Origin: Candidatus Latescibacterota bacterium
Lineage (GTDB): Bacteria; Latescibacterota; UBA2968
Length of the DNA: 64,000 nucleotides
Reading direction: 5' to 3'
NCBI GenBank assembly: GCA_965204745.1
Contig: OZ242010.1
Coordinates: 256,001-320,000 of the forward strand
Shown here: positions 1 to 64,000 of the stretch, piece by piece
Layout of the letters: the number at the start of each line of letters is the position of its first letter
How positions within the stretch are numbered: the first letter of the stretch is position 1
The notes under the pieces: generated by a model
What the model saw: the letters and a program-made list of their open reading frames with translations, nothing else
Told to the model about the DNA's origin: nothing
The model's database searches: none
Translations under genes and position numbers: made by a program

Positions 1-306
1 AAGAAAGCGATGCGTGCGGCGTTCGACATTTTCGGCGAGTACGCCTTTCGCAAGACCAGCAGGAGCGATAGAAAACGCCCGATCAGCAAGATACTGTTTG
101 AGGTCTGGAGTGCTCAGTTGGCGCGCTGTTCGCCCGATCAGATTCGCGTCCTCGTCAAACGGCGCGAGGATGTTCAACGTCGTTTCATGGAACTAATCGC
201 AAAAGACGATGAGTTTGAACGGGCGATCTCCTTATCGACCAATACGGTTCGGCGCGTGGAGAAACGTTTTCAAGCGGTTCAACAACTCATCGAGGAATTT
301 ATCTGA
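1..306 (+). CDS. 3' end of DUF262 (ParB-like/GmrSD_N) protein, putative Menshen NsnA; partial
   Basis: C-terminal FGEYAFRK...RPISKILFEVW resembles DUF262 proteins found upstream of DUF3696 ATPases; TGATG overlap with next gene. Confidence 0.6.
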   Translation, partial: KKAMRAAFDIFGEYAFRKTSRSDRKRPISKILFEVWSAQLARCSPDQIRVLVKRREDVQRRFMELIAKDDEFERAISLSTNTVRRVEKRFQAVQQLIEEFI

Positions 307-1424
307 TGCTAAAAAAAATAAGCCTTGCGAATTTCAAATGCTTTGAGCAGTTGGACTTGGACTGCACCTCTCTCAACTTGCTGTGCGGCTTGAACGGGAT
401 GGGCAAGAGCAGTGTTATTCAAGCGTTGCTGGTGTTGCGGCAATCGTTTGATACCGGGGAATTGCACAACGGCAGACTCGTTTTGGGCGGAGATCGGATA
501 GACCTCGGCGCGGGTTCAGATGTGTTGTTCGAAGGTGCTGAGCGCGATATTGTGGGTTTTGTGCTTCAAGACGACGAAATGTTGCATGAGTGGTTCATGG
601 CCTTTGCTTATTCGCGGGATGCCGACCAATTGAGCGTGGTGATCCCCGACAAACCTACCGATTACATATCCGCTGAATGGCAAAAGGCGTCGCTGTTCGG
701 AGGCAGGGTCGTCTATGTGAATGCGGAACGGGTCGGCCCCCGGAAGTTTTATCCGCTCTCCGAGGTGCGGGCCAGGTACGGCGACTTTGGGGCAAGCGGC
801 GAGTACGCGTGGAATTATCTGAATCGCCATCAGAACGATCTTTTGCCGGAGAACGACCCCCGTTGCATTGGCGCGAGGCGGCGACTGCTCGATGTCGTCG
901 ATCAATGGCTACAGCATGTATGCCCAGGCGCGCACCTGCAACTTGAGGCAGTTGTGGACGCCGACGCGGTCATTGCGGGTTTCTCGTTTGACCGGCCAGG
1001 AGATATTGCGACGCGCCGATACCGTGCGACTAACGTCGGGTTTGGCTTGTCTTACGTGCTACCGGCCATCCTCGCTCTGCTCTCGGATCGCGGGACGCTT
1101 TGCTTGATAGAGAACCCGGAGGCGCACCTGCACCCACGCGGGCAGACGAAATTGGCGGAATTGGCGGCCCGAGCCGCGAGCGCAGGGATCCAAGTATTCG
1201 CCGAGACCCACAGCGATCATTTCATCGACGGCGTCCGCATTGCGGTCAGAGATGAACTCATCGCACCGGAGGACACGGCGTTTCACTACTTTGAACGCGA
1301 CGGGAGCGAGACGGTTGTCACTTCTCCCCAAGTAGATGCGGATGGTCGGCTGTCGCACTGGCCGGAAGGATTTTTCGATCAGCACGAAGAAAATTTGGCT
1401 CAACTGATCGGCCCGAGGTCGTAA
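306..1424 (+). CDS. AAA_21/AAA_15 ABC-type ATPase with C-terminal DUF3696 (putative Menshen NsnB)
   Basis: Walker A GLNGMGKS, NVGFGLSY signature, LIENPEAHLHP Walker B, ETHS H-loop, C-terminal WPEGFFDQ. Confidence 0.85.
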   Translation: MLKKISLANFKCFEQLDLDCTSLNLLCGLNGMGKSSVIQALLVLRQSFDTGELHNGRLVLGGDRIDLGAGSDVLFEGAERDIVGFVLQDDEMLHEWFMAFAYSRDADQLSVVIPDKPTDYISAEWQKASLFGGRVVYVNAERVGPRKFYPLSEVRARYGDFGASGEYAWNYLNRHQNDLLPENDPRCIGARRRLLDVVDQWLQHVCPGAHLQLEAVVDADAVIAGFSFDRPGDIATRRYRATNVGFGLSYVLPAILALLSDRGTLCLIENPEAHLHPRGQTKLAELAARAASAGIQVFAETHSDHFIDGVRIAVRDELIAPEDTAFHYFERDGSETVVTSPQVDADGRLSHWPEGFFDQHEENLAQLIGPRS

Positions 1425-1425
1425 T

Positions 1426-2247
1426 ATGCGCGAAATGGTACTCAACCACGCGAGCCTTGGTTCGCCCGATCAACATACCGCCGTAGGGTGGCTGAAAGAG
1501 GTGACGGTCGGCATGAAGATGCTGGTTAGGGACAAAATCGCAAAACCTACTCTGAGAATGCGTCAGTCCCATGCTGAAATCCTTTGCCTGTCTAACTGGT
1601 CGCTGGGGGACGCGCTTCAGGAACTGCGGAAAGGTGGGGCGCGAGATGAGTACTTATTTTTTGCGCGCCTGACATCCAAGGTTCCACTTTTGTGCGACAT
1701 CGATCATGAGGTTGCAGATCGGTTTCGGGCGTGCGAGGCGACGACATTGCCGCCGGAAGATGGAGAGCCACTCGTTTTGTGCGCTATCACCGATGGCATA
1801 GCGGTTGGGTTTCCATCGGCTCCGGTTTGGGACTGCGATCAGCTAACGATCCATTTTGATGAACTACTGCCCGATGAAAGTATTGGGGAAGCGTCTGAAA
1901 TAATTGACAATCTCACGCGGTCCGCCCATGTTCAACCGATCTGTGAACGACATCGCGCTGGTCTCTGCGATCAATTCCCAAACGCCGCCGCATTGTGGAA
2001 TGGCACCGACCAATTCAGGGAAGCATTTGCAAAGCTCCCGCAACGCATCCAACGACTAGCAAAAAAACAACTCACCCTCTTTTTTCAAAACTACCGCTAT
2101 CCCTCTCTGCAAACCAAAAAAATGGAAGGTCACAATGATCTTTTTGAAGGCAGAATTACCAGAGGCTACCGCTTTATCTATCGCATGACTGGTGATACTT
2201 GTTATATCATCGACATTGGTACGCACGATGTTCTAAATCGGTATTAA
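1426..2247 (+). CDS. Putative NsnC-like protein with C-terminal RelE/ParE-like toxin domain
   Basis: Starts 1 nt after the ATPase; last ~80 aa (FAKLPQRIQ...YPSLQTKK...EGRITRGYRF...IGTHD) are RelE/HigB-like. Confidence 0.6.
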   Translation: MREMVLNHASLGSPDQHTAVGWLKEVTVGMKMLVRDKIAKPTLRMRQSHAEILCLSNWSLGDALQELRKGGARDEYLFFARLTSKVPLLCDIDHEVADRFRACEATTLPPEDGEPLVLCAITDGIAVGFPSAPVWDCDQLTIHFDELLPDESIGEASEIIDNLTRSAHVQPICERHRAGLCDQFPNAAALWNGTDQFREAFAKLPQRIQRLAKKQLTLFFQNYRYPSLQTKKMEGHNDLFEGRITRGYRFIYRMTGDTCYIIDIGTHDVLNRY

Positions 2248-2340
2248 AGGGCGAAGTGTAGGTAATCCTCCTCATCCTGGGGAGATGTTGCTATTGAATC
2301 CTGACGTTACGCAGTATGTCAATCCCGAACAGGAAACGAA

Positions 2341-2565
2341 ATGGCGACGATTCACATCCAAAGTATCGGTGAGAAAGTGTTGCTGCCACAAAGCGAACTC
2401 GAACGCCTCGTAGAATTGCACCGCGAAGATATCGTCTTGGACAGACGGGAAGACGGTGCGTCAACAGGACGTATCATGCACTTGGTGGCCCAAAGCGGCG
2501 CGTTTGACTTTTGGAAAGAGGAAGGAGAAGATATTTACTCCTTCGAGGACGGAGAACCGGTGTGA
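2341..2565 (+). CDS. Small acidic protein, putative antitoxin
   Basis: 74 aa, acidic tail AFDFWKEEGEDIY; GTGA overlap with a PemK-like N-terminus. Confidence 0.55.
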   Translation: MATIHIQSIGEKVLLPQSELERLVELHREDIVLDRREDGASTGRIMHLVAQSGAFDFWKEEGEDIYSFEDGEPV

Positions 2566-2618
2566 CGCGCCCAACGCTTTTTCGCGGTCAAGTGGTACTG
2601 ACGCGGTTTCCATTTACA
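2562..2618 (+). pseudogene. N-terminal remnant of PemK/MazF toxin, in frame with the SIR2 gene
   Basis: GTG-start MTRPTLFRGQVVLTRFPFT matches the PemK start motif RGxVVLxxFPFT; similarity stops after 19 codons. Confidence 0.6.
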
Positions 2619-2642
2619 AAACAAATTTTAAGGCCGCTTTAC

Positions 2643-3773
2643 ATGAATAATCTAGAAATTTTCACTCCTGAAGAACGAGAGGAAAACGAAAAACGAAAGC
2701 GTGAACTAATTGAACTTGTTGCTTCAAGAGAGTCTGTACTCATCGTTGGGGCTGGAAGTAGTGTTCGTGTGGGCTATGTGGATTGGTCTCGTCTTCTAAA
2801 AGAACTGGAGGATTTAGCCATCGCCTGGGGTGAAGATTTTGTGAAAGATGATAGAAAGCGCGAAAATGACCCATTAGAATACGCTGAAGATATCAAATCG
2901 CATATTGATAAAACAGGCAACTTAGCCAAATATCATGCGTTGCTCTATGACTTGTTTAAGCCCAAGACTCCTTCGTTTGATGATTTACACAAAACGCTGG
3001 TCGCGTTACCCTTCAGAGGAATTTTAACGACAAACTACGATACAGTGCTCGAAGCCGCGTTAGCTGAACAAGAACCGCTAACTGCTTTTGACAACTCATT
3101 GGTTATTGATAGCAGATCCGCCGCTCGAGTTGATGAATTTTTCAGGGCAATGATTGATAGCAACCTAACACGACGTATTGCACACTTACACGGAAAATTT
3201 GAGCCTCCAGATAGCATTATTCTAAGTATCAAAGACTACGAAAGGGCTTACGGTTTGAAGCTACCTATAAATCAAGTGCAGAAAGATAGAGATTTTGAAT
3301 GGACACTTCGCCGAAAATTTTTGTGGGCTGTATTCGCTACTCGCCGCGTCGTTTTTATAGGTTTCAGCATGAGAGACCCCTATCTTAACAAAATGTTGGA
3401 GACTGTCAGCACAGATTTGTGGAAATGGGGACAATCTACACACATTGCGATTATGAGTATCTCGCCCCAAAATGCCGATACCGACAAACAAGAGGCAGAA
3501 CTACTCAAAAACAAGTATGGTGTTGACACGGTATTCTACGAAGATTTAGATGGGTCGCATCTACGTTTAGACCATTTCGTCTCTGAAATCTCCAAAGTTT
3601 GTGAGAGTGAGCGTCAGTCAACCATTGCTCCAGCGATAAACCAGCCAAGTGCTAGAGATCGATCCGAATATGAAAAACCAAGACCCAATGAGAGTGCGTC
3701 TCAAGGTGTATTGAATTGGCTAGAACAAGTGAATGAACGTCTGGAAAGGGGCATTAACGACGATGAAAATTAA
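2643..3773 (+). CDS. SIR2_2 family (sirtuin-like NADase) protein
   Basis: VGAGSS, LTTNYD, HLHG and FIGFSMRDP motifs; ATG at 2643. Confidence 0.9.
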   Translation: MNNLEIFTPEEREENEKRKRELIELVASRESVLIVGAGSSVRVGYVDWSRLLKELEDLAIAWGEDFVKDDRKRENDPLEYAEDIKSHIDKTGNLAKYHALLYDLFKPKTPSFDDLHKTLVALPFRGILTTNYDTVLEAALAEQEPLTAFDNSLVIDSRSAARVDEFFRAMIDSNLTRRIAHLHGKFEPPDSIILSIKDYERAYGLKLPINQVQKDRDFEWTLRRKFLWAVFATRRVVFIGFSMRDPYLNKMLETVSTDLWKWGQSTHIAIMSISPQNADTDKQEAELLKNKYGVDTVFYEDLDGSHLRLDHFVSEISKVCESERQSTIAPAINQPSARDRSEYEKPRPNESASQGVLNWLEQVNERLERGINDDEN

Positions 3774-6700
3774 ACGAAAAAAATTGCTTGAGGACTTGCA
3801 GAGCTTTGCTTCGCAAGGAAATGGCGTAATTATCGGCAATCCTGGCGTTGGAAAAACATATCTACTGAAAGAACTTCGCCGAAGCCTAAAGTCCGAAGGA
3901 ACGCCTCATCTCCTTTTGCGGATTGACCAACTCGGTGATGGCACGGACAAAACGTTGCGGCAAGTGTTGTCGTACGAAGGTGATCTGATTGAAAAGTTGA
4001 AGTTCGTTCCCACTTCACACGAGAAATCAATTCTATTGTTTGACGCCTTTGACGCTGCTCGAAATGAACAGACGCGCAAACGCTTTCTGCACCTAATCCA
4101 ACGAGCAATCCATGAACTCAGCGAGTCGTGGAATGTCGTCGTTACGGTACGAACTTACGACGCAATGAAATCGCAAGAACTATTGGATATGTTTGGCAAT
4201 CCTTATGGCACCGATCTACCCCAATACCATAGCAAAGAGATTTTATGCCGACATTTCACAATTCCACCTTTGAATGAAGATGAAATTCAACAAGCCTTTG
4301 ACCAGATTCCGCATCTGGAGTCTATCTACAAATCTGGCTCTCAAGACTTTAAGTGCCTCCTTGCAAATCCATTCAATATCTGGCTATTGAAAAAAATCCT
4401 AAAGACCTCACAGAACATTCCCGATTTTAGTCACATTCATTCTGAAGTCCAATTACTCGGTTTGTTTTGGCAACGACGCATTGAGTCTTCAAGCGATGCA
4501 GATGCCCGTGGGTTTATCCTCACAAAGATCGCACGTCAGATGGTTGAGGAACGTTCACTGACCGTCAGGCAGGAAGACATTTATGAAAACCTACGCCTTG
4601 ACAAAGCAATGAGATGGACAGCATGGAATGGTCTCCTAAGCGATGAGATATTGTCCAAGGTTTCCTCAACAGGACAACGTATTGCTTTTTCTCACAACAT
4701 TCTCTTTGACTATGCAATCAGCGTCTTGCTCATTGAAGACGCCCCCAAAAAACTCGAAGTTTTTGTGCGTGAAGACCCATCGCGTCCGCTCTTTCTCCGC
4801 CCAAGCCTCACATATTTTTTTACTCGCCTCTGGTACTATGATGAGGCTCCTGAAAAATTTTGGAACGCTTTCTGGCATATTTTACCAAGCGATCAATCTG
4901 CACATTTGCGTCTATTTGCACGCTTGATTCCGACGAGTGTTGTCGCAAATGAGGCCCGCAAAATCACGCAGTTGAAACCAATTTTGAAGAAACTAAAGCA
5001 GAGAGAAGAACTCGCAAACGAAGCGACAATGCGGCTTTTGCAATCACTCCGTGCCCTACAGATCGAACGCGACGAACTTTGGATCGGGTTCTTCAACCAG
5101 GTTTCGGCACACTATCACGCCGACTTTGCCTGGGATTTGGCAACCCGCACTTCAGATATTCTTGAACGAGCGACAAACACCGATAACACGGCTATCATAG
5201 ACGCTTGTGGACGAGTTGGCCGTCGACTGCTCGGATGGGTATGGCAAGAAAGAGAGACAAGTGGTAATGATTGGTATAATCGGCTTGGTAGTTTTCGGGC
5301 GGTGCCGCTTGTCGCCAAAACGTATGGTACAAATGTCAAAGAATCGCGTCCTCTTCTCGAAAAGGTTCTCGAACTAACAAAAGAAGATAACTTCCCAATA
5401 AATTTTCTCACGCAGTTGGCCAGACATGTTGACAACATTTGGGGTTCTGATCCCGCGTTTGTCGCCTTGACCTATTGCACGGTATTCACACATTCCGAGA
5501 CGGGCGATGCACAGACAAACCTACCCATAAGTAGCCCCCTTTTAACTTTCACAAGCAATCGCCGCCAAGACTACGGCAGTTGTCAATATCTGTTGATAAA
5601 ACATTTCCCCGCCTTTCTTCAGGCAAATCCATTAGTCGCAACGCGAGCGGCGATCCGAAGTCTGATTTTTTTTGTTAAGAAAGAACATATTGACGGATAC
5701 CTCAAAGAAGGTGTGAAGGGTGAAGATTTGATAGAGACATTCGAGTTTCGTGGAAAAGACGCGTACTTTGTGCAAGACAATAGTTGTATATGGGATGAAC
5801 GAGAGTACCGCAATGAACCAATTGAAATTGCGGATAAGTTATTTCAATTCATCGCCGAAACGGCACGGTCAAACGGTTCGCTTCTCGATTCACTGCTCGA
5901 TGTTTTCCGTGATGAAGTGGGAGTCGCTTTTTTTTGGAAACGGCTCTTGAAGACAGCGGCTCAGTTTCCCGATGTTTTCGCACCGCACTTGTTTGAACTT
6001 TGTATAGCGAAACCGATACAAATAGGGGGCGATGCCCTTCATGAGCTCGGTCTATTTTTAGAAGCGGTTGCCTCTAAGTTTACGCCCGAACAACTGCGCC
6101 GGATTGAAGAGACCATTTTGGGACTTCCTTCGGAAGCAACGAGCGAAGATGACGCCAAAATCTTTGAACGACGGAGAAATCGGCTCATATCAAGGATATC
6201 GAGTGACTTGCTTCAAACGCGAGACGCCAAAGAGATCAAAAAAGAAATGGAGCGAACGGATCGAGTGCCCCCAAACGAGCCTTTATTCAGCTACAAATCT
6301 TGGTCAGAACCCTATACTGAAGAAAAGTGGCTTCGAGATCAAGGTGTTGACACCGCCACGCCGGAAAATCAAGAATTACAATGCTTTTTCGGGCCTCTCG
6401 ATAAATTCAGATTAGAGTGGTTAAATAAAATACCAACAGAGGAAGCCACCGAGTTGATTTTACCGCCATTACAGGAGGCATACGCCACCGTAAATGAAAA
6501 TAATAAAGCGACGAAAAAGATAATTGATTCTCTTTGGTATAAGTTGACTGCTTGCGTTGCAGTCCTCGGCCGAGTTACTAACCTTGAGAGCAAATGGTTC
6601 TCTTTTTGCCGTCAAGTGCTTCTACAAGCTGCAAAACATGAACTGCCCAAGCTAGATACAAGCGATGTTCAATCCGATACTCCTATGTATTCCCCATTTC

Positions 6701-7824
6701 CACGGCATGAAGCTGCCCAAGGACTACTAAGGCTCGCAACTCGCCAACCTGATGCGAAAATGTTAGACGCAATTGAGTCACTTGCCAGTGACCCTGTGCC
6801 ATCTGTTCGGACGGTGGCAGCGATGGAGTTGTTCCGAATTTACGACAAAAAGCCAGAAAGATTCTGGAACATCCTAGAGAATAGGGCAACGCATGAAACG
6901 ACTCACGTCGTACAAAAATACCTCTGCTATACATTGACTCAAGTGACCAAGAAAAAAAAAGAAAATGAAGATAAGACGACCCGTATCATGGATAAGATGC
7001 TCAAGCGTACACCGCCACCTAAAGAGAACGGAGAGCTAACAGATTCGTTTATTGATTTGTTGATGGAGTTGGCAATTGACCGCGAAAATTCATGGGCATT
7101 GAAAACTATAAAAGATACCCTTTTCGATGATCCAATCCGATTCGCTAACCCCTTGAGTCAGGCCGTGTCTCATGTTATGGAAGAGTATGTCGTCCCGAAG
7201 AACCTCGAAACACCTCAAAAAGAAAAAACTATTCAACGAGCTATTAAATGGTTGGAACAAGCGATTGATGCCACTTCTTCCGCAGTTCGGGAATTAGCCT
7301 GCAATAATACTGAGGAAAACAAAAAAAAATTGTGTGATGCCTACCAAGTGATTGATGAAGTGATCAAGCGTCTTTACTTTGAAGTTGCATACGAAAGCCA
7401 AACATCTGAGGAGTCCACAGAGAAAATTTCTGGTGAGTTGCGCTGTCGCTTCTATAACGAAGTAAAGTCGCTGATGAAACGGATCATCCATTTCGCATTA
7501 GACGGAGATAACGGCGTCATGTTTGCATCGACAGCACATTACTTCATGCAACTTCTAAGGAGTTTTCTAAGTTGTAATCCAAAAGAGGTCTTGCACTTAG
7601 CCGAAGGTGTCGCAAGGTCGAGTGAACCGTCCGGTTACAATCTCGATTCCCTTGCGGTTGCAGAGGTTGTCAAATTCGTCGAGATTGTCCTTGCCGACCA
7701 CCGGGACGCGGTGAGCGATGAACAAAGCTTGGAAGATATGCTGAATCTATTGGATATTTTCGCCAAAACAGGTTGGTCGGATGCACTTAGACTCGTTTGG
7801 CGTCTCGATGAGGTTTTTCGATAG
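3763..7824 (+). CDS. Large STAND/NACHT-like NTPase with helical-repeat C-terminus (Avs/AVAST-like, possibly Avs2)
   Basis: Walker A GNPGVGKT, Walker B LLFDAFD, VVTVR, LANPFN, FSHNILFDY; long helical C-terminus ending GWSDALRLVWRLDEVFR; overlaps SIR2 stop. Confidence 0.7.
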   Translation: MKIKRKKLLEDLQSFASQGNGVIIGNPGVGKTYLLKELRRSLKSEGTPHLLLRIDQLGDGTDKTLRQVLSYEGDLIEKLKFVPTSHEKSILLFDAFDAARNEQTRKRFLHLIQRAIHELSESWNVVVTVRTYDAMKSQELLDMFGNPYGTDLPQYHSKEILCRHFTIPPLNEDEIQQAFDQIPHLESIYKSGSQDFKCLLANPFNIWLLKKILKTSQNIPDFSHIHSEVQLLGLFWQRRIESSSDADARGFILTKIARQMVEERSLTVRQEDIYENLRLDKAMRWTAWNGLLSDEILSKVSSTGQRIAFSHNILFDYAISVLLIEDAPKKLEVFVREDPSRPLFLRPSLTYFFTRLWYYDEAPEKFWNAFWHILPSDQSAHLRLFARLIPTSVVANEARKITQLKPILKKLKQREELANEATMRLLQSLRALQIERDELWIGFFNQVSAHYHADFAWDLATRTSDILERATNTDNTAIIDACGRVGRRLLGWVWQERETSGNDWYNRLGSFRAVPLVAKTYGTNVKESRPLLEKVLELTKEDNFPINFLTQLARHVDNIWGSDPAFVALTYCTVFTHSETGDAQTNLPISSPLLTFTSNRRQDYGSCQYLLIKHFPAFLQANPLVATRAAIRSLIFFVKKEHIDGYLKEGVKGEDLIETFEFRGKDAYFVQDNSCIWDEREYRNEPIEIADKLFQFIAETARSNGSLLDSLLDVFRDEVGVAFFWKRLLKTAAQFPDVFAPHLFELCIAKPIQIGGDALHELGLFLEAVASKFTPEQLRRIEETILGLPSEATSEDDAKIFERRRNRLISRISSDLLQTRDAKEIKKEMERTDRVPPNEPLFSYKSWSEPYTEEKWLRDQGVDTATPENQELQCFFGPLDKFRLEWLNKIPTEEATELILPPLQEAYATVNENNKATKKIIDSLWYKLTACVAVLGRVTNLESKWFSFCRQVLLQAAKHELPKLDTSDVQSDTPMYSPFPRHEAAQGLLRLATRQPDAKMLDAIESLASDPVPSVRTVAAMELFRIYDKKPERFWNILENRATHETTHVVQKYLCYTLTQVTKKKKENEDKTTRIMDKMLKRTPPPKENGELTDSFIDLLMELAIDRENSWALKTIKDTLFDDPIRFANPLSQAVSHVMEEYVVPKNLETPQKEKTIQRAIKWLEQAIDATSSAVRELACNNTEENKKKLCDAYQVIDEVIKRLYFEVAYESQTSEESTEKISGELRCRFYNEVKSLMKRIIHFALDGDNGVMFASTAHYFMQLLRSFLSCNPKEVLHLAEGVARSSEPSGYNLDSLAVAEVVKFVEIVLADHRDAVSDEQSLEDMLNLLDIFAKTGWSDALRLVWRLDEVFR

Positions 7825-7928
7825 GTTTATCATAAGATTGACTTGCCCCCGGTTTGTTCTAAAATTGTGTCACCTCAATTATTTTTTGAATCCCATTCCT
7901 TACCACCCTCATTCACAGGAGAATGCAG

Positions 7929-9317
<1,389 letters not shown>

Positions 9318-9364
9318 GTCGCCCCGTTGGCATACCACAACCCAAAACGCACACTCTGAAAGGC

Positions 9365-9679
9365 ATGATTCAGACCATGGCAAAGACCATCCACAAGCCT
9401 GAACCGGAACGGTTGCAACCGCCGGACCAATCCCAAAAGCGTCGCATTCCACAACGAGAGGAGCGTATCATGACCGTCAGGGAATTGAAAGAAGTGATGG
9501 ATCAGCGATTTGAAGCTCAAGACAAGCGCATTGATCAGGGGTTTGATGCCGTTAATCAACGGCTTGATGCCATTGACAAGCGGTTTGACGATTTGTGGAA
9601 GTTCGCGGCGATCATCGTCGCGCTGACGACGCTTTTTGTTTCCACTGTTGTCGGTCTTCTGGTGTATTTTAAGGGATAG
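9365..9679 (+). CDS. Small coiled-coil protein with C-terminal TM helix (start may be 9469)
   Basis: Repeated DQRF/DKRF heptads followed by a hydrophobic tail. Confidence 0.6.
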   Translation: MIQTMAKTIHKPEPERLQPPDQSQKRRIPQREERIMTVRELKEVMDQRFEAQDKRIDQGFDAVNQRLDAIDKRFDDLWKFAAIIVALTTLFVSTVVGLLVYFKG

Positions 9680-9702
9680 GCGTTTAGGCGTTGTGGTTTA
9701 AC

Positions 9703-9738
9703 AAAAAGGCCCTTCTGTTTTTGCAGAAGGGCCTTTTT
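9703..9738. terminator. Bidirectional intrinsic terminator
   Basis: AAAAAGGCCCTTCTG...CAGAAGGGCCTTTTT between convergent genes. Confidence 0.85.
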
Positions 9739-10687
9739 ATATGCGCAGCAAATCGAGCATGTTTTGCATATCCTCGGGCGGCGGTGATTCAAATGTCAGT
9801 TCTCGTTTTGTGACGGGATGGACAAATGTCAACTGGGTCGCGTGGAGCATCTGGCGATTTGTTTGCGCGAGCAAGTGGGTTGCTCGTCGGCGAAACAGGG
9901 GGGCGATGCCATGCAACCGCTCCTCGCGCCCGCCGTATAATGGATCGCCAAACACCGGGCGATTGAGACGCGCCAGATGCACCCTGATCTGATGCGTGCG
10001 CCCGGTCTCTAGCGCGACGGACAGCAGGGAAAGAAAATCGCGACGCGCCCTGACGCGCCAGCGAGTCGCGGCAAATCGCCCAGCAGGCGAAACAGCCATT
10101 CGCTTGCGATGGTTGGGATGGCGTGCTATCGGGGCTTCCACGCGCCCCTCATCAACATCAAACCCGCCCCAAATCAGCGCGAGATAATGCCGCGCCATCG
10201 CGCGGGCCGCCAACTGCGCCGCCAACCCGCGATGCCCTTCATCGCTCTTGGCGACGACCATCAGCCCAGAGGTGTCTTTGTCCAGCCGATGCACGATCCC
10301 CGGTCGCAAAACTCCATTGATGCCCGACAACTGCGTGCAGTGCGCCAACAGCGCGTTGACGAGCGTGCCAGAAGTCACCCTCCCGGCTGGATGTGTGATC
10401 ATACCCGCGGGCTTGTCGAGCACCAGCAGATGGTCATCCTCAAAAAAAATACTTAGGGGAATAGCCTCGGGATCGATGGCACTTTTGGTCGGCGGTGGCA
10501 CATGGAGGGTAACGCTATCTCCTGCCATCACGCGATAGCTCGACCGCGTCGGCGCGCCATTGACGCAAATCGCGCCCTCGGCGATCAGCTTTTGAATGCG
10601 CGAGCGGGAAAGCGCGGGGCACTGATCGGCCAAATAGCGGTCCAGGCGCGCGCCTTCATGGGTCGGTGGAATTTGGAGATGTGTCAC
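9737..10687 (-). CDS. rluD: RluA/RluD family 23S rRNA pseudouridine synthase
   Basis: S4 domain, GIVHRLDKDTSG, TGRTHQIRVH. Confidence 0.93.
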   Translation of the reverse strand: MTHLQIPPTHEGARLDRYLADQCPALSRSRIQKLIAEGAICVNGAPTRSSYRVMAGDSVTLHVPPPTKSAIDPEAIPLSIFFEDDHLLVLDKPAGMITHPAGRVTSGTLVNALLAHCTQLSGINGVLRPGIVHRLDKDTSGLMVVAKSDEGHRGLAAQLAARAMARHYLALIWGGFDVDEGRVEAPIARHPNHRKRMAVSPAGRFAATRWRVRARRDFLSLLSVALETGRTHQIRVHLARLNRPVFGDPLYGGREERLHGIAPLFRRRATHLLAQTNRQMLHATQLTFVHPVTKRELTFESPPPEDMQNMLDLLRI

Positions 10688-11144
10688 GGTTCTTGCGGGA
10701 GGTGGGCGCGATGCCCAAAATGAAAATTAAGAGGATCGTGCCCACGCTGACGCAGGCATCCGCGAGGTTAAACACCCACCAGCGCGTAGAGCCGATGCCA
10801 AAATCGAGAAAGTCGATCACCACGCCGAAGCGCACGCGGTCGATGATATTGCCTATCGCGCCGCCGAGCACCAGCGACAACCCAATGGCGATGCGCCGGT
10901 CTTCATGCGCGATACGCCACATGAACCCGCCAATCGCGATCAGCGCGACAAATGCCAGGGCCAGATGCAGAGACGGGTTGCCCAGTCGAATGCCGAAAAC
11001 CGCGCCCGGATTGTGAATATAGGTCAGTCGAAAAAAATCCCCCAACACCGAGACGGATTCGCCCAGGGCCAGGGTTTTCAACACCCACCACTTGGTCAGT
11101 TGATCCAGCACCACGGCAACGCCTGTAATCCACAAAAATTTCAT
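10656..11144 (-). CDS. lspA: Lipoprotein signal peptidase II
   Basis: DQLTK, NPGAVFG, GGAIGNIIDR, VIDF, FNLAD. Confidence 0.95.
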   Translation of the reverse strand: MKFLWITGVAVVLDQLTKWWVLKTLALGESVSVLGDFFRLTYIHNPGAVFGIRLGNPSLHLALAFVALIAIGGFMWRIAHEDRRIAIGLSLVLGGAIGNIIDRVRFGVVIDFLDFGIGSTRWWVFNLADACVSVGTILLIFILGIAPTSRKNRDTSPNSTDP

Positions 11145-11515
11145 TTCGTCGTCTCGTTTTCGCGCTCTTTGCACGGCACGCAAATTTTCGTGGTCGGCAC
11201 GGCCTCTAATCGCGGTCTGGGAATGGGGGATTTACACACGCGACACACGCCAAACGTGCGGTTTTCAATGCGCGCCAATGCAGCGTCAATCTGCTCGAGA
11301 TAAGCCCCGTCGCGCGACGCGAATAAAAACGCCTTTTCGCGCTCCATCGTCGCGCTGCCCAAATCGGGCATGTGATCCGAATACGTCAGATCGCCCGACG
11401 ATGCTGCTGCGGTGACTTTCATGGACTGGCTTTGCAACGTGCCCAAGTCCTGCAAAATCGCGGCGCGTTTGTCCTCTAAGAGATGTTTGAAATACGCCAA
11501 GTCTCGCTTTGTCAT
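11141..11515 (-). CDS. TraR/DksA C4-type zinc-finger protein
   Basis: DHMPD coiled-coil tip, CRVC...RLEAVP...CVPC. Confidence 0.9.
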   Translation of the reverse strand: MTKRDLAYFKHLLEDKRAAILQDLGTLQSQSMKVTAAASSGDLTYSDHMPDLGSATMEREKAFLFASRDGAYLEQIDAALARIENRTFGVCRVCKSPIPRPRLEAVPTTKICVPCKERENETTK

Positions 11516-11516
11516 C

Positions 11517-11981
11517 TCATTCCTTTCCGCTCGCTATCTTCCAAATTAGACGTGCGTTTTCCCGGATGAGCGCGCGTTGTTCCGGCCAAAAAAACTCGGG
11601 CACTGGATCCAGCGGCGCCCAGGCCATGCTCACATGGTGTTTTGCGTCTGTTGGCACGGCTTCGATCTGATCCGTGACGTAGAGAAAATAATGCGTCACC
11701 TTCCACTCTTTCTTCTCAAAATCCAGCCGCTCTTTGACCCCGAGTTTTCCCACGAGTCGCAATTTCGACACGCCCACTTCTTCTTCGACCTCGCGTCTGG
11801 CAGCGCGCTCGAAGTCCTCGCCCGCCTCGACATGGCCTTTGGGCAACACGTAATCGTCAAACCCGCGCTCGCGTGCCAAGGCCAACCATACCCGTTCCCC
11901 ATCCCACCGCACGACCACACCGCCTGCGGCGTGGGTTTCGGGCAGTCCTTTGGGGCGGATGTACCAGGTGTTGTCTATCAT
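11517..11981 (-). CDS. NUDIX hydrolase
   Basis: Nudix box GHVEAGEDFERAARREVEEEVG. Confidence 0.9.
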   Translation of the reverse strand: MIDNTWYIRPKGLPETHAAGGVVVRWDGERVWLALARERGFDDYVLPKGHVEAGEDFERAARREVEEEVGVSKLRLVGKLGVKERLDFEKKEWKVTHYFLYVTDQIEAVPTDAKHHVSMAWAPLDPVPEFFWPEQRALIRENARLIWKIASGKE

Positions 11982-12045
11982 GGGTCAGTTGTCAGTTGTC
12001 GGTTGTCGGTTGTCAGTCCACCCCGCCCATGCCCCAAATGGCCCT

Positions 12046-12927
12046 TTATTTCCAATACTTCCCGTACAAAACATTCAGCCGTTCTTTTGCCGCTTGGGAA
12101 ATCGCGTCTGGCGCAGTGATGATTGCGAATTGCGCGGCATTGTGGCAAGCGCAAGCCGAGGTTTTGGGCAGGCGCTCGGTCAAGGCGCGGACGATGTGAT
12201 TGGCGCGGGCCGCATTGGCTTGGAGCACCGCGACCACGCTTTCTACGGATACGTCCTCCTCTGCCTCGTGCCAGCAATCGTAATCCGTGCCCATGGCCAA
12301 GAGCGCGTAACACATCTCGGCTTCTCGGGCGAGTTTGGCTTCGGGCAATGCCGTCATGCCGATCACGGTCGCATCGACTTCTCGACGGTAAAAATGGGAT
12401 TCGGCGCGCGTGGAAAACTGCGGGCCTTCCATGCAAACGTACGTTCCCCCTGCGTGCGTTGTGACGCCGACATCTTTGGTAGCGGCCAGCAAGACATGGC
12501 GCAGGTCATCGCAAAAGGGATCGGCAAAAGCCACATGTGCGGCGATGCCGTCGCCGAAAAACGTGCTCGGCCGGGCGCCGCGCGTGCGGTCGAAAATTTG
12601 GTCGGGCAACACCATATCCCCCGGTTGAATCGCCTCGCGCATGATGCCCACCGCGCTGATCGCCAACAGGTGGGTTATGCCCAGTTGCTTCATCGCATGC
12701 ACATTGGCGCGATAGGGCACTTCCGAGGGCAACAGCACATGCCCGCGCCCGTGCCGAGGCAAGAAGTACACGGGGCGATCCGCGATGCGCGTTTCCACAA
12801 TCGCGTCCGAGGGGTCGCCAAACGGCGTGTCCAAGCGGTGTTCCGCCACGAGTTCCACGCCGTCCATGCGATAAACGCCCGACCCACCAATCACGCCCAA
12901 CCGCACGATTTGTTCACCCATCTTCAT
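12046..12927 (-). CDS. mtnP: S-methyl-5'-thioadenosine phosphorylase
   Basis: GVIGGSG, RHGRGH, EGPQFSTRAES, IGMT, TDYDCW. Confidence 0.93.
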   Translation of the reverse strand: MKMGEQIVRLGVIGGSGVYRMDGVELVAEHRLDTPFGDPSDAIVETRIADRPVYFLPRHGRGHVLLPSEVPYRANVHAMKQLGITHLLAISAVGIMREAIQPGDMVLPDQIFDRTRGARPSTFFGDGIAAHVAFADPFCDDLRHVLLAATKDVGVTTHAGGTYVCMEGPQFSTRAESHFYRREVDATVIGMTALPEAKLAREAEMCYALLAMGTDYDCWHEAEEDVSVESVVAVLQANAARANHIVRALTERLPKTSACACHNAAQFAIITAPDAISQAAKERLNVLYGKYWK

Positions 12928-13126
12928 CGGCCTTGAGAAGTCGTTTTCAATTTTTGAACCGTTCCTTCAAATCGAAAAAAATCGGCAATTATCGTATCGC
13001 ATCATGCGAAAGCAAACGACACTTGCACGCCGGTTGAATAGACGCTTCACTTCGACTATCCATTTCCCGATTTCATATACAGCGATCTGTTTCAAGCCCC
13101 GGTTACGCGCTCCGCTCGTTGTTAGG

Positions 13127-13657
13127 CTACGCCTGTGGGGGGGCGGGATCTCGTTCGCCTCGTTCTTCGCCTTCGGTTTCCGGAATGTCTTCTTGCACCA
13201 CATCGACGGTCGTGGCTTTGAACTGCGTCAGGAAATCCGCCTGAACCTGCACCAAAGATTGGAGTTTGGACGCGAACATGTCGCGCTGATTTTCCAGGGC
13301 CACGACCTCTGCCCGAATCGCATGCACATGCGTGCGCGCTTTTTCAATGGCCCGGTTGCCGCGGATCTCGGCTTCTTTCACGATCAACCGCGCTTCTTTG
13401 TGCCCGTTTTCTTTGACTTCTTCGGCGGTTTGTTGGGCCGTCCTGAGCATTTCCTGAAGGGTATTCTCCATCGCCCGATACCGGTCCACCTCTGATTGCA
13501 GGGTTTTTATGCGTTCTTTTTGTTGGATATTCTCGAGGTTGAGTTGCTCAAATTCTTCGGTGAGCATGTCGAGAAAGGTCTGCACCTCTTCCCGATCATA
13601 CCCGCGCAGCGACTTCTTGAAAACCTTTGTGCGAATGTCCAGCGGTGAGATGTTCAC
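13127..13657 (-). CDS. divIVA: DivIVA domain protein
   Basis: SPLDIRTKVFKKSLRGYDREEV plus coiled coil; yggS-yggT-divIVA synteny. Confidence 0.9.
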   Translation of the reverse strand: MNISPLDIRTKVFKKSLRGYDREEVQTFLDMLTEEFEQLNLENIQQKERIKTLQSEVDRYRAMENTLQEMLRTAQQTAEEVKENGHKEARLIVKEAEIRGNRAIEKARTHVHAIRAEVVALENQRDMFASKLQSLVQVQADFLTQFKATTVDVVQEDIPETEGEERGERDPAPPQA

Positions 13658-13672
13658 GAGTTTCCTCCGAAG

Positions 13673-14266
13673 CTATGGGTACAACCCGAATACGCTTTGA
13701 ATCGCGCTTCGTACAAATTGCAGGAGCAAGATGAGCAAGATGGGCGACAAGTCGAACATGCCCAAGGGCGGGACGAGTTGCCGAAAAGGGCCCATCACCG
13801 GCTCGGTCAAGTTGTACAGCGTCCACATAAACCTGCCCCCGCGCACAAAGGGCAACCACGAAAACACGATGCGCGCAATGATTAAGACCAACAAAACCGC
13901 AACGGCCCCATAGAGCGACCATCCGATGATCTGCAACAAGTTGCCAGCCGCGACCCCGGTCAACAAGCCCACGAGCGCGGTCAACACGTCATTTGTCACC
14001 CACTTGAAAAAAAACGCCCCGATCAATGTCGCAATCAGCAAAATCAGCGGTGCTGCCGCGGCATTGTCGGGGAGGTGTTGGGCGATGGGCCACACGAGCG
14101 GGTCCGTTGCGCGGCGCACGTAATACGCGACCCATCCAAAGGGGTTGACGCGCAACAACACGGCGCGCAACAACAGCAATACCACTGTGCCGATCACCAA
14201 TGCAATGAGCAGCCAGTCAATGGCCTGCTGGATGAAAACGACCGCCTGAACGACCACATCGACCAT
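13673..14266 (-). CDS. yggT: YggT family membrane protein
   Basis: Two YGGT repeats (ATDPLVWP; LTEPVMGPFRQLVPPLGMFDLSP). Confidence 0.9.
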   Translation of the reverse strand: MVDVVVQAVVFIQQAIDWLLIALVIGTVVLLLLRAVLLRVNPFGWVAYYVRRATDPLVWPIAQHLPDNAAAAPLILLIATLIGAFFFKWVTNDVLTALVGLLTGVAAGNLLQIIGWSLYGAVAVLLVLIIARIVFSWLPFVRGGRFMWTLYNLTEPVMGPFRQLVPPLGMFDLSPILLILLLQFVRSAIQSVFGLYP

Positions 14267-14269
14267 AAC

Positions 14270-14947
14270 CTATCCCACCCGCTGACCAAAAATTGCCGCG
14301 CCCACGCGCACCATTGTCGCGCCTTCTTCTATCGCCACTTCAAAATCGCCGGTCATGCCCATCGACAACGCCGATACATGGGGCAGGTGACGGGCGATGC
14401 GATCCCCGATTTCGCGCAACGCGACAAAATTGGATCGCACGGCTTTGGGATCGGGCGTGCCAATCGTCATCAGCCCTGCCACGTCGATGCCCGCCAATTC
14501 ATCGACTCGCCCGACCAAGTCTATCGCCTCGCAGGGCGACGCGCCGAATTTGGACGCCTCGCCCGAGGTGTTGACCTGCACCAACACGCGCACCGCGGTA
14601 TTTTGCCGCACGGCTTGTCGGCTGAGCTCATTTGCCAAGCGCAGGGTATCGACCGAGTGGATCAGGTCGAATAAGGGCAGGGCAATTTTGACTTTGTTGC
14701 GCTGCAAGTGCCCGACCAAGTGCCATGACACGGGGCCTGTCACTGCGTTGACCTTGTGCTGTGCCTCTTGCACGCGGCTCTCGCCCAAAACCCATGCCCC
14801 TGCATCTACGGCGTGCTGCACCACATCCGCGGGCCAGGTTTTCGTGACCGCGATCAATGTCACCGCATCTGCTACCCGCCCAGACCGCTGTGCTGCTTTG
14901 GCGATGCGGTCTTGCACGCGCTTGAGGTTTTCAGAGATGGCCCGCAT
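14270..14947 (-). CDS. yggS: YggS/PROSC pyridoxal phosphate homeostasis protein
   Basis: LIAVTK, WHLVGHLQRNK, LSMGMTGDF, VRVGAAIFG. Confidence 0.93.
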   Translation of the reverse strand: MRAISENLKRVQDRIAKAAQRSGRVADAVTLIAVTKTWPADVVQHAVDAGAWVLGESRVQEAQHKVNAVTGPVSWHLVGHLQRNKVKIALPLFDLIHSVDTLRLANELSRQAVRQNTAVRVLVQVNTSGEASKFGASPCEAIDLVGRVDELAGIDVAGLMTIGTPDPKAVRSNFVALREIGDRIARHLPHVSALSMGMTGDFEVAIEEGATMVRVGAAIFGQRVG

Positions 14948-15178
14948 GCATTTCAGCCTCGAGAATGGTAAAAAATAGCGTTTGTAATTTAGGCAAAAAT
15001 CAATGGCAGGGCAACAAAAACGGCATTGCACACGAGACAACCCGCACGCAACGCCGCCTTCACGAGGTATCAAAAAATCATTGACCCAATATGGTCATAT
15101 CCGCATGGTAAGGGACAAGAGGCGCAGTTGTCAGTTGTCAGCCGCTTTTATCTTTCTGATTTATCACTGGAGTTCCAA

Positions 15179-16009
15179 ATGCCAACACCTAATTCCCCCC
15201 AACGCCCTGAAATTTTGCCCAACGTGAAACACATCGTCGCGGTTGCCAGTGGCAAGGGCGGCGTGGGAAAGACGACGGTGAGCGTCAACCTCGCGGTCTC
15301 GCTCGCCAAACAAGGCGCGGCCGTGGGCCTGCTCGACGCGGATATCTACGGCCCCAACGTGCCCTTGATGATGGGCGCGATGGCGCAGCCCAAATCGCGG
15401 GGACAAAAAATTCTGCCCATTGAAAACCACCAGGTCAAATTCATGTCCCTCGGCCTGATTGCGGGCGAAAATGCCCCTATTATATGGCGCGGGCCTATCG
15501 TGGGCAGAATGATTCAGCAATTCATGATCGACGTGGTATGGGCCGCGCTCGACTATCTCATCGTGGATTTGCCCCCCGGCACGGGCGACGCGCCCCTCAC
15601 CCTCGTCCAAACCGTGCCCGTTGGCGGCGCGGTCATTGTCACCACGCCACAGAGTGTCGCGTTGGAAGATGTCTATCGCAGCATCGCGATGTTTCGCAAA
15701 GTGGAGGTGCCCGTTCTCGGCGTCGTGGAAAACATGAGTTATTTCCAATGCCCGTGTTGCGGGGACCTTGCGCCCCTGTTCGGCGAAGGCGGGGGGCAAC
15801 ACATCGCCGAGGCGTTTGGCCTGCCCCTGCTCGGTCAAATTCCCATTCAGCCCGATATTTGCGAACGCGGCGACGCGGGCCTGCCCATCGCCCTCGATGA
15901 CAACCCCAACGCGCACCCCATCAGCACCAGCTTTGCCGAGATCGCCACGCGCGTTGCCGAGGCATTGGGAGAACGCAAAAGCAATTTGCCGGAAATTACG
16001 ATTGTTTGA
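15179..16009 (+). CDS. mrp: Mrp/NBP35 (ApbC) Fe-S cluster carrier ATPase
   Basis: ASGKGGVGKT, DADIYGP, WRGP, DLPPGTGD, ENMS..CPCC. Confidence 0.93.
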   Translation: MPTPNSPQRPEILPNVKHIVAVASGKGGVGKTTVSVNLAVSLAKQGAAVGLLDADIYGPNVPLMMGAMAQPKSRGQKILPIENHQVKFMSLGLIAGENAPIIWRGPIVGRMIQQFMIDVVWAALDYLIVDLPPGTGDAPLTLVQTVPVGGAVIVTTPQSVALEDVYRSIAMFRKVEVPVLGVVENMSYFQCPCCGDLAPLFGEGGGQHIAEAFGLPLLGQIPIQPDICERGDAGLPIALDDNPNAHPISTSFAEIATRVAEALGERKSNLPEITIV

Positions 16010-16403
16010 AGAGCGCGGTCTGTGACCTGTGACCCCGCCCAACTCCCTTCGGTAAGACGTAAGACGGGAGAGGGGAGGCAACCCCGCCACAGCCTACCCC
16101 TTCGGCAAGAGGGGAGACGTAAGACGTAAGATGTAGGGGCGATGCCCCGTGCTCGCCCGAAGATACAAGAGGGGAGAAGACAACTGCGCTATTCCGATCA
16201 AGGGATCAAGTAGGGTCAGCCTCCATCTCCAAGCCCCGTAGGGATGGCTCTTGTGCCTGTCCTCGTACCCAGCGATGAGGGCGACCACCCAGCGGTCGAT
16301 AGCCAATCTTTGGGGCAGGGCTTGCAGAACGGGCAAAAATGCGTTACATTCAAAGGCAAGCGTCCAATGCCTGTCGTAACTTTAAACCAAAAGGAGAAGC
16401 ACG

Positions 16404-17078
16404 ATGATTGCGAATCTCGCTAGGGAAAAAGACAACTTTCGCATGGCGGTGTTCTGCGAGCCATCCGTGGGTGTGGTGAACGACAAGGGCGAGACGGGCC
16501 TGCACATTACAGCGCGTCTGAACCTGCCCGCACTGACCGAAGACCTGTTGGCGCAGGGGGCCAATGTCAACGTGCAGGCCCAATGGGGCATCACACCGTT
16601 GCACGTTGCGGCGGGGTACAACGCGCTTGAAACGACACAGGTCTTGCTGAACTACGGGGCAGATGTCCGTGCCAACGCGGAATTTCAGGGAACGCCGCTA
16701 CATGTTGCGGGAAAAAAAAATGCTTGTGAGATAGTTGCGTTGTTGTTGAAACGCGGTGTCCCTGTCCATGCGACAGCCAACGATGGCAAGACGCCGCTAC
16801 ACTATGCGGCGTGGCACAACGCGCTTAAGACAGCAAAATTGTTGTTAAATCAAGGTGCCGATGTCAACGTGAAAGACATAGCTGGCATGACGCCCCTGCA
16901 CTATGCGGCGGCGGTCAATGCTCATGAGATGGAAGCGTTATTGCTTCAAAAGGGGGCTGATGTCAACGCGGATGACAAGTTTGGAAATACACCCCTGCAT
17001 TTTGAGAGTCTGTTGGGGTCTGCCACGATCAAAATGACCACAGATGAAATCATGGCATTGACTCGGGGGGAAAAATGA
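16404..17078 (+). CDS. Ankyrin-repeat protein with a VapB/AbrB-antitoxin-like C-terminal tail
   Basis: Five to six G.TPLH repeats; last repeat cut after TPLH and continued by ESLLGSATIKMTTDEIMALTRGEK. Confidence 0.8.
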   Translation: MIANLAREKDNFRMAVFCEPSVGVVNDKGETGLHITARLNLPALTEDLLAQGANVNVQAQWGITPLHVAAGYNALETTQVLLNYGADVRANAEFQGTPLHVAGKKNACEIVALLLKRGVPVHATANDGKTPLHYAAWHNALKTAKLLLNQGADVNVKDIAGMTPLHYAAAVNAHEMEALLLQKGADVNADDKFGNTPLHFESLLGSATIKMTTDEIMALTRGEK

Positions 17079-17488
17079 ATGGTCTGCTGGTCGATTCCAA
17101 TGTCATTTTAGATGTCGCTAAAAACGATCCCGATTGGGCGACTTGGTCTTTACGAATGCTTGAACGATACCACGCGACTCACGAGTTGATCATCAATCCG
17201 ATCATTTATGCAGAAGTGTCAATCGGGTATGAAAATATTGAAGAAGTAGAGCGCGTGCTCAAAGAAGGTGGCTTTCACATGCGCCAAATTCCAAAGGAAG
17301 CCCTTTTTTTCGCTGGCAAGATTTTTTTGGCGTATCGCAAGCGCGGTGGAATAAAATGTTCGCCATTACCCGATTTCTTTATCGGCGCGCACGCCGCCGT
17401 TGAAAAATTATCTCTGTTGACGCGAGATGCAAGCTACAAAACAAATTTCCCGACAGTGAATCTCATTTCACCTAAAGAGTCATGCTGA
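17075..17488 (+). CDS. vapC: PIN-domain toxin (VapC family)
   Basis: LVDSNVILD, IYAEVS, PLPDFFIGAHA, LLTRD; ATGA overlap with upstream gene. Confidence 0.9.
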   Translation: MNGLLVDSNVILDVAKNDPDWATWSLRMLERYHATHELIINPIIYAEVSIGYENIEEVERVLKEGGFHMRQIPKEALFFAGKIFLAYRKRGGIKCSPLPDFFIGAHAAVEKLSLLTRDASYKTNFPTVNLISPKESC

Positions 17489-17549
17489 AGTCATTTGCTT
17501 TGGAGGCATAGAAATGGCAGACTTAATAACTGTGTCGGTTGATATGTTT

Positions 17550-17628
17550 AGCATCATCAAAAGGGCGGCCGAACAATCTCCGTACGGGGTTTAGAAGCCC
17601 CGACCTTTCAAGGCGGGGAGTGTATCAC
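17550..17628 (+). mobile_element. IS200/IS605-family right-end remnant
   Basis: GAAGCCCCGACCTTTCAAGGCGGGGAGTGTATCAC: subterminal hairpin ending in TCAC; no tnpA/tnpB present. Confidence 0.55.
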
Positions 17629-17773
17629 AGCCGAAATACGGCGCGTTATTGATTATCCGCATATAGTTGATTCATTAAAAAATGTCGAAATTTGAAAAGG
17701 CTTCGCGGCAGTTGATAGACACATTCAAAACAGGCAAGGTCACCGGTTATCAGTGTCAAAGGGCGAGATACAA

Positions 17774-18100
17774 ATGAGCGAAATCACATTGCATATTCCG
17801 GACGCGCTGACGGGGTTGCCCAAACGGGAACAGGCCATTCTCATGGGCCGTGCGCTGAGAAGTGCTGTTGAGGAGCGCGTGATTCAGGTCGAGGAGGAAA
17901 TCAGGGAGGGGCAGGCTTATTTGGAACAGTACAAAAAGAAGTACGGCCTTTCGTTTGTAGCTTACGAAAAAAAAATCAATGACTTGGAATTTGTAGGAGT
18001 CGATTATCAAGAGGATTACAACGACTGGTATTTCTGGACTGAGTGCGTGCAACGCGCCCAAGGTGTTTTAATAAATTTACGCCAATTTTTGTCGCCGTAA
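17774..18100 (+). CDS. Hypothetical protein, antitoxin-like
   Basis: 108 aa ORF, YKKKYGLSF...EDYNDW pattern seen in small TA-associated proteins. Confidence 0.55.
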   Translation: MSEITLHIPDALTGLPKREQAILMGRALRSAVEERVIQVEEEIREGQAYLEQYKKKYGLSFVAYEKKINDLEFVGVDYQEDYNDWYFWTECVQRAQGVLINLRQFLSP

Positions 18101-18186
18101 TGAATCTCAATATCCCAAATCAATATCGAGGAGAGGATGGGGCGGAAGATGGGGCATCGTGAACCAGCAACTCGAGGAGACACGCC

Positions 18187-19359
18187 ATGAGCGCGACTTA
18201 TGACATGCTCGTCGCACGGGCAACGGCTATTACTACCGGGCTTTCTCCGGAACGCGCACAGGAGAAACTCCACGCCAATGGCACGTTGCTCATTGACGTG
18301 CGCGAGCGCGAACACTACATCGAAGGGTATATCCCCGGCGCGGAAAACGTGCCGCGTGGGTTTCTCGAACTTCGCATCGAAGGCATGGACAACGACCGTG
18401 ACCGCACGATTGTCGTCTATGGCGACAAGGGCCAAGGCGCGTTGGCCGCACAGGCATTGCAAGGCATGGGCTATGCCAATGTCGCGTACATCCAAGGCGA
18501 CATCGAGGCGTGGCAAAACGCCGGTTTGCACCTCCACCGCGACCGCGCGCTCAACAAGGCCGAAGTGCAACGGTTCTCCCGCCATCTGCTCATTCCCGAA
18601 GTGGGGGAACGCGGGCAGGGCAAATTGCTCGACGCGCGCGTGTTGCTCATCGGCGCGGGCGGATTGGGCAGCCCGACGGGCCTGTATCTGGCCGCGACGG
18701 GCATTGGGACGCTCGGCATTGTCGATGCCGACGTGGTCGACGTTACCAACTTGCAACGCCAGATCTTGCACGGCACGTCTGACCTGGGCCGCCTCAAAGC
18801 CATCTCGGCGTACGAGACCCTCAAAGAGATCAACCCCGGTTGCCAAGTGGTGCCGCACACGGACTACCTCACGTCCGACAACGTCATGGACATTCTTCCG
18901 GAATACGACATTATCGTCAATGGATGCGACAACTTCCCAACGCGGTATCTGGTCAACGACGCGTGCGTGTTCCTGAAAAAGCCCATCGTGGATGGCAGCA
19001 TTTTCCGATTCGAGGGCCAAGTCACGGTCTATACGTGCGACAGCGAGGGGCCGTGCTACCGATGCCTGTACCCCGCGCCGCCGCCGGCAGATTTGGCGCC
19101 GTCGTGAGACGAAGCAGGCGTGTTGGGCGTTTTGCCCGGCACGGTTGGCCTCGTGCAGGCCACTGAAGTCGTCAAACTCATTCTCGGTCAGGGCAACCCG
19201 CTCATCGGTCGCTTGCTGATGTACGATGCCCTGCAAATGAACTTCAACACGTTCAAAATCCGCCGCGACCCGACCTGCCCAGTCTGCGGAGACAATCCCA
19301 CGATCACGGAATTGATAGATTATCAAGCCTTCTGCTCGATGGATCACGGTGAGAAATGA
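18187..19359 (+). CDS. moeB: Rhodanese-MoeB/ThiF adenylyltransferase, probable selenoprotein (Sec at TGA 19105-19107, residue 307)
   Basis: GAGGLG, NLQRQ, CYRCL..APS-TGA-DEAGVLG..CPVC; ORFs 18187 and 19120 are in the same frame; TGA replaces the conserved Cys. Confidence 0.85.
19120..19142 (+). promoter_or_regulatory. Candidate bacterial SECIS element
   Basis: GTGTTGGGC-GTTTT-GCCCGGCAC 9-bp stem; apical loop starts with G, 21 nt after UGA. Confidence 0.65.
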
Positions 19360-19662
19360 AAAAAGTAGTCAGTTGTCAGTTGTCAATGCGAATTGAGAGT
19401 AGAAAGCGAGTAAGAAGCAAGCCGCAACCCATCATCCAAAGACATGAACGAGGTTCTGTTGACATTTTGTTTTTGAGCGATGAGCGTGACCTCAAAATAG
19501 AGAAAGCCTCGATTCTCACCTCGCCACCCTGCCGCCCGTGCGTTCCTCGCCGCTCTACCCAACCGCCCGTGCGGCCTCACCGCGCCACCCAACCGTGTCT
19601 GAATCGCGGATTAAACGGATTAGAGGATTGCGCGGATTACCCCACACCGCCCTACCGCCATA

Positions 19663-19871
19663 GCCCTATCCCCCCGGCCCCCGTTATTCGCTTCGCTCAT
19701 TGTAGGCTACGCCTGTGCCTACAAGGAAAGGGGGAGCACATGGCTTTCTTAAAGGTTTGCATCCAGGGCTGTTTTTGATGGCTTTGCGCGAATGGATCAC
19801 GCCATGAAAATCCAAAAAACCTATCGCACAATCCCTCGCAAAACCGCTCACAGTTCCCCCTTCCTCGCAGG
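19663..19871 (+). repeat. ~200-bp palindromic MITE-like repeat, copy A (3' truncated)
   Basis: Similar to copies at 24716, 34049, 34255 and 39007. Confidence 0.85.
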
Positions 19872-20196
19872 GACAGGACCCTGTGCCTGTCCTTCTCGCT
19901 TGACTGACCACCGATCCCATCGTCATTTTACCACTTGACAAATAATAGCGTAATTTTTAATTTCTTATCCATTCGCTATTTCGATTTTGAGCGCGGAGAA
20001 AAAGCCGCGTCTAATTTGTGCGACAACTTTTGCAAAGGAGGCTCCAGATGATTACCACCATTTTCAGCCGCTGTTTGAACCTCATTTGGCACTATGTTCA
20101 CTCCGCGAAAAGTGGCGTTCATATCGCCCATTCTCGTCTTGGCGTGTGGTTCTATTTCATTGCAAATCAGTCTGTTAGGATGATCAGTACAGTGTA

Positions 20197-20214
20197 CCCC
20201 CCCCCCCCCCCCCC
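20197..20214 (+). repeat. Poly-C tract (C18) just upstream of an RBS
   Basis: 18 consecutive C, then GGAGGAG and ATG at 20232. Confidence 0.9.
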
Positions 20215-20231
20215 TCGGGAGGAGCGACAAA

Positions 20232-23200
20232 ATGACCTCCCGATCCGCTCACTTGTTGGCTCTGGTCGCGTTGGGCATGCTGATGGCATCAGGGCCGGCT
20301 TTTGCCCAAACCGACTACGATACGGACAACGACAACCTGATTGACATCACCTCCTTGGCGCAACTCAATGCCATTCGCTATGACCTCAACGGCGATGGTA
20401 CGGTACCGTAGCCACTACGGATACCATGAACTACAACGCCGCCTTTCCCAACGCCATGTCGGGCATGGGTTGCGCCGCTACCTGCACCGGCTACGAGTTG
20501 ATGAACAACCTGGACTTTGACGAGAACAACGATGACCAGATCACCTCAGCAGACGCCACCTACTGGAACAGCGGTGCCGGTTGGACGCCCATCGGTGTTG
20601 CGTCCACCGGTGCTGCAACCGTCTTCTCTGCCACCTTTGACGGCAATGACAACACCATTTCCAACTTGTTTATCAATTCCAACACCAGCACTGCCACCGG
20701 CGGCGGTTTCGTCGGTCTGTTCGGCGATGTCAGCGGCACGATTAGAGATGTGGGCTTGTTGGACGTGAATATCACCAACACTCGCACTTTCGTTACCACC
20801 GGTTTAAACTTTGGTCGAACCGGTGCCTTGGCGGCTCGCCTCAGTAGCGGCGGCGCGGTGCGCGGGAGCTACGTCGCCGGCGGCTCCGTAACCCACACCA
20901 CCGGCAGTGGCAATGTCGGCTATCTCGGCTGTCTATTGGGCTACGCCACTGCGCCCGTCAGCGATAGCCACGCCACCTGCAATGTGACCGGAGCGAGCGA
21001 CCTCACGATTTACTTAGGCGGCCTGATCGGTGGATCCGACGGTAACGTCGACTCCACCTACGCCACTGGGACGGTCACCAAAACCGGCTCCGGTGCCAGC
21101 CTCGGCGGTGGCCTGATCGGTTGGACCACGGGCCGGGTCAGCGTCAGCTACGCGACCGGGAATGTCACCGCCGCCGGCCGCGGCAGAGCGGGCGGCCTGA
21201 TAGGTTTTATGCAGGGTCCCAGCTACGCCAACTACGCGACCGGGAACGTTTCCGGCACCGGCACCGGTGACGGTTCCACCAACATCCAAAGCCTCAGAAT
21301 GGGCGGCCTGATCGGATCGATGGATCTCGGTAGTGGCGAATACCTGCGCTCCAGCTACGCAACCGGGAACGTTTCCGGCACCGGCTCCGGCGTCAAAGCG
21401 GGCGGCCTGATAGGTCAAGTGCAGGTCACTGACGCCAACTCGATAAGCGCCGTCTATGCTATCGGCGCTGTTTCCAACATCAGCACCGGCACCACAGCCA
21501 CCGGCGGCTTGGCGGGACAACAGACGGGTTCAGCCAACCCGATGACCAACAGCTACTGGGACAGACAAACCACCGGGCAGACCACCACCGCTGGCACCAG
21601 TAGTAGCACCACTGGCGCTCAAACCACCAGCGCACTCCAAACCCCCACAGGCTATACCGGCATCTACACCACCTGGAACCAGAATCTGGACGGGCAAACG
21701 GGCAACGACGATCCGTGGTACTTTGGCGCGACGAATCAGTACCCCGTGTTGAAGTATGCCGGCCTGGACACCACCGCGCAATTTACGTTGCAACCGCCGG
21801 GCAGGCCGGTTGTGGCAGTGACGTCCAATGGGGACACTTTGTACGTGGGCTGGAGTGCGGCGAGTCAAGCGACGGGATACACCGTGCAGTGGAAATCCGG
21901 CATGCAAAGCTACGACGCCTCGCGTCAGGCCACCACCACGGCTACGCGCTACAAGATTCCCTTGACGACGGGGACGACCTACACAGTACGTGTCCTTGCC
22001 ACCAAGACCGGTGCGCGCAACACAGCTTCGGTCGAGGTCATGCGCGCTCCAGGCCTCACCAATTACGATACCGATGGCGATGGCCTCATCGCTATCACCA
22101 CGCTAGCTCAGCTCAACGCCATTCGCCACGACCTAAACGGCAATGGCGACGCTACCCACGCCGATTATGACGCTGCCTTTCCCGGCTGCGACACCAGCAG
22201 CAGCGCCCGCATGGGCTGCCTCTCGGGATGCACCGGCTACGAACTGCTCAGCGACCTGGACTTTGACGAGAACAACGACGGCGCAATCACCTTAGCAGAC
22301 GCCACCTACTGGAATAACGGCGCAGGCTGGATGCCCATCGGAACCGACGCCGACACAAACGCTCCATACACAAGCCAATACCACGCCGTTTTCAAAGGCA
22401 ACGGCTACACCATCAACAACCTATACATCAGCCGCCCCAGCACTAACGACGTCGGGCTGTTCGGCGCAATTTCCTCCCCCGGCCGCATCGAGACCTTGGG
22501 CGTAATCAACGCCGACGTTACGGCGCAGTATTGGGTCGGCATTCTGGCAGGCACCATTCGCGGCGACGGCGATATTGTCGCCAGTTACACCACCGGCGAG
22601 GTTGCCGGCACCCAAAATGTTGGTGGATTAGTCGGCTACATGTTAGAAACAGGACCAGGAATCCACTCCAGCTACTCTACAGCATCCGTCAGCGGCAATC
22701 TGAACGTCGGCGGTCTATTGGGCCGCCAGGACAGCGGCGGCTCTATAACAAACTCATACTCCACCGGCAGGATTAGCGGCACCGGAAGCTCTCCCGTCCA
22801 AATCGGCGGACTATTAGGCCTCGGTAACCTGGGAAGCGTCGTGTCCAACAGCTACTGGGACACCTCCACCAGCGGGACTACCTCTAGCGAAGGCGGCACG
22901 GGCAAGACGACCCGCGAGCTCCTAAGCCCCACCACCTACGGTGCCACCAGTAGCGATCCCTACTACAACTGGAACGCCAACCTCGACGGACAAGCCGGCA
23001 ACGACGATCCGTGGACCTTTGGCGCGATGGATCAGTATCCGGTCTTGAAGTATGCCGGCATGGACACCACCGTGCAATTTCAGCTCCAACCTGCGGTCGT
23101 GACATTGGCACTGACGCCTTCGTCGATCTCGGAAAGCGGTGGGATGAGCACCGTGACCGCGACGCTGACACGGTCATGGAGTACGGCGACGACGATCACG

Positions 23201-24466
23201 GTGCGTCCTGTGGCCGGTGCTTACACGGTGGGGATGGATTCGACGATCACCATCGCGGCCGGGAGCACGGCGAACGCGTCGGACACGGTGGTCATCACAG
23301 CGGTGGACAATACCCAAGACGCGCCTAATCGCGACGTGACCGTGACCGTTGTATCAGACAACGACCAGGGCAGTGTGGTCCTCCCGACCGAGATAACGAT
23401 CATCGATGATGACGCGCCGCCGAGGCTCTCGATCAGTTCGCCGAGTGCGGTTGAGGGCACTGCCCTGACGTTCACCGTTAGATTGAATGCAGTGAGCGAC
23501 AAGGCGGTGACGGTGGCGTATGCAGACGCGGGCACGGGCACCGCGACTTCGGGTACCGATTACACCGCACTTACCGCAGGGACCCTGACCTTTGCGGCAG
23601 GCGTGACCAGCCAGACCATCGCTGTTTCTGTGACCGGCGACACGGATAATGAGCAGAACGAGACCGTGATCGTGACGCTGAGCAGTGCGACCAATGCGAC
23701 CATAAGCACGGCGCAAGGCACAGGGACGATTATCGATGACGATGGCATGCCTGCGCTGAGTATCGGTTCGCCCAGCGTGATTGAAGGCGCGACCGGCGCG
23801 ACCCTGACCTTTCAGGTGTACCTACGCCCAGCGCACACGGCACAAGTGACGGTGGCGTATGCAGACGCGGGCACGGGCACCGCGACTTCGGGAACCGATT
23901 ACACCGCGCTTACCGCAGGGACCCTGACCTTCGCGGCGAGCGATACCATCCAGACCATCCCTGTTTCTGTGACCGACGACTCGGATGATGAGCAGAACGA
24001 GACCGTGATCGTGACGCTGAGCAGTGCGACCAATGCGACCATAAGCACGGCGCAAGGCACAGGGACGATTATCGATGACGAAACCCCGAGTGCCAACTTG
24101 GATGTGGATGGCGATGGCCGGGTGAGATTGTTCTCGGATATAATCTTGGTCATTCGATACGTCCTCTTCTTCCGGAACGAGGCCCTCCTCAGAGGGAACG
24201 TCATCGAGCCAACTGCCACGCGCACGACCGCTCAAGACATTGAACCCTACCTCGACACGTTGGTCAATCAGAACATTCTCGATGTGGATGGCGATGGCGA
24301 TGTGAGGCTGTTCTCGGATATAATCCTGATCATTCGATACGTCCTCTTCTTCCGGAACGAGGCCCTCCTCAGAGGGAACGTCATCGAGCAAAATGCTACG
24401 CGCACGACCGCTCAAGCCATTGAACCCTACATTCGAAGCCTCTATCCCGCCTCCCACTTCCAATGA
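20232..24466 (+). pseudogene. Large secreted surface protein (GLUG repeats, FN3, Calx-beta, dockerin/EF-hand-like tail), frameshifted at ~20400
   Basis: Signal-peptide ORF 20232-20411 and the 1346-aa ORF 20426-24466 join in frame if one GGTAC of GGTACGGTAC (20397-20406) is removed; GGLIG repeats; duplicated Calx-beta 23507-23741/23846-24080. Confidence 0.8.
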
Positions 24467-24654
24467 AAGCCTGTTCCCTGACCGCCACAGATGAAGATGG
24501 CGATGAGGCGACCTTGATGTTCACCCTCTCTGTGATGGTTGATCCGATGCCGACCTTCGGCGATACGAGTGTGGATACACTGGCCTATACGCGGAAGCAA
24601 GAGATCGAATCCCTTTTCCTCATCTTCGCCGCCGGCTTTGGCTCGACAGGCTGA
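24463..24654 (+). pseudogene. Collapsed remnant of an Ig-domain surface protein
   Basis: LTATDEDGDEATLMFTLSV Ig-like fragment joined directly to FLIFAAGFG tail (cf. FLRFARAFG at the end of the WD40 protein). Confidence 0.5.
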
Positions 24655-24669
24655 ACGACGAAAGACGAA

Positions 24670-24715
24670 AAAAAAGTAAAGCCCGGGTTCACAGCGAACT
24701 CGGGCTTTACTTTTT
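24670..24715. terminator. Intrinsic terminator
   Basis: AAAAAGTAAAGCCCGGGTTC...GAACTCGGGCTTTACTTTTT. Confidence 0.85.
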
Positions 24716-24943
24716 GGGACCTACCCCCCTGGCCCCCCTTCCTGCGAGGAAGGGGGGAATGGCGAGAGGTTTTCCGAGGGAATGGCGAGAGGTTTTTTGG
24801 GGTTCATTGATCCATTCGCTCAAAGCCATCAAAACAGGCCTGGATGCAAACCTTTCAGAAAGCCATGCGCTCCCCCTTTCCTCGTAGGCACAGGCGTAGC
24901 CTACAATGAGCGAAGCGAATAACGGGGGCCGGGGGGATAGGGC
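24716..24943 (-). repeat. ~200-bp palindromic MITE-like repeat, copy B
   Basis: Reverse complement of copies A/C; similarity to A's flank extends to ~25015. Confidence 0.85.
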
Positions 24944-25165
24944 TATGGCGGTAGGGCGGTGGGTGGTAATCCGTGCAATCCGCGTAATCCGTTTAATCCG
25001 AGATTCAGACACGGTGGGGTGGGGAGGAAGGGCACGCATGGGTGGCAGGGAGGACGAAGCGGCGGTTGGGCGTTGGGTTGCCCTCTCGCCTCTTACCTCT
25101 CCCGTCTTACCTCTCCCGTCTTACCTCTCACCGAAGGGAGTTGGGCGGGGTGGCCGCGCCGCCCA

Positions 25166-25588
25166 CTACCACAAATGCACAAACACAGCGGGACGCACTT
25201 TTTGGCCGGTTGTCCCAGCGGACAGGAGCGAGTCCGCGTACGCCGCGTCATTGACCATCTGCTCGCGGCTGCCGCCTTTTAGGAACAAGTGTAAATTTTG
25301 ATCGGGTTTTGCGACCAAGCCCGCAACGGTTTTGCGAAACTCGCCCGGTGCCAATTCGCGCTTGGCAGACCGACCGTCTTCTGAAAACGCCAGCCCTTGG
25401 GCCGTGTATAAAATGACCACATCGCCGGGCTTGGGGTCGTGGTGGTGGACGCGCCACACGGGTTGCGACACGTTCAAAATCATGATGCCCAAGCAGAGCA
25501 TCAACATCATAATTCCCAAAAACAACTCTTTGCTCACGTCGTGCGCTTCGGCATCGGATACCGCGCGGTGTAAAAATCGTTGTCTCAT
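25166..25588 (-). CDS. ExbD/TolR-like single-TM protein
   Basis: Acidic residue before TM (ELFLGIMMLMLCLGIMIL) plus small soluble domain; coupled to an ExbB-like gene. Confidence 0.45.
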   Translation of the reverse strand: MRQRFLHRAVSDAEAHDVSKELFLGIMMLMLCLGIMILNVSQPVWRVHHHDPKPGDVVILYTAQGLAFSEDGRSAKRELAPGEFRKTVAGLVAKPDQNLHLFLKGGSREQMVNDAAYADSLLSAGTTGQKVRPAVFVHLW

Positions 25589-26346
25589 GACCTGTTCTCC
25601 CCATCGCGCATGCCCAGCCAGTCGCGTTCCAAATCGGACATGCGCCGCAGCAACTCATCGTAGCCCTTGCGGAGCGGCAGATAGGCCAAGAGCGCGACGA
25701 GGGTGGTTTGAAATGCGAGCACCAATCCCCCCGCCATATCGCGCAACACTTTGAACGTTTCGGTGGCTTCGTCCAAGCGGGTCAGTTCTTCGGCCATCAG
25801 CAAGATGCCGCAAACAGTGCCCAAATACCCGTAAAACGGAATGCGGCTCAAGGCGCGTTGCGATGCCAATACCCGGTCGCCGAACGCGGCGATCAGGTCG
25901 TCTAAGGCGTCGTCGTCTCGCGCTTTGCGATCCGCGTAATTCTCGCGGCTGTGGTGGAACGCATCCACCTGTTGCTGCCGCTGTGCGGTCAACGCCCCGG
26001 CGCCTCGTTTTTCCATGTCTATCCGCTGATAGAAGTGAATCAGCGCGACCACATGCGTTGCGGAACTGCCCAAGATGAGCGCGTAAGCCGCCCGCCCGAC
26101 CCACTCGACCCAGCCCCCTGCGGGTGGGGCAAAAAAGTAAAAGTAGATGATCATGCCCGCCATGCCCGCGCCTGCCAAACCGCCGACAACAGGCCCAAGC
26201 CACGGTGACGCGGGCGGGGCGTACTGTTTTTCGCTTCGACAAACAGCATCTGCGTACTGCCTCAAAATCAGCGCGCCTGCCACCGCACACACGGCAAAAA
26301 AGAGAACCGCAGATACCATCTCGGCCCAGTGCAATCCGCCCATCAA
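25585..26346 (-). CDS. MotA/TolQ/ExbB proton-channel family protein
   Basis: IPFYGYLGTVCGI...GGLVLAFQTTLVAL. Confidence 0.75.
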   Translation of the reverse strand: MMGGLHWAEMVSAVLFFAVCAVAGALILRQYADAVCRSEKQYAPPASPWLGPVVGGLAGAGMAGMIIYFYFFAPPAGGWVEWVGRAAYALILGSSATHVVALIHFYQRIDMEKRGAGALTAQRQQQVDAFHHSRENYADRKARDDDALDDLIAAFGDRVLASQRALSRIPFYGYLGTVCGILLMAEELTRLDEATETFKVLRDMAGGLVLAFQTTLVALLAYLPLRKGYDELLRRMSDLERDWLGMRDGENRS

Positions 26347-27536
26347 CCGCGCCCTCCGGTGAACAATTGACGACGTGTGATGACGTATAACGAGAGTCCC
26401 AACGCCAATGTCGGCAACAACAACCCCAATCGCGTGGCCCGGCCACTCGCGCCAGCGCGTCCCTCTCTCGGTTGGACCTTGGCCCCGCGGTCATCGCGTT
26501 TGCTATCGCGTTTGCCTGCCCCCCCGCGATCTTCGGGTGGGCGATAGGCTCGTTGGCGGGTGCCAGGGGTGTCCAAGACGGGTTTGCCATCGGATAAATT
26601 TGCCGCGCGTTCGCCCTTGAGTGCGCGAGGGGTTGGATAGATCAAGTGTCGTTGTTCTGCGGGCAGGTTCTCCGACCACGTCCGCAGTTTTTGTGCTTCG
26701 GGGGCCGATATGTCTTCGGTCAAGGGTGCGATTTTTCCCAATGTCAGGGCGGCTGATCGGCCGCGGTCTCGGTTGTAAAGCGGCACGTCGAGGTCGCGTT
26801 GTCGCGCCAAGGTCGCCGCGATGGTTTCCCGCCGGGCCTGCAAGGTGGCGATTTGTTGCGCGTAGTTGTGATAGTCCATTTCGCGTTGCCGCGCCGTTGT
26901 GGTACCTACGGATCGCGCCAATGCGCGGTCTATCGCCCCCATGTCAAAGGCGGTGCTCAGGTTCACAATCCCAAATGGGTGATCGCCCCAAATCGGCTCG
27001 GCGGCGGGAATGTCCGGCAGGGGATGGGCATAGACGATTTCCGATGCCTGCCCGGCATCTGCTTCCCACGCCGCGTTGGAAACCGCGATGGGGTACAACG
27101 CGCCCGCGGCGTCCTTGAGGTACAACCCGCCCAAAAAGCAACTTTCGACCCAATCCGTGTCCCAACATCGCACGCGCAAGCGGTTTTGTTCGTGAAAATA
27201 CAGGTCTGGGATGGACACTTCTACGGGCGTCAACCGGGTCTCGCCCACGGGAAAACCATTGAGCCAAACGCGGGCTTCGTCGTCTGCCCAGAAGATCATC
27301 ACAGCGGTCATACCCTCGGGCAAGACGCGATCCGGACGCGCTTCGGGCAGTTTGCCCAGCACATCGGCATCGGAGACGCGCATCAGGCTCACCAAGCTAT
27401 CTATGGCGGCGGACGCGTCGTTATACGCCCGGCGCAGGGCGAGTGTGTCGGCGTTTGCATGGGTGAAAAACAAAAGCAACCCCATAAGACCGCAACACAA
27501 CGCGTTAGTAATCCGCAAAGGCGCCGTCATCTTCAT
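26343..27536 (-). CDS. Hypothetical exported protein with C-terminal membrane anchor
   Basis: Signal peptide ending THANA, WADD..VWLNG jelly-roll-like motif, C-terminal TM. Confidence 0.65.
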   Translation of the reverse strand: MKMTAPLRITNALCCGLMGLLLFFTHANADTLALRRAYNDASAAIDSLVSLMRVSDADVLGKLPEARPDRVLPEGMTAVMIFWADDEARVWLNGFPVGETRLTPVEVSIPDLYFHEQNRLRVRCWDTDWVESCFLGGLYLKDAAGALYPIAVSNAAWEADAGQASEIVYAHPLPDIPAAEPIWGDHPFGIVNLSTAFDMGAIDRALARSVGTTTARQREMDYHNYAQQIATLQARRETIAATLARQRDLDVPLYNRDRGRSAALTLGKIAPLTEDISAPEAQKLRTWSENLPAEQRHLIYPTPRALKGERAANLSDGKPVLDTPGTRQRAYRPPEDRGGAGKRDSKRDDRGAKVQPREGRAGASGRATRLGLLLPTLALGLSLYVITRRQLFTGGRG

Positions 27537-28629
27537 GCCAGAACATCCCGCGTAGGCGATGGGATTCATCGCGCAGTGCCATGAGTGCGTCCTCGTCCAT
27601 GTCCACGCCCAAGCCCGGTTCGGTGGGCAGTTCGATAAAGCCATCTCGAAACGCCAAGGGGGTGTGGAACAAGCCTTCCCCGCGGTTGTGCCCGCCCTCG
27701 CAGATCAGCAGATTGGGAACGGTCGCCATCACATGGACGGAGGCGGCCACGCCCACCGGCCCCGCGGCATTGTGTGGGGCAATCGCCATGTTGTGGATTT
27801 CGGCCATGCCCGCGATCTTTTTCATTTCCAGCATGCCCCCGCAATGGCGAATGTCGGGTTGCAAAATCGCGCACATTTCCCGCTCGATGAGTTCGCGGAA
27901 CCCCCAGCGCGTCAAGTGCCGTTCGCCCGTGGCAATGGGCACGGTGGTGCTTCGGGACAGGGCCAACAATGCCTCGTTGTTCTCGGGGTGGCACGGCTCT
28001 TCGGCAAACAGCGGGCGCAGTGGCTCTAATTCTTTGACGAGGATGGCGGCCATCGCGGGACTCAAGCGGCGGTGCAAATCGACCGCGATGTCGATGCCAT
28101 CGCCCACGGCATCGCGCACGGCGGCAACGCGGGACACCATGAAGTCGATGGTTTTGGGCGTATCCACAAATCGCACGGGACCGGGCGACGCCCCCATTTT
28201 GACAGCGCGAAAACCAGCGGCGACTTTTCGACATGCGTTTTCCGCACACTCCTCGGGCGTCGTCCCGCCGATGCCGGTGTACACGCGGATGCGGTCGCGC
28301 ACTTTTCCGCCTAGCAATTTCCACACGGGCATGCGGACCCATTTGCCAAATACGTCCCACATTGCCATTTCTATGCCACTGAGCGCGCCGAGCAAGATCG
28401 GCATGCTGCGGCTGTAACTCGACCGGTACATCGCCTGCCAGTGATCCTCGATGTTCAACGGGTCTTTGCCGACCAGATAGGCGGCCATGTCCTCTACGGC
28501 CCGCGCCACCACGCGCCCGTGCTCGTAATTCATCGGCTCGCCATATCCGACCAGGCCTTCATCCGTGAACATTTTCAAAATCATCGCCCGCCCACGAATG
28601 GGGATGGTCTCGAATTTTGTGATTTTCAT
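27505..28629 (-). CDS. Galactonate dehydratase-like mandelate racemase/enolase superfamily protein
   Basis: GLVGYGE, ALSGIEMAMWD, VDLH, EEP, ATGER, QPD, APHN. Confidence 0.88.
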   Translation of the reverse strand: MKITKFETIPIRGRAMILKMFTDEGLVGYGEPMNYEHGRVVARAVEDMAAYLVGKDPLNIEDHWQAMYRSSYSRSMPILLGALSGIEMAMWDVFGKWVRMPVWKLLGGKVRDRIRVYTGIGGTTPEECAENACRKVAAGFRAVKMGASPGPVRFVDTPKTIDFMVSRVAAVRDAVGDGIDIAVDLHRRLSPAMAAILVKELEPLRPLFAEEPCHPENNEALLALSRSTTVPIATGERHLTRWGFRELIEREMCAILQPDIRHCGGMLEMKKIAGMAEIHNMAIAPHNAAGPVGVAASVHVMATVPNLLICEGGHNRGEGLFHTPLAFRDGFIELPTEPGLGVDMDEDALMALRDESHRLRGMFWHEDDGAFADY

Positions 28630-28640
28630 GGTTGGAATCC

Positions 28641-28746
28641 TTGTCAGTTGTCAGTTGTCAGTTGTCAGTTGTCAGTTGTCAGTTGTCAGTTGTCAGTTGT
28701 CAGTTGTCAGTTGTCAGTTGTCAGTTGTCAGTTGTCAGTTGTCAGT
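28641..28746. repeat. Heptamer tandem repeat (TTGTCAG) ~15 copies
   Basis: Direct reading. Confidence 0.97.
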
Positions 28747-28769
28747 CCGCCCCGCCCAACCGCCCTTCG

Positions 28770-29077
28770 GTAAGACGTAAGACGTAAGACGTAAGACGTA
28801 AGACGTAAGACGTAAGACGTAAGACGTAAGACGTAAGACGTAAGACGTAAGACGTAAGACGTAAGACGTAAGACGTAAGACGTAAGACGTAAGACGGGAG
28901 ACGTAAGACGGGAGACGTAAGACGTAAGACGTAAGACGGGAGACGTAAGACGGGAGACGTAAGACGTAAGACGGGAGACGTAAGACGGGAGACGTAAGAC
29001 GTAAGACGTAAGACGTAAGACGGGAGACGTAAGACGGGAGACGTAAGACGTAAGACGGGAGACGTAAGACGGGAGAC
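28770..29077. repeat. Heptamer tandem repeat, 44 units of GTAAGAC/GGGAGAC
   Basis: 18 pure GTAAGAC units, then a 26-unit mix. Confidence 0.97.
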
Positions 29078-29179
29078 GACCACCCAACCCCCTTCGCTTT
29101 TCGCCTTTCCCCTCTTGTATCTTGGAAGTAAGGGTTAATTAGGAGTTGCGCCCTCGTATCGAGATAAGCCATCTTGATG

Positions 29180-29312
29180 CCCGGCTCGGGGAAGGCCGGC
29201 CCCTCTTGAAGGCGATGACCTTGTAGGTAAGATAGGCCCCCCGACCGCCGGGTCTATGCCGAAGAGTATCTAAGTCCCTTGAGGCTGCATATACAAGACC
29301 GGTAGACTTGGC
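29180..29312 (+). ncRNA. IS110 bridge RNA (target- and donor-binding loops), copy 1; ends approximate
   Basis: LTG CCCCTCT 29200-06, RTG AGGTAAG 29225-31, LDG AGAGTATCT 29263-71, RDG ATACAAG 29291-97. Confidence 0.85.
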
Positions 29313-29380
29313 GTCAATGGTCGGGATCGAACTCGAGCGCACACCAGACCCCTTACAACCCCTCATCACAGGAGGCCCCC

Positions 29381-30388
29381 ATGTCGAAATCTCAACCCGC
29401 TTTCGCCGGCATTGATGTCAGTGCCCGCACGTTGTCTGTTGCCCTGTCCAGACCCGGACAAGCTGTCATGCAAGCGACCTTTGCCAATGATCCCCAAGCC
29501 CATAAGCGGTTGCTGAAGTGGCTCACCAAGGGCGGGCACATGGTCTCTGTGTGCCTCGAAGCGACCGGGCTTTACAGCTTGGGGGTGGCCTTGGCCTTGC
29601 ATCGGCATCGCCACACAAAGGTCATGGTCGTCAATCCCAAAGCGATGAGCAAGTACGGTCAAGCCCGCATGCAACGAGCCAAGACGGATGCGAAGGATGC
29701 GTTGTTGATCATGGATTATGCCGAGCGCATGCCGTTTGTGCCTTGGCAAGCGCCGAGTGAGCAACGGCTTCAACTGCAAGCCCTCACCAGACGCATTGAC
29801 CAACTCAAGCAGGTGATCATCAGTGAACAGAGCCGCAACCACGCGCAAAGCTACCACATCCTGAGCACACGGCGCATCGCACGCGATATTCAGGTGAATA
29901 TTCGACACCTCAAACGCCGGATTGCATACTTGGAAGACCAAGCCCTCGATCTCGTTTTGCACGATGAGACCCTCAAGCGCGCCTACCAACGCCTCTGCTC
30001 GACGCCTGGCATCGCACAAACGAGCGCCTTGCGGCTCTTGGCCGAGTTGACCCTTTTGCCTGAGGAGATGCAACCGCCCCAGTGGGTCGCACATGCAGGC
30101 CTGGATCCCAAACCCAAACAATCCGGAACCGCCAACCCACAAAGACGCATCTCGAAAACCGGGAATAAGTACCTCCGCCATGCCCTCTATATGCCTGCCT
30201 GGGTGGCCATCAGACACGAAGTCCATGTCAAAGCCTTCTATGACCAACTCATTGCCCGCGGCAAGAAACCTTTGCAGGCTATCGTTGCGGTGATGCGAAA
30301 GTTGCTCCATTCAATCTGGGGCATGTTGCGGCATGACCAAGATTTTGAGGGCGAGAAATTCTATCGAATCGCCCCGCAATCCCCTTGA
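29381..30388 (+). CDS. IS110 recombinase/transposase
   Basis: DEDD (GIDVS, LEAT, KTDAKD) and QSG serine; KISKTGNKYLR-like C-terminal domain. Confidence 0.96.
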   Translation: MSKSQPAFAGIDVSARTLSVALSRPGQAVMQATFANDPQAHKRLLKWLTKGGHMVSVCLEATGLYSLGVALALHRHRHTKVMVVNPKAMSKYGQARMQRAKTDAKDALLIMDYAERMPFVPWQAPSEQRLQLQALTRRIDQLKQVIISEQSRNHAQSYHILSTRRIARDIQVNIRHLKRRIAYLEDQALDLVLHDETLKRAYQRLCSTPGIAQTSALRLLAELTLLPEEMQPPQWVAHAGLDPKPKQSGTANPQRRISKTGNKYLRHALYMPAWVAIRHEVHVKAFYDQLIARGKKPLQAIVAVMRKLLHSIWGMLRHDQDFEGEKFYRIAPQSP

Positions 30389-30402
30389 CCTTTAAGAGAG
30401 TA

Positions 30403-30457
30403 TCTTACCTCTTGCCTCTTACCTCTTACCTCTTGCCTCTTACCTCTCACCTCTCCC
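30403..30457. repeat. Heptamer repeat (TCTTACC/TCTTGCC), IS110 target; overlaps the rfbB stop
   Basis: Direct reading. Confidence 0.85.
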
Positions 30458-31459
30458 GCTGTACTGCCGCTTGTAATATTCCCGATACCCCGCGCTGTTC
30501 CGAATTTTTCGCCACCAGTCTTCGTTGTTCAGATACCATTCCACGGTGAGGCGCAGGGCGTCTTCAAAATTGTACTTGGGCTTCCAACCCAGGGCCGCGA
30601 TTTTGGACGTATTCAGAGAATACCGCATGTCGTGGCCGGGGCGGTCGGTCACATGTTGGATGAGGTCTTGGGGCTTTTCTAGATACGCGAGAATTTTTTG
30701 CGCGACGGACAGGCCATCGGCTTCATTTTCCCCGCCCACATTATAGGCTTGGCCCGGCGTGCCCTCGTGAAGTGCCAGATCAATCGCCGCGCAGTGATCG
30801 GTCACGTACAGGTGATCTCGAACAGCCGTGCCCGCGCCGTACACGGGCAAGGGCATGTGGTCTAGGGCATTGGTGATGTAAATGGGCACGCGCTTTTCGG
30901 GATATTGAAATGGACCGATGTTATTCGCGGATCGCGTGATCACCACGGGCAGGCCGTACGTGATGGCAAATGCCCGCGCCATCATATCGCCGGACGCTTT
31001 TGCCACAGCGTAGGGATTGCGCGGCGCAATCGGGGCTTCTTCTGTCCATGGCTCCTCGCCTTCCGCCAACGCCCCATAGACCTCATCGGTGCTCACTTGC
31101 AAAAACCGCTCAACGCCACACGCACGCGCGGCGGCGAGCAGGGTGTACACCCCCAGCGCGTTGGTTTTCATAAACGCCTCGGCGCCCATAATGCTGCGAT
31201 CCACATGGCTTTCCGCCGCGAAATTCACCACGAGGTCAACCCGCTGCATCACCGCGTTCACCAACTCGGCATCGCAAATATCCCCATGCACAAATTCATA
31301 GCGGGGATCGTCCGCAATATCCAACACGTTGTCCAGATTGCCCGCGTACGTCAACTTGTCCAAATTGATGACGCGATAATCGCGGTACGCCTGGAGCATG
31401 TGCCGCGCAAAATGACTGCCAATAAACCCGGCACCACCGGTAATGAGAATGGTTTTCAT
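30440..31459 (-). CDS. rfbB: dTDP-glucose 4,6-dehydratase
   Basis: GGAGFIG, DKLTYAGN, AAESHVDRS, VSTDEVYG, YAVAK, DRPGHDMRY. Confidence 0.95.
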   Translation of the reverse strand: MKTILITGGAGFIGSHFARHMLQAYRDYRVINLDKLTYAGNLDNVLDIADDPRYEFVHGDICDAELVNAVMQRVDLVVNFAAESHVDRSIMGAEAFMKTNALGVYTLLAAARACGVERFLQVSTDEVYGALAEGEEPWTEEAPIAPRNPYAVAKASGDMMARAFAITYGLPVVITRSANNIGPFQYPEKRVPIYITNALDHMPLPVYGAGTAVRDHLYVTDHCAAIDLALHEGTPGQAYNVGGENEADGLSVAQKILAYLEKPQDLIQHVTDRPGHDMRYSLNTSKIAALGWKPKYNFEDALRLTVEWYLNNEDWWRKIRNSAGYREYYKRQYSGRGER

Positions 31460-31588
31460 GGTGACTCCCCCTAGTTGCCAAAAAGCGATTGTGGAATAAA
31501 ATCAACACGACCTAACTAGCTTCTCTATTTCATAAAACACCTTTTTGTGGTCGGGGTTCAATTTCTTTTTTCTGCCTTGACGTCGTTG

Positions 31589-32560
31589 CTACAAAAACAA
31601 GTGCGCGGTGAGGACGAGGTAAATGGCGTAGAGGGCGAGTAGGACAATGCCTTCGCCGCGGGACAGGTGATATCGCGTCCGCATGATCGCCAGCATGGTG
31701 ACGACGATGATCAGCATTGCGGGAAAGGAAAAGTGGATTACGCGCTCTGGCACAATCAGGGGATTCACCAGGGCAGACGCGCCAGCAATCCAGCAAATAT
31801 TCAAAATATCCGCGCCCAAGATATTGCCCACCATCAACTCGCCGTGGCCCTTGCGCGCAGACGTCACCGCAGTGGCGATTTCCGGCAGGGATGTGCCAAT
31901 GGCGACGACGGTCAGCGCGATCACCGCGTCGCTAATGCCCAAAAACTCGGCGATAGCAGACGCGGAATTGACGATAAAATGGCTCGTCACCAACACCCCG
32001 ACGAGGCCCAAGCAAAAATAGGCCATCAACCCGCCCAAGCTCTTGCCGGCAATGGCCTCCTGAATTTCCTCTAATTCCCCAAAATTCTCCGCGCCTTGCG
32101 AGTTCTTTCTCGTCGCGTAAGCAAACGCGGTATAGGCCACGAAGAGCACCACCAGCACGCCGCCTTCCAATCGCCCCAATGTGCCGTCAAACGCCATCGC
32201 ATACGCGACCACATCTACAATGATCAAAAAAATACCCGTCGTCTTCAACAAATACGGATTGATGCCAATGGCAGCGGGCGCGACCAATGCGCCTAGGCCC
32301 AGCGCGACCCCATCATCGACGATCACGGACCCCACCGCATTGCCCAGCGCGATTTCGGGTTTGCCCTCAAAGGCGGACATCACGGAAACCGCCAATTCGG
32401 GCGACGTCGTCGCCAAACTCATCAGCACGATGCCGATCAGCATCTTGGGCACGTTGAAATATTCGGCGATACCCACCGCGCCGTCGACGAACCAGTTTGC
32501 ACATTTTGCCAACACGGCAAAGCACAAAATCAAAATCCCTACATCAGCCCAAATACCCAC
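31589..32560 (-). CDS. Ca2+/Na+ antiporter (CaCA, YrbG-like)
   Basis: Two alpha repeats, ATTSPE..GNAVGS and GTSLPE..GNILGAD; GTG start with AGGAGG. Confidence 0.9.
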   Translation of the reverse strand: MGIWADVGILILCFAVLAKCANWFVDGAVGIAEYFNVPKMLIGIVLMSLATTSPELAVSVMSAFEGKPEIALGNAVGSVIVDDGVALGLGALVAPAAIGINPYLLKTTGIFLIIVDVVAYAMAFDGTLGRLEGGVLVVLFVAYTAFAYATRKNSQGAENFGELEEIQEAIAGKSLGGLMAYFCLGLVGVLVTSHFIVNSASAIAEFLGISDAVIALTVVAIGTSLPEIATAVTSARKGHGELMVGNILGADILNICWIAGASALVNPLIVPERVIHFSFPAMLIIVVTMLAIMRTRYHLSRGEGIVLLALYAIYLVLTAHLFL

Positions 32561-32695
32561 GATACCTCCTGTGTCGTTGTCAAGCCGCAACTCTGCTCAT
32601 CCACCCTGCCGCCCGTGCGTGCCCGTCCCATCACCGCCCTACCGCAAGCCCTATCCCCAAGTAAGAGGCAAGAAGTAAGATACTCTCTTAAAAGG

Positions 32696-33703
32696 TCAAG
32701 GGGTTTTCGGGGTGATTCGATAGAATTTCTCGCCCTCAAAATCTTGGTCATGCCGCAACATGCCCCAGATCGAATGGAGCAACTTTCGCATCACCGCAAC
32801 GATAGCCTGCAAAGGTTTCTTGCCCCTGGCGATGAGTTTGTCATAAAAGGCTTTGACATGGACTTCGTGCCTGCAGGCCACCCAAGCAGGCATGTAGAGG
32901 GCATGGCGGAGATATTTATTTCCGGTTTTCGAGATGCGTCTTTCCGGGTTGGCCATCCCGGATTGTTTGGGTTTGGGATCCAGGCCTGCATGAGCGACCC
33001 ATTGGGGCGGTTCCATCCCGTCTGGCAAGGAGGCCAGCTCGGCCAAGAGCCGCAAGGCACTCGTTTGGGCGATACCGGGCACCGAGCAGAGGTGCTGGTA
33101 GGCACGCTTTTGAGTCTCGTCCTGCAAAACGAGTTTGAGGGCTTGGTCTTCCAAGTAGGCAATGCGGCGTTTGAGGTGTCGAATATTCACCTGAATATCG
33201 CGTGTGATGAGGCGGGCACGCTTGACGGGGTAGTCCTGCGCGTGGTGCCGGTTCTGTTCTCGGCTGACCTCCTGTTTGAGTTGGTCAATGCGTCTGGTCA
33301 GCGTTTGCAGTTGCAGGACGTGCTCGCTCGGCACTTGCCAAGGCACAAAGGGCATGCGCTCGGCATCATCGAGGATCAACAACGCATCCTTCGCATCTGT
33401 CTTTGCCCGTTGCATGCAGGCTTGAGCGTACTTGCTCATCGCTTTGGGATTGACGACCATGACCTGCGTGCAGCGATGCTGATGCAAGGCCAAGGCCACC
33501 CCCAAGCTATAACGCCCGGTCGCTTCGAGACAGACCGAGACCATGCGCCCGCCCTTGGTGAGCCACTTCAACAGGTGCTTGTGCGCCCGAGGCGCGTTGT
33601 CAAAGGTGGCTTGCATGACCCCTTGTCCGGGTCTGGACAGGGCAACGGACAACGTGTGGGCACTGACATCAATGCCGGCAAAAGCGGGTTGAGTGTTCGA
33701 CAT
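32696..33703 (-). CDS. IS110 recombinase/transposase, diverged paralogue of copy 1
   Basis: 335 aa, same DEDD and QSG motifs. Confidence 0.96.
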   Translation of the reverse strand: MSNTQPAFAGIDVSAHTLSVALSRPGQGVMQATFDNAPRAHKHLLKWLTKGGRMVSVCLEATGRYSLGVALALHQHRCTQVMVVNPKAMSKYAQACMQRAKTDAKDALLILDDAERMPFVPWQVPSEHVLQLQTLTRRIDQLKQEVSREQNRHHAQDYPVKRARLITRDIQVNIRHLKRRIAYLEDQALKLVLQDETQKRAYQHLCSVPGIAQTSALRLLAELASLPDGMEPPQWVAHAGLDPKPKQSGMANPERRISKTGNKYLRHALYMPAWVACRHEVHVKAFYDKLIARGKKPLQAIVAVMRKLLHSIWGMLRHDQDFEGEKFYRITPKTP

Positions 33704-33771
33704 CGGGGCCTCCTGTGATGAGGGGTGGGGAAGGGGTCTGGTGTGCGCTCGGGTTCGCGTCCCGACTGTTT

Positions 33772-33904
33772 GCCCAGTCTACCGGTCTTGTATATGCAGC
33801 CTCAATGGACTTAGATACTCTTCGGTATCAACTCGGCGGTCGGGGGGCCTATCTTACTTACAAGGTCATAGCCTTCAAGAGGCGCCGGCCTTCCCCGAGC
33901 AGGG
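33772..33904 (-). ncRNA. IS110 bridge RNA, copy 2; ends approximate
   Basis: LTG CGCCTCT 33884-78, RTG AAGTAAG 33859-53, LDG AGAGTATCT 33821-13, RDG ATACAAG 33793-87. Confidence 0.85.
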
Positions 33905-34048
33905 CATCAAGATGGCGTGTCTCGATGCGAGGGCGCAACACCTAAATTAACCCTTTCTGACAACATACAAGAGGCGAGACCGGCCCACAACCCTACCTCC
34001 GCTTCATCGTTCCCCTGCGCTGTGTCCTCTGCACGCCCTGCCGCCATA

Positions 34049-34455
34049 GCCCTATCCCCCCGGCCCCGTTATTCGCTTCGCTCATTGTAGGCTACGCCTG
34101 TGCCTACAAGGAAAGGGGGAGCGCATGGCTTTCTTAAAGGTTTGTATCCCTGGCTGTTCTGATGGCTTTGAGCGAATGGATCATGCCATGAACCCCAAAA
34201 ACCTCTCATGCAAATCCCTCGCAAAACCTCTCGCTATTCCCCCCTTCCTCGCAAGACCTATCCCCCCGGCCCCCTTTCCTACAAGGAAAGGGGGAGCGCA
34301 TGGCTTTCTTAAAGGTTTGTATCCCTGGCTGTTCTGATGGCTTTGAGCGAATGGATCATGCCATGAACCCCAAAAACCTCTCATGCAAATCCCTCGCAAA
34401 ACCTCTCGCTATTCCCCCCTTCCTCGCAGGAAGGGGGGCTAGGGGGGTAGGTCCC
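34049..34455 (+). repeat. Tandem pair of ~200-bp palindromic MITE-like repeats (copies C and D)
   Basis: Interior 34103-34252 repeated at 34278-34427; copy D has ends GACCTATCCCCCCGGCCCCC / GGGGGCTAGGGGGGTAGGTC. Confidence 0.9.
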
Positions 34456-34464
34456 AATTCCGCC

Positions 34465-36768
34465 CTATTCATTCACAATTCGCGCGACCCAGATGCTGGC
34501 TTCGTATAAAACGACGAGGGGCAGGGCCATGAGAAGTTGGGACAGGGGATCGGGGGGGGTCAAAATGGCGGCGAGGACGAAGCCGATCAAAATCGCGTAC
34601 CGCCGTCCGGTTCGCATGCGGGAACTGGTGGCAATGCCCACCTTTGCCAAGAAGAATGTCACCACCGGCAATTCGAACACCAGCCCAAAAACCACGATGA
34701 GGCGCAACACGAAGCCGATGTACATGCCGATGTCGAATTGCGGCATCACGGCCGTATCAACCGTCATGCCCACGAAAAACGCGATGGCCAACGGGATGAC
34801 CAGCCAGTACGCCAAAACCGCACCCACGGCAAAACAAGCGGTGGAAGACGCGATCACAAAGGTGATGAACCGCCGCTCGCCTGCAAACAGGCCGGGGGAG
34901 ACGAAGATCCAGATTTGGTACATCAAAAAGGGCAGGGCGATAATCGCGCCGCCCACCAGCACGATTTCCAACTTGACCATGAACATGCCCATGGGCTTGA
35001 GGGTTTGCAACACGAGCGCGTTTTCCTCGGTTCGCGCCGGGTGGATCAGCAAGGCTAAGATGTCATTGACGAAAATCCCGCACGCGACCGCGCCTGCGAT
35101 AATCGCGCTCAACCCCTTGAGAATGCGCCACCGCAGTTCCTCCAAGTGATCGAGAAAGGGCATGGGCTTGCCGTCCTCTGGCAATTCCCGATCCGGCGGC
35201 GCTAGCGCGGGCACCGTGCCCTTGGGCCGCGCGCGCTCTTCGGCGGCTTTGTCGCGGCGGCGGATGAACGCGAGTGCCAAGCCCATCAGCGCGATCAGGC
35301 CGCACCCTTGTGCGAACAAATCCCCGAACCGCACATAGAGCGTCAGATCCTTGCGCGGCGCGATGGCGCGTTCTAAAACCGCCGTGTGAAACAGCCCGGT
35401 GTTTTGCCATTGCCGCCCGTGCGGATCGACGAATAAGGACATCCCGGTATTGGCACAGCGCACCACCCAACGCCGGTTTTCAATGGCCCTGAAGGTCGCT
35501 ATCGCCGCGTGTTGATACGGCGCGGAGGTGCGCTTGTACCACCCGTCATTGGTAATCACCACCAAGAACTCCGCGCCGTGCATCACCAGTTCTCGGGCGA
35601 GCCAAGGGAACGCGGAATCAAAGCAAATTACGCCGGAGAACCTTCCCCCCGGCACTGTGAAAACCGTGCGGTCAACCCCGCCTTCAAAATCCCCGCTGAC
35701 GTATCCCCCGCCGCTCCATCGAATATCGCGCAAGAACCCGAGCACCTCGGGAAATGGCGCGCGCTCTCCAAACGGCACGACCTTCACCTTGTCGTAATGC
35801 GGCAACTCGCCCCCACCCGGTTTGAACAAAAAGGACGAATTGTAATGCCGGTCTCGCGTTGCGGCTTCGTACCGGTTGGCCCCTGTGTACAGATAAATCC
35901 CCAGGGAATCGACCAATGCCTGCACGCGCGCTTGGTACGTAGCGTCGTGCCAGGGCCGATCGCTTTGCAAGTACGCGGGCACCGCGGCCTCTGACCACAC
36001 GATCAACCGCGCCCCTGTTTTTGCCGCGTCGATGGTCAGGGGTTTGAGCGCGTCAAAATTGTGGTCGAATCCCCAGTGCGATTTCTCGACCGGCGAGACA
36101 TTTTGTTGTACGATAGCGACGTTGAGATCGCCTTCTGCGAGGGGTTCTGATGCGCGCCACAAGCCGAATCCCAAAGGCGCTGCGAATGCCGAGACGAGCA
36201 CCCCGATCATGGGGCCGCGCCGCGCATTTCGGATGATCTCGTACGCGATGAGATTGACCACCACCACCCAAAACGACACGCCATAGACGCCCGTGACTTC
36301 GGCAATTTGGATCAGCGGCAAATAATCCACTTGGGAATGCCCGAGCACCATCCACGGAAACCCCATATCGCCGAGGGTGTTGAAATACTCAAACCCCACC
36401 CACGCGAAGGGCGTTAGCCACAGCCCCAGCCAGCCATAGCGCGCCCACATAGCGGACCACAAATAGACGAACAACCCCCTAAAAACCGCCATGTAAAAAA
36501 TGGCCCCGGCCATCCCCGGCGGCGTGATCCACGCGATCCAATAGATGGTCGCGCTGTAAAAGATGATGCCCTGCAAAAACCCCGCGCCAAATGCCACGCG
36601 GCCGCGCAGGTTCTCGGCAACCGGAATGAGGGGCAACAAACTGATGCACGCCAGAAACCCGAGTGGCAAGGGCGGAAATGCCGCGGCCATCAGCACGCCG
36701 GATAAGATGGGATAGCCGAGGGCCAACCTCCAACGCGATGTTTTGTCCTGTTTTGTTTTGTCTGCCAT
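34465..36768 (-). CDS. Fusion of apolipoprotein N-acyltransferase (Lnt) and Tat translocase subunit TatC
   Basis: Lnt: GFPW, WSEAA, YDK..VPFGE, ICFD, TNDGW, FRAIENRR, NTG.S; TatC from 35163: MPFLDHLEELR, YQIWIFVSPGL, FELP, LTPPD, LYE; one uninterrupted ORF. Confidence 0.9.
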   Translation of the reverse strand: MADKTKQDKTSRWRLALGYPILSGVLMAAAFPPLPLGFLACISLLPLIPVAENLRGRVAFGAGFLQGIIFYSATIYWIAWITPPGMAGAIFYMAVFRGLFVYLWSAMWARYGWLGLWLTPFAWVGFEYFNTLGDMGFPWMVLGHSQVDYLPLIQIAEVTGVYGVSFWVVVVNLIAYEIIRNARRGPMIGVLVSAFAAPLGFGLWRASEPLAEGDLNVAIVQQNVSPVEKSHWGFDHNFDALKPLTIDAAKTGARLIVWSEAAVPAYLQSDRPWHDATYQARVQALVDSLGIYLYTGANRYEAATRDRHYNSSFLFKPGGGELPHYDKVKVVPFGERAPFPEVLGFLRDIRWSGGGYVSGDFEGGVDRTVFTVPGGRFSGVICFDSAFPWLARELVMHGAEFLVVITNDGWYKRTSAPYQHAAIATFRAIENRRWVVRCANTGMSLFVDPHGRQWQNTGLFHTAVLERAIAPRKDLTLYVRFGDLFAQGCGLIALMGLALAFIRRRDKAAEERARPKGTVPALAPPDRELPEDGKPMPFLDHLEELRWRILKGLSAIIAGAVACGIFVNDILALLIHPARTEENALVLQTLKPMGMFMVKLEIVLVGGAIIALPFLMYQIWIFVSPGLFAGERRFITFVIASSTACFAVGAVLAYWLVIPLAIAFFVGMTVDTAVMPQFDIGMYIGFVLRLIVVFGLVFELPVVTFFLAKVGIATSSRMRTGRRYAILIGFVLAAILTPPDPLSQLLMALPLVVLYEASIWVARIVNE

Positions 36769-36871
36769 TACGGTAGGGGGAAGTCAGATAAATCTGTATT
36801 GCGAAAAGTACGAAGATTGCAGAATATAAATGAGGGTCAAATTTCTGTCAGCAAAAAAAGGGGTATCGCCC

Positions 36872-38044
36872 ATGTTGCCCGATCTCCGTTTTGAACTTCG
36901 CGCCTTGCACGCGCAAAATCTCTACCGCACCGTGCGCCGCGTGGAATCTTGCCAAGAACCCCGCATTCGCATGGACGGCCGGGAACTCGTGCTCTTTTGC
37001 ACAAACAACTATTTGGGCCTGGCCAACCATCCGGCCCTCAAACGCGCGGCCATTGACGCGGTCGCGGCGTACGGCAACAGCACCGCGGCGTCCGCGTTGA
37101 TTTCTGGCTATATGACCCCACACGCCGAACTCGAAGACCGCATGGCTCGGTTTTTGGGCACAGAAGCCGCGATTGCATTTCCCACGGGGTACACGGCCAA
37201 CCTAGGGGTTATTCCCGCGCTGATCGACCGCGACGACATCATCTTCAGCGACCGCTTGAACCACCGCAGCATCATCGACGGTTGCCGCTTGTCGCGCGCG
37301 CGCATCGCGGTCTATGACCATAGCGACATCGCCCACCTCGAATCCCTGCTCAAAACCGCGACCACCTATCGCCGCCGCCTCATCGTCACGGATGGGGTCT
37401 TTTCAATGGATGGGGACATCGCCCCCTTGCCGGAACTCGTCTCCCTCGCCGAACGCTATCGCGCCATCTTGATGGTGGATGATGCCCACGCGACCGGCGC
37501 GCTCGGCCCGCATGGCCGCGGCACCTTTGACCACTTTGGCCTGTCGCCCGCCGCGATTGACATTCACATGACCTCGGGTAGCAAGGCCCTGGGCGCGTCT
37601 GGGGGATTTATCTGCGGCAGCGAGGAGCTCATCGACCTGATTCGCAACCGATCCGCGGCCTATATTTACACGACCGCGATGCCGCCCGACGCCTGTGCCG
37701 CCACCACGGCCGCGCTCGACCTCATCCAACGCGATGCCAGTTCGCGCCACCGGCTTTGGCACAACGCACAACGCATCCGCGCCCGGTTGCAAGCGATGGG
37801 CTTTGACCTCGCGCCCTCGCAAACGCAGATCATGCCCTTGCACATCGGCGACGCGCAACAGACCGTTGCGATTTCCGAGTACCTGTACGCGCGCGGCATC
37901 TACCTCTACGGCATCCGCCCGCCCACCGTGCCCGAGGGCCAAAGCCGCCTGCGCCTCTCGGTGATGGCAACGCATACCGAAGACGACATGGCGCAGTTGT
38001 TCGACGCGCTGGCCGCGGCGCGCCGGGCGTTTTTTGTTCCATAA
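36872..38044 (+). CDS. bioF: 8-amino-7-oxononanoate synthase
   Basis: NNYLGLA, DRLNHRS, DGVFSMDGD, DDAHA, SKALG, IRPPTVP. Confidence 0.88.
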   Translation: MLPDLRFELRALHAQNLYRTVRRVESCQEPRIRMDGRELVLFCTNNYLGLANHPALKRAAIDAVAAYGNSTAASALISGYMTPHAELEDRMARFLGTEAAIAFPTGYTANLGVIPALIDRDDIIFSDRLNHRSIIDGCRLSRARIAVYDHSDIAHLESLLKTATTYRRRLIVTDGVFSMDGDIAPLPELVSLAERYRAILMVDDAHATGALGPHGRGTFDHFGLSPAAIDIHMTSGSKALGASGGFICGSEELIDLIRNRSAAYIYTTAMPPDACAATTAALDLIQRDASSRHRLWHNAQRIRARLQAMGFDLAPSQTQIMPLHIGDAQQTVAISEYLYARGIYLYGIRPPTVPEGQSRLRLSVMATHTEDDMAQLFDALAAARRAFFVP

Positions 38045-38059
38045 TGAGAGGCGGTCATC

Positions 38060-38812
38060 GTGATCATGTCCAATACGCTCGACCACATCCGCATCGTCTT
38101 GGTCGAGCCCAAAGAACCCGGCAACATCGGCGCGGTGGCGCGGGCCATGAAAAATACGGGCCTGTCGCGCCTGTACCTCGTCAACCCGGCCGACCATACC
38201 AGCGGCGCGGCACGCGCCATGGCCCACGGCTCTGGCGATATCCTCTACGGCGCCACCGTCGTCTCCTGCCTGTCCGCCGCGCTGGAAGACGTGTCGCTCG
38301 CCGTGGGCACGTCCCATCGCAAACGCCGCGAATTTGACATCGTACACCCGCCGCAAATCGCTGTGGAAAAACTCTTGTCCCTGCCCGAAAATCACCTGGG
38401 CGCGCTCGTTTTTGGCCGGGAGGAAAACGGCTTGACCAATGACGAAATCCAGTTGTGCCAGATGATCTCGCGCATTCCCTCGGCCGTGCGCTATCCGTCC
38501 CTCAACCTATCTCAAGCCACCCTGATCTACGGGTACGAACTCTTTTGCGCGGCCCATTCCGAAACGCCCTACAAACCCGCCGCTTCGGATTTGGCGACCC
38601 ACCGCGAACTCGAATCCATGTACGACCACATGCAATCCGCGCTGGATAAACTCGGCTTTGTCTCGCGCCACCGCCCGCAGACCTTCATCCGCTCCATCCG
38701 CCGAATTTTCAACCGCATCGACATGGAACACCGAGACGTGGCGACCGTCCATCGCCTCTTTCGCCAGATAGACCGCTTCGTCGCCCGGCATGGGTTGGAT
38801 GAGGAGCAGTAG
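38060..38812 (+). CDS. trmJ: TrmJ/LasT SPOUT RNA methyltransferase
   Basis: PGNIGAVARAM, VFGREENGLTN, SLNLSQA. Confidence 0.88.
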   Translation: MIMSNTLDHIRIVLVEPKEPGNIGAVARAMKNTGLSRLYLVNPADHTSGAARAMAHGSGDILYGATVVSCLSAALEDVSLAVGTSHRKRREFDIVHPPQIAVEKLLSLPENHLGALVFGREENGLTNDEIQLCQMISRIPSAVRYPSLNLSQATLIYGYELFCAAHSETPYKPAASDLATHRELESMYDHMQSALDKLGFVSRHRPQTFIRSIRRIFNRIDMEHRDVATVHRLFRQIDRFVARHGLDEEQ

Positions 38813-38893
38813 TCAGTAGTCAGTAGTCAGTAGTCAGTAGTCAGTAGTCAGTAGTCAGTAGTCAGTAGTCAGTAGTCAGTGGTCAGTGGTCAG
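38807..38893. repeat. Heptamer repeat (CAGTAGT)x10 + (CAGTGGT)x2; contains the trmJ stop
   Basis: Direct reading. Confidence 0.95.
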
Positions 38894-39006
38894 GTCGTGT
38901 TGACATTTGCGAGCCATGCAACTGGCTTGAGTGGTTTATCAAGAAAATCAAGCCCTATCGCAGGATATGCTCTCGGTTTGAGAAACTGGGACAGTCGTTC
39001 CTTATC

Positions 39007-39228
39007 GGGACCTACCCCCCTAGCCCCCCTTCCTTAGAGGAAGGGGGAACGAGGATCGGTTTTGCGAGGGGATGAGGTGAGGGATTTTTAATCGCTTTAT
39101 GCCCTCGCGCAACGCCATCAGAGCAACCAGAGCTCTAAGCCATCAAAGGCGCTTTACTCCCCTTTCCTTGTAGGCACAGGCGTAGCCTACAATGAGCGAA
39201 GCGAATAACGGGGCCGGGGGATAGGTCC
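39007..39228 (-). repeat. ~220-bp palindromic MITE-like repeat, copy E (diverged interior)
   Basis: Terminal inverted repeats GGGACCTA.../...TAGGTCCC. Confidence 0.8.
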
Positions 39229-39416
39229 CCTCGCGCTCGCAATTTTGCAACGGGCATTTTAGAAGCGGTTTTAATTTTTTGGGACATATCCCCCTATCCT
39301 ACGCGGATGGGGGGAATTTGTTTTTCGCGTTGTGGATTGTCGATGTTTTGCTTGCCCCCGAGCGATCTGCGTAGTACGTTACGCGGAACCGTATCGACCC
39401 ATTGAAGGAGTTGGCT

Positions 39417-40544
39417 ATGCGCGAACTGATGATTATTGACGGGCATCTCGACATGGCGTACAACGCGCTGTTTTACCGGCGCGACCTCACGCAACCCATC
39501 TATACATTGCGCGAGCGCGAAGACAGTCGCGTGGGGGGCTCGTCCGCCCATCCGGATTCGCTGGACCAACGGCGAGGGCCACAGCCCAAGCGGTTCACGC
39601 CAACGGTGTGTTTGCCCGAAATGCGAAAAGGGCGCGTGGGCATCATGCTGTCGACGATTATGTGTCGCGTGCAAAATCCGCAGGACAACCGGCACAATAC
39701 GGTGCGAACCCAAGACGTGGCCTACGCGCGCGGGCAATCCCATCTCGCTTATTACCGCGCGTTGGAACAACGCGGAGAAATTCGATTTATCACGTCTATC
39801 GCCGATCTCAACGCCTGTGTTGCAGACTGGGAAAACCCATCTGACCGCACGCCTGTGGGATTGATTTTGTCGATGGAAAGCGCGGATCCGATTCTCGATC
39901 CCGATCAGGTGGACGAATGGCATGCGGCCGGGTTGCGATCCGTGTCGCTAACGCATTTTGGCGCGAATACGTACGGGCATGGCACGGGCACGGCGGGCGG
40001 GTTGTACCCCCCTGCGTACGCGCTGATGGACGCCCTATCCGAGACCGACATCGCGCTGGATCTCACGCATGCGGCGGATCTCACCTTCTGGCAGATTTTG
40101 GCGTATTGGAAAGGGCCCGTGCATGCCAGCCATTGCAACTGCCGCGCTTTGGTGCCGGGGCAACGGCATTTGTCGGACGATATGATCCGCGCGATTACGG
40201 ACCGCGGGGGCGTGCTCGGCATGGTCTTCGCCGAGCAGATGTTGTCTCCTGCGTGGGATTGGGACGACCCGCGCACGCACTATGCCACGGCGACCCGGCC
40301 GATGCGGGCCGTGCTCGAACACGTCGATCACATCTGCGAACTCACGGGCAGCACCGATCACGTCGCTTATGGCACGGACCTCGACGGCGGCTTTGGGCTA
40401 GAACTCTCGCCCACCGATTATCACACCATCGCCGATTTGCAACGCTTTTTGTCGCTCATGCGCGATCACGGGTACGGAGAAGACGACATAGCCGGGTTTG
40501 CCCACGGGAATTTGATTCGGTTTTTCACCGAGGCTTGGCACTGA
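39417..40544 (+). CDS. Membrane dipeptidase (peptidase M19)
   Basis: DGHLD, MESAD, DLTH, ASHCN, GTDLDGG. Confidence 0.9.
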   Translation: MRELMIIDGHLDMAYNALFYRRDLTQPIYTLREREDSRVGGSSAHPDSLDQRRGPQPKRFTPTVCLPEMRKGRVGIMLSTIMCRVQNPQDNRHNTVRTQDVAYARGQSHLAYYRALEQRGEIRFITSIADLNACVADWENPSDRTPVGLILSMESADPILDPDQVDEWHAAGLRSVSLTHFGANTYGHGTGTAGGLYPPAYALMDALSETDIALDLTHAADLTFWQILAYWKGPVHASHCNCRALVPGQRHLSDDMIRAITDRGGVLGMVFAEQMLSPAWDWDDPRTHYATATRPMRAVLEHVDHICELTGSTDHVAYGTDLDGGFGLELSPTDYHTIADLQRFLSLMRDHGYGEDDIAGFAHGNLIRFFTEAWH

Positions 40545-40859
40545 TCAAGTCTGCAATAAATCCAAGCCCGCAGTGGTTGAAGGGTGGGGCAGGGACTGAC
40601 CACTGACTACTGACCACTTGAGCGGGATAGCGCGGCTACCTTCTCTCCTCTTGTATCTTTGCACGGGGGCATCGCCCCTACACACTGCTCGCCTTTGAAC
40701 GGGCTATCGCTAGTTGAGTTGTACCCTTTTTGTGCCTTTTGTGCCTTTGAACTGGCTGTCGCCAGTTGTACCCCGCTCGTGGCTAAACTTCCATCTTACC
40801 TCTCCCGTCTTACCTCTCACCGAAGGGGGTTGGGCGGGGCGGAAACTGACCACTGCCTT

Positions 40860-41579
40860 ATGAAAATTGCACACATCTCCGACTTCCATCTCCGTCACCA
40901 TCTCCCCGATGGCGATGGCGAGATGGCGAACCTCATTTCTGAAGCCGTGCGTCAACTCGCCGCGCACGCGCCCGATTTGGTCGTTGTGACCGGTGATTTG
41001 GTCCACTATCCCCTCGACGCATTGGACGACCCGGCTACGGTCGCGTTGGGAGAAAAGGATCTCTGCCTCGTGCGCGAATGTTTTGCTCGCCTCACTTGCC
41101 CGGTCGCTTATGTGTATGGCAACCACGATCACCCCGCGTCTTTTCGCCGCATTTTTTGCGATTTTGAGTTCGATGCCGCTGGCTTTCGCGTGATCGCGTT
41201 TTTAGACGATGAAGGGGATCACCACGTTCCGCAGCGCGTGGGGGCGGAATTGGATCGGTTTTACGCCGTGGTGTCAGATGCTGATCCGCGTCCACAAATT
41301 CACTTGCAACACTATCCGATCGCGCCCGAATGCGATGGGGAGTATCCGTTTAACTACGGCAATGCCGCTGCGTTGAAAGCCGCGCTACTCGCGGATGCGC
41401 GGCCCAAACTCGTTCTCAGCGGGCATTATCACGAGGGCGTGCCGCTCATGGCTGAAGACCATGTCTATTTTGCCACGGCCCGCGCTTTTCGCGATCCGCC
41501 CCATCCCTATTGCCTGTACGCGGTGGCAGACGCGCATATCACGCAGACCCATTACACCTTGCGCCCGGAGTGTAGATGA
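40860..41579 (+). CDS. Calcineurin-like metallophosphoesterase
   Basis: SDFH, TGDL, GNHD, SGHYH. Confidence 0.9.
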   Translation: MKIAHISDFHLRHHLPDGDGEMANLISEAVRQLAAHAPDLVVVTGDLVHYPLDALDDPATVALGEKDLCLVRECFARLTCPVAYVYGNHDHPASFRRIFCDFEFDAAGFRVIAFLDDEGDHHVPQRVGAELDRFYAVVSDADPRPQIHLQHYPIAPECDGEYPFNYGNAAALKAALLADARPKLVLSGHYHEGVPLMAEDHVYFATARAFRDPPHPYCLYAVADAHITQTHYTLRPECR

Positions 41580-42148
41580 CCTTTTCTGCCCGACATATTT
41601 TTGGATTGGCCGCCGCTGTTTTGCTGATCGTCTGTGTTTTTTGGGGTATCGGCTATCACAGCGCGTTGCACCGCGCCCTCGCCGTGCCGCCCATCTCGGT
41701 CGATGGCTCGAAGATAGCCCGGTTGATAGCGGCCTATCACGCGCTCGATGAAACGCCCGGGTTGACGCGATCCCTGTCCAGAACACTCGCCCCGGGCCAG
41801 CCCATTCGCGGGTTGGTTTTTTTTGTGTTCCTCGGGTTCACGCCACAGGAAAAGCAAGTCGCCGCGTATTTGCACCACGCGCAATTTGGGCCTGTGCGCG
41901 GTATTGACCGGGCAGCCCAATACCATTTTGGCGTTCCCCATGCCAAACTCGCGGTGGGCGAGGTTCTGTTGCTGTGCGATCTCGCACGAGGTGCCGATCA
42001 GCCGATGCACGATCCCATCGCCGCGCTCCACCGCCGAGACGCGCTCCTGTCCGCTTTGCACGCGAGCGGTTTTTTGTCCCTCGCCGAGTACCGCAACGAG
42101 CACGAGCGCGCCCTGTCCCTTTCAGCCAGCCATCGCCCAGTGAATTGA
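41576..42148 (+). CDS. Membrane-anchored protein with degenerate transglycosylase (GT51)-like domain
   Basis: N-terminal TM; YLHHAQFG..GIDRAAQYHFG..L...E; no EDxxF catalytic motif seen. Confidence 0.55.
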   Translation: MTFSARHIFGLAAAVLLIVCVFWGIGYHSALHRALAVPPISVDGSKIARLIAAYHALDETPGLTRSLSRTLAPGQPIRGLVFFVFLGFTPQEKQVAAYLHHAQFGPVRGIDRAAQYHFGVPHAKLAVGEVLLLCDLARGADQPMHDPIAALHRRDALLSALHASGFLSLAEYRNEHERALSLSASHRPVN

Positions 42149-42264
42149 TCCCTCGCAAAAAAATGACGCTCCGCATTCTCATCTGGACATCGGGCCTTGG
42201 CCGCCCACCACTTGGACGGAGAACATCTGATATGGATTTTGCAAGTTGTGGGAAAGGAGAATCC

Positions 42265-43374
42265 ATGCCGCGACTCACGGGTAAGGTCAGCGACTTTTTG
42301 AAGATCGGCGTTGCTGCTGCGGGGCGCGGCGATTTGGAGACCGTGCGACAGGTGCTGGCGGAAAGGCCGGATTGGTTGGGGCGCGTCGGGTCGCACGGGC
42401 GCACGATGCTGTGGGAAGCCGCGTATCGCGGGCGGTTGGCGATAGTCGAAATGTTGCTCGACCGCGGTGCAGACATCCACGCCTGGGGCTGTCATTTCAC
42501 GCCGCTGTTGGTGGATATTTCGCCCTATTGCGCGGCGCGGCTCAAGAAACACGACGCGGTTGCCGATGCGTTGCTGGCGCGTGGGGCGACTGTGGATATC
42601 TACACGTTTGCCTATCTCGGCGATGGCGATGCGGTTGCCGAGTGCTTGCGCCGAGATCCGAATCTCGCCACGGCAGAGCGACCGCAACGCGATTCCGATA
42701 TGCGCGCCACGCCATTGCACTACGCGGTCAGCGCGGGGCACTTGGACATCGTCGCATCGCTGCTCGACCACGGCGCAGACCCGCGGCCCTATCCCTGCGA
42801 TCTGGTGCGGTTCTGCATCTGGCGGGATCGGCCGGACATCCTGAAGGTTCTGCTCGACGCCGGGCTCGACCCGGCAATCGCGGAACTGCCTCGATCCGGT
42901 CTCACCAATCCCGCCATCATCGCCTTGCTCGCACGCCGCGGCGTGACCTGCGATCCAAATCGCGCCGAGGGCGGTTGGCCGCCCATCGTCTTCCAATCTC
43001 GCGGCGACCGCGGCGGCAGTATTGACCGCATCCGCGACCTGATCGCACGCGGCGCGGACGTGAACGCGCGCAACTACAAGGGCCAAACCGCGTTGCACTG
43101 CGCGGCCAAGGCGGGCTTTGCACCTATTGTTTCGCTGCTTCTCAAACGCGGTGCCGAAGTCGATTTGAAAGACAACGAGGGCCAAACCCCACTTATGACC
43201 GCTTTGCGCTCGACCATCAAAAACGAGGACAGGCTCCGCGAAGTCATTCGCCTTCTCACAGCCGCGGGCGCGAATCCCGACAGCACAGACCGCCGCGGGC
43301 ACACGCCGCGCCTCATCGCCACGCGCAAACGCGATGCAGACGCTTGGCTCATCGCCCTGGGCAAAAAAAATTGA
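42265..43374 (+). CDS. Ankyrin-repeat protein
   Basis: TPLHYA, TALHCAA, TPLMTA repeats; AGGAG RBS. Confidence 0.9.
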   Translation: MPRLTGKVSDFLKIGVAAAGRGDLETVRQVLAERPDWLGRVGSHGRTMLWEAAYRGRLAIVEMLLDRGADIHAWGCHFTPLLVDISPYCAARLKKHDAVADALLARGATVDIYTFAYLGDGDAVAECLRRDPNLATAERPQRDSDMRATPLHYAVSAGHLDIVASLLDHGADPRPYPCDLVRFCIWRDRPDILKVLLDAGLDPAIAELPRSGLTNPAIIALLARRGVTCDPNRAEGGWPPIVFQSRGDRGGSIDRIRDLIARGADVNARNYKGQTALHCAAKAGFAPIVSLLLKRGAEVDLKDNEGQTPLMTALRSTIKNEDRLREVIRLLTAAGANPDSTDRRGHTPRLIATRKRDADAWLIALGKKN

Positions 43375-43754
43375 ATTTTTTCAAAAAATGTGATCGGAGA
43401 TGGTATCCAAGCGCACCATCTGGAATTGCGTCAAAAGATAAGTAATACGCAAAAAGGCGCAATTTTTGACGCAATTAGACGCAATCAATTTTGTAAATAG
43501 TTGTTTTCTTTAGGTTTTCGTCATTTACTTTTATTTTTTCACAATTGATTTATCTGAATGGTGACGCAAAGCCATCAATCACGTTTTAAAAAAAATCTGA
43601 ATTTTTTCAAAAAATGTGATAAGGTATGACATGCCTCGTCACACCTCTGGTTTATCTTTTAGGCACATTCATTGCATTGCGTCTCCCTCGCCAGTTAGCA
43701 TCAACCGCAGAACGGGCGGCGCGCCCATGCCACATACCACACAGGAGGGATTAA

Positions 43755-45602
43755 ATGAGTCGTTACCATCCTCACAGAAGCCTTGAACCAATGCTGGATG
43801 CAGCCCAACATTGGAAAGAGGTTGCCTTGCTGTCAGATGGGGCAGTGTTTGCACAGGAACCGGTGTGGACATTGCCGTATCTTCAAGAGTTGAAGAAATA
43901 TATTATTGATAATCCCTTCAAGGGTGAAGGGGGCTTCATTACTAAAATGGAAAAGCAACTTGTTCCGTCAAAACCCGAAGTCAAACAACTGGCCGCGGAG
44001 ATGTTGTGGGTCTGGTACTTGTGTCCGGACGATAGACCTGGTACTTCTACAAAGCGACAGCGAATTAGACAGGTTTGGGAACTGTCGGAGGATCCCTTTC
44101 CTAATGATTCCAGACTGATGGAAGACGATGTTCTTGCAGGAGCAGGGTCCATCGGACAGGGTATAAGTAAAATATGGGATGATCTGGGGGTCTTCATTCA
44201 CATGATGATCGCCTTCAAAGATCTCGATGAAACGCAACGAGATGAGCTTCTCGATGATGTCTGGAAGTTTGGCGAGTGGCTCGAAACGATTCAAGAACGT
44301 AACCATCGGTCATTACGCAATATGATCATGTTTTTACTTTTTTCGGACGACATTGAGCATATATGGGCTAGAACACACCGAACGCAGATCGTCCAGAAAT
44401 TCACAGAGAGACCTTGGGCAGAGATCAATAAAATGTCCGCATTGGAAATAGACCGGGCACTTCTTGATATACGCCGAAAAAAAGAAAAGGAATATGGCAC
44501 CAAGGACTTGGACTTTTATGAGTTCCCTCTTAAAGAGCTTTGGCAGGACGGCCCTAAACCCAAGCCACCCGACCCGCCTCCGGTGCCACCGGCCATACTA
44601 TATCCATTGAATCAAATCCTTTACGGCCCGCCGGGAACGGGTAAGACTTGGAACACGGTCAATCACGCGCTGGCGATTATCGAGGGCGAGTCTTTGGAGG
44701 AGATTGAACGCGAAGGCCGTGAAGAGGTCAAGGGGCGGTTTGATAAATTGAAAGAGAGCGGTCAGATTGCGATGGTGACGTTTCATCAGAACTTTGCCTA
44801 CGAGGATTTCATTGAGGGCATCAGACCTGTCTTGGATGATAAGGGCGGAAGTGTTGCATACGAATTGTCAGCGGGTGTGTTCAAACAAATGGCTGATCGG
44901 GCCAAGGAAAATGCGGATCAAAAGTACGTCCTGATCATCGACGAGATCAATCGCGGGAATATCGCCAAAATTTTCGGCGAGTTGATCACGCTGATTGAGG
45001 ACACCAAGCGGATCGGCGAGGATGATGCAATGACTGTCGCGTTGCCCTATTCCAAAGAGTCATTCGGCGTGCCGGATAATTTGTATCTCATCGGCACGAT
45101 GAATACCGCTGACCGCTCTATCGCCCTGTTGGATACCGCACTGAGGCGGCGGTTTGAGTTCGTCGAGATGATGCCGAATCCATCCCATGAACTGATCAGC
45201 ACAGATATTGATGGCGTGAATTGTCAGACATTGCTCGCCGCGATGAATGATCGCATCCGTTTTCTATTTGATCGGGAGCATCAGATCGGACATACGTATT
45301 TCATCGGGATCAGTAGCGTGGATGCTCTGGAGAAGGCGTTCAAGACCAAAATCATTCCGCTGTTGCAGGAATACTTTTACGATAGCTGGGAGAAAATCAA
45401 TCAGGTGTTGAATGAGAATGGATTTATTCAAAAAGTCTCCCCGGGAAATTGGCTCTTGGAATCCGACTTGATGGATCGGGATCGCAACGTTTATGAATTG
45501 TTGCCGGCGGATGATGGCAAATGGAAAGAGCCCCAAAGTTACCGTGCGATTTACAAAAAAGACGGACAAGGCGCATCCTCTGAAACCGAACAGGATGGTT
45601 GA
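43755..45602 (+). CDS. McrB-family AAA+ GTPase, N-terminal domain type 1
   Basis: YGPPGTGKT, TFHQ, IIDEINRGN, TMNTADRS, ALRRRF. Confidence 0.92.
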   Translation: MSRYHPHRSLEPMLDAAQHWKEVALLSDGAVFAQEPVWTLPYLQELKKYIIDNPFKGEGGFITKMEKQLVPSKPEVKQLAAEMLWVWYLCPDDRPGTSTKRQRIRQVWELSEDPFPNDSRLMEDDVLAGAGSIGQGISKIWDDLGVFIHMMIAFKDLDETQRDELLDDVWKFGEWLETIQERNHRSLRNMIMFLLFSDDIEHIWARTHRTQIVQKFTERPWAEINKMSALEIDRALLDIRRKKEKEYGTKDLDFYEFPLKELWQDGPKPKPPDPPPVPPAILYPLNQILYGPPGTGKTWNTVNHALAIIEGESLEEIEREGREEVKGRFDKLKESGQIAMVTFHQNFAYEDFIEGIRPVLDDKGGSVAYELSAGVFKQMADRAKENADQKYVLIIDEINRGNIAKIFGELITLIEDTKRIGEDDAMTVALPYSKESFGVPDNLYLIGTMNTADRSIALLDTALRRRFEFVEMMPNPSHELISTDIDGVNCQTLLAAMNDRIRFLFDREHQIGHTYFIGISSVDALEKAFKTKIIPLLQEYFYDSWEKINQVLNENGFIQKVSPGNWLLESDLMDRDRNVYELLPADDGKWKEPQSYRAIYKKDGQGASSETEQDG

Positions 45603-45604
45603 CG

Positions 45605-45832
45605 ATGCCCTTTATCAAAGAATACGGAAAACTGACCGGTCTCAACCGAGATGAATGGCGAGACCTGAAGGACTTCGCACTTGAAAACCAAATGGATCAA
45701 CAGGGCAATCACCGCCCGGTTTTGGTGTCGAAAAACGACCGGTTGTACGCGCAAAACTACGTGGGCATTATCGAAACGCGCAAACGCGAAACGCGATTCA
45801 GACGCTTGGCTCATCGCCAAAAAAAAAATTGA
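45605..45832 (+). pseudogene. Truncated mcrC fused to a copy of the ankyrin-gene 3' end
   Basis: First ~60 codons match 48819 onward, then sequence switches at ACGCGCAA to match 43321-43394. Confidence 0.85.
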
Positions 45833-45940
45833 ATTTTTTGTAAAAATGTGATAAGGTATGATATACCTCGTCACACCTCTGGTTTATTTTGGGGATTATT
45901 TTTTAAGCGGTAGTATTCGTTGATTTTCAAGGAGGAGAAG

Positions 45941-46600
45941 ATGCAGAAACAAACCGAAGTCGCAGAATTTCGCCATCGGGCACTGCTCATCAAAATTAAC
46001 CAGCAATACAGGGAAGGGGCATCGGTGGAAGAGTTGTATGAGGCAACCCGTTACTGTTGGAAAGTCAGTAAATCAAGAGCCGAGAAGGCCGAGGTCATTT
46101 TGGCGGTTTACCAAGGTGAAATTAAAGCGGCATTTATCGCTGACGAATGGCTGGAGGCAACAACTGAGAATTTCCCAGATAGAGGACCCGGAGTGCCCGG
46201 ACGTTTCGGTTTTAACGGACATGAAGCCAGTTCTGACGTTCAAGAGCTTTATGTGGGGAAACGAATCCCTGATAAATACAAACGACGAGGTGACCAGAAT
46301 CCGATTCATTACACCTATGACTATCAGGGGAAACCTTTGCAGGATTCCAAGTAAAATAACGGTTCTGAACCCGATCCAGTTGACAGGCGTGTTGAAAGAA
46401 ATTGCAGAGCGGGCGGCCCGCCCGCCGGGAACGGGTAAGACTTGGAACACGGTCAATTACGCGCTGGCGATTATCGAAGGCAACCTATGGGCGCGCTCGA
46501 AAGTGAAGACCGCAAAGAGGTCAAGGGGCGATTTGATGAATTGGTTGACTACGAATTGTCCAACGGCGTGTTGAAAGAAATTGCAGAGCGGGCGGCGCGC
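45941..46600 (+). pseudogene. Degenerate third McrB: N-terminal domain ORF (45941-46354) plus scrambled AAA fragments
   Basis: After the TAA the frame continues NNGSEPDP (the McrB-2 linker); PPGTGKTWNTVN fragment; 32-nt direct repeat 46386-46417/46565-46596. Confidence 0.7.
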
Positions 46601-46632
46601 CCATGCCACATACCACAAACGGAGATAGTCAA

Positions 46633-48816
46633 ATGAAAGAAATTTATAGCTGGGTACCTTGGTTTCAAGAGTTGGGGAAAAAAATTGAGGCGGAAGGCGA
46701 AGCATATCTGATTGACAAGGCGAAGCAAGTGGACTGGGAAAATGAAAATCCCCCTTTGCTTCAATATGGCGATGAGAATATTGATCCCTTTTCGTTCTTT
46801 TATTTTTTGGCCCAAAAAAATACCAGTAACCAAAGGAAACCAGTGTACGACAGTATTAAAGATGTGTTCGGAGTTGAAAGTCCGCTCCCGGATGCTAGTA
46901 GAGATGATTACTATGTCTTTCCTACTCCCCCGCCGCAGGCCCCAACTCTTTTTCATAATGGGGAAACTTTTCATCCTGAGTTGCTTTGGCGTTTGTTCAG
47001 GCAGGCGGTAAAGGGTGAACCAACGATTGAGAGGGATGATTTTGGAAAAACTTCAGAAGGCGTTGGAGCTCTGGGTATAAAGGGAGTTGGCGTTTCGAAA
47101 TTGACACAAACCCTATTCTTGATAAACCCGACATATTTCCTTCCCGTGGATGATTCAACTGAGAATGTATCAAAATGTCTGCCGGATTCGCAACTGTCGA
47201 AAAAAATAAAAGCGATGAATAAAGATGGTGGTTATAGGGAATATCTATCTATTTTGGAAAAACTTCAGAAGGCGTTTCCGGAATGTCAGCCTTATGAAAT
47301 CAATATGTTTTTAGACTTGCAATTTAAGCAGAAATCGAAAGTGAAAGTGAGCAATAATTTTTTTCAAATAAGCACTAATGTAAATATACGCGGTAAAAAA
47401 GATCATTGGGATGATTTCAAAAACAATAACAAGGTTTATGTTGGAGCGGAAAATCACTGTCCCCTGACAGAACCCAAGCCAGGGGATGTTATTCTGGTTC
47501 GAACAGGAAGAAAAGAAGGAAGAGGGATTGGCATAGTCACAAAAAATGACTACGAAGGTGGATTTGACGAAAATAGAGCAATTCATGTCTTGTGGATAAA
47601 CAAATCGACAAGTCAATTGGCTAGGAACACGGTTCTGGCTCGTTTTAGTAAGCCCGCCATCAACTCCGAAACATATCTGGCTTTCAAAGAGGTAGAAGCC
47701 TACCAACCTTCGTTTGACTTGCTTGAAAGATTGATAGAAAATTCCACCCAAAACGGTTCTGAACCCGATCCAGATGTCCAGCCATCCGAGGCAGATACCA
47801 TGCAATATCCTTTGAACCAAATCCTTTACGGCCCGCCGGGAACGGGTAAGACTTGGAACACGGTCAATCACGCGCTGGCGATTATCGAGGGCAAGTCTTT
47901 GGAGGAGATTGAACGCGAAGGCCGTGAAGAGGTCAAGAGGCGATTTGATGAATTGAAAAAACAGGGCCAGATTGCGATGGTGACGTTTCATCAGAACTTT
48001 GCCTACGAGGATTTCATTGAGGGCATTAGACCTGTCTTGGATGATGAGGGCGGAAGTGTTGAAGTTGAATACAAATTGTCCAAAGGTGTGTTCAAACAAA
48101 TGGCTGATCGGGCCAGCGGAGATAGGGATCAAAATTACGTCCTGATCATCGACGAGATCAATCGCGGGAATATCGCCAAAATTTTCGGGGAGTTGATCAC
48201 GCTGATTGAGGACACCAAGCGGATCGGCAAGGATGATGAAATGACTGTCGCGTTGCCCTATTCCAAAGAGTCATTCGGCGTGCCGGATAATTTGTATCTC
48301 ATCGGCACGATGAATACCGCGGATCGTTCTATCGCCCTGTTGGATACCGCACTGAGGCGGCGGTTTGAGTTCGTCGAGATGATGCCGAATCCATCCCATG
48401 AACTGATCGGCACAAATATTGATGGCGTGAATTGTCAGACATTGCTCAAAGCGATGAATGAGCGCATCCGTTTTCTATTTGATCGGGAGCATCAGATCGG
48501 ACATACGTATTTCATCGGGGTCGAGAGCATGGATGATCTGGCGAAAGCGTTCAAGACCAAAATCATCCCGCTGTTGCAGGAATACTTTTACGATACTTGG
48601 GAGAAAATCGATCAGGTGTTGAATGAGAATGGATTTATCAAATCAATCGAATTTGATAGCGTGCTGTTCAAGAGTTCAGATTTGATCGTTGAACAGCGGT
48701 CAGTTCATGAATTGTTGCCGGCGGATGATGGCAAATGGAAAGACCCCCAAAGTTACCGTGCGATTTACGAAAAAGACGGACGAGGCGCATCCTCTAAAAC
48801 CGAACAGGATGGTTGA
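46633..48816 (+). CDS. McrB-family AAA+ GTPase, N-terminal domain type 2
   Basis: AAA region nearly identical to the 43755 copy; unrelated ~390-aa N-terminus. Confidence 0.92.
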   Translation: MKEIYSWVPWFQELGKKIEAEGEAYLIDKAKQVDWENENPPLLQYGDENIDPFSFFYFLAQKNTSNQRKPVYDSIKDVFGVESPLPDASRDDYYVFPTPPPQAPTLFHNGETFHPELLWRLFRQAVKGEPTIERDDFGKTSEGVGALGIKGVGVSKLTQTLFLINPTYFLPVDDSTENVSKCLPDSQLSKKIKAMNKDGGYREYLSILEKLQKAFPECQPYEINMFLDLQFKQKSKVKVSNNFFQISTNVNIRGKKDHWDDFKNNNKVYVGAENHCPLTEPKPGDVILVRTGRKEGRGIGIVTKNDYEGGFDENRAIHVLWINKSTSQLARNTVLARFSKPAINSETYLAFKEVEAYQPSFDLLERLIENSTQNGSEPDPDVQPSEADTMQYPLNQILYGPPGTGKTWNTVNHALAIIEGKSLEEIEREGREEVKRRFDELKKQGQIAMVTFHQNFAYEDFIEGIRPVLDDEGGSVEVEYKLSKGVFKQMADRASGDRDQNYVLIIDEINRGNIAKIFGELITLIEDTKRIGKDDEMTVALPYSKESFGVPDNLYLIGTMNTADRSIALLDTALRRRFEFVEMMPNPSHELIGTNIDGVNCQTLLKAMNERIRFLFDREHQIGHTYFIGVESMDDLAKAFKTKIIPLLQEYFYDTWEKIDQVLNENGFIKSIEFDSVLFKSSDLIVEQRSVHELLPADDGKWKDPQSYRAIYEKDGRGASSKTEQDG

Positions 48817-48818
48817 CG

Positions 48819-50072
48819 ATGCCCGTTATCAAAGAATACGAACAACTGACCTGTCTTGGCAAAGATGAATGGCGAGACCTGAAGGACTTCGCGCTTGCCA
48901 ACCAAAATGATCAACAGGGCAATCACCGCCCGGTTTTGGTGTTGAAAAACGACCGGTTGTACGCACAAAACTACGTGGGCATTATCGAAACGCGCAAGGG
49001 CACCGTGCTCGAAATTCTGCCCAAGGTAGATTTTGCCAAAGACGAGGAAGAAACCAAGCGGGTCTTTCTCTCCATGTTGCGGACTTGGCGCGGGTTCAAA
49101 AAAATGGCGCAGTTCAACGCGAGTCACATCGACGCGGTGCGCCGGTTCAATATGCTGGAGGTGTTCGTCCATCTGTTTTTGACCAACCTCGTTCTGCTGA
49201 CGCAACGCGGCCTCGCTCGCAACTATCAGCCTGTGGAAGACAACCTGCCTTGCCTGCGCGGCCGCATCCTGTTTCCGCAACATATCCGGGAGAACGCGGT
49301 CAACCGCGCTCGGTTTTACGTCGGCTATGACGAGTTCACTGCGGATCGCCCGGTCAATCGCCTGATCCACAGCACCATTCGCAAGTTGATGAGGTTCGTG
49401 CAACAGCCGAGAAACCAGCAGTTGCTCTATCAGTTGCGAATTTGCTTTGCTGATATTCCCGAGTCAACGCGGCTCGAAGCGGATTGGCAACAGCATAGCA
49501 TCGACCGTTCCATTCAACACTACGACTCGGTGATGCAGTGGGTCGGGCTATTTTTGTTTGGTCACGGCTTGACCACGTTTGCCGGCAAATATGTCAACCA
49601 GACCTTGTTGTTTCCGATGGAAGATGTATTTGAGGATTTTGTCGCGGCGAGTTTTTGGCGGCATCAGCAACGGTTTTCCGTGCGTTTGCAGGGACCGAGA
49701 GAGTATCTGGTTCGGGACGAACAGGGTATTCTCACCTTTGCAATGAAACCGGATATCAGCCTGATGTCCGATGGCAAAACAAAATTTATCCTCGACACCA
49801 AGTGGAAGCGCGTCAATGAGCAAGCCAATGACCAGAAGCACGGCATTAGCCAAGCCGATATGTACCAGTTGTTCGCGTACGGAAAGAAGTACGGTTGCGA
49901 GCGGGTCGCGCTCATCTATCCGAAAACAGATGCCTTCCATTCTCCCATCCATTACGAGTTTGATGAGACATTGTCTTTGTCTTGCTTCCCCTTTGACGTC
50001 AAGGATCCCAAAGGCAGCGTGGGAGACATAGTGGCACATTTGGAACCCAAAAAAAGAGACGCATTGCGATGA
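48819..50072 (+). CDS. mcrC: McrC-family PD-(D/E)xK nuclease
   Basis: NYVGII, EILPK, FEDFV, MKPDI..ILDTKWK, DMYQLFAY. Confidence 0.92.
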   Translation: MPVIKEYEQLTCLGKDEWRDLKDFALANQNDQQGNHRPVLVLKNDRLYAQNYVGIIETRKGTVLEILPKVDFAKDEEETKRVFLSMLRTWRGFKKMAQFNASHIDAVRRFNMLEVFVHLFLTNLVLLTQRGLARNYQPVEDNLPCLRGRILFPQHIRENAVNRARFYVGYDEFTADRPVNRLIHSTIRKLMRFVQQPRNQQLLYQLRICFADIPESTRLEADWQQHSIDRSIQHYDSVMQWVGLFLFGHGLTTFAGKYVNQTLLFPMEDVFEDFVAASFWRHQQRFSVRLQGPREYLVRDEQGILTFAMKPDISLMSDGKTKFILDTKWKRVNEQANDQKHGISQADMYQLFAYGKKYGCERVALIYPKTDAFHSPIHYEFDETLSLSCFPFDVKDPKGSVGDIVAHLEPKKRDALR

Positions 50073-50084
50073 ATGCGTCTCTTT
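50053..50084. terminator. Bidirectional terminator
   Basis: AAAGAGACGCATT-GCGATG-AATGCGTCTCTTT. Confidence 0.8.
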
Positions 50085-50116
50085 GATTTGATAAACCGAG
50101 GCGATGGCGCGAGGGG

Positions 50117-52561
50117 CTACGGCGACCACATCGCGGCGCGGCGCGTGAACACCGAGGGATCGGCCAGCCATTCTGCGTAGCCGATGCGGCGGTTGTCCGT
50201 CAGAAAGTTGATCCGCGCATTGAGAAAGGTGAGCAACTCGGTATTTTCCGCGGCCACTGCAAAACCGCCGAGTTCAATTTGAGGGTCGAGGGCCGTCACT
50301 GCAAAGGCGTTGCCGGAATTTTGAACCGCGGTGCGGTTGCCGATCTCGCCTCGGGCGACCGCGTCTATGTTGCCATCGCGCAGGGCGTTGAGCAACGCGG
50401 TTTCGCCGGTCTCGTCGCCCAAATAAACCACTTGCGGCATGGTTTCAGAAGGCGGGTGAAGGCGTCGCCGGCCCATCAACACAGGAGATGCCCCCGCAGA
50501 GGTAATGACGTAATCCGCGCTGCCATCGGCAACCACAGTGTCCCGTGCGGTTTCCACGCGCACACCGGCGACCAAAATACCATTGTCATCGACGAGGCCC
50601 GTCAGTTCCAACAGGCGGGCCTCTCCTGTTGTACCGGCGAGAACCCCCACGCGCACGGCACTGGTCAGAGCCGCGTGGCTGGCAAGGCGTTGTGCATCTT
50701 CGGCGCGCACCAGCAGGGACTGCCGAAAGTCGATATGGCCGTCCGTGAATGCGACCACTTGGTTGCCCATCGCGTCTCGGGTTCGAGAATCGAGAATCGT
50801 AATCCCGCCGCCGACCAGATCGTATTGCGGTTCCGTGGGTTTCAACCAAATATCGGGCCACTCGGCGATGGGATGGCGGACAAAGGAGAGCCGCTCGCCT
50901 TTCATCGCTTCGAGCGCGGTCAACAGATCGGCTTCATAGCCGCGGTGTTCCCCAAATCCAGGGGACATCGGATCTGGGGTCGCGCTGTAACTGAGCGGCT
51001 CGAAAAAGGCGTAGAAGCCGACTTTGAGCATGCGTTTTTTGCCCGTGCTCGCCTGCGGATCAAAAACCTCAAACCGGTCATTCTTGACGGTCAGGATGAT
51101 CGGGGCGTAAACCGCGTCGCCATTGGCATCGAACGAGAAGTGGCCCAAAACAGTGGAGACGTCAATCGCGGCGAGCGCGTCTCTAATCGCGCTGGACTCG
51201 GTGGATTTGGCATCGGCAATGGCCTGCGCCAGAATATAGACCGAGGCATAGGATTGCGCGGTGAACGCGCCGGGTTCGCTGCCGTATTGCTCCCGGAACT
51301 TCGCAACAAAAGCGCGGTTGCCCGGTGGGTCGGCTTTGTTGGACCAGGTCGTAAAACTAATGGCCCCCTCGAGCGCGCCACCGGTTCGTAGCACGTCGTC
51401 TATGGTCATCAAGGTGACGAGGAAGGGAATGTCCGTGGAAATGCCGAGTTGCCGGGCTTGAATGGGAATTTGCGTGCGCCCAGGCGGCTGGGTCGAGATG
51501 AAGATGGCGTCGGGATTCAGGGCTTTGATGCGCGTCAATTGCGCGGACAAATCGTCGACCTCATCCGATTGGAAGGTCTCGGTGGTCAGCACCTCCACGC
51601 CGTTTGCGCGAAGGGCGGCTTTGAACACCTCGTCGCTGCTGCGGGAAAAGGCATCGGCGGCTTGGACGATGGTCGCCACCCGTTGATAGCCCAGGGCCGC
51701 TTGCGTTGTGGCGACGCCGCCGGGCAACAGGGCGTCAACAGTGAGGCTGATGCGGAAGAGATAATCCCCGAGCGCGCTGAGCCCACGCGCCGCAGAGGTC
51801 GGGCTGATCGCCACGACCTCGTTTTCTTGGGCGATGGGAAAGGCCGCTTGGGTCGCACTTGAGCTAAAGGGCCCGAGGACCGCGGCCACGCCATCTCGCG
51901 CGATCAACTTCGTGTAAGCGGCAGCCGCCCCCTCTATCGTGCTCCCGTCGTCTTCGATGATGAATTTGAGGGTTGCCCCATCGAGCATGCCCGAGCGGTT
52001 GATTTCTGCGAGGGCCATTTCAAAGCCATTTTTCATGGTCGCCCCGGTCGCGGCGATTCGCCCCGTCAGCGACAGGACGAGGCCGATGGGGATTTCGCCT
52101 TCGAGACGGGTCAGCATCGCGGAACTCGTCACGCGCGCCTTTCCGCCGATAGGCAAGTTGAGCACCGCTTCGTAGCCCGCATTGATCGGGATGCTCGACC
52201 AAGAACCGATTTCGCTTCCGCCTTGCATGGCGCGGGCGAGATAATAGCCCGTCACCTTGTCCGCCGCGATCTCCACCCGCGCTTGCCCCATCTCATCGGT
52301 CATTCCAGACCACTGATACGACGTTGCCCGGCCGGCAATGGAGCGCGAAAATTCCACCTTCGCACCGCTTACGGCCGCGCCATCTTGCGAGAGATTGACC
52401 CTCACCGCGGCGGCTTGGGATGCGTGTTCGCCCGCGGTCAATTTGCCCAGCGGAGGGCCGGCGGTTTCGGTTTGCGATTGGGTCACGCGCTCGCCGCCGC
52501 AGTGCCACATCAGGCCCGCGGCGAGGGTGAGGACGAGGATCCTGCGAATACTGCCCGACAT
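50117..52561 (-). CDS. Lipoprotein: shared N-domain + LivJ-like type I binding domain + family-3 (type II) binding domain
   Basis: LMWHC lipobox-like signal, IGLVLSLTG..DLSAQLTRIK, then KVGFYAFFEP..GYEADL. Confidence 0.8.
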   Translation of the reverse strand: MSGSIRRILVLTLAAGLMWHCGGERVTQSQTETAGPPLGKLTAGEHASQAAAVRVNLSQDGAAVSGAKVEFSRSIAGRATSYQWSGMTDEMGQARVEIAADKVTGYYLARAMQGGSEIGSWSSIPINAGYEAVLNLPIGGKARVTSSAMLTRLEGEIPIGLVLSLTGRIAATGATMKNGFEMALAEINRSGMLDGATLKFIIEDDGSTIEGAAAAYTKLIARDGVAAVLGPFSSSATQAAFPIAQENEVVAISPTSAARGLSALGDYLFRISLTVDALLPGGVATTQAALGYQRVATIVQAADAFSRSSDEVFKAALRANGVEVLTTETFQSDEVDDLSAQLTRIKALNPDAIFISTQPPGRTQIPIQARQLGISTDIPFLVTLMTIDDVLRTGGALEGAISFTTWSNKADPPGNRAFVAKFREQYGSEPGAFTAQSYASVYILAQAIADAKSTESSAIRDALAAIDVSTVLGHFSFDANGDAVYAPIILTVKNDRFEVFDPQASTGKKRMLKVGFYAFFEPLSYSATPDPMSPGFGEHRGYEADLLTALEAMKGERLSFVRHPIAEWPDIWLKPTEPQYDLVGGGITILDSRTRDAMGNQVVAFTDGHIDFRQSLLVRAEDAQRLASHAALTSAVRVGVLAGTTGEARLLELTGLVDDNGILVAGVRVETARDTVVADGSADYVITSAGASPVLMGRRRLHPPSETMPQVVYLGDETGETALLNALRDGNIDAVARGEIGNRTAVQNSGNAFAVTALDPQIELGGFAVAAENTELLTFLNARINFLTDNRRIGYAEWLADPSVFTRRAAMWSP

Positions 52562-52574
52562 AAGTGCCTCCTGT

Positions 52575-54080
52575 TTACGGCTCGAAAACCTCGAATTTGC
52601 CATTCTCTACGATCAAAGTAACCGCGTTGTGAATCCCGTCGCCCTGGGCGTCGAACGAGAAGTCGCCCAAAATGGTGGGTACATCGCGGAGTTTTGCCAA
52701 GGCGTCTCGAATCGCGCTCGCATCCGTCGATTGGGCATCGGCGATGGCCTTTGCCAAGAGGTGGACAGAGGTGTAAGACTGCGCGGTGAACGCATCGGGT
52801 TCGTCGCCAAATTTCGCGCGATAATTTTCGATGAAAGCGCGATTGCCCGGGGTATCGGCCTTTTCGCTCCAAAGCGCGATAGTAATTGCCCCCTCGGCGG
52901 CATCCCCCGCGCGTTGGACTTCGCCGATGACCAGGGTGGGGCAAATAAATGGAATCTCAAAGGGAATGCCGAGTTGGCGGCCTTGGATCATGATTTCGGG
53001 CATCTCGGTGGGCAAAGCCGAGAGGGAAATGGCGTCGATGTTCGCCTCTTTTATGCGCGTCAATTGCGCGGAAAAGTCGGTATCACCCGTTTGAAAGGTT
53101 TCCGAGATCAGCACCTCTACGCCATTGTCTCTGAACGCTTTCTTGAACGCCGCGTCGCTGCCTTGGGAAAAGACATCATCTCTGTCGTATAGCGTTGCCA
53201 CGCGCCGATAGCCGAGGGCCTGTTGCGTGGTCGCAACGCCGCTGGGCAAAAGCCGATCCACTGACAGGCTGGTGCGAAAGACAAAATCGCCTATCGCGCT
53301 GAGGCCGGGTGCGTTAGAGGTCGGGCTGATCACCACGACCCCATGTTCTTGCGCGATGGGAAAGACCGCTTTGCCCATCGTCGATGTATAAGGGCCGAGG
53401 ATGATGGACACGCCATCGCGATCAATCAGGGTGTTGAAAGCGGCGATTGCCCCTTCTGCGGTGCTTTCGTCGTCCTCGATGATGAATCGGATACGCGCCC
53501 CGTTGAGCAATGATGAGCGGTTGACTTCTTCGCGCGCGAGTTCAAAGCCATTGTTTATCGGGATGCCCGTCGATGTGAGGCTACCCGTGAGCGAGACGAC
53601 GAGGCCAATGGAATGGAAACGGGGCAACATCGGTGAACTCGTCACGCGCGCCTTTCCGCCGATAGGCAAGTTGAGCATCACTTCGTAGCCCGCATTGATC
53701 GGGATGCTCGACCACGAATCGATGCGACTGATGCGGCCTCCCATGTCCCGCAAGGCACGCGCGAGATAATAGCCCGTCACATTGTCGGCGGCGATCTCCA
53801 CCCGCGCTCGCCCCATCTCATCGGTCATTCCAGACCACTGATACGATGCGGACCGCCCGGCGATAGAGCGCGAAAACTCTACGATAGCGCCGCTTACGGC
53901 TGCGCCATCTCGCGAGAGATTGACCCGCACCACGGCTTTGGATCCACTGCTCGCGGTCAATTTGCCCAGCGGAGGGCCGGCGGTTTCGGTTTGCGATTGG
54001 GTCACGCGCTCGCCGCCGCAGTGCCACATCAGGCCCGCGGCGAGGGCGATGACAGCGATATCGCGAATGTTTTTCAACAT
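52575..54080 (-). CDS. Lipoprotein with one LivJ-like solute-binding domain
   Basis: Same N-domain; GDTDFSAQLTRIK. Confidence 0.85.
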   Translation of the reverse strand: MLKNIRDIAVIALAAGLMWHCGGERVTQSQTETAGPPLGKLTASSGSKAVVRVNLSRDGAAVSGAIVEFSRSIAGRSASYQWSGMTDEMGRARVEIAADNVTGYYLARALRDMGGRISRIDSWSSIPINAGYEVMLNLPIGGKARVTSSPMLPRFHSIGLVVSLTGSLTSTGIPINNGFELAREEVNRSSLLNGARIRFIIEDDESTAEGAIAAFNTLIDRDGVSIILGPYTSTMGKAVFPIAQEHGVVVISPTSNAPGLSAIGDFVFRTSLSVDRLLPSGVATTQQALGYRRVATLYDRDDVFSQGSDAAFKKAFRDNGVEVLISETFQTGDTDFSAQLTRIKEANIDAISLSALPTEMPEIMIQGRQLGIPFEIPFICPTLVIGEVQRAGDAAEGAITIALWSEKADTPGNRAFIENYRAKFGDEPDAFTAQSYTSVHLLAKAIADAQSTDASAIRDALAKLRDVPTILGDFSFDAQGDGIHNAVTLIVENGKFEVFEP

Positions 54081-54097
54081 GGGACCTCTCATCTGAT

Positions 54098-56635
54098 TCA
54101 CATACCGAAAACCTCAAACGCGCCATTTTTGACGATCAGGATCGTCGGGGCGTAGATCCCGTCGCCATTGGCGTCAAATGAGAATTGGCCCAAGACCGTG
54201 TCCAAATCCATCGTCGAGGCCAAGGCGTCTCGAATCGCGCTCGCATCGGTCGATGAGGCAGTGGCGATAGCCCGCGCCAAGATGTGCATCGCGGCGTATG
54301 ATTGCGCGGCGAACACGCTGGGTTCACGGTCGTATTTCGCGCTGTAATTCTCGACGAAAGCGCGGTTGCCCGGAGTAGCCGCCATGCTGCTCCACGCGGC
54401 AAATACAATTACGTCCTCGGCAGCGTCCCCTGCGCGTTGAATGACGTCGGGCGTCAGGATCAGCGGGACGATAAAACGCACCGTGCTGGGAATGCCCTGT
54501 TGCCGACCTTGCATCAAAACCGCGGCCATTTCCCGTTCTTGGGTGGAGACAAAGACCGCATCGGGATTCAGGTCTTTTATTTTTTTCCACTGCGCGGAGA
54601 AGTCGGTATCGCCCGCTCGCAGGGTCTCGGTGGTCAGCACCTCCACGCCATTGTCCATGAAGACTTCTTTGAGCACCGCGTCGCTGCTTCGGGAATAGGC
54701 ATCGGTATCGTCGAATATCGTCGCCACGCGCCGATAGCCCAAAGCCGCTCGCGTTGCTTGCACGCCGCTGGGGATGAGCCGGTCCACGGTGAGGCTGGTG
54801 CGAAAGACGTAATCCCCCATCGCGCTTAGCCCACGCGCCGCAGAGGTGGGGCTGATCGCCACGACCCCATTTTCTTGCGCGACTGCAAGGGCCTCGCGGA
54901 ACACCGTTGAGGTACGAGGGCCCAGGATGACCTGCACGCCTTGGGCGATCAACTTATCGTAAGCCGCAATAGCACCCGCTGGGGTACTCCGGCTGTCTTC
55001 GACGATGAACTCGAGTCTGGCATCGGCGTGCAATTTGTCGATCTCGGCGAGGGCGAGTTCCGCAGCATTTTGCAATTCGGTCTCGGCGAGCGGCCCGGTC
55101 AGGTGCGGGACGAGGCCAATGGCAATCGCGCTGGGCGAGGGCTTGAACGCCTCGAGTTTGCCATCCTTGACGATCAGCACAGCCGGATCGTACACCCCAT
55201 CGCCATTGGCATCAAAAGAGAACTGGCCCAACACCGTGTCAAACTCCTCGATCCTCGCCAGCGCGTCTCGAATCGCGCTCGCCTCTGTCGATTGGGCATC
55301 GGCGAGGGCCTTTGCCAAGAGATGGACAGTCGCATGAGATTGCGCGGCGAACACATCGGGCTCACTGCCGAATTTCGCTCGGTAATTCTCGACAAAGGCG
55401 CGATTGCCCGGCGTATCCGCCGTACTGCTCCAGGCGGTAAACGCAACTGCCCCCTCGGCGGCGTCACCGGCGCGTTGGATTTCGCCAGCGGTCAGGGTCA
55501 GGCTCGTCAGAAAGGGCACCTCGGCGGGAATGCCCAGTTGCCGCCCTTGGATCAAAATATTGGTCGCCTCTGTGGGCAATGCGGAGATGAAGATGGCATC
55601 GGGATTCATCTCTTTGATCCGCGTCAATTGCGCGGAGAAGTCGGTATCGCCGGTTTGGAAGGTCTCGGTGGTCAGCACCTCCACGTCATTGTCCATGAAG
55701 GCTTCCTTGAGCACCGCGTCGCTGCTTTGGGAAAAGACGTCGTCGCTATCGTATAGGGTCGCCACTTGCCGATAGCCGAGGGCCTTTTGCGTGGTCGCAA
55801 CGCCGCTGGGCAATAGCCGGTCCACGGTGAGGCTGGCGCGAAAGACGTAATCGCCTAGCGCGCTGAGGCCACGCGCCGCAGAGGTCGGGCTGATCGCCAC
55901 CACTTCATTTGCTTGCGCGAGGGGAAAAATCGCTTGGGTCATGCTCGAGGTAAAAGGGCCGATGATGATGGACACGCCGTCTCGATTGATCAACTTGTCG
56001 TAAACTGTGGTTGCACCCGCGACGGAGCTTTGGTCGTCTTCGATGATAAATCGGAGACTCGCCTCGCCGAGTTGGGTGGATCGATTGATTTCTTCGCGCG
56101 CGAGTTCGATGCCATTTCTCATCGTGGAGACGGACGCCAGGGGCCCCGTCAGCGACGTGATGACGCCAATGGAAATCTCGCCCATGAGCATTTTCGATGA
56201 TCCGGTCGCGCGCGCTTTTCCACCGATAGGCAAATTGAGCATCACTTGGTAGCCCGCGTTGATCGGAATGCTCGACCACGAATCGATCTCGCTTCCGTCT
56301 CGCATGGCGCGAGCGCGATAATAGCCCGTCACATTGTCGGCTGCGATCTCCACGCGCGCCTGCCCGTTCTCATCCGTCACTCCAGACCACTGATAGGACG
56401 CTGCTCGCCCGGCAATGGCGCGCGAAAATTCCACCTTCGCACCGCTTACGGGCGCGCCATCTTGCGAGAGATTGACCCTCACCACGGCTTGGGATGCGTG
56501 ACCGCGTGCGGTCAATTTGCCCAGCGGGGGGCCTGTCGTTTCGGGTTGCGATTGGGTCACGCGCTCGCCGCCACAGTGCCACATCAGGCCCGCGGCGAGG
56601 GTGAGGACGAGGATACTGCGAATCCTGCACAACAT
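54098..56635 (-). CDS. Lipoprotein with two tandem LivJ-like solute-binding domains
   Basis: Same N-domain; two GDTDFSAQ domains. Confidence 0.85.
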   Translation of the reverse strand: MLCRIRSILVLTLAAGLMWHCGGERVTQSQPETTGPPLGKLTARGHASQAVVRVNLSQDGAPVSGAKVEFSRAIAGRAASYQWSGVTDENGQARVEIAADNVTGYYRARAMRDGSEIDSWSSIPINAGYQVMLNLPIGGKARATGSSKMLMGEISIGVITSLTGPLASVSTMRNGIELAREEINRSTQLGEASLRFIIEDDQSSVAGATTVYDKLINRDGVSIIIGPFTSSMTQAIFPLAQANEVVAISPTSAARGLSALGDYVFRASLTVDRLLPSGVATTQKALGYRQVATLYDSDDVFSQSSDAVLKEAFMDNDVEVLTTETFQTGDTDFSAQLTRIKEMNPDAIFISALPTEATNILIQGRQLGIPAEVPFLTSLTLTAGEIQRAGDAAEGAVAFTAWSSTADTPGNRAFVENYRAKFGSEPDVFAAQSHATVHLLAKALADAQSTEASAIRDALARIEEFDTVLGQFSFDANGDGVYDPAVLIVKDGKLEAFKPSPSAIAIGLVPHLTGPLAETELQNAAELALAEIDKLHADARLEFIVEDSRSTPAGAIAAYDKLIAQGVQVILGPRTSTVFREALAVAQENGVVAISPTSAARGLSAMGDYVFRTSLTVDRLIPSGVQATRAALGYRRVATIFDDTDAYSRSSDAVLKEVFMDNGVEVLTTETLRAGDTDFSAQWKKIKDLNPDAVFVSTQEREMAAVLMQGRQQGIPSTVRFIVPLILTPDVIQRAGDAAEDVIVFAAWSSMAATPGNRAFVENYSAKYDREPSVFAAQSYAAMHILARAIATASSTDASAIRDALASTMDLDTVLGQFSFDANGDGIYAPTILIVKNGAFEVFGM

Positions 56636-56670
56636 AATTGCCTCCTGTAAATGTTGGGTGAACGCTCGTT

Positions 56671-57180
56671 TTATTTTGCCAACGCGCCCTTTTGATCTTT
56701 GTTGAGTTTCCACGTATCCACCACGCCGTTTGAATAGGTGATGGTGAGTTGTGGGCCGATAAATTCAAACTCGGCCCCATTGTCGTGCGTGAGGGTGACG
56801 CGCGCGTCGTCAGAGGTGATTTGCCCGGTGCCGCTTTTGGGGGTCGTGTCGTAAGTGTCGTTGGAGGTCCCGGCGCCTACATCGCCAATTCTGAGTTTGG
56901 ATCGATAGGTAAATGCCGCGTCCTGAAGGTCGTACACGCGGTCGATGATGCGGATGCTCTGCTTGTCATCCGTCACGGAGAGATGCACGCGCGCTTGGGT
57001 GGGCGAGGTTGGAAACCACTCGATGAGGCCGCTGATTTGGGGGCTTTGGACGATTTCGCCCGGGGCGTGTTTGCGCGATTCCAAAAACCACGTTCCGCGA
57101 AGTTCGGCTTGGTATTTGGTGTCGTCGCTGCAACCGATTAAAAAGGCGCAAAGAACGAGTGTGAGGGTTGTACGCACCAT
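56671..57180 (-). CDS. Hypothetical lipoprotein (lipocalin-like)
   Basis: LIGC lipobox, LRGTW motif. Confidence 0.65.
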   Translation of the reverse strand: MVRTTLTLVLCAFLIGCSDDTKYQAELRGTWFLESRKHAPGEIVQSPQISGLIEWFPTSPTQARVHLSVTDDKQSIRIIDRVYDLQDAAFTYRSKLRIGDVGAGTSNDTYDTTPKSGTGQITSDDARVTLTHDNGAEFEFIGPQLTITYSNGVVDTWKLNKDQKGALAK

Positions 57181-57469
57181 AAAAATCTCCTGTCAAAAGT
57201 CAATGCTGGCAAAGCGAAACGACCATATCTCGTCGCGAAACAATAAAGCAGGAATCATGGCCTTGTCAAGAATAAATCAAAGGTTGGGGTTGTTTCCGAC
57301 GAATTCTCGTTCTATATTCTAACCTTTGTCAATGGTTCGGAATTTTTTGGCATTTGCCACAGCAGGCACAAAGGTTTGCGGTCAGTGGGATAATCCCCAT
57401 GTTTGAACGGGCTGTCGCCAGGCCCCGCTCGTGGCTTGTTTGTACAATTCCAACGAGGAGCACAAACCG

Positions 57470-60400
57470 ATGAAATCACTTCTTCGGTTCGCCTTGCCAA
57501 GTGTGTTGGGCATCGCGTTGCTCTGCGGCGCGTCTATCGCACAGGCTTCTTCGCCATCCGCAGAGCGCGAGGTGCATGTTTGCAAAGTTCTCGATTACGA
57601 AGCCATGCGAGCACGCGATAGCCTGTACGCCGCACGCAAGCAGGCGTTTAACCTAAATGTCGGCGCGCCACACACGGTTCGGATGATCTACTTCTTGCCC
57701 AATGACCGGCCGTTTCGCCAAGAAGTGGTCGATTCGATGAAAACGACGATCCGCCAGATTCAGACTTTTTTCCGCGATCAGATGCGAGCACATGGACATG
57801 GGGCGCTGACCTTTCGCTTTGAAACCGATGCCCAAGGCGACCCGCTGGTTCACCGCGTAGATGGGCAACATCCCGATAGCCGCTACATTTACGACACGCT
57901 CACTGCGTTTGACGAGGTTGGAATGGCATTTGATATCTGGAACAATGTTTATCTCATCGTCGTTGACAATAGTGTAGATGCAATTGTCTTGGATGGTTTC
58001 GTTGTGGCAGGCGTGGCCACGGGTGAAAGAAATGGTGGCCATACATTGGTTCCTGGGGGATTTCACTGGACTGTCGCCACCCATGAACTTGGACATGCTT
58101 TCGGATTGAAACACGATTTCAATAATGATGCGTACATCATACCGGCCAAGCCAATTATCCACATGCCATGCCGAATATTTGTCCATGCATCCCTTCTTCA
58201 ATGCCGCTATTCCAGACGTAGCGACATCGCTACCGACTATCGAACTCATTTCATCGCCTTTCTATTCGGCAGACGCAAAAAGCGTTTCTATCCGACTCAG
58301 AGTTGGCGCCCCAAATGGACTTCATCAAGTAATCCTAGGCGTTTACCCAAGAATCTTTGGAACAGGTGAGTTGAAGGCATGTCGCGAATTAAATGGCGAA
58401 AGGGATGCTGTAGTTCAATTCGATTATGATGGCGTTATTCCAGGTGATAGAAACTCAAATCTCTTGAATCCCCACACGAATCGGTTTTATGCCGTGGTCG
58501 TTGATATTTTTGGATATATAAAGGTAACGGAGTCAGATTTTTCTTGCGCGAATTGTCCGATATCGCTGACAAAAATCGCAGGCGACAACCAGCAAGGCCG
58601 CCCCGGTGAAACCCTGACAAATCCTCTGGCCGTTGCCGTGAGGGATAAAGACAGGGTTGGGCTACAAGGTATGCCGATCAAGTTTTCTATCACCTCAGGC
58701 GAGGGAGAGCTCGGAGGTAGGTTCACTACGGAGAACGCAACCACCGATGCCAATGGCAGAGCGCGAAGCAAGCTCACACTGGGGCCAAATTCGGGCACAA
58801 ACACGATTGAGGCAACGACCACTGGGCTTAAGGTGACTTTTAATGCTCGGGGTATCGGAACACCTACGACACCGATTCCAGCGATCAATTATCAGACGGC
58901 GCATTTACCCGATGGCGCGATGGCGCGCTTGGGAAAAGGGAATTTGAGTGAAAGCGATAGAGCAGTTGCATTTTCGCCGGATGGGCAACTCTTCGCGGTG
59001 GCAAGTGGCATTGGCGTTTGGCTTTATGACGCGACGACTGCTCGTGAACTCGCGTTGCTCACCGGGCACTCAAACCGATCTATTTCCGTTTCGTTTTCCC
59101 CCGACAGCAGAACGCTCGCGTCAGGCTCAGGGGATGGAACGGTCAAACTATGGGATGTGGCAACGAGACAAACTATCGCCACGCTGACGGGACATACTGA
59201 TTTTGTCACTTCTGTTGCATTTTCGCCCGATGGAACCACCCTCGCGGTTGCTGGAGCAAGGGATAGAACGGTCGAGTTGTGGGATGTGGCGACGAGACAG
59301 ACTATCGCCACGCTGACGGGACATACTGATCATGTCACTTCCGTTGCATTTTCACCCGATAGCAGAACCCTCGCATCAGGCTCATGGGATAGAACGGTCG
59401 TGCTGTGGAATGTGGCGACGAGACGGACTATCGCCACGTTGACAGGACATACAGATCATGTCACTTCCGTTGCGTTTTCACGCGATAGCAGAACCCTCGC
59501 GTCTGGCTCATGGGATAGAACGGTCAAGTTGTGGAATGTGGCGACGAGACGAACTATCGCCACGCTGACGGAACAAAAAAATAATGTCACTTCCGTGGCA
59601 TTTTCACGCAATGGAACAACCCTCGCGTCCGGCTCATGGGAGGAGGTCAAGCTGTGGGATGTAACAACGAGACAAAACATCGCCACGCTGACGGGACATA
59701 CAGATTTTGTCACTTCCGTTTCGTTTTCCCTTGATGAAACAACCCTCGCGTCCGGCTCAAGGGGGGAGGTCAAGCTGTGGGATACCAAGACAGAAAATAA
59801 TGTCACACGCAGTCATACGAGCAATGTCACTTCTGTTTTGTTTTCTCCTGATGGAGCAACCCTCGCGTCCGGCTCATGGGATAGAACGGTCAAGTTGTGG
59901 GATGTGGCGACAAGACGAACCAACGCCACGCTGACAGGACATACAAGTCAGGTCAATTCCATTTCATTTTCACGCGATGGCAGAACCCTCGCGTCCGGCT
60001 CATGGGATGAGATCAAGCTGTGGGATGTGGCAACGAGACGGACTATCGCCACGCTTGCAGGGGCGGGATCTTCCGTTTCGTTTTCTCCTGATGGGGCCAC
60101 CCTCGCGTCCGGCTCATGGGAGGAGATCAAGTTGTGGGATGTGGCGACGAGACGGACTATCGCCACGCTGACAGGACATACAGATCATGTCAATTCCGTT
60201 GCATTTTCCCCTAATGGAACAACCCTCGCGTCTGGATCGGGAGATAGAACGGTCAGGCTGTGGGATGTGGCAGCGAGGCGAACTATCGCCACGCTGACAG
60301 GACATACAAATCAGGTCAATTCCGTTTCGTTTTCCCCCGATGGAACCACCCTCGCGTCCGGCTCATGGGATGAGATCAAGTTGTGGGATGTAGCGACGAG

Positions 60401-60836
60401 ACAGACTATCGCCACGTTTGAACAGGTGAGCTCTTCCGTTTCGTTTTCCCCTGATGGGGCCACCCTCGTGTCAGGCTCATGGGCGGGGATCGAGTTGTGG
60501 GATGTGGCAACGAGACAATCCATCGCCACGCTGACAGGACATACGAGCAATGTCACGTTTTCCCCCGATGGTAGAACGCTTGCTTCGGGGTCGGATAATG
60601 GCACGGTGTTGCTATGGGATATATCGCCGTATGCCACATCTTCCTCGTCACTGACGCCGGATTTCAATGGCGATGGGCGGGTCAATTTCCCCGACTTTTT
60701 GTTGTTCGCCGCGCAATTCGGATTGCGTCGCGGCGACGCGAGCTACGATGCGCGGTTCGATTTGGATGGCGATGGCACAATCGGCTTCGGCGATTTCCTG
60801 CGCTTCGCCCGCGCCTTCGGCCGGGAAGGATCATGA
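57470..60836 (+). pseudogene. Secreted zinc metalloprotease-Ig-WD40-EF-hand/dockerin protein, frameshifted at ~58140
   Basis: Signal peptide and HELGHAFGLKH in ORF 57470; Ig-like domain, ~14 WD40 repeats and DFNGDG tail in ORF 58125-60836; frame switch right after DAYI. Confidence 0.8.
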
Positions 60837-60857
60837 CAGCTTCTAAGGAGACCTGCG

Positions 60858-63800
60858 ATGGCAGTGTTTTCACCGGGTCAAATCGTCGTCTTGAAGTCCG
60901 ATCCCGCCATGAAGGGTGCGGTTGTTGAGGTCTTGCCGGGGCATCCCGAGAGCCGATGCAAGGTTTTTGTGGCGGGGAATGTTCAGACGTATTACGCCTC
61001 TCAGTTGCAGGCCGAAGACCGCGCCGATGACTTTCGGGTTCTTTCTCGCGACCGCTTTCACGCCCACCTAACCGCCCTCCAAATTCGGCAACCCAGCCTA
61101 TCCACGCTGTACTCGCTCAACGCGGCCCGAGTCGATTTCATCCCCTACCAATTCCGTCCAGTGTTGCGCTTTATCCGGTCAGATCGTCCGAGGTTGCTGA
61201 TCGCCGATGGCGTCGGCGTCGGCAAGACCATCGAGGCGGGCTTGATCCTCCGGGAGTTGCAGGCCAGGCGAGATGTTGCGTCCGTTCTCATTATTTGTCC
61301 TCGCCCATTGGTGACCGAGCGCAAGTGGCAGACCGAGATGAAACGGTTTGACGAGCGTTTCACCCATTTAGAGGGTAAAACGCTGCGATACTGCGTCAAT
61401 GAGATGGATTTGGAAGGCGGTTGGCCCGAGCAACATCAAAAGGCGATTCTCCCGTACTCGTTGTTCGACGAGGTGCTCCTCTACGGATCAAAAAGCAAAG
61501 GCAGGGCAAAAAACAGAAAAGGGTTGCTGGACTTGGACCCGCCGCCGCGCTTTGATCTCGTGATCGTGGATGAAGCCCATCACATCCGCAACCAGAGCAC
61601 CTACGCCCACCAAGGCGTGCGGTTTTTCTGCGACCACGCAGAGGCGGCGGTTTTCCTGACCGCTACCCCCATCCAGTTGGGCGACCACGACCTGTTCGTC
61701 TTGCTGAATGCACTGCGCCCGGATCTCATCCGGGATCAAGAGGGTTTTAAGCACATGGCAGAGCCAAACCCGTTCATCAACCGGGCCGCGGATATCGCTC
61801 GCGCCCAAGAGGCGGATTGGACAACGCGGGCCGCACAGGCCCTCGACGAGGCCGCCGCAACGCCTTGGGGACGAGCGATTTTCAAGCACAATCCCGAATT
61901 TAACCGGCTCAGACATCGACTTGCTAGGGCCAGCATCGCCGTCGACGAAAGAGTCCAACTCATCACGGACATCGAGGCGCTGCACACATTCTCGGGCATC
62001 CTCAACAGGACGCGGCGGCGCGATATCGGGGCTTTCACCATCCGAAATCCGGAGACCGTAACCGTTGCGTTCACCCCCAGTCAGCAACGGCTTCACGACG
62101 CGTTGCTCCGCGTCCAAGCGGACATATTTAGCCGACTTCACGGGGATGGCAACGTCGAGTTCATGATGACCACGATCAGACGCCAAGCCGCGAGTTGTCT
62201 GTACGGGCTGGCCCCCTTTCTCGAGGACATTCTCCACCGGCATATCGACGCGTTGGAATGGGAGGAAGCCGACAATACGGGGCCGGAACATTTAGGCGAT
62301 GCCGTCGATCCCATCCGGGCGCAAATCCAAGCCATCCTCGACCAAGCCCGATCCCTCGATCCGCACGACCCAAAACTCGACGCGCTCCGCAAAGTCATTC
62401 GGGACAAGCAAAGCCTGCCCAACAACAAGGTGATGCTGTTCAGCGGTTTTCGCCACACCCTTCGCTATCTTTACAACCATCTCGCAAAGGACGGTGTGCG
62501 CGTCGGGATGATCCACGGCGGGACGCCGGACGAGGAGCGCGTTGCACTGCGGAGCCGTTTCGAGAAACCGCGTGAAGACGGCGACGGTCTCGATGTGATG
62601 CTGTTCTCGGAAATCGGTTGCGAGGGATTGGACTACCAATTCTGCGATTGTATGGTGAACTACGACCTGCCGTGGAATCCGATGCGCGTTGAGCAACGGA
62701 TAGGGCGCATTGACCGAAAGGGCCAGCAAAGCGAGCGCGTCGCCATAGTCAACCTGATCGTGCCGGGAACGGTCGATGCGGATATTTACACGCGCTGCCT
62801 CGTCCGCATCGGCGTATTCGAGCGCGCACTCGGCGGAAGCGAGGAGATCCTCGGAGAGATCACCAGGGGAATCAAAAATATTGCGGAAAACTACGCGCTG
62901 AACGCAACGGAGCGGCGGGCCAAGTTCCAGCAGTTGGCGGATAACAAAATCCGGTTGATACAGGAACAGGAGAAATTGGAACAGCAACACAAGGAGCTTT
63001 TCGGCATTCGTCTGCCCGAGGATCAAATGCAGCAAGAGATCGCGGATGCGTCGAGTTTTTGGCTGTCGCCAGCGTCCCTCCGCAGGCTCGTCGCGCTCTA
63101 TTTGCAAAACACCTGCGGACGGGATCAGGAGTTCATCCTCGGCGAAAAACCCCTGAAAACACTCCGTCTTTCGCAGGATGCCCGCAATAGCCTGTTGCGC
63201 GACTTTCGGCAACTCCGGCGACAAAGCACCTATCGGGACTGGGAAAACTATCTCAAGGGCGGCAATCCCCACCTGTCCATCACTTTCGAGTCGGCCTGCG
63301 CCTCACAGCATTCCGACGCCGCGTTCATCATGCCGCTCCATCCCTTGGTGAAGCAGGCCGCAAGCTCGCTCGACACAAAGGAGCGCGTCCTCGTCAGCCT
63401 GAAGGCAAAAGCCGATGAGTTGCCCGCGGGCCCTTGTGAATTTGCCATTTACCAATGGCGGTTCTATGGCATCAAGGAGGATCTGGTGCTCAAGCCCATT
63501 GCCGCGTCAGATGCGGTAACGCCACACCTCAGCCGCCTGCTCAAGCGAGCAGTCGATGCAGACGCCCGGGAAGAAAGCAACGCCGCCGCGTGGGATGAAT
63601 TAGAAGACCGCCACTACGAGTTGTGGGCTGAAGCACGCAAAAACCACCGGCGAGAAACCCAAGAGTTGGCAGCGTACCGCAAAGAGAGTCTGTTGACGAG
63701 CCATCGCGCACGGATAGCACTGCTCGAGGAACAACTCGAACAGGCGGACAACGCGAATATTCAAAGAATGCGGCAGTCGCAGATCAACCGCGCACAAGCC

Positions 63801-63902
63801 GACTACGCCAGACGCCTCCAAGAACTTGACAGCGCCATGGAGAAAGCGGATATTCTCGCCGAACCAGTGGCGTATGGCACCTTAACCATAGAGGGGGGAT
63901 AA
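60858..63902 (+). CDS. SNF2-family SF2 helicase, probably defence-associated
   Basis: PYQF, ADGVGVGKT, DEAHH, LTATP, EGLD..NYDLPWNPMRVEQRIGRIDR. Confidence 0.92.
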   Translation: MAVFSPGQIVVLKSDPAMKGAVVEVLPGHPESRCKVFVAGNVQTYYASQLQAEDRADDFRVLSRDRFHAHLTALQIRQPSLSTLYSLNAARVDFIPYQFRPVLRFIRSDRPRLLIADGVGVGKTIEAGLILRELQARRDVASVLIICPRPLVTERKWQTEMKRFDERFTHLEGKTLRYCVNEMDLEGGWPEQHQKAILPYSLFDEVLLYGSKSKGRAKNRKGLLDLDPPPRFDLVIVDEAHHIRNQSTYAHQGVRFFCDHAEAAVFLTATPIQLGDHDLFVLLNALRPDLIRDQEGFKHMAEPNPFINRAADIARAQEADWTTRAAQALDEAAATPWGRAIFKHNPEFNRLRHRLARASIAVDERVQLITDIEALHTFSGILNRTRRRDIGAFTIRNPETVTVAFTPSQQRLHDALLRVQADIFSRLHGDGNVEFMMTTIRRQAASCLYGLAPFLEDILHRHIDALEWEEADNTGPEHLGDAVDPIRAQIQAILDQARSLDPHDPKLDALRKVIRDKQSLPNNKVMLFSGFRHTLRYLYNHLAKDGVRVGMIHGGTPDEERVALRSRFEKPREDGDGLDVMLFSEIGCEGLDYQFCDCMVNYDLPWNPMRVEQRIGRIDRKGQQSERVAIVNLIVPGTVDADIYTRCLVRIGVFERALGGSEEILGEITRGIKNIAENYALNATERRAKFQQLADNKIRLIQEQEKLEQQHKELFGIRLPEDQMQQEIADASSFWLSPASLRRLVALYLQNTCGRDQEFILGEKPLKTLRLSQDARNSLLRDFRQLRRQSTYRDWENYLKGGNPHLSITFESACASQHSDAAFIMPLHPLVKQAASSLDTKERVLVSLKAKADELPAGPCEFAIYQWRFYGIKEDLVLKPIAASDAVTPHLSRLLKRAVDADAREESNAAAWDELEDRHYELWAEARKNHRRETQELAAYRKESLLTSHRARIALLEEQLEQADNANIQRMRQSQINRAQADYARRLQELDSAMEKADILAEPVAYGTLTIEGG

Positions 63903-63903
63903 G

Positions 63904-64000
63904 ATGAACTTGAAGGAATTGCGACAGAAGCGGTTGAAATATGTAGAGATAATCCGAGAAAATGGCTTTGAAGACGGGATCAAGCGTTCGCTGACGGATC
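63904..64000 (+). CDS. 5' end of a protein, possibly sacsin-like GHKL ATPase; partial
   Basis: MNLKELRQKRLKYVEIIRENGFEDGIKRSLTD; GAGGGGG RBS; resembles segments that precede the ELLQNAED motif. Confidence 0.45.
   Translation, partial: MNLKELRQKRLKYVEIIRENGFEDGIKRSLTD

Follow-up and report, generated by a model that had tools for sequence, protein, structure and literature searches.

The gene at 16404..17078 on the forward strand of the window (the whole 64,000-nucleotide stretch of DNA that was analysed) joins ankyrin repeats, in frame, to the C-terminal tail of a VapB antitoxin and overlaps an intact vapC. With moderate confidence, we consider the best explanation to be a putative chimeric antitoxin that has no DNA-binding domain and still neutralises VapC. 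The source bacterium is probably a sponge symbiont.

The features of the locus are:

16354..17764, + strand, segment lacking in genomes G016 and G018 at the syntenic mrp–ORF115–moeB interval (blastn)
16404..17078, + strand, chimeric ORF, ankyrin repeats followed by a VapB tail, 224 aa (ORF list and sequence)
16404..17000, + strand, ankyrin-derived part, codons 1–199, five full repeats and the start of a sixth, ending TPLH
17001..17078, + strand, vapB-derived tail, FESLLGSATIKMTTDEIMALTRGEK, plus stop, codons 200–224
17001..17004, + strand, recombination junction TTTG, a 4-nt microhomology common to both parents
17075..17488, + strand, vapC, PIN-domain toxin gene, 137 aa, PF01850
17486..17543, + strand, remnant of the 5′ end of another toxin–antitoxin (TA) operon, an intergenic stretch with the first 10 antitoxin codons
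17624..17692, + strand, remnant of a PIN_3 toxin gene, about residues 42–60, then stop

The chimeric ORF and its toxin

Pfam profiles assigned Ank_2 (8.4e-43) and Ank (1.3e-35, five stretches) to the 224-residue ORF, with tandem 33-residue repeats bearing the TPLH / helix-turn-helix signature; the 99-nt DNA periodicity of the ankyrin part is repeat family D1. The first-pass annotation placed the end of the last ankyrin repeat, at TPLH, near 17000, with the frame running on, and its coordinates proved exact: the repeat ends at H199, the frame continues into a 25-residue tail and the capping sixth repeat is truncated. Pfam and NCBIfam profile searches gave ankyrin families only, with no AbrB/MazE, RHH or HTH family at cut-off, and the swapped-hairpin domain PF04014 is absent from the ORF (Pfam). 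This agrees with the proposal that an ankyrin scaffold has replaced the DNA-binding domain. Likewise, a counterpart of residues 1–46 of the sister VapB was found nowhere in the locus. The single-sequence AF2 model of the fusion was uninformative (mean pLDDT 49.5), and the ankyrin assignment comes from the sequence.

Whole-protein homology searches were swamped by generic ankyrin proteins, the best 41–49% identical and none with the tail. The exact 224-residue fusion is absent from a collection of 15 billion proteins, perhaps only because the gene was called there with another start or as a pseudogene. Legionella Ank effectors and MzaA were rejected as relatives, their NCBIfam matches lying far below the cut-offs with the repeats alone responsible. 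A tail-only peptide from M212 is also unlikely, having 13 residues and no ribosome-binding context. Rfam gave zero matches in 15900–18300, and a promoter and terminator scan returned one promoter-like site, on the minus strand, and zero terminators, fewer than in shuffles and uninformative on expression.

Residues 200–224 are identical at 22 of 25 positions to residues 47–71 of a 71-aa sister VapB, P0136 (E 4e-13 for the pair, BLASTP), which itself matches PF04014 over residues 2–44 (2.7e-14). The tail had been said to resemble the C-terminal segment of AbrB-type VapBs; by this alignment it is a genuine VapB C-terminus, beyond loose resemblance, with its toxin-wrapping role assigned by analogy. 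Against the vapB of genome G008 it carries eight synonymous and three non-synonymous differences, the latter all within the first three codons, and its core shows zero amino-acid changes from the sister VapBs despite eight to nine synonymous differences. The dN/dS values, 0.04–0.08 for the tail against three sister vapB genes and 0.21–0.27 for vapC against its sister genes, sum the whole divergence from those genes, and the purifying selection may all predate the fusion. All five sister loci examined (L005–L009) hold a normal 71-aa AbrB VapB with its VapC.

At 160 loci with relatives of this vapC the partner antitoxins share a conserved motif, and the tail spans all of it. The motif was recognised by pattern in 155 of the 160 upstream partner ORFs and by eye in one more (L089). 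The upstream ORFs comprise 151 with tail and AbrB motif, four with the tail cut by a contig end, two loci without upstream room, two with another N-terminus and one pattern miss whose tail was seen by eye. None is fused to ankyrin repeats; the search that had been proposed, for such architectures upstream of PIN genes, thus has no example among these loci. In the 97.65%-complete genome itself, VapB residues 47–71 matched the chimeric ORF alone, leaving no other cognate VapB. With VapB as the query, a “longer” search gave 38 proteins of at least 126 aa, none with an ankyrin Pfam domain, and the PDB sequence search gave weak AbrB matches only (E ≥ 0.12). Homology searches found no ankyrin fusions outside the genus; such searches can miss fusions, and this failure is therefore weak evidence. 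Among the papers listed on ankyrin with antitoxins, VapC and sponge symbionts, titles and abstracts describe no ankyrin-fused antitoxin.

The vapC gene had been described as intact and ATGA-coupled, and this holds. PF01850 matches well above its cut-off (2.9e-10, 41.3 bits against 23.6), and the stop of the chimeric ORF overlaps the vapC start in the ATGA at 17075–17078, as in many relatives, which show the same overlap with the upstream antitoxin (stop end minus start = 3). In a 49-sequence alignment VapC keeps 26 of 26 invariant columns, including D7, E47 and D100; D118 is kept too. One Arg, at alignment column 123 and conserved in at least 90% of the 49 sequences, is deleted. The differences from an otherwise identical 138-aa natural allele, P0126, are confined to the last 20 residues (T>S, R lost, D>N, P>S). 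The natural alleles without this Arg are P0124, P0127 and P0135; P0122, P0123 and P0128–P0134 are further natural alleles. VapC is the only member of its family in the genome and is 77–79% identical to the VapCs of sister genomes. Its AF2 model (pLDDT 92.5) has a PIN fold; the best fold matches are the VapCs of solved VapBC complexes (TM 0.71–0.77), at 16–22% sequence identity, and a PDB sequence search found no relative.

The complex check that had been proposed ended in a verdict of weak support. Prediction of VapC with residues 193–224 scored a median of 0.58 (runs 0.66, 0.58 and 0.56) against 0.01 for the best of three controls; among 80 solved complexes 58 pass the mark, as do 2 of 110 mismatched pairs, but with scores of 0.60 or less only 7 of the 80 pass, together with both of those mismatches. 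These counts hold only roughly, because alignments made in this analysis were used. Contact agreement between the runs is at least 94%, and the partner pLDDT is at least 71. Since VapBC complexes have already been solved, the pass may reflect likeness to them. The prediction weakly suggests that the chimeric tail binds VapC.

Probable origin by exchange of tail and toxin

The DNA at 16389–16997 shares 85% identity with the ankyrin gene of G016 (L003), 82% with L012, the paralog in the same genome, and 81% with the G018 gene (L004). An arrangement that the first-pass annotation missed emerged in this family. Residues 208–251 of the G016 ankyrin protein are identical at 26 of 44 positions to residues 37–80 of a small antitoxin of G010 (E 8e-15), and the DNA of the two is alignable through the ATGA overlap into PIN_3. 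By this comparison, the “unfused” ankyrin family itself ends in a tail from another small antitoxin (tail-A), coupled to PIN_3. Hence the event in the window is a tail-plus-toxin swap and no first fusion, and two such cassettes have been carried by one ankyrin scaffold. In G018 the ANK::tail-A – PIN_3 module (L004 1516..2289 and 2286..2720) has an intact PIN_3 (PF13470, 7.3e-23) that overlaps the ankyrin stop; the PIN_3 partner is broken in G016, a remnant in the window and absent beside the genome's own ankyrin paralog. Deletions of 1 nt and 83 nt jointly restore the frame into tail-A in G018 and in the own paralog. The 80-aa G010 antitoxin has no significant Pfam domain; a “longer” search with it returned two proteins, both DUF2283, and an exhaustive representative search seven proteins with zero ankyrin fusions.

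The surroundings bear marks of further TA genes. In a blastn search with window positions 15000–20000 the match ends at 16353 in G016 (L010) and at 16035 in G018 (L011) and resumes at 17765 in both, with subject gaps at the segment 16354..17764 of 39 nt and 162 nt, respectively. The remnant at 17486..17543 is 90% identical to G016:C1:3860600-3860657, within an antitoxin gene (L196 1890..2171(-)) that precedes a PIN_3-like gene; its antitoxin codons lie inside a short ORF, 17514–17594, and both antitoxins start identically with MADLITVSVD. The remnant at 17624–17692 matches the PIN_3 of G018 (tblastn, 10/19 identical, E 0.002) and that of G010 (BLASTP, E 1e-4). It would seem from these matches that a PIN_3 gene formerly followed the ankyrin gene here.

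At the junction, the loose end before 17001 in run X6 gives the intact vapB continuation, read as ..KKENP, and the one behind 17004 the intact ankyrin continuation, read as AKANNARETA; DNA alignment A1 agrees with a junction at 17001–17004. It is barely conceivable that the assembler itself joined an ankyrin gene and vapB′-vapC at a shared short repeat, even though the branch points of the assembly graphs coincide exactly with the junction and intact vapB and intact ankyrin continuations occur in the same runs. Junction-spanning words are present in contigs of X1 (record 4, 16971–17529, zero mismatches), X2 (record 14, 16424–17025) and X6 (record 25, 16971–17059), that is, in three studies, with a short side of 30 letters (X1, X6) or 25 (X2), below the 31-letter bridging rule of the tool. 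The X2 and X6 contigs diverge by ∼1% from the window, the genome is a single 5.48-Mb contig, and the join is in frame. Moreover, one run carries the same locus without vapB′-vapC: X11 has 279 other letters where the window has 17005–17628, and so does a depth-4 contig of X1, which may be the source sample; this 279/624-nt replacement has a defined right end at 17628/17629. The 279 letters are predicted to hold ankyrin codons 201–251 and PIN_3 codons 1–43; the G016 gene lengths give exactly 279, and the position of the PIN_3 remnant fits this arithmetic. On the earlier question of whether sisters keep the genes apart and the fusion is unique to this assembly, the first part holds, ank and vapB being separate in sister species, and the second does not, given the contigs of three studies.

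Homology between the two tails was rejected as the cause of the swap, because the 4-nt match at which the join occurred precedes both tails. The history may have had two steps, with ank and a full vapBC first side by side and then joined by a simple in-situ deletion; the intermediate, ank beside full vapBC, is in none of the genomes and contigs seen.

Neutralisation, decay or sensing

Type II antitoxins are two-part proteins, with a DNA-binding head and a toxin-binding tail. In the explanation that we favour, the ancestor would have been a small, genus-restricted ankyrin family ending in a small-antitoxin tail and translationally coupled to PIN_3. Illegitimate recombination at the 4-nt microhomology would then have exchanged the 3′-terminal part of the ankyrin gene, and presumably about the first 43 codons of the PIN_3 gene, for a piece of a TA-rich donor locus. 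This piece would have held the last 24–25 vapB codons, all of vapC and the beginning of the TA operon that came next. The incoming vapC would have lost its own antitoxin promoter and DNA-binding domain, so that no recombinant could have survived unless an expressed gene preceded the VapB tail in the same frame, and we infer that this survivorship is the reason for the in-frame join. The ankyrin domain would serve as a folded carrier, and the 25-residue tail would wrap VapC and block its active site, as AbrB-type VapB tails do, presumably neutralising the toxin in the cell. Translation of vapC would proceed through coupling to the chimeric ORF and, with autoregulation by operator binding lost, the pair would be driven by the promoter of the ankyrin gene. 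Of the two readings first offered, a recombination fusion kept for neutralising VapC is the better fitting, given the 4-nt microhomology and the separate, normal vapB of the sisters.

VapC could have been attenuated by the loss of its conserved Arg, which would make the tail unnecessary. From there it is a short step to regarding the locus as neutral wreckage, a scar in a decaying TA graveyard with VapC attenuated or silent, the tail irrelevant and the ankyrin copy damaged at its C-terminus. We hold this to be unlikely. The confinement of the P0126 differences to the last 20 residues, the two other TA fragments in the locus, the truncated capping repeat and the fate of the PIN_3 of the same ankyrin family, broken in G016 and absent by the genome's own paralog, would all suit it. 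Against this, the invariant VapC columns and acidic residues are all kept, the tail core is unchanged in amino acids, the in-frame join and the ATGA coupling persist, runs of three studies carry the allele and diverge from one another by ∼1%, and the genome has no other cognate antitoxin.

The other reading first offered was a sensor antitoxin. In the form weighed here, the ankyrin repeats, being protein-binding modules, would bind a phage or host (sponge) protein, the tail would be freed or exposed and VapC would be released as an abortive-infection or stress response. CapRel-type fused sensor toxin–antitoxins, whose antitoxin domain binds a phage trigger and releases the toxin, provide an analogy. 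The occurrence on one ankyrin scaffold of two tails that are unrelated to each other, beside different PIN toxins, speaks for such a role, as does a frame into the tail kept three times (in the first fusion, through the 1-nt and 83-nt deletions, and in the swap); furthermore, the ankyrin part is under purifying selection, with a dN/dS of 0.28–0.34 against the G016, own-paralog and G018 genes. However, this ankyrin subfamily has only four copies in 21 genomes of the genus, two of them with an intact toxin, and ankyrin fusions were not found outside the genus in the searches made. The ankyrin–tail gene persists without a toxin in the own paralog, from which the ankyrin part probably has its own function, and PADLOC matches on the locus were to ankyrin repeats only (PDC-M72A, Ankyrin). 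We therefore judge a sensor very unlikely. A broader version, with ankyrin-domain antitoxins as a selected architecture in these sponge-associated bacteria, is distinctly unlikely: here a protein-binding scaffold with an exchangeable cassette of short neutralising tail and PIN toxin would make toxin release or co-delivery depend on a phage or host protein being bound, instead of on DNA binding and proteolysis, and the window copy would be a PIN_3-to-VapC swap on a working sensor.

The locus shows that a tail of ∼25 residues is movable, sitting behind an unrelated 199-residue repeat domain and beside an intact toxin in natural populations. That one ankyrin family has hosted two unrelated antitoxin tails with two PIN toxins offers a natural test of the minimal VapB neutralising element. 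It also suggests a way in which TA systems may spread and form new couplings, with fragments invading expressed genes through “addiction-filtered” in-frame recombination; such invasion could link toxins with the eukaryote-like proteins of symbionts. If a ligand bound by the ankyrin part governed the toxin, antitoxin regulation of a new kind would be at work.

Comparison with known systems

The VapC folds of Shigella flexneri VapBC (PDB 3tnd) and Rickettsia felis VapBC2 (PDB 3zvk) match that of the window VapC. In Shigella VapB, residues 1–45 form the AbrB domain and residues 46–67 wrap VapC, according to PMC3384007, and the chimeric break falls at the place equivalent to that domain/tail boundary. 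As in AbrB-type VapBC modules, the window antitoxin gene immediately precedes its toxin gene and overlaps it in an ATGA, and the putative toxin-wrapping tail is kept. Unlike the VapBs of 3tnd and 3zvk, the window antitoxin has ankyrin repeats in place of the AbrB DNA-binding and dimerisation domain; hence neither operator binding nor the usual hetero-octamer is possible in the form seen there. Compared with the sister VapB–VapC pairs (L005–L009, P0136), the overlap and ribosome-binding context are the same, whereas the window copy is without VapB residues 1–46 and occupies another locus, within an ankyrin gene.

That antitoxins can exchange their N-termini while the toxin-binding tail stays the same is a general notion. 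At L146, upstream of a related VapC, a non-AbrB N-terminus (MKTTISIPDEIFQEIERF...) precedes the same VapB tail and resembles a small DNA-binding antitoxin fold, albeit with weak Pfam matches (E >0.03); in the chimeric ORF, a 199-residue repeat scaffold without known DNA binding takes the place of the small N-terminus. The G018 ANK::tail-A – PIN_3 module, whose small-antitoxin counterpart is in G010 and G011 (L178, L179), belongs to the same ankyrin subfamily as the window gene, with 79–85% amino-acid identity over the aligned N-terminal parts. Both end in a short C-terminal tail derived from an antitoxin and overlap, through ATGA, a gene for a PIN-type toxin; they differ in that the G018 tail comes from a different antitoxin, the 80-aa G010 protein, and its toxin is a PIN_3 (PF13470) rather than a PF01850 VapC.

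The chimeric ORF and its VapB tail

The stop codon of the chimeric ORF and the start codon of vapC share an ATGA overlap, and a DNA search of 40 relatives divided the chimeric region into two separate homology blocks:

16404-17078, + strand: chimeric ORF from the ORF list, 224 aa; Pfam Ank_2 (8.4e-43) and Ank (1.3e-35) in five stretches
17075-17488, + strand: vapC ORF, 137 aa; PIN domain PF01850 (2.9e-10, above cut-off)
16389-16997: ankyrin block; 85% identical to G016, 82% to a second copy in the same genome and 81% to G018
17005-17472: tail and vapC block; separate matches in G008, G006, G004, G014, G009 and G013 at 81-84%

Pfam matches of the 224-aa ORF were to ankyrin families only; with NCBIfam, the VapC match of the 137-aa ORF was below threshold, and those of the 224-aa ORF were likewise sub-threshold and driven by the repeats. 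The ankyrin repeats stop at ...GNTPLH (H199), after which the ORF runs on in frame as FESLLGSATIKMTTDEIMALTRGEK, exactly as the first-pass annotation had read it; the overlap into vapC, also described there, is confirmed by the two ORFs.

At each of the five sister vapBC loci examined (L005-L009), the ORF before vapC, joined to it by the same ATGA overlap, encodes a 71-aa protein that reads MRVTSKGQVTIPKKVRE...ENPYK[RS]LLGSATIKMTTDEIMALTRGEK. Residues 2-44 form an AbrB/MazE domain (PF04014, 2.7e-14), and residues 47-71 align to residues 200-224 of the window ORF with 22 of 25 identical; the tail, whose resemblance had been proposed, is a genuine AbrB-type VapB C-terminus. We examined 160 loci carrying VapC relatives of 52-79% identity (80 genome contigs and 80 metagenome contigs, the best 80 of 582 confirmed per scan), each classified by the ORF ending at the vapC start.

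ORF upstream of vapC at the 160 loci
Tail motif (..LRG.AT.KM[ST]TDEIMALTRG..) with AbrB signature KGQVTIP: 151
Tail present in an ORF truncated at the contig end: 4
No room for an ORF: 2
Tail behind a different N-terminus (L143, just 36 aa; L146, non-AbrB head): 2
Missed by the pattern, tail recognised by eye (L089): 1

By this classification and alignment A3, no part of the C-terminal motif conserved in the cognate antitoxin family is missing from the window tail; the loss is confined to the AbrB head and linker, as expected from the earlier suggestion that the DNA-binding domain had been replaced. The ankyrin signature TPL[HYC] occurred upstream at none of the 160 loci, again the best 80 of 582 in each scan. 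In metagenome contig L146 (2057-2491), a VapC relative lies behind a protein with the same VapB tail, ..KMTTDEILALTRG, and a non-AbrB N-terminus, MKTTISIPDEIFQEIERFSKKHRYSRSQVF..., for which Pfam gave only weak matches (E above 0.03); this antitoxin is a naturally occurring head swap on the same tail. The 36-aa ORF of L143, also a metagenome contig, carries the tail without an AbrB head upstream of an apparently whole vapC, and may be another truncated vapB.

In the solved Shigella complex, the AbrB domain of VapB spans residues 1-45, and residues 46-67 make up an extended tail wrapping VapC (PMC3384007). For C. crescentus, a C-terminal motif is reported to be needed to bind and inactivate VapC (PMC5389673). 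Complex prediction with VapC and residues 193-224 gave a median score of 0.58 (runs of 0.66, 0.58 and 0.56) against 0.01 for the best of three controls, with contacts agreeing to at least 94% and a partner pLDDT of at least 71. Among solved complexes, 58 of 80 attained the score mark, as did 2 of the 110 mismatches; these counts are only rough because own alignments were used. At scores of 0.60 or lower, only 7 of the 80 attained it, together with both of the mismatches that passed. Since solved VapBC complexes exist, likeness to them may contribute to the score, and the prediction lends weak support to VapC binding by the tail.

The toxin, and no second antitoxin

The window VapC keeps all 26 invariant columns of a 49-sequence alignment (including D7, D13, W21, W24, S25, E47, S49, E56, the LPDFFIGAHA block, T116 and R117) and the near-invariant D118. 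An AF2 model on this alignment (pLDDT 92.5) found its best Foldseek matches in 3zvk, 6a7v, 3tnd and 4chg, VapC chains of solved VapBC complexes (TM 0.71-0.77, 16-20% identity). The gene was thus rightly called intact as regards its invariant residues, but it has lost the Arg that 90% or more of the 49 sequences carry in RDxxRY (here RDAS-YK), one point against full activity.

Among the 15 listed members of the 90%-identity VapC cluster, three C-terminal allele types occur: the Arg-less DAS-YKTN..KESC in four (P0121, which is the window protein, and P0124, P0127 and P0135), DATRYKTD (DATRYKTD..KEPC) in eight and DTRKPRYKTY in three. One natural allele, P0126, equals the window VapC up to residue 119, the differences being confined to the last 20 residues. 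The variable stretch in P0121-P0135 lies at 17429-17440 (vapC codons 119-122). The pattern looks like recombination or fast local change.

No other cognate VapB was found in the 5.48-Mb, 97.65%-complete genome, where a sister VapB query matched the tail only in the chimeric ORF (E 2e-7) and gave two weak AbrB-head matches (E 0.011 and 0.04), both with other tails. Nor was a second VapC of the family found, the VapC query matching the window gene only; the genome holds about 6 ankyrin genes and 10 PF01850 loci. The rival reading of the fusion as neutral wreckage is favoured by the loss of the conserved Arg. Against it stand the intact catalytic residues, a tail core that is unchanged, the retained ATGA coupling and a genome without another cognate antitoxin. 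The dN/dS relative to sister genes (tail 0.04-0.08, vapC 0.21-0.27, ankyrin part 0.28-0.34) spans the whole divergence and does not place selection later than the fusion.

The ankyrin scaffold and its earlier cassette

The orthologous ankyrin gene of G018 ends ...RKRTIEIERAIDEAIRAVRKEQKS, and its stop overlaps (ATGA) an intact 144-aa PIN_3 gene (PF13470, 7.3e-23). Its closest relatives are the PIN_3 genes of G010 and G011 (62-64% identity), where the gene in front encodes an ordinary 80-aa protein ending ...REDIREAVAQFRASFKDIPSEEIEQIIGESRRAVRARGS. The C-terminus of that protein (tail-A) is homologous to residues 208-251 of the G016 ankyrin protein, which is 251 aa long (26 of 44 identical, E 8e-15); the DNA of the ankyrin tail and the 80-aa protein is alignable through the overlap into the PIN_3 start. 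Judged from these alignments, the ankyrin family is an antitoxin fusion that predates the arrival of the VapB tail. The PIN_3 gene of G016 (L003:2267-2830) is broken into codons 1-24, located at the ATGA overlap, and codons 24-40, found some 440 nt further downstream; the DNA between the two pieces is in part matched by sequence that follows PIN_3 in G018. The second ankyrin copy of the source genome shares synteny with the G016 locus and is not accompanied by a toxin. It shares with G018 deletions of 1 and 83 nt; the 84 nt lost in total bring translation back into the frame of the tail once eight codons have been read in another frame. The subfamily comprises 4 copies in 21 genus genomes at E 1e-85 or better, other ankyrin matches being at most 57% identical. 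Another ankyrin-repeat gene of the window, at 42313-43290 (open frame of 488 aa), lies outside it.

A sensor antitoxin with a putative ankyrin ligand is suggested only by an ankyrin scaffold that was used more than once, with two cassettes of tail and toxin, and by a frame that was preserved each time. Wreckage is favoured by the decay of the PIN_3 partners and by toxin-antitoxin debris at the locus. The flanking genes, mrp-like, a conserved 115-aa ORF and moeB-like, are adjacent in G016 and G018, and window 16354-17764 is extra; downstream of vapC it includes:

17486-17543: start fragment of an antitoxin gene, 90% identical to part of G016, where the counterpart is an antitoxin gene start preceding a PIN_3-like gene; both begin MADLITVSVD
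17624-17692: PIN_3 toxin remnant, residues about 42-60 (tblastn E 0.002; BLASTP E 1e-4)

The 115-aa ORF (17753-18100), for which Pfam, NCBIfam and PADLOC gave no match, neighbours moeB in G016 and G018. G008 and G012 carry it too, and its DNA identity in these four genomes is 76-87%. Upstream of the ankyrin ORF, intergenic 16032-16179 is a dispersed repeat with copies 75-97% identical at several sites in the source genome, G016, G018 and the neighbouring-family genomes G030 and G037. A tandem repeat of 7-nt units (AGACGTA / AGACGGG) covers about 300 nt at 28773-29076, with short copies in other intergenic spots (16055-16131, 25084-25128 and 40801-40817); a 17-mer of it has 39 matches against 0.07 expected.

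Junction, alleles and proposed history

The junction was followed in Logan contigs of four runs over 16300-17800. Record 4 of X1, which may be the source sample, covers 16971-17529 with 0 differences, record 14 of X2 (another study) 16424-17025 and record 25 of X6 (a third study) 16971-17059. These contigs contain junction-spanning words with short sides of 30, 25 and 30 letters; as these fall under the 31-letter rule, the crossing is a hint and not proof. The first-pass annotation had named separate ank and vapB genes in sisters, with a fusion unique to this assembly, as what would refute it: a separate vapB does occur in sisters, while uniqueness is opposed by the contigs of three studies, with that limit on their short sides. 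X2 and X6 diverge from the window by about 1%, and codon 202 is CTT (Leu) in their fusion contigs versus AGT (Ser) in the window. On these contig data, together with those of X11, an assembly chimera is unlikely, and the spread of the allele over several studies also weakens neutral wreckage.

Two loose ends in X6 show both parents, one before 17001 reading ...KGAKHKKENP in the vapB frame (intact vapB), the other behind 17004 reading AKANNARETA (intact sixth ankyrin repeat; compare VAKENNAHETA in G016), so TTTG at 17001-17004 is common to both. This is a 4-nt microhomology of the kind typical for illegitimate recombination, and a separate DNA alignment agrees. In record 9 of X11, from a fourth study and with 3 differences over 483 nt, and in a depth-4 contig of X1 (main path depth 66-88), 17004 is joined to 17629 through 279 different letters, where the window has the 624 nt holding vapB'-vapC; strains with this locus and without the fusion therefore exist. 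In the G016 gene, the base equivalent to 17004 lies exactly 279 nt from the third base of PIN_3 codon 43 (17629), and from this equal length we infer that the 279 letters are that ankyrin-end and PIN_3 stretch.

We propose that recombination at the window locus removed, from an ancestral module of ankyrin::tail-A and PIN_3, ankyrin codons 201-251 together with about 43 codons from the start of PIN_3. The incoming fragment, from a TA-rich donor, would have brought in vapB codons 47/48-71, vapC and the beginning of the operon that followed. An in-frame join is expected if an incoming active vapC left alive only those cells that still made the VapB tail. The tail would then be the sole neutralising element and the ankyrin domain its carrier, autoregulation through DNA binding having presumably been lost.

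Runs holding the stretch are mostly labelled sponge metagenome, and sponge-associated Latescibacterota are reported to carry eukaryote-like proteins, ankyrin proteins among them, as well as type II TA systems (PMC12993501). No ankyrin-headed antitoxin was found in the sequence searches, including the upstream ORFs of 160 vapC loci, nor in the literature, as judged by the titles and abstracts of the papers listed. Of most experimental interest is the two-cassette history of the ankyrin scaffold. By its sequence, the window pair probably works like, and mostly is, a VapBC module, although the DNA-binding antitoxin head that defines such modules is missing from it.

Follow-up and report, generated by a model that had tools for sequence, protein, structure and literature searches.

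Does a TGA codon in the middle of a moeB-type gene end the protein, or is it read as an amino acid? The question is raised by a locus in the 64-kb stretch of DNA analysed here (in the following, the window), which belongs to a Latescibacterota-like genome. Standard gene callers report two open reading frames at this place, one of 306 aa (18187-19107) and a GTG-started one of 79 aa (19120-19359). A preliminary description of the sequence had taken them for one gene split in two, read in frame through a second CPVC motif to 19359 with a product of 390 aa, and this reading was borne out. Beyond the first TGA (codon 307) the frame stays open until a second TGA (19357-19359) closes it after 390 residues, and the start residue is common to this gene and its relatives. 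Both called ORFs thus belong to a single gene, composed as follows:

18187..19359, + strand: whole moeB-type gene, 390 codons, encoding a rhodanese-like plus ThiF/MoeB-type adenylyltransferase with a single in-frame UGA (Pfam, NCBIfam)
18174..18179, + strand: Shine-Dalgarno-like GAGGAG, 7 nt 5' of the ATG at 18187 (direct sequence reading)
18244..18522, + strand: N-terminal rhodanese-like domain, residues 20-112 (Pfam Rhodanese PF00581, 69.5 bits)
18574..19284, + strand: ThiF/MoeB E1-like adenylation domain, residues 130-366 (Pfam ThiF PF00899, 4e-81)
19105..19107, + strand: UGA codon 307, proposed selenocysteine (Sec), in the alignment column of MoeB Cys187 (E. coli) and of the Uba4 crossover-loop Cys (C. 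thermophilum)
19333..19335, + strand: Cys383 in the C-terminal tail, invariant in 46/46 aligned family members

The adenylation domain is complete, its match covering the PF00899 profile at full length (positions 1-238 of 238, 272 bits). At the family level the protein scores 512.6 bits with NCBIfam NF006444 (PRK08762), for which the cut-off is 449, and 400 bits with NF005902 (MoeZ), below the cut-off of 647. Its rhodanese domain is N-terminal, so the order of adenylation domain and then C-terminal rhodanese that marks the MoeZ/Uba4/MOCS3 type is not found. The GAGGLG nucleotide-binding motif is present, as are two zinc-type CxxC motifs, C290/C293 (19054-19065) and C364/C367 (19276-19287), both of which have aligned counterparts in E. 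coli MoeB. G156, G158, G159, L160, G161 and the four cysteines are invariant among 46 aligned sequences. A structure model superposes on ThiF (1zud) and MoeB (1jw9) with a target-normalised TM score of 0.95. The rhodanese domain lacks the loop Cys of active members: its loop VVY-GDKGQG (18418-18438) has Gly in place of Cys and is one residue shorter than the YCAGGNRS of active relatives, in which the pattern YC-x-G-x-RS is seen. This loss is a property of the clade, as the rhodanese Cys is missing in 10/10 Latescibacterota TGA genes and in 9/9 sister Cys-type genes and is kept in 3/3 Methylomirabilota TGA genes and 56/56 other Cys-type genes.

The in-frame TGA lies in the context LAPS-[TGA]-DEAGVLGVLPG. 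Its placement exactly on the conserved loop Cys, as described before, is confirmed by an alignment of 120 homologues, the best in the database: the column of residue 307 is Cys in 87 of them, 32 end one residue earlier, and one is a shorter fragment. In C. thermophilum Uba4, the Cys aligned with this residue is replaced by Lys in the mutant chains of the trapped complexes. At the DNA level, the codon at this site is TGA in 12, TGC in 62 and TGT in 6 of 80 related species-level genome loci, so that the proposed check of orthologues gave a conserved TGA next to a majority (68/80) of Cys codons. The 12 loci, nine from Latescibacterota and three from Methylomirabilota, together with the window gene make 13 TGA genes. 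The earlier word "rare" is only relative, with 12 of 80 species-level loci of the subfamily carrying the codon. The coincidence of TGA and Cys is clearly beyond chance.

A pseudogene, a sequencing error or an assembly error would also put a stop codon into a conserved gene, and the callers indeed give truncated 306-aa products, e.g. in the clusters P0002, P0054 and P0083. The same TGA, however, recurs in 12 MAG records that are independent and stem from different projects; the 32 shortened homologues are protein clusters truncated at one and the same residue. In all 13 TGA genes the frame is intact, with readthrough tails of 82-86 in-frame codons leading to the usual CPVCG...FC end, and the part downstream of the TGA evolves under strong constraint (median omega 0.066, see below). 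Decay or error at this site has therefore a negligible probability. The truncated entries amount to a systematic mis-annotation, since 32 of 120 close database entries stop at the proposed Sec codon and are named as ordinary ThiF/MoeB proteins.

Equally improbable is a code in which TGA is a sense codon throughout the genome, for which no supporting evidence was found. Among the other genes of the window, 15 of 34 Pfam-supported ORFs stop at TGA where their domains end, and the code is therefore not reassigned. The moeB-type gene itself also terminates with TGA, while its relatives use TAA or TGA. Of 55 candidates for an in-frame TGA in the window, seven were translated through the codon, and none of them has a domain spanning the TGA; a second selenoprotein was not found among these seven. 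One of them, 29306-30679, is simply an IS110 transposase ending at its own TGA.

In a quick maximum-likelihood tree of 78 rows, the TGA genes form two separate clades. The Latescibacterota TGA clade (10 rows including the window gene, support 97) lies inside a 19-row clade (support 99) together with nine Cys forms, and the three Methylomirabilota rows form a clade with support 100. The starred branches of this tree, obtained by a quick search with SH-aLRT support only, require at least two changes between Cys and TGA. Three Thermomicrobium loci with TGC were omitted because the motif pattern missed them. In pairwise Nei-Gojobori comparisons of the 10 Latescibacterota genes (45 pairs), the median omega is 0.072 for the 200 codons upstream and 0.066 for the 80 codons downstream of the TGA; among the 24 pairs listed, dS is about 0.7-2.5 and undefined in two comparisons. 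The codons 3' of the TGA are thus under the same purifying selection as those upstream. P0032, a single sequence on a 3.6-kb contig, shares about 90% identity as far as residue 293, diverges beyond it and carries Cys; a chimeric or recombinant origin is possible. The representative proteins P0176 and P0229, seen as protein only, end at the same residue as the TGA-bearing entries.

Purifying selection downstream does not by itself separate readthrough from re-initiation. If the TGA were a true stop, a 306-aa N-terminal part would assemble with a fragment of about 79-83 aa translated from its own start, GTG 19120 or a nearby TTG, into an enzyme of two chains that has no loop Cys; a GTG-started ORF does begin at 19120. 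Such a break would sever the crossover loop and remove its functional residue, and it would need to have hit the catalytic Cys codon, without any indel, in two clades and in MoeZ-type genes from the Sargasso Sea. The codon is TGA in 13/13 cases and never TAA or TAG; moreover, the counterpart of GTG 19120 in one relative (L006) is GTT, and 19120 is not preceded by a Shine-Dalgarno-like sequence. Two separate chains are accordingly considered very unlikely, and a single chain with an amino acid at position 307 is preferred.

Bacterial Sec insertion is guided by a stem-loop just past the UGA, and a hairpin is found at the corresponding place:

19119..19143, + strand: SECIS-like hairpin, arms 19119-19128 and 19134-19143, loop GUUUU at 19129-19133, within the codons for A-G-V-L-G-V-L-P-G-T

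Counted from the UGA, the distance is 11 nt to the start of the stem and 21 nt to the loop G, which agrees with the hairpin of 9 bp with a G-first apical loop 21 nt downstream reported previously. The stem has 10 bp in the window; nine is a fair description of it because the outermost pair is kept in only 3/13 TGA genes. Set against the customary numeric limits for bacterial SECIS elements, the claimed fit to the bacterial SECIS model stands for stem, small G-containing loop and spacing, but it is weakened by a stem that is mostly coding-imposed, by the lack of covariation and by the lack of an Rfam match. About six of the ten pairs are fixed by the GVLGVLPGT codons. Recoding of the peptide with window codon usage (3000 resamples) gives a mean of 7.7/10 pairs, and 10/10 pairs in 3.5% and an energy as low as that observed in 2.8% of the recoded peptides. 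Raw paired positions give no separation either, with 8.8/10 in TGA genes vs 7.9-8.7/10 in Cys genes. Covariation among the 13 TGA genes is not significant (380/500 shuffles reach the observed paired share, and both sides change in only one cell) owing to the excessive similarity and the coding constraint of the sequences. Rfam gave no match in the whole window at gathering thresholds, nor in 19000-19300 at E<=10. Since the encoded peptide largely dictates the stem, the hairpin alone is weak evidence, and it goes only modestly beyond chance.

A clearer signal comes from the synonymous sites. Pairs that depend on these sites only are formed at 3.1/4 in the Latescibacterota and 2.0/4 in the Methylomirabilota TGA genes, vs 1.56/4 in the nine sister Cys genes and 2.05/4 in the 56 other Cys genes. 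At pair 21-33, 13/13 TGA genes have G-C, and 9/9 sister Cys genes are unpaired. The minimum free energy (MFE) fold of 60 nt keeps at least 7/10 pairs in 12/13 TGA genes vs 10/65 Cys genes, and the hairpin is kept in only 1/9 sister Cys genes. This comparison points to hairpin synonymous sites that are tuned to pair in TGA genes and not in the sister Cys genes.

A last alternative is readthrough without selenium, in which a tRNA for Trp, Cys or Arg suppresses the UGA by near-cognate pairing, perhaps aided by the hairpin, in a genome without Sec machinery. It is in line with the absence of sel genes from the window and the flanks examined: no selA, selB or selD is among the 45 window ORFs (Pfam, 64 kb), and no sel gene among the 81 flank ORFs (Pfam) of seven of the 12 TGA loci (L001, L003, L006, L007, L035, L047 and L049). 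ARAGORN detects no tRNA of any kind in the window or the 12 TGA loci, and therefore no tRNA-Sec there. A literature search found no relevant paper on Sec use in Latescibacterota. For Methylomirabilota, a review passage mentions 63 predicted selenoprotein genes in one MAG, so this lineage uses Sec. Against suppression by another tRNA stands the retention of TGA over a dS of at least 0.7, though it is one base away from TGC and TGT; the UGA therefore encodes something that Cys cannot supply. Trp or Arg is implausible in an invariant Cys column, and the site is a recognised Sec/Cys pair. Suppression without selenium is thus regarded as improbable, to about the same degree as the two-chain enzyme.

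The sequence-level tests that were run all favour a Sec-encoding UGA. The locus is in all likelihood a single gene for an E1-like adenylyltransferase of a ubiquitin-fold sulfur carrier, in which UGA 307 is predicted to be read as Sec under the direction of the hairpin.

The claim that Sec-MoeB had been predicted from metagenomes agrees with the literature. Eleven sequences were reported from the Sargasso Sea (Zhang, Fomenko & Gladyshev 2005; PMC1088965) and 19 in the GOS study of 2008 (PMC2398784), and the family appears in reviews (PMC9312934, PMC13188914). In the records of supplementary file 1 of PMC1088965, U stands at the same crossover-loop site, in the context LVPSu(A/S)VAGVLGVLPG, and is followed by AGVLGVLPG. 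As in the window protein, the marine forms have a ThiF/MoeB domain and mostly Cys-containing homologues, and they are likewise predicted only. They differ in that those supplementary records that are long enough have a C-terminal rhodanese with Cys (LYCYKGQRS), i.e. the MoeZ/Uba4 order, whereas the window protein has an N-terminal, Cys-less rhodanese-like domain (the NF006444 architecture) in a Latescibacterota-like genome. Family and site have been known in print since 2005; the window protein is an additional member and no new category. The literature found on Sec-MoeB is without bench work, consistent with its having been called little studied.

The closest Cys-type proteins of the NF006444 (PRK08762) family (L008-L015 and L031, from Latescibacterota and Gemmatimonadota) are 71-73% identical to the window protein and share its domain order and Cys-less rhodanese loop; they differ by TGC for TGA and by unpaired synonymous hairpin sites. 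E. coli MoeB (1JW9) and ThiF (1ZUD) have the same fold and the two CxxC motifs, with MoeB Cys187 matching residue 307, but they are without a rhodanese domain and have Cys, not Sec. Uba4/MOCS3 (C. thermophilum Uba4, 6YUB/6YUC) also fuses an E1-like adenylation domain to a rhodanese. These eukaryotic Cys proteins need their rhodanese, a C-terminal domain, for catalysis; that of the window protein is N-terminal and without its Cys.

The chemistry of the equivalent cysteines suggests how Sec307 may act. According to passages of PMC7527816 and PMC6007339, the aligned crossover-loop Cys of Uba4 (Cys225/Cys202) forms a thioester with the carrier Urm1, followed by persulfide attack. ThiF Cys184 is described in part of PMC12596934 as the acyl-disulfide site with ThiS, and a passage of PMC13139853 treats MoeB Cys187 and ThiF Cys184 as equivalent residues, neither of which forms a thioester. 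The enzyme would first adenylate the C-terminal glycine of the carrier protein. Sec307, standing in place of the crossover-loop cysteine, could then either attack the acyl-adenylate to give a selenoester or resolve an acyl-persulfide via selenosulfide exchange; both routes would speed up the formation and release of the carrier thiocarboxylate. Cys383 is a possible resolving thiol for Sec307, in analogy to the linker Cys305 of Uba4 mentioned in passages on that enzyme. Because the fused rhodanese of the Latescibacterota clade is without its catalytic Cys, the sulfur must come from another protein, for which a cysteine-desulfurase-like gene located two genes upstream in relatives is a candidate. 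The pathway served may be that of molybdopterin, thiamin or tRNA thiolation. Selenium would here take the position of the catalytic cysteine in an enzyme of the E1-like type, to which ubiquitin activation traces its ancestry; a selenoester or selenosulfide intermediate in such an enzyme, if true, would be new enzymology.

The coding-imposed hairpin, a concrete example of SECIS emergence, leads to a broader proposal, which is put forward tentatively and is somewhat more likely to fail than to hold. The codons of the invariant G-V-L-G-V-L-P-G motif may represent a ready-made SECIS-like hairpin, 11 nt past the catalytic Cys codon, by which the family is pre-adapted to the switch from Cys to Sec, with the Latescibacterota form as a selenium-using E1. 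If so, one TGC to TGA change and a few synonymous changes would be enough for the switch. This would explain the repeated origin of Sec at one site, among Latescibacterota, Methylomirabilota and the MoeZ-type genes of the Sargasso Sea; another two clusters, defined at 50% identity and ending at the same residue, are perhaps additional origins. In the Latescibacterota clade, where the rhodanese thiol has already been lost, Sec would then remain as the sole catalytic chalcogen outside the zinc sites, working via a selenoester or an acyl-selenosulfide with the ubiquitin-like carrier.

The genomic surroundings of the gene are partly shared with relatives:

15026..16009, + strand: Mrp/ApbC (NUBPL-type) Fe-S P-loop NTPase gene, directly upstream of moeB in related genomes
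16404..18100, + strand: window-specific insert, about 2.1 kb long, that separates the Mrp gene from moeB (comparison with relatives)
16404-17078, + strand: ankyrin-repeat protein, in the insert
17075-17488, + strand: PIN-domain protein, in the insert
17753-18100, + strand: ORF of 115 aa, unknown, in the insert

Only the NCBIfam name supports the pathway label "MoeB", because the window has neither a Moco gene among its 45 ORFs nor, among ATG-started ORFs with lengths of 55-130 aa, one with a terminal GG that could be a MoaD/ThiS-like carrier; the carrier partner may be encoded elsewhere. Neighbours of moeB in relatives are a class-V aminotransferase and Mrp in Latescibacterota and ThiI in Methylomirabilota. 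The Mrp/NUBPL gene also lies upstream in the five Cys-type sisters compared by blastn (L008, L009, L010, L012 and L014). Close Cys and Sec sister forms within one phylum, some of them on complete MAG chromosomes, offer a natural pair for studying the benefit of Sec. Several of the relatives are single chromosomes of 4.7-6.3 Mb.

The Sec-moeB gene, previously described as a probable selenoprotein gene hidden as two ORFs, reads in one frame across an internal TGA. When the sequence was re-read, the ATG, both TGAs, the frame and all coordinates and motifs of the preliminary description proved right.

18187-19359, forward strand: Sec-moeB ORF, ATG at 18187, open through TGA 19105-19107 (codon 307) to a second TGA at 19357-19359
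7 nt 5' of ATG 18187, forward strand: GAGGAG, read from the sequence
Residues 20-112: Rhodanese domain (Pfam, 3.7e-19)
Residues 130-366: full-length ThiF domain (Pfam, 4.1e-81)

A table 11 call splits the locus into a 306-aa ORF and a 79-aa GTG ORF (19120-19359). The 390-residue read-through product scores 512.6 bits against NCBIfam NF006444 (PRK08762; 'molybdopterin-synthase adenylyltransferase MoeB'), exceeding the cut-off of 449; on the equivalog models for MoeZ, classical MoeB and ThiF it falls short of the respective cut-off.

The TGA falls on the codon of the catalytic-loop Cys. Among the 120 best matches from a search of 5.8 billion proteins, column 307 holds Cys in 87; 32 homologues (305-336 aa, 71-99% identity over the covered part) terminate exactly one residue ahead of it, and one is a shorter fragment. 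In a structure-sequence alignment, residue 307 corresponds to Cys187 of E. coli MoeB (1jw9_B, numbering counted off the printed alignment) and to the Cys of C. thermophilum Uba4 (6yub), a position occupied by Lys in 6yuc_D and 6z6s. In Uba4 this crossover-loop residue is Cys202, 'known to form a thioester' with Urm1; trapping of the complex relied on a C202K mutant (PMC7527816). The yeast equivalent C225 is the thioester site needed for thiocarboxylation (PMC6007339). Cys184 in the ThiF crossover loop forms an acyl-disulfide with ThiS after ThiI exchange (PMC12596934); PMC13139853 equates ThiF Cys184 and MoeB Cys187 with the E1 Cys, yet without thioester formation. The structure predicted by AlphaFold2 from an alignment of 46 sequences (mean pLDDT 87.7, pTM 0.78) overlays both ThiF and MoeB at target-normalised TM values of 0.94-0.97. 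Its sole internal low-confidence block, residues 301-310 (mean 62), is consistent with a mobile crossover loop.

Conservation of the TGA in orthologues, proposed earlier as a check, is borne out at the DNA level. One scan of a species-level genome collection yielded 80 loci, whose equivalent of codon 307 is TGA in 12, TGC in 62, and TGT in six. Nine TGA loci (L001-L007, L016, L017; 76-91% protein identity to the window) belong to a Latescibacterota clade, eight being titled Candidatus Latescibacterota and L007 only 'bacterium'; the other three are Methylomirabilota MAGs (L035, L047, L049; about 54% identity). A quick ML tree was built from 78 rows, leaving out three Thermomicrobium loci missed by the motif pattern; its TGA rows form two clades, one from Latescibacterota (10 rows including the window, support 97) and one from Methylomirabilota (three rows, support 100). 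The former sits inside a 19-row clade (support 99) whose other nine members are Cys-type genes from Latescibacterota and Gemmatimonadota, and the well-supported branches force at least two changes between TGA and Cys. The best 150 matches of an exhaustive search of 50%-identity representatives add three proteins ending at the same residue: the Methylomirabilota-like P0152, and P0176 and P0229, two further lineages known from protein sequence only. Two database proteins deviate. P0032, a 329-aa protein represented by one sequence from a 3.6-kb contig, shares about 90% identity with the window protein through residue 293 and diverges from there on, with Cys in place of Sec; a chimeric assembly, or natural recombination that exchanged the Sec-bearing part, may account for it. 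P0188, a 384-aa representative match, is MoeB-like over residues 1-303, ending short of the Cys loop, and its remainder is unrelated to MoeB and, judged by eye, resembles a MoaD/ThiS-type protein; either a frameshift or fusion to the gene of a carrier protein, in a lineage other than the window's, may explain it.

All 13 TGA genes (window plus 12 loci) stay in frame for 82-86 codons past the TGA, to the family's usual C-terminus including the second CxxC. Across 45 pairs of the ten Latescibacterota genes, the median Nei-Gojobori omega is 0.072 for 200 upstream versus 0.066 for 80 downstream codons, a result that by itself is compatible with both read-through and a split gene; dS is about 0.7-2.5 in 24 printed pairs, and two comparisons are undefined. 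The low downstream omega and the kept codons indicate that the tail is neither dead nor untranslated, which speaks against an artefact. Against gene fission stands the nature of the break: every time it is a TGA in exactly the place of the Cys codon, and it appears independently placed in more than one clade, a pattern that marks a Sec/Cys pair. Reassignment of TGA is excluded, as it stops 15 of the 34 Pfam-supported window ORFs (TAA 11, TAG 8) and moeB itself. The in-frame TGA reported for this gene is confirmed by its place in the Cys column, its DNA-level conservation, and the purifying selection downstream. UGA307 very probably encodes Sec, and a split gene, non-Sec read-through, and an artefact share the small remainder between them.

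A SECIS-like stem-loop follows the TGA.

19119-19143, forward strand: hairpin CGUGUUGGGC-GUUUU-GCCCGGCACG (window fold)

In E. coli, the stem-loop of the minimal SECIS lies 11 nt past the UGA, and the window hairpin has the same 11-nt spacing. The 71-nt hairpin segment reaches a z-score of -2.9 against dinucleotide shuffles. Its stem codons encode G-V-L-G and L-P-G-T, a Val codon begins with the G of the loop, and by our codon reading six of the ten pairs are set by the amino acids. Pairs at the same positions number 8.8 of ten in TGA (n=13), 7.9 in TGC (n=59), and 8.7 in TGT genes (n=6). When the window peptide is re-coded with window codon usage (3000 resamples), the average is 7.7 pairs; 3.5% of the resamples form all ten, and 2.8% match or improve on the hairpin energy. 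No significant covariation was found within the TGA genes, and Rfam gave no match for the whole window at gathering thresholds or for 19000-19300 at E<=10. The informative contrast lies in the four pairs that rest on synonymous sites only.

Synonymous-site pairs (of four), genes with at least 7/10 pairs in the 60-nt MFE fold, and mean energy
Latescibacterota TGA (n=10): 3.1; 9/10; -16.2 kcal/mol
Methylomirabilota TGA (n=3): 2.0; 3/3; -13.3 kcal/mol
Sister clade Cys (n=9): 1.56; 1/9; -10.3 kcal/mol
Other Cys (n=56): 2.05; 9/56; -10.0 kcal/mol

Pair 21-33 is G-C in 13/13 TGA genes and unpaired in 9/9 sister Cys genes. The peptide itself thus provides a proto-hairpin, which has been sharpened in the TGA genes.

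Neither selA, selB, selD nor tRNA-Sec was found within the 64-kb window; ARAGORN runs on the 12 related TGA loci gave no tRNA, and no sel genes occur among 81 flank ORFs from seven of them. A review reports a Methylomirabilota MAG with 63 predicted selenoprotein genes; the literature search found no statement on Sec use in Latescibacterota.

MoeB with Sec is already in print as a predicted selenoprotein family, with 11 Sargasso Sea sequences (PMC1088965) and 19 in GOS (PMC2398784). Two reviews name it with one example accession (PMC9312934, PMC13188914), and an Olavius symbiont study counts it among known families 'not detected'. In matches 1-17 of 22 from the Sargasso records (PMC1088965, supplementary file 1), u always stands in ...LVPSu(A/S)VAGVLGVLPG..., the same site as in the window. 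Site and domain thus place the window gene in this family. Those of the records that are long enough carry a C-terminal rhodanese with Cys, unlike the window protein, which comes from a different phylum and has an N-terminal, Cys-less rhodanese. Mentions retrieved by the literature search, with subscription journals outside its coverage, are family tables or summary text, and no experimental study was found. New here, if modestly so, are the recurrent origin at one site, the coding-imposed proto-SECIS, and the finding of the gene in a clade whose rhodanese domain is dead.

The rhodanese loop reads VVY-GDKGQG, one residue shorter and missing the catalytic Cys, in 10/10 Latescibacterota TGA and 9/9 sister Cys genes; YC-x-G-x-RS is retained in 3/3 Methylomirabilota TGA and 56/56 other Cys genes. 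In the Latescibacterota clade, sulfur must therefore come from another protein. Among 46 sequences, the only conserved non-zinc Cys/Sec residues are 307 and the invariant Cys383, while Cys247 is kept in no fewer than 90%. Judging from Uba4 and ThiF, the enzyme would adenylate the carrier C-terminus, whereupon Sec307 could form a selenoester, or exchange into an acyl-persulfide to give an acyl-selenosulfide, with faster turnover; Cys383 might serve as resolving thiol. As neither a Moco gene nor a small ORF ending in GG (ATG-started ORFs only) was found in the window, the protein is described as a MoeB/ThiF-type sulfur-carrier activator, with molybdopterin, thiamin or tRNA thiolation as candidate pathways. 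In Latescibacterota loci L003 and L006, the gene order is FtsY, a class-V aminotransferase (cysteine-desulfurase type), an Mrp/NUBPL Fe-S NTPase, and moeB; those Cys-type sisters that were compared likewise have Mrp next to moeB. Relative to all related MAG loci, the window carries an insert between these two genes.

15026-16009: Mrp gene
16090-18187: insert of about 2.1 kb with an ankyrin-repeat protein, a PIN-domain (VapC-like) protein overlapping the ankyrin gene by 4 nt, and a 115-aa familyless ORF

In Methylomirabilota, thiI lies directly upstream of Sec-moeB in L035 (8656-9906) and L049 (79-1254). On the downstream side, L047 and L049 carry an archease gene, and rtcB adjoins the archease in L047 (7437-9369). 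These neighbours hint at a link to tRNA thiolation and repair rather than molybdopterin synthesis.

The window also contains defence-related genes, an ORF with Lnt and TatC domains, transposases, repeat proteins, and periplasmic-binding proteins.

306-7824, forward: defence-gene island, low GC (44-45%) at 2001-8000
306-1424, forward: NsnB-like (PADLOC 4e-105)
1426-2247, forward: NsnC-like, in the island
2511-3773, forward: SIR2_2 protein, ThsA/LmuA-like, in the island
3733-7824, forward: 1363-aa NACHT/STAND NTPase, matching candidate system PDC-M54A (8e-195)
43755-50072, forward: second low-GC block (45-50%)
43755-45602 and 46603-48816, forward: two AAA_5 McrB-like ATPases, in this block
48813-50072, forward: McrC-family gene (PF10117, 1e-83)
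58125-60836, forward: 903-aa WD40-repeat protein, directly ahead of the SNF2 helicase in the same frame
60858-63902, forward: 1014-aa SNF2 helicase, nearly full-length match to the DISARM DrmD model (1e-115)
34465-36768, reverse: 767-aa ORF with LNT_N and CN_hydrolase (residues 23-464) and a complete TatC domain (540-750)
29381-30388, forward, and 32696-33703, reverse: two IS110-family transposase genes
16404-17078 and 41974-43374: two ankyrin proteins
20426-24466: 1346-aa Calx-beta protein with long internal repeats
50117-56713, reverse: three genes in a row for large periplasmic-binding proteins (Peripla_BP_6/ANF_receptor; 828, 508, and 871 aa), the last with two such domains

The second low-GC block resembles a McrBC-type restriction module in which the B subunit is duplicated. 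The 767-aa ORF represents either an unusual fusion of Lnt and TatC or a pair of genes without an intervening stop. Between the oppositely oriented IS110 genes lie a GDP-mannose-dehydratase-like epimerase gene and a Na/Ca exchanger gene. The ankyrin, WD40 and Calx-beta proteins carry eukaryote-like repeats; a WD40 gene with DNA similarity is present in L003 (2452-4494).

Follow-up and report, generated by a model that had tools for sequence, protein, structure and literature searches.

Target guides covary with insertion sites in a family of IS110-group elements from a Latescibacterota genome

Two neighbouring insertion sequences in a Candidatus Latescibacterota bacterium raise the question of whether bridge RNAs can be caught in the act of natural retargeting, with each copy's guides specifying the site in which that copy sits. 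Both lie in a stretch of 64,000 nucleotides (contig OZ242010.1, positions 256,001 to 320,000; henceforth the window, to which all coordinates refer). The original prediction, which placed a pair of IS110 bridge RNAs and their recombinases at 29107-33978, gave a span that covers both elements but takes in a few flanking bases on each side. Having followed this proposal through protein homology, left-end structure and all copies in the genome, we consider it highly probable (roughly 90%) that both copies represent a single lineage-specific insertion sequence of the IS110 group, which relies on bridge-RNA-guided recombination to move.

Anatomy and family membership of the two elements

Copy 1 belongs to guide class A, subgroup A2, and is organized as follows.

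29116..30405, + strand: copy 1, IS110-group element, 1290 bp including one CT core
29114..29115, + strand: left CT core, preceded by the left target half CCCCT (29109-29113)
29116..29380, + strand: left end, 265 nt, predicted bridge RNA source (alignment and consensus structure)
29187..29243, + strand: target-binding module, in which 29187-29197 pair with 29235-29243 (outer stem) and 29209-29212 with 29219-29222 (inner stem)
29200..29206, + strand: LTG CCCCUCU, identical to the left target and core on the top strand
29225..29231, + strand: RTG AGGUAAG, reverse complement of CTTACCT (core plus right target)
29232-29233, + strand: AU, candidate handshake guide by analogy with PMC11208158
29247..29312, + strand: donor-binding module, in which 29247-29261 pair with 29300-29312 (outer stems) and 29273-29276 with 29283-29286 (inner stem)
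29263..29271, + strand: LDG AGAGTATCT (RNA form AGAGUAUCU), equal to the right-end terminus plus core
29291..29297, + strand: RDG AUACAAG, reverse complement of CTTGTAT (core plus left-end start)
29381..30388, + strand: recombinase gene, 335 aa, with D12, E60, D103, D106 and S248
30389-30405, + strand: right end, 17 nt after the stop codon, ending in AGAGAGTAT and then the core
30404..30410, + strand: right CT core (30404-30405), followed by the right target half TACCT (30406-30410)

Copy 2, of guide class B, is approximately 88% identical to copy 1 and inverted relative to it.

32678..33969, - strand: copy 2, IS110-group element, 1292 bp including one CT core
33970..33976, - strand: left target half CGCCT (33976-33972) and CT core (33971-33970)
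33878..33884, - strand: LTG CGCCUCU
33853..33859, - strand: RTG AAGUAAG
33813..33821, - strand: LDG AGAGUAUCU
33787..33793, - strand: RDG AUACAAG
32696..33703, - strand: recombinase gene, 335 aa, 283/335 residues identical to copy 1
32673..32679, - strand: CT core (32679-32678) and right target half TACTT (32677-32673)

The left flank of copy 1 reads ...TTCCCCT, with TGTAT at 29116 as the first element bases; copy 2 follows ...CTCGCCT, starts with TGTATG at 33969 and ends in ...AGAGTAT before the core. All four guides proved legible in both copies, their coordinates being read from the sequence and then checked by script. As originally described, the donor guides are the same in both copies and equal the right-end terminus and left-end start, while two bases set the target guides apart (LTG C/G, RTG G/A) and the flanks differ at the matching ones (CCCCT versus CGCCT, TACCT versus TACTT). 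The RTG matches its flank at 7/7 positions. On the LTG side the proposed 7/9 match also held, because the two bases 5' of the 7-nt LTG (GG) fit the flank in neither copy. A 7-bp tandem array begins just beyond the right target half of copy 1, and that of copy 2 lies within a short run of heptamers belonging to a GC-rich repeat family.

Both recombinase genes are intact, as predicted, and encode proteins with an N-terminal RuvC-like DEDD domain (Pfam PF01548, DEDD_Tnp_IS110; E 4.6e-23 and 1.4e-24 in the two copies) followed by a C-terminal Tnp domain (PF02371, Transposase_20; E 6.6e-20 and 3.1e-19). They score 211.9 and 209.6 bits against NCBIfam NF033542 (cut-off 140 bits), such that a standard annotation pipeline would already call the protein 'IS110 family RNA-guided transposase'. 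In phmmer searches of the PDB, the best relative with a solved structure was ISCro4 (9t56; E=7.9e-41, residues 7-332), and IS621 matched over nearly the full length (E=1.9e-36). Alignment to IS621 chain 8wt6_A, whose numbering is offset by +2, placed D12, E60, D103, D106 and S248 opposite the catalytic residues D11, E60, D102, D105 and S241 listed in PMC11208158. Among the full-length copies of the genome, the four acidic residues are conserved in 52/52 and the serine in 51/52, and 51/52 have intact reading frames. A long left end upstream of the gene combined with a short right end, as found here, marks the IS110 group in the accessible text of PMC11208160 and PMC11187229; elements of the IS1111 group have long subterminal inverted repeats and a long non-coding region downstream of the transposase gene, whereas here only 17 nt separate the stop codon from the element end.

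Covarying structure in the left ends

An alignment of 18 left ends from six lineages supports a structure of 32 base pairs in which 95.6% of cells are paired and 13 of the pairs show compensatory changes. None of 500 shuffled controls reached the observed value for four of five structure measures and 2/500 did so for the fifth, further pair types; in slid controls, 30-54% of cells were paired. Helices 2 and 3 of the target-binding module are paired in 98% and 100% of cells, and helices 4 and 5 of the donor-binding module carry compensatory changes in 10 of their 16 pairs. The guides sit in two internal loops between helices that are maintained by such changes, which is where the original prediction had expected a folding of the left ends to place them. 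Folded singly, the left ends do not clearly outperform shuffled sequences (z = -0.79 and -2.49), and the RNAalifold consensus additionally places some LTG bases in pairs with RTG bases. A search of Rfam release 15 returned no family match, only two chance-level microRNA matches to tandem repeats outside the elements.

The donor guides follow the element ends throughout the genome: in 51/52 copies the LDG is the same as the final 9 nt of the element, and likewise in 51/52 the reverse complement of the RDG equals the core plus the first 5 nt. The positions adjoining the RTG and RDG, where handshake guides would be expected, were compared by eye across few independent lineages. In each of these lineages, the AU that follows the RTG complements donor positions 7 and 6. 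The RDG is followed by A in this genome and in the more distant element L055, which have T at target position 7, and by G in L057, in one related chromosome and in L058, where position 7 is C (for L058 as predicted from its LTG). In the other related chromosome, G stands opposite T.

Guide-flank covariation across the genome

The genome contains 52 full-length copies in four guide classes of 45, 4, 2 and 1 members, and two further classes occur in truncated copies. CT is present at both junctions in 52/52 copies. Over the 12 compared positions, guides and flanks show no mismatch in 23 copies, one in 21, two in five and three in three. If G·U and G·T wobble is allowed, the corresponding numbers are 43, 2, 4 and 3, leaving at least one non-wobble mismatch in 9/52; the search for copies whose guides disagree with their flanks, named at the outset as a finding that would count against retargeting, thus returned 12/12 agreement with wobble in 43/52, and its three worst exceptions occupy sites fitting another guide class of this genome. 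Mismatches sum to 40 over the 52 copies, compared to 60.3 +/- 2.8 when flanks are shuffled among copies, and 0/100,000 shuffles were as low as observed (per-position Fisher p = 0.0016, 0.0009, 0.077 and 0.00027). At most 7/9 bases of the LTG-side loop ever match in the copies of this genome. Together with protein family and loop structure, this covariation bears out the assignment of both elements as IS110-group bridge-RNA insertion sequences.

Agreement between guides and flanks could in principle be inherited rather than selected by RNA, if the apparent targets belonged to a longer element or if the insertion sequence had been segmentally duplicated together with its flanks. All five copies of the B lineage (four of class B, one of class B') lie in one GC-rich repeat family, with right flanks that resemble one another over more than 25 nt, as such a history would produce. 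These flanks are, however, far more diverged, with many substitutions and indels, than the copies themselves, three of which differ by no more than 1.24%. The repeat family also exists without the insertion sequence, and in these paralogous empty sites the class B flanks abut exactly (gap 0) around a single CT. Outside the array units, the 45 copies of class A have unrelated flanking sequence. Site occupancy, moreover, depends on both half-sites, which argues against inherited flanks: after CCCCTCT, class A elements occupy sites continuing with TACCT (20 occupied, 5 free) or TGCCT (17 occupied, 65 free), but none with CCCCT (0 versus 45) or TGCGT (0 versus 38), and before CTT[AG]CCT they occupy CCCCT (37 versus 70) but never TGCCT (0 versus 289). 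We therefore regard inheritance of the flanks as extremely improbable. The paralogous empty sites also confirm that the element ends are precise and that insertion leaves no target-site duplication.

The targets consist of two adjacent units of a 7-bp tandem array, or of a short array in the GC-rich repeat. Such a setting invites the reading that the recombinase, or the DNA structure of the arrays, picks the site and that the loop match is incidental, for example because the left end is itself array-derived. Insertions do cluster in period-7 sequence, with 30/52 flanks showing at least 15/21 lag-7 matches versus 0.45% of random sites, and a target-encoded structure adds specificity in ISPpu10, according to the accessible part of a preprint (10.64898/2026.03.19.712850). 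Within arrays, on the other hand, only guide-fitting unit pairs are used, as the unoccupied CCCCTCT+CCCCT and TGCCT+CTT[AG]CCT combinations illustrate, and minority guide classes occupy their own unit pairs. In one related genome, elements sit at non-array sites that fit their different guides. Site choice independent of the guides is thus very improbable in our assessment. Guides and flanks also covary in related genomes. In two other Latescibacterota chromosomes with different guides, elements show 1.6-2.9 mismatches to their own flanks versus 4.2-8.0 with foreign guides, and more distant elements likewise fit their flanks (LTG 9/9 in L055, RTG 7/7 in L058 and 6/7 in L057).

No differences separate the eight A2 copies (copy 1 and seven others), and 29 of 37 A1 copies match the A1 consensus in full, an exactness that could partly reflect assembly or polishing, since the genome, whose closest named relatives are MAGs, resembles and behaves as a metagenome-assembled chromosome. 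Judged from its near-identical copies, the element lineage is recently active. For copy 2 in particular, its lineage might have lost mobility within an otherwise real family, which would make the covariation in the window a fossil record. The B lineage numbers only five full-length copies that differ by up to ~5%, and many cognate sites stand unoccupied, including 25 for the class B 12-mer. Nevertheless, the reading frame of copy 2 is intact with all catalytic residues present, its guides fit its flanks at 12/12 positions, and the divergence among three B-lineage copies (no more than 1.24%) is similar to the spread within the large A1 group. An immobile B lineage hence appears rather unlikely, and both copies can be viewed as well-founded candidate orthologues of programmable recombinases.

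Proposed mechanism and relation to known bridge recombinases

In the mechanism that we propose, the 265-nt left end would encode an RNA with two stem/internal-loop modules. The guides of the target-binding module would jointly specify a 12-bp site, read as CCCCT-CT-TACCT by copy 1 and CGCCT-CT-TACTT by copy 2, and the second module would likewise read AGAGTAT-CT-TGTAT, the joined ends of the element itself. The 335-aa recombinase, acting as a tetramer and combining its RuvC-like DEDD site with the Tnp-domain serine, would swap strands at the CT core, and the circle would insert without target duplication. As each target spans two neighbouring 7-bp array units (CT plus 5 nt), changing one guide base would shift the element to another pair of units. 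Transcription may start from a promoter that would form only at the junction of the circle:

30385..30390, + strand: TTGACC, candidate -35 hexamer in the right end, proposed by analogy with IS621
29118..29123, + strand: TATCTT, candidate -10 hexamer

As read from the sequence, the joined ends would present TTGACC, a 17-nt spacer and TATCTT. A scan of the linear left end gave no sigma-70-like site, and the 14-nt circle-junction motif has 0 occurrences in the assembly, although assembled contigs would miss rare circles. None of the listed sequencing runs that contain this stretch is recorded as RNA. Circle formation, transcription from the junction and catalysis are presumed steps, whereas anatomy, family membership, precise ends, covariation in the structure and covariation between guides and flanks are shown by the present analysis.

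A more far-reaching reading, possible but doubtful at present, is that the genome represents a natural retargeting experiment built on one recombinase/donor scaffold, with shared donor ends, a preference for guidance in cis and arrays as a landing pad. At least six target-binding-loop specificities coexist, four in full-length and two in truncated copies, while donor ends are identical. Since a 14-bp site corresponds to two 7-bp array units, a single-base guide change would meet ready-made cognate sites at once; if this reading is true, arrays would constitute a combinatorial landing pad that drives guide diversification. Minority-class copies sit on sites of their own class in 5 or 6 of 7 cases, although class A outnumbers them ~7 to 1, which argues that insertion normally proceeds via the circle's own RNA, i.e., a cis-preference in vivo. 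The three full-length copies with three mismatches occupy sites with an exact fit to another class (class D for two A1 copies, class C for one B' chimera). Each would then stem either from rare trans-guidance by the RNA of a different copy or from gene conversion that exchanged the target-binding module.

The family adds a recently active bridge-recombinase lineage from the uncultured phylum Latescibacterota and indicates that short tandem arrays can be a habitat for IS110 elements. It illustrates diversification within one genome by point changes in loops and exchange of loop modules. Its natural guide variants, one to three bases apart and with known cognate sites, provide ready matched and swapped pairs for specificity tests.

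Among known systems, IS621 from Escherichia coli shares with these elements the two protein domains, aligned catalytic residues, CT core and a non-coding RNA, predicted here, that is encoded upstream of the gene within the left end. The available text of PMC11208160 describes a first internal loop that reads the target and a second that reads the donor, as here, with each loop's 5' side reading the bottom strand and the 3' side the top strand. The -35/-10 pair split by the RE-LE junction in IS621 has a sequence-based candidate counterpart here. The IS621 donor given in the original prediction was found in a dDNA oligo in the accessible part of PMC13396178 and matches the donor of the present elements at all but one of 14 bases. 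There are also differences: the protein is a distant relative, the LTG is effectively 7 nt versus 9 in IS621 and the RTG 7 nt versus 4 (PMC11208158), offering 7+7-nt guides for comparison with 9+4, and targets are 7-bp tandem-array units rather than REP sequences. Unlike IS621, the family comprises 52 full-length copies with at least four guide classes in one genome. The ISCro4/IS622-type bridge recombinase (PDB 9t56), compared by protein only, has the same domain order in a different host phylum. ISPpu10 and ISPpu9 of Pseudomonas putida are also multi-copy IS110 elements in repeated intergenic sequence (PMC12288879, in part) and tolerate G·U and G·T wobble in guide-target pairing (accessible portions of 10.64898/2026.03.19.712850 and PMC12288879), but use one target, a REP with a stem-loop, in place of several guide classes and array-unit targets. 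ISEc11 and ISXne4 of the IS1111 group (seekRNA) provide a precedent for 'natural re-direction' through a changed target-detection region in the guide RNA, as the accessible text of PMC11187229 relates; in that group the RNA lies downstream of the gene with its two target-matching regions in reverse order, and the comparison is between species, whereas ours is within one genome. The 2024 discovery rested on natural covariation between guide and target, according to the available text of PMC11208160, and both this covariation and natural re-direction are previously published (Durrant 2024; Siddiquee 2024). The elements described here leave the known mechanism unchanged and are not a novel type of system, but a clear natural example of it.

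Guides and anatomy of the two inverted copies

The two inverted IS110-group copies share arms at 29349-30393 and 32691-33735 that are 88% complementary, with the element ends covered by further arms reported by the repeat finder. Each copy encodes one 335-aa product carrying the Pfam domains DEDD_Tnp_IS110 and Transposase_20, and the NCBIfam model NF033542 ('IS110 family RNA-guided transposase') scores 211.9 and 209.6 bits on them (cut-off 140). The top solved relatives, aligned over nearly their full length, are the transposases of ISCro4 (E=7.9e-41) and IS621 (E=1.9e-36). Residues D11, E60, D102, D105 and S241, given as essential for IS621 in PMC11208158, align with D12, E60, D103, D106 and S248. 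The ORF is intact in 51 of the 52 full-length copies of the genome.

Features of the two copies (LTG and RTG, left and right target guides; LDG and RDG, left and right donor guides)
29114-29115, plus strand: CT core of copy 1, preceded by the left flank ...TTCCCCT
29116 to the CT at 30405, plus strand: copy 1 element, from TGTAT to ...AGAGAGTAT-CT, then TACCT
29200-29206, plus strand: copy 1 LTG, CCCCTCT
29225-29231, plus strand: copy 1 RTG, AGGTAAG
29263-29271, plus strand: copy 1 LDG, AGAGTATCT
29291-29297, plus strand: copy 1 RDG, ATACAAG
33971-33970, minus strand: CT core of copy 2, preceded by the left flank ...CTCGCCT
33969 to the CT at 32679-32678, minus strand: copy 2 element, then TACTT
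Copy 2, minus strand: LTG CGCCTCT and RTG AAGTAAG; LDG and RDG as in copy 1

The original prediction, made from the sequence alone, had read all four guides in both copies, and all are found in the sequence. The donor guides, claimed to be shared, are the same in both copies. The two differences between the target guides of copies 1 and 2 are indeed mirrored by two differences in their flanks. As had been noted, the LTG matches at 7 of 9 positions, since the two bases 5' of it never fit the flank, and the RTG at 7 of 7. The donor had been placed one base from that of IS621; the IS621 string used for this comparison is present in a dDNA oligo of PMC13396178, and the donor here indeed deviates from it at one base. 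The LTG has the same sequence as the top strand across left flank and core, and the RTG is reverse-complementary to core and right flank together. IS110 RNAs are described with this polarity in PMC11208160: within a loop, the bottom strand is read by the 5' side and the top strand by the 3' side.

The element ends are fixed by unoccupied sites. Class B copies (the guide class of copy 2) sit within a GC-rich repeat family, and in IS-free copies of this repeat, e.g., at genome positions 2082406-2082500 and 3459654-3459757, both flanks are exactly abutted at one CT; the ends are therefore fixed and there is no target duplication. For copy 1, no orthologous empty site is readable because synteny left of the neighboring dehydratase gene is lost, as judged from neighborhood comparisons and a search of 21 genomes of the genus, own included, with the two genes located between the copies. 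Among contigs of four sequencing runs, one from a sponge metagenome run (X2) joins 32676 to 33969, skipping 1292 bases, the length of copy 2. We gave this joint no weight as an empty site of copy 2, as its short side spans 25 letters and its flanks belong to the repeat family; it may stem from an IS-free paralog of that repeat. An X2 contig also joins 29244 to 30383, skipping 1138 bases within copy 1, and could be an internally deleted copy of another population or a chimeric contig.

Fit between guides and flanks across genomes

Full-length copies number 52 in the genome of the window (5.48 Mb, one contig) and fall into four guide classes, with copy 1 belonging to subgroup A2 of class A.

Guide classes of the full-length copies (LTG/RTG)
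Class A: CCCCTCT/AGGTAAG, 45 copies
Class B: CGCCTCT/AAGTAAG, 4 copies
Class B': TGCCTCT/AAGTAAG, 2 copies
Class C: TCCCTCT/AGGTGAG, 1 copy

Counted across the 12 positions that the guides specify, own-flank mismatches number 0 in 23 copies, 1 in 21, 2 in 5 and 3 in 3. As a check for copies with ill-fitting guides, which would have spoken against the original prediction, the comparison was run genome-wide; with rG·dT and rU·dG wobble allowed, it leaves 43 of the 52 copies without a mismatch. In total, 40 mismatches were observed versus 60.3 +/- 2.8 with flanks shuffled among copies, and none of 100,000 shuffles gave a value as low. For the single class C copy, the guides predict TCCCT-CT-CACCT, which is its actual site and a third independent instance of compensating change.

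Occupancy of candidate class A sites depends on both half-sites, and both target halves are therefore read. Behind CCCCTCT, the right half TACCT is occupied at 20 sites and free at 5, and the wobble variant TGCCT is occupied at 17 and free at 65; CCCCT, TGCGT and TACGT are never occupied (45, 38 and 18 free sites). Upstream of CTT[AG]CCT, CCCCT is occupied at 37 sites and free at 70 versus 0 and 289 for TGCCT. The free-site set of the Fisher test numbers 771, including 47 that are the guide segment within IS copies, which leaves the result unaffected.

Two further guide classes are seen in truncated copies: class D (CCCCTCT/ACGGGAG) and class E (about TCCCCCT/CAGGAAG), the latter old, degenerate and within another repeat family. 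These bear on the three copies with 3 mismatches. Two of them, at 1927357 and 5150702, occupy CCCCT-CT-CCCGT, a class D site, but are otherwise of subgroup A1 throughout, differing from its consensus by one substitution in one and a 5-nt deletion in the other. The third, at 602776, is B'-type over its first ~120 nt and C/A2-type over the rest, and occupies a class C site. These copies would be accounted for either by gene conversion after insertion, replacing the whole element or just its target-binding module, or by guidance in trans from the RNA of another copy. Insertion guided by one half-site only was rejected as the main cause of the two class A copies at CCCGT, because far commoner non-cognate units are occupied at 0/45, 0/38 and 0/18 sites versus 2/10 for CCCGT. 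A CCCGT guide is also present in the genome. In the four class A copies whose left half is TACCT, the right half fits perfectly and the mismatches are at the two distal left-target positions.

Older truncated copies of 87-89% identity with a further guide class lie at 921764, 1263479, 1433010, 2089406 and 4373186 of the same contig (G000:C1), all at ...TTCCCC-CT in another repeat (...CTCGCCA TTCCCCCT). A mini element of ~190 bp outside the window (G000:C1:2972653-2972844) consists of a left end, which keeps a complete class D target-binding module and runs through the donor loop as far as the RDG, joined to the terminal 7 nt of the right end. Between its guides and its flanks, 11 of 12 positions agree, and it may be a non-autonomous derivative.

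The nearest relatives were found in Latescibacterota metagenome-assembled chromosomes, and the family is patchy (4 of 41 searched genomes, own included, at E<=1e-30). One related chromosome with 7 loci carries the loops TCCYCCT and AGAAAAG and sites of the form ..CC-CT-TTTCT. In another with 18 loci, the LTG-side loop CTCGCCTCT matches 9/9 at three sites and the RTG side fits the core plus 3 nt. Across these two chromosomes, flank mismatches amount to 1.6-2.9 with guides of the own genome versus 4.2-8.0 with foreign guides. Among more distant elements, the LTG matches 9/9 at locus L055, and the RTG 7/7 at L058 and 6/7 at L057.

Predicted bridge RNA structure and mechanism

We aligned 18 left ends (eight from the own genome, seven from the two chromosomes described above and three of more distant origin). 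In the RNAalifold consensus the guides lie in two internal loops, as the original prediction required. A 32-pair structure that omits guide-guide pairs has 95.6% of cells paired, with changes on both sides in 13 pairs. None of 500 shuffles reached it on four of five measures, and 2/500 did so on the fifth, further pair types; with the partners shifted by 1-3 columns, pairing falls to 30-54%. Because single-sequence folds are weak (z = -0.79 and -2.49), the structure rests on the alignment. No Rfam model gives a relevant match.

Homology and anatomy make the IS621 mechanism the most likely one here, and we infer all five of its steps, from circle to strand exchange. The element would be excised as a circle, whose joined ends would rebuild a promoter, read from the sequence as TTGACC (30385-30390), a 17-nt spacer and TATCTT (29118-29123). 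When the linear element was scanned for sigma-70 promoters, a single site came up, and it lies within the coding region. Of 24 sequencing runs listed, no holder of the stretch is on record as RNA, which bears neither way on expression. The rebuilt promoter would transcribe bridge RNA and recombinase; loop 2 of the RNA would bind the junction and loop 1 the target, and strands would be exchanged at CT via a phosphoserine intermediate.

Target habitat, movement and published systems

Two units of a 7-bp tandem array, with units of CT plus 5 nt, make up the 14-bp site (7 + CT + 5). At least 15 of 21 lag-7 matches occur in a flank of 30 of the 52 copies versus 0.45% of random positions. The genome contains 291 period-7 tracts from a few unit families, and the unit pairs used differ between guide classes. 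Two long 7-bp arrays lie immediately left of copy 1 (28641-29090):

About 28641-28746: (TTGTCAG)n array
To about 29090: mixed GTAAGAC/GGGAGAC array, the reverse complement of CT+5 target units

Copy 2 is flanked on both sides, at 34036-34431 and 32600-32677, by the GC-rich repeat family (...GGGGATAGGGCTTGCGG...), which includes two 154-nt direct repeats, 99% alike, at 34103-34256 and 34278-34431; elsewhere, many copies of this family hold an unoccupied class B target. At G000:C1:1121577-1124187, full-length A1 and A2 copies stand head to tail with the 7-nt unit TACCTCT between them, the second having entered the array unit adjoining the first.

All 8 A2 copies, copy 1 included, are identical and 29 of 37 A1 copies equal their consensus, which supports recent movement, with the proviso that assembly polishing can homogenize repeats. 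Three B-lineage elements are at most 1.24% apart and their flanks show many substitutions and indels; near-alike elements in diverged flanks argue for independent insertions.

The genes between the copies (30440-32590), an NAD-dependent sugar dehydratase and a Na/Ca exchanger, are adjacent here and 1.3-1.9 Mb apart in the two closest IS-bearing relatives (loci L065-L067), one of which has a match to 34411-34458 about 850 nt after the dehydratase gene. This suggests a rearrangement at the locus, in which the IS copies may have been involved. A 767-aa ORF at 34465-36768 (minus strand) joins LNT_N and CN_hydrolase (apolipoprotein N-acyltransferase) to a complete TatC domain, an unusual fusion unless a frameshift or an assembly join produced it.

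Much of this behavior has precedents. Bridge RNAs were found through guide-target covariation over thousands of natural elements in PMC11208160, which displays 16 natural guide variants with target motifs. Repeated sequences are classical targets of the IS110 family. PMC11187229 describes 'natural re-direction' and 'natural re-programming' between related elements. Wobble tolerance was rejected as a novelty, being already in print for ISPpu10 and IS621 (preprint 10.64898/2026.03.19.712850). Neither Latescibacteria nor the term heptanucleotide occurs in the 12 of 35 papers listed on the subject; supplementary tables of natural IS110 orthologues might include the lineage. New are the Latescibacterota lineage of bridge-RNA IS110 elements, the finding that several guide classes share one donor scaffold within a single genome, the 7+7-nt guide layout, and 7-bp arrays as habitat.
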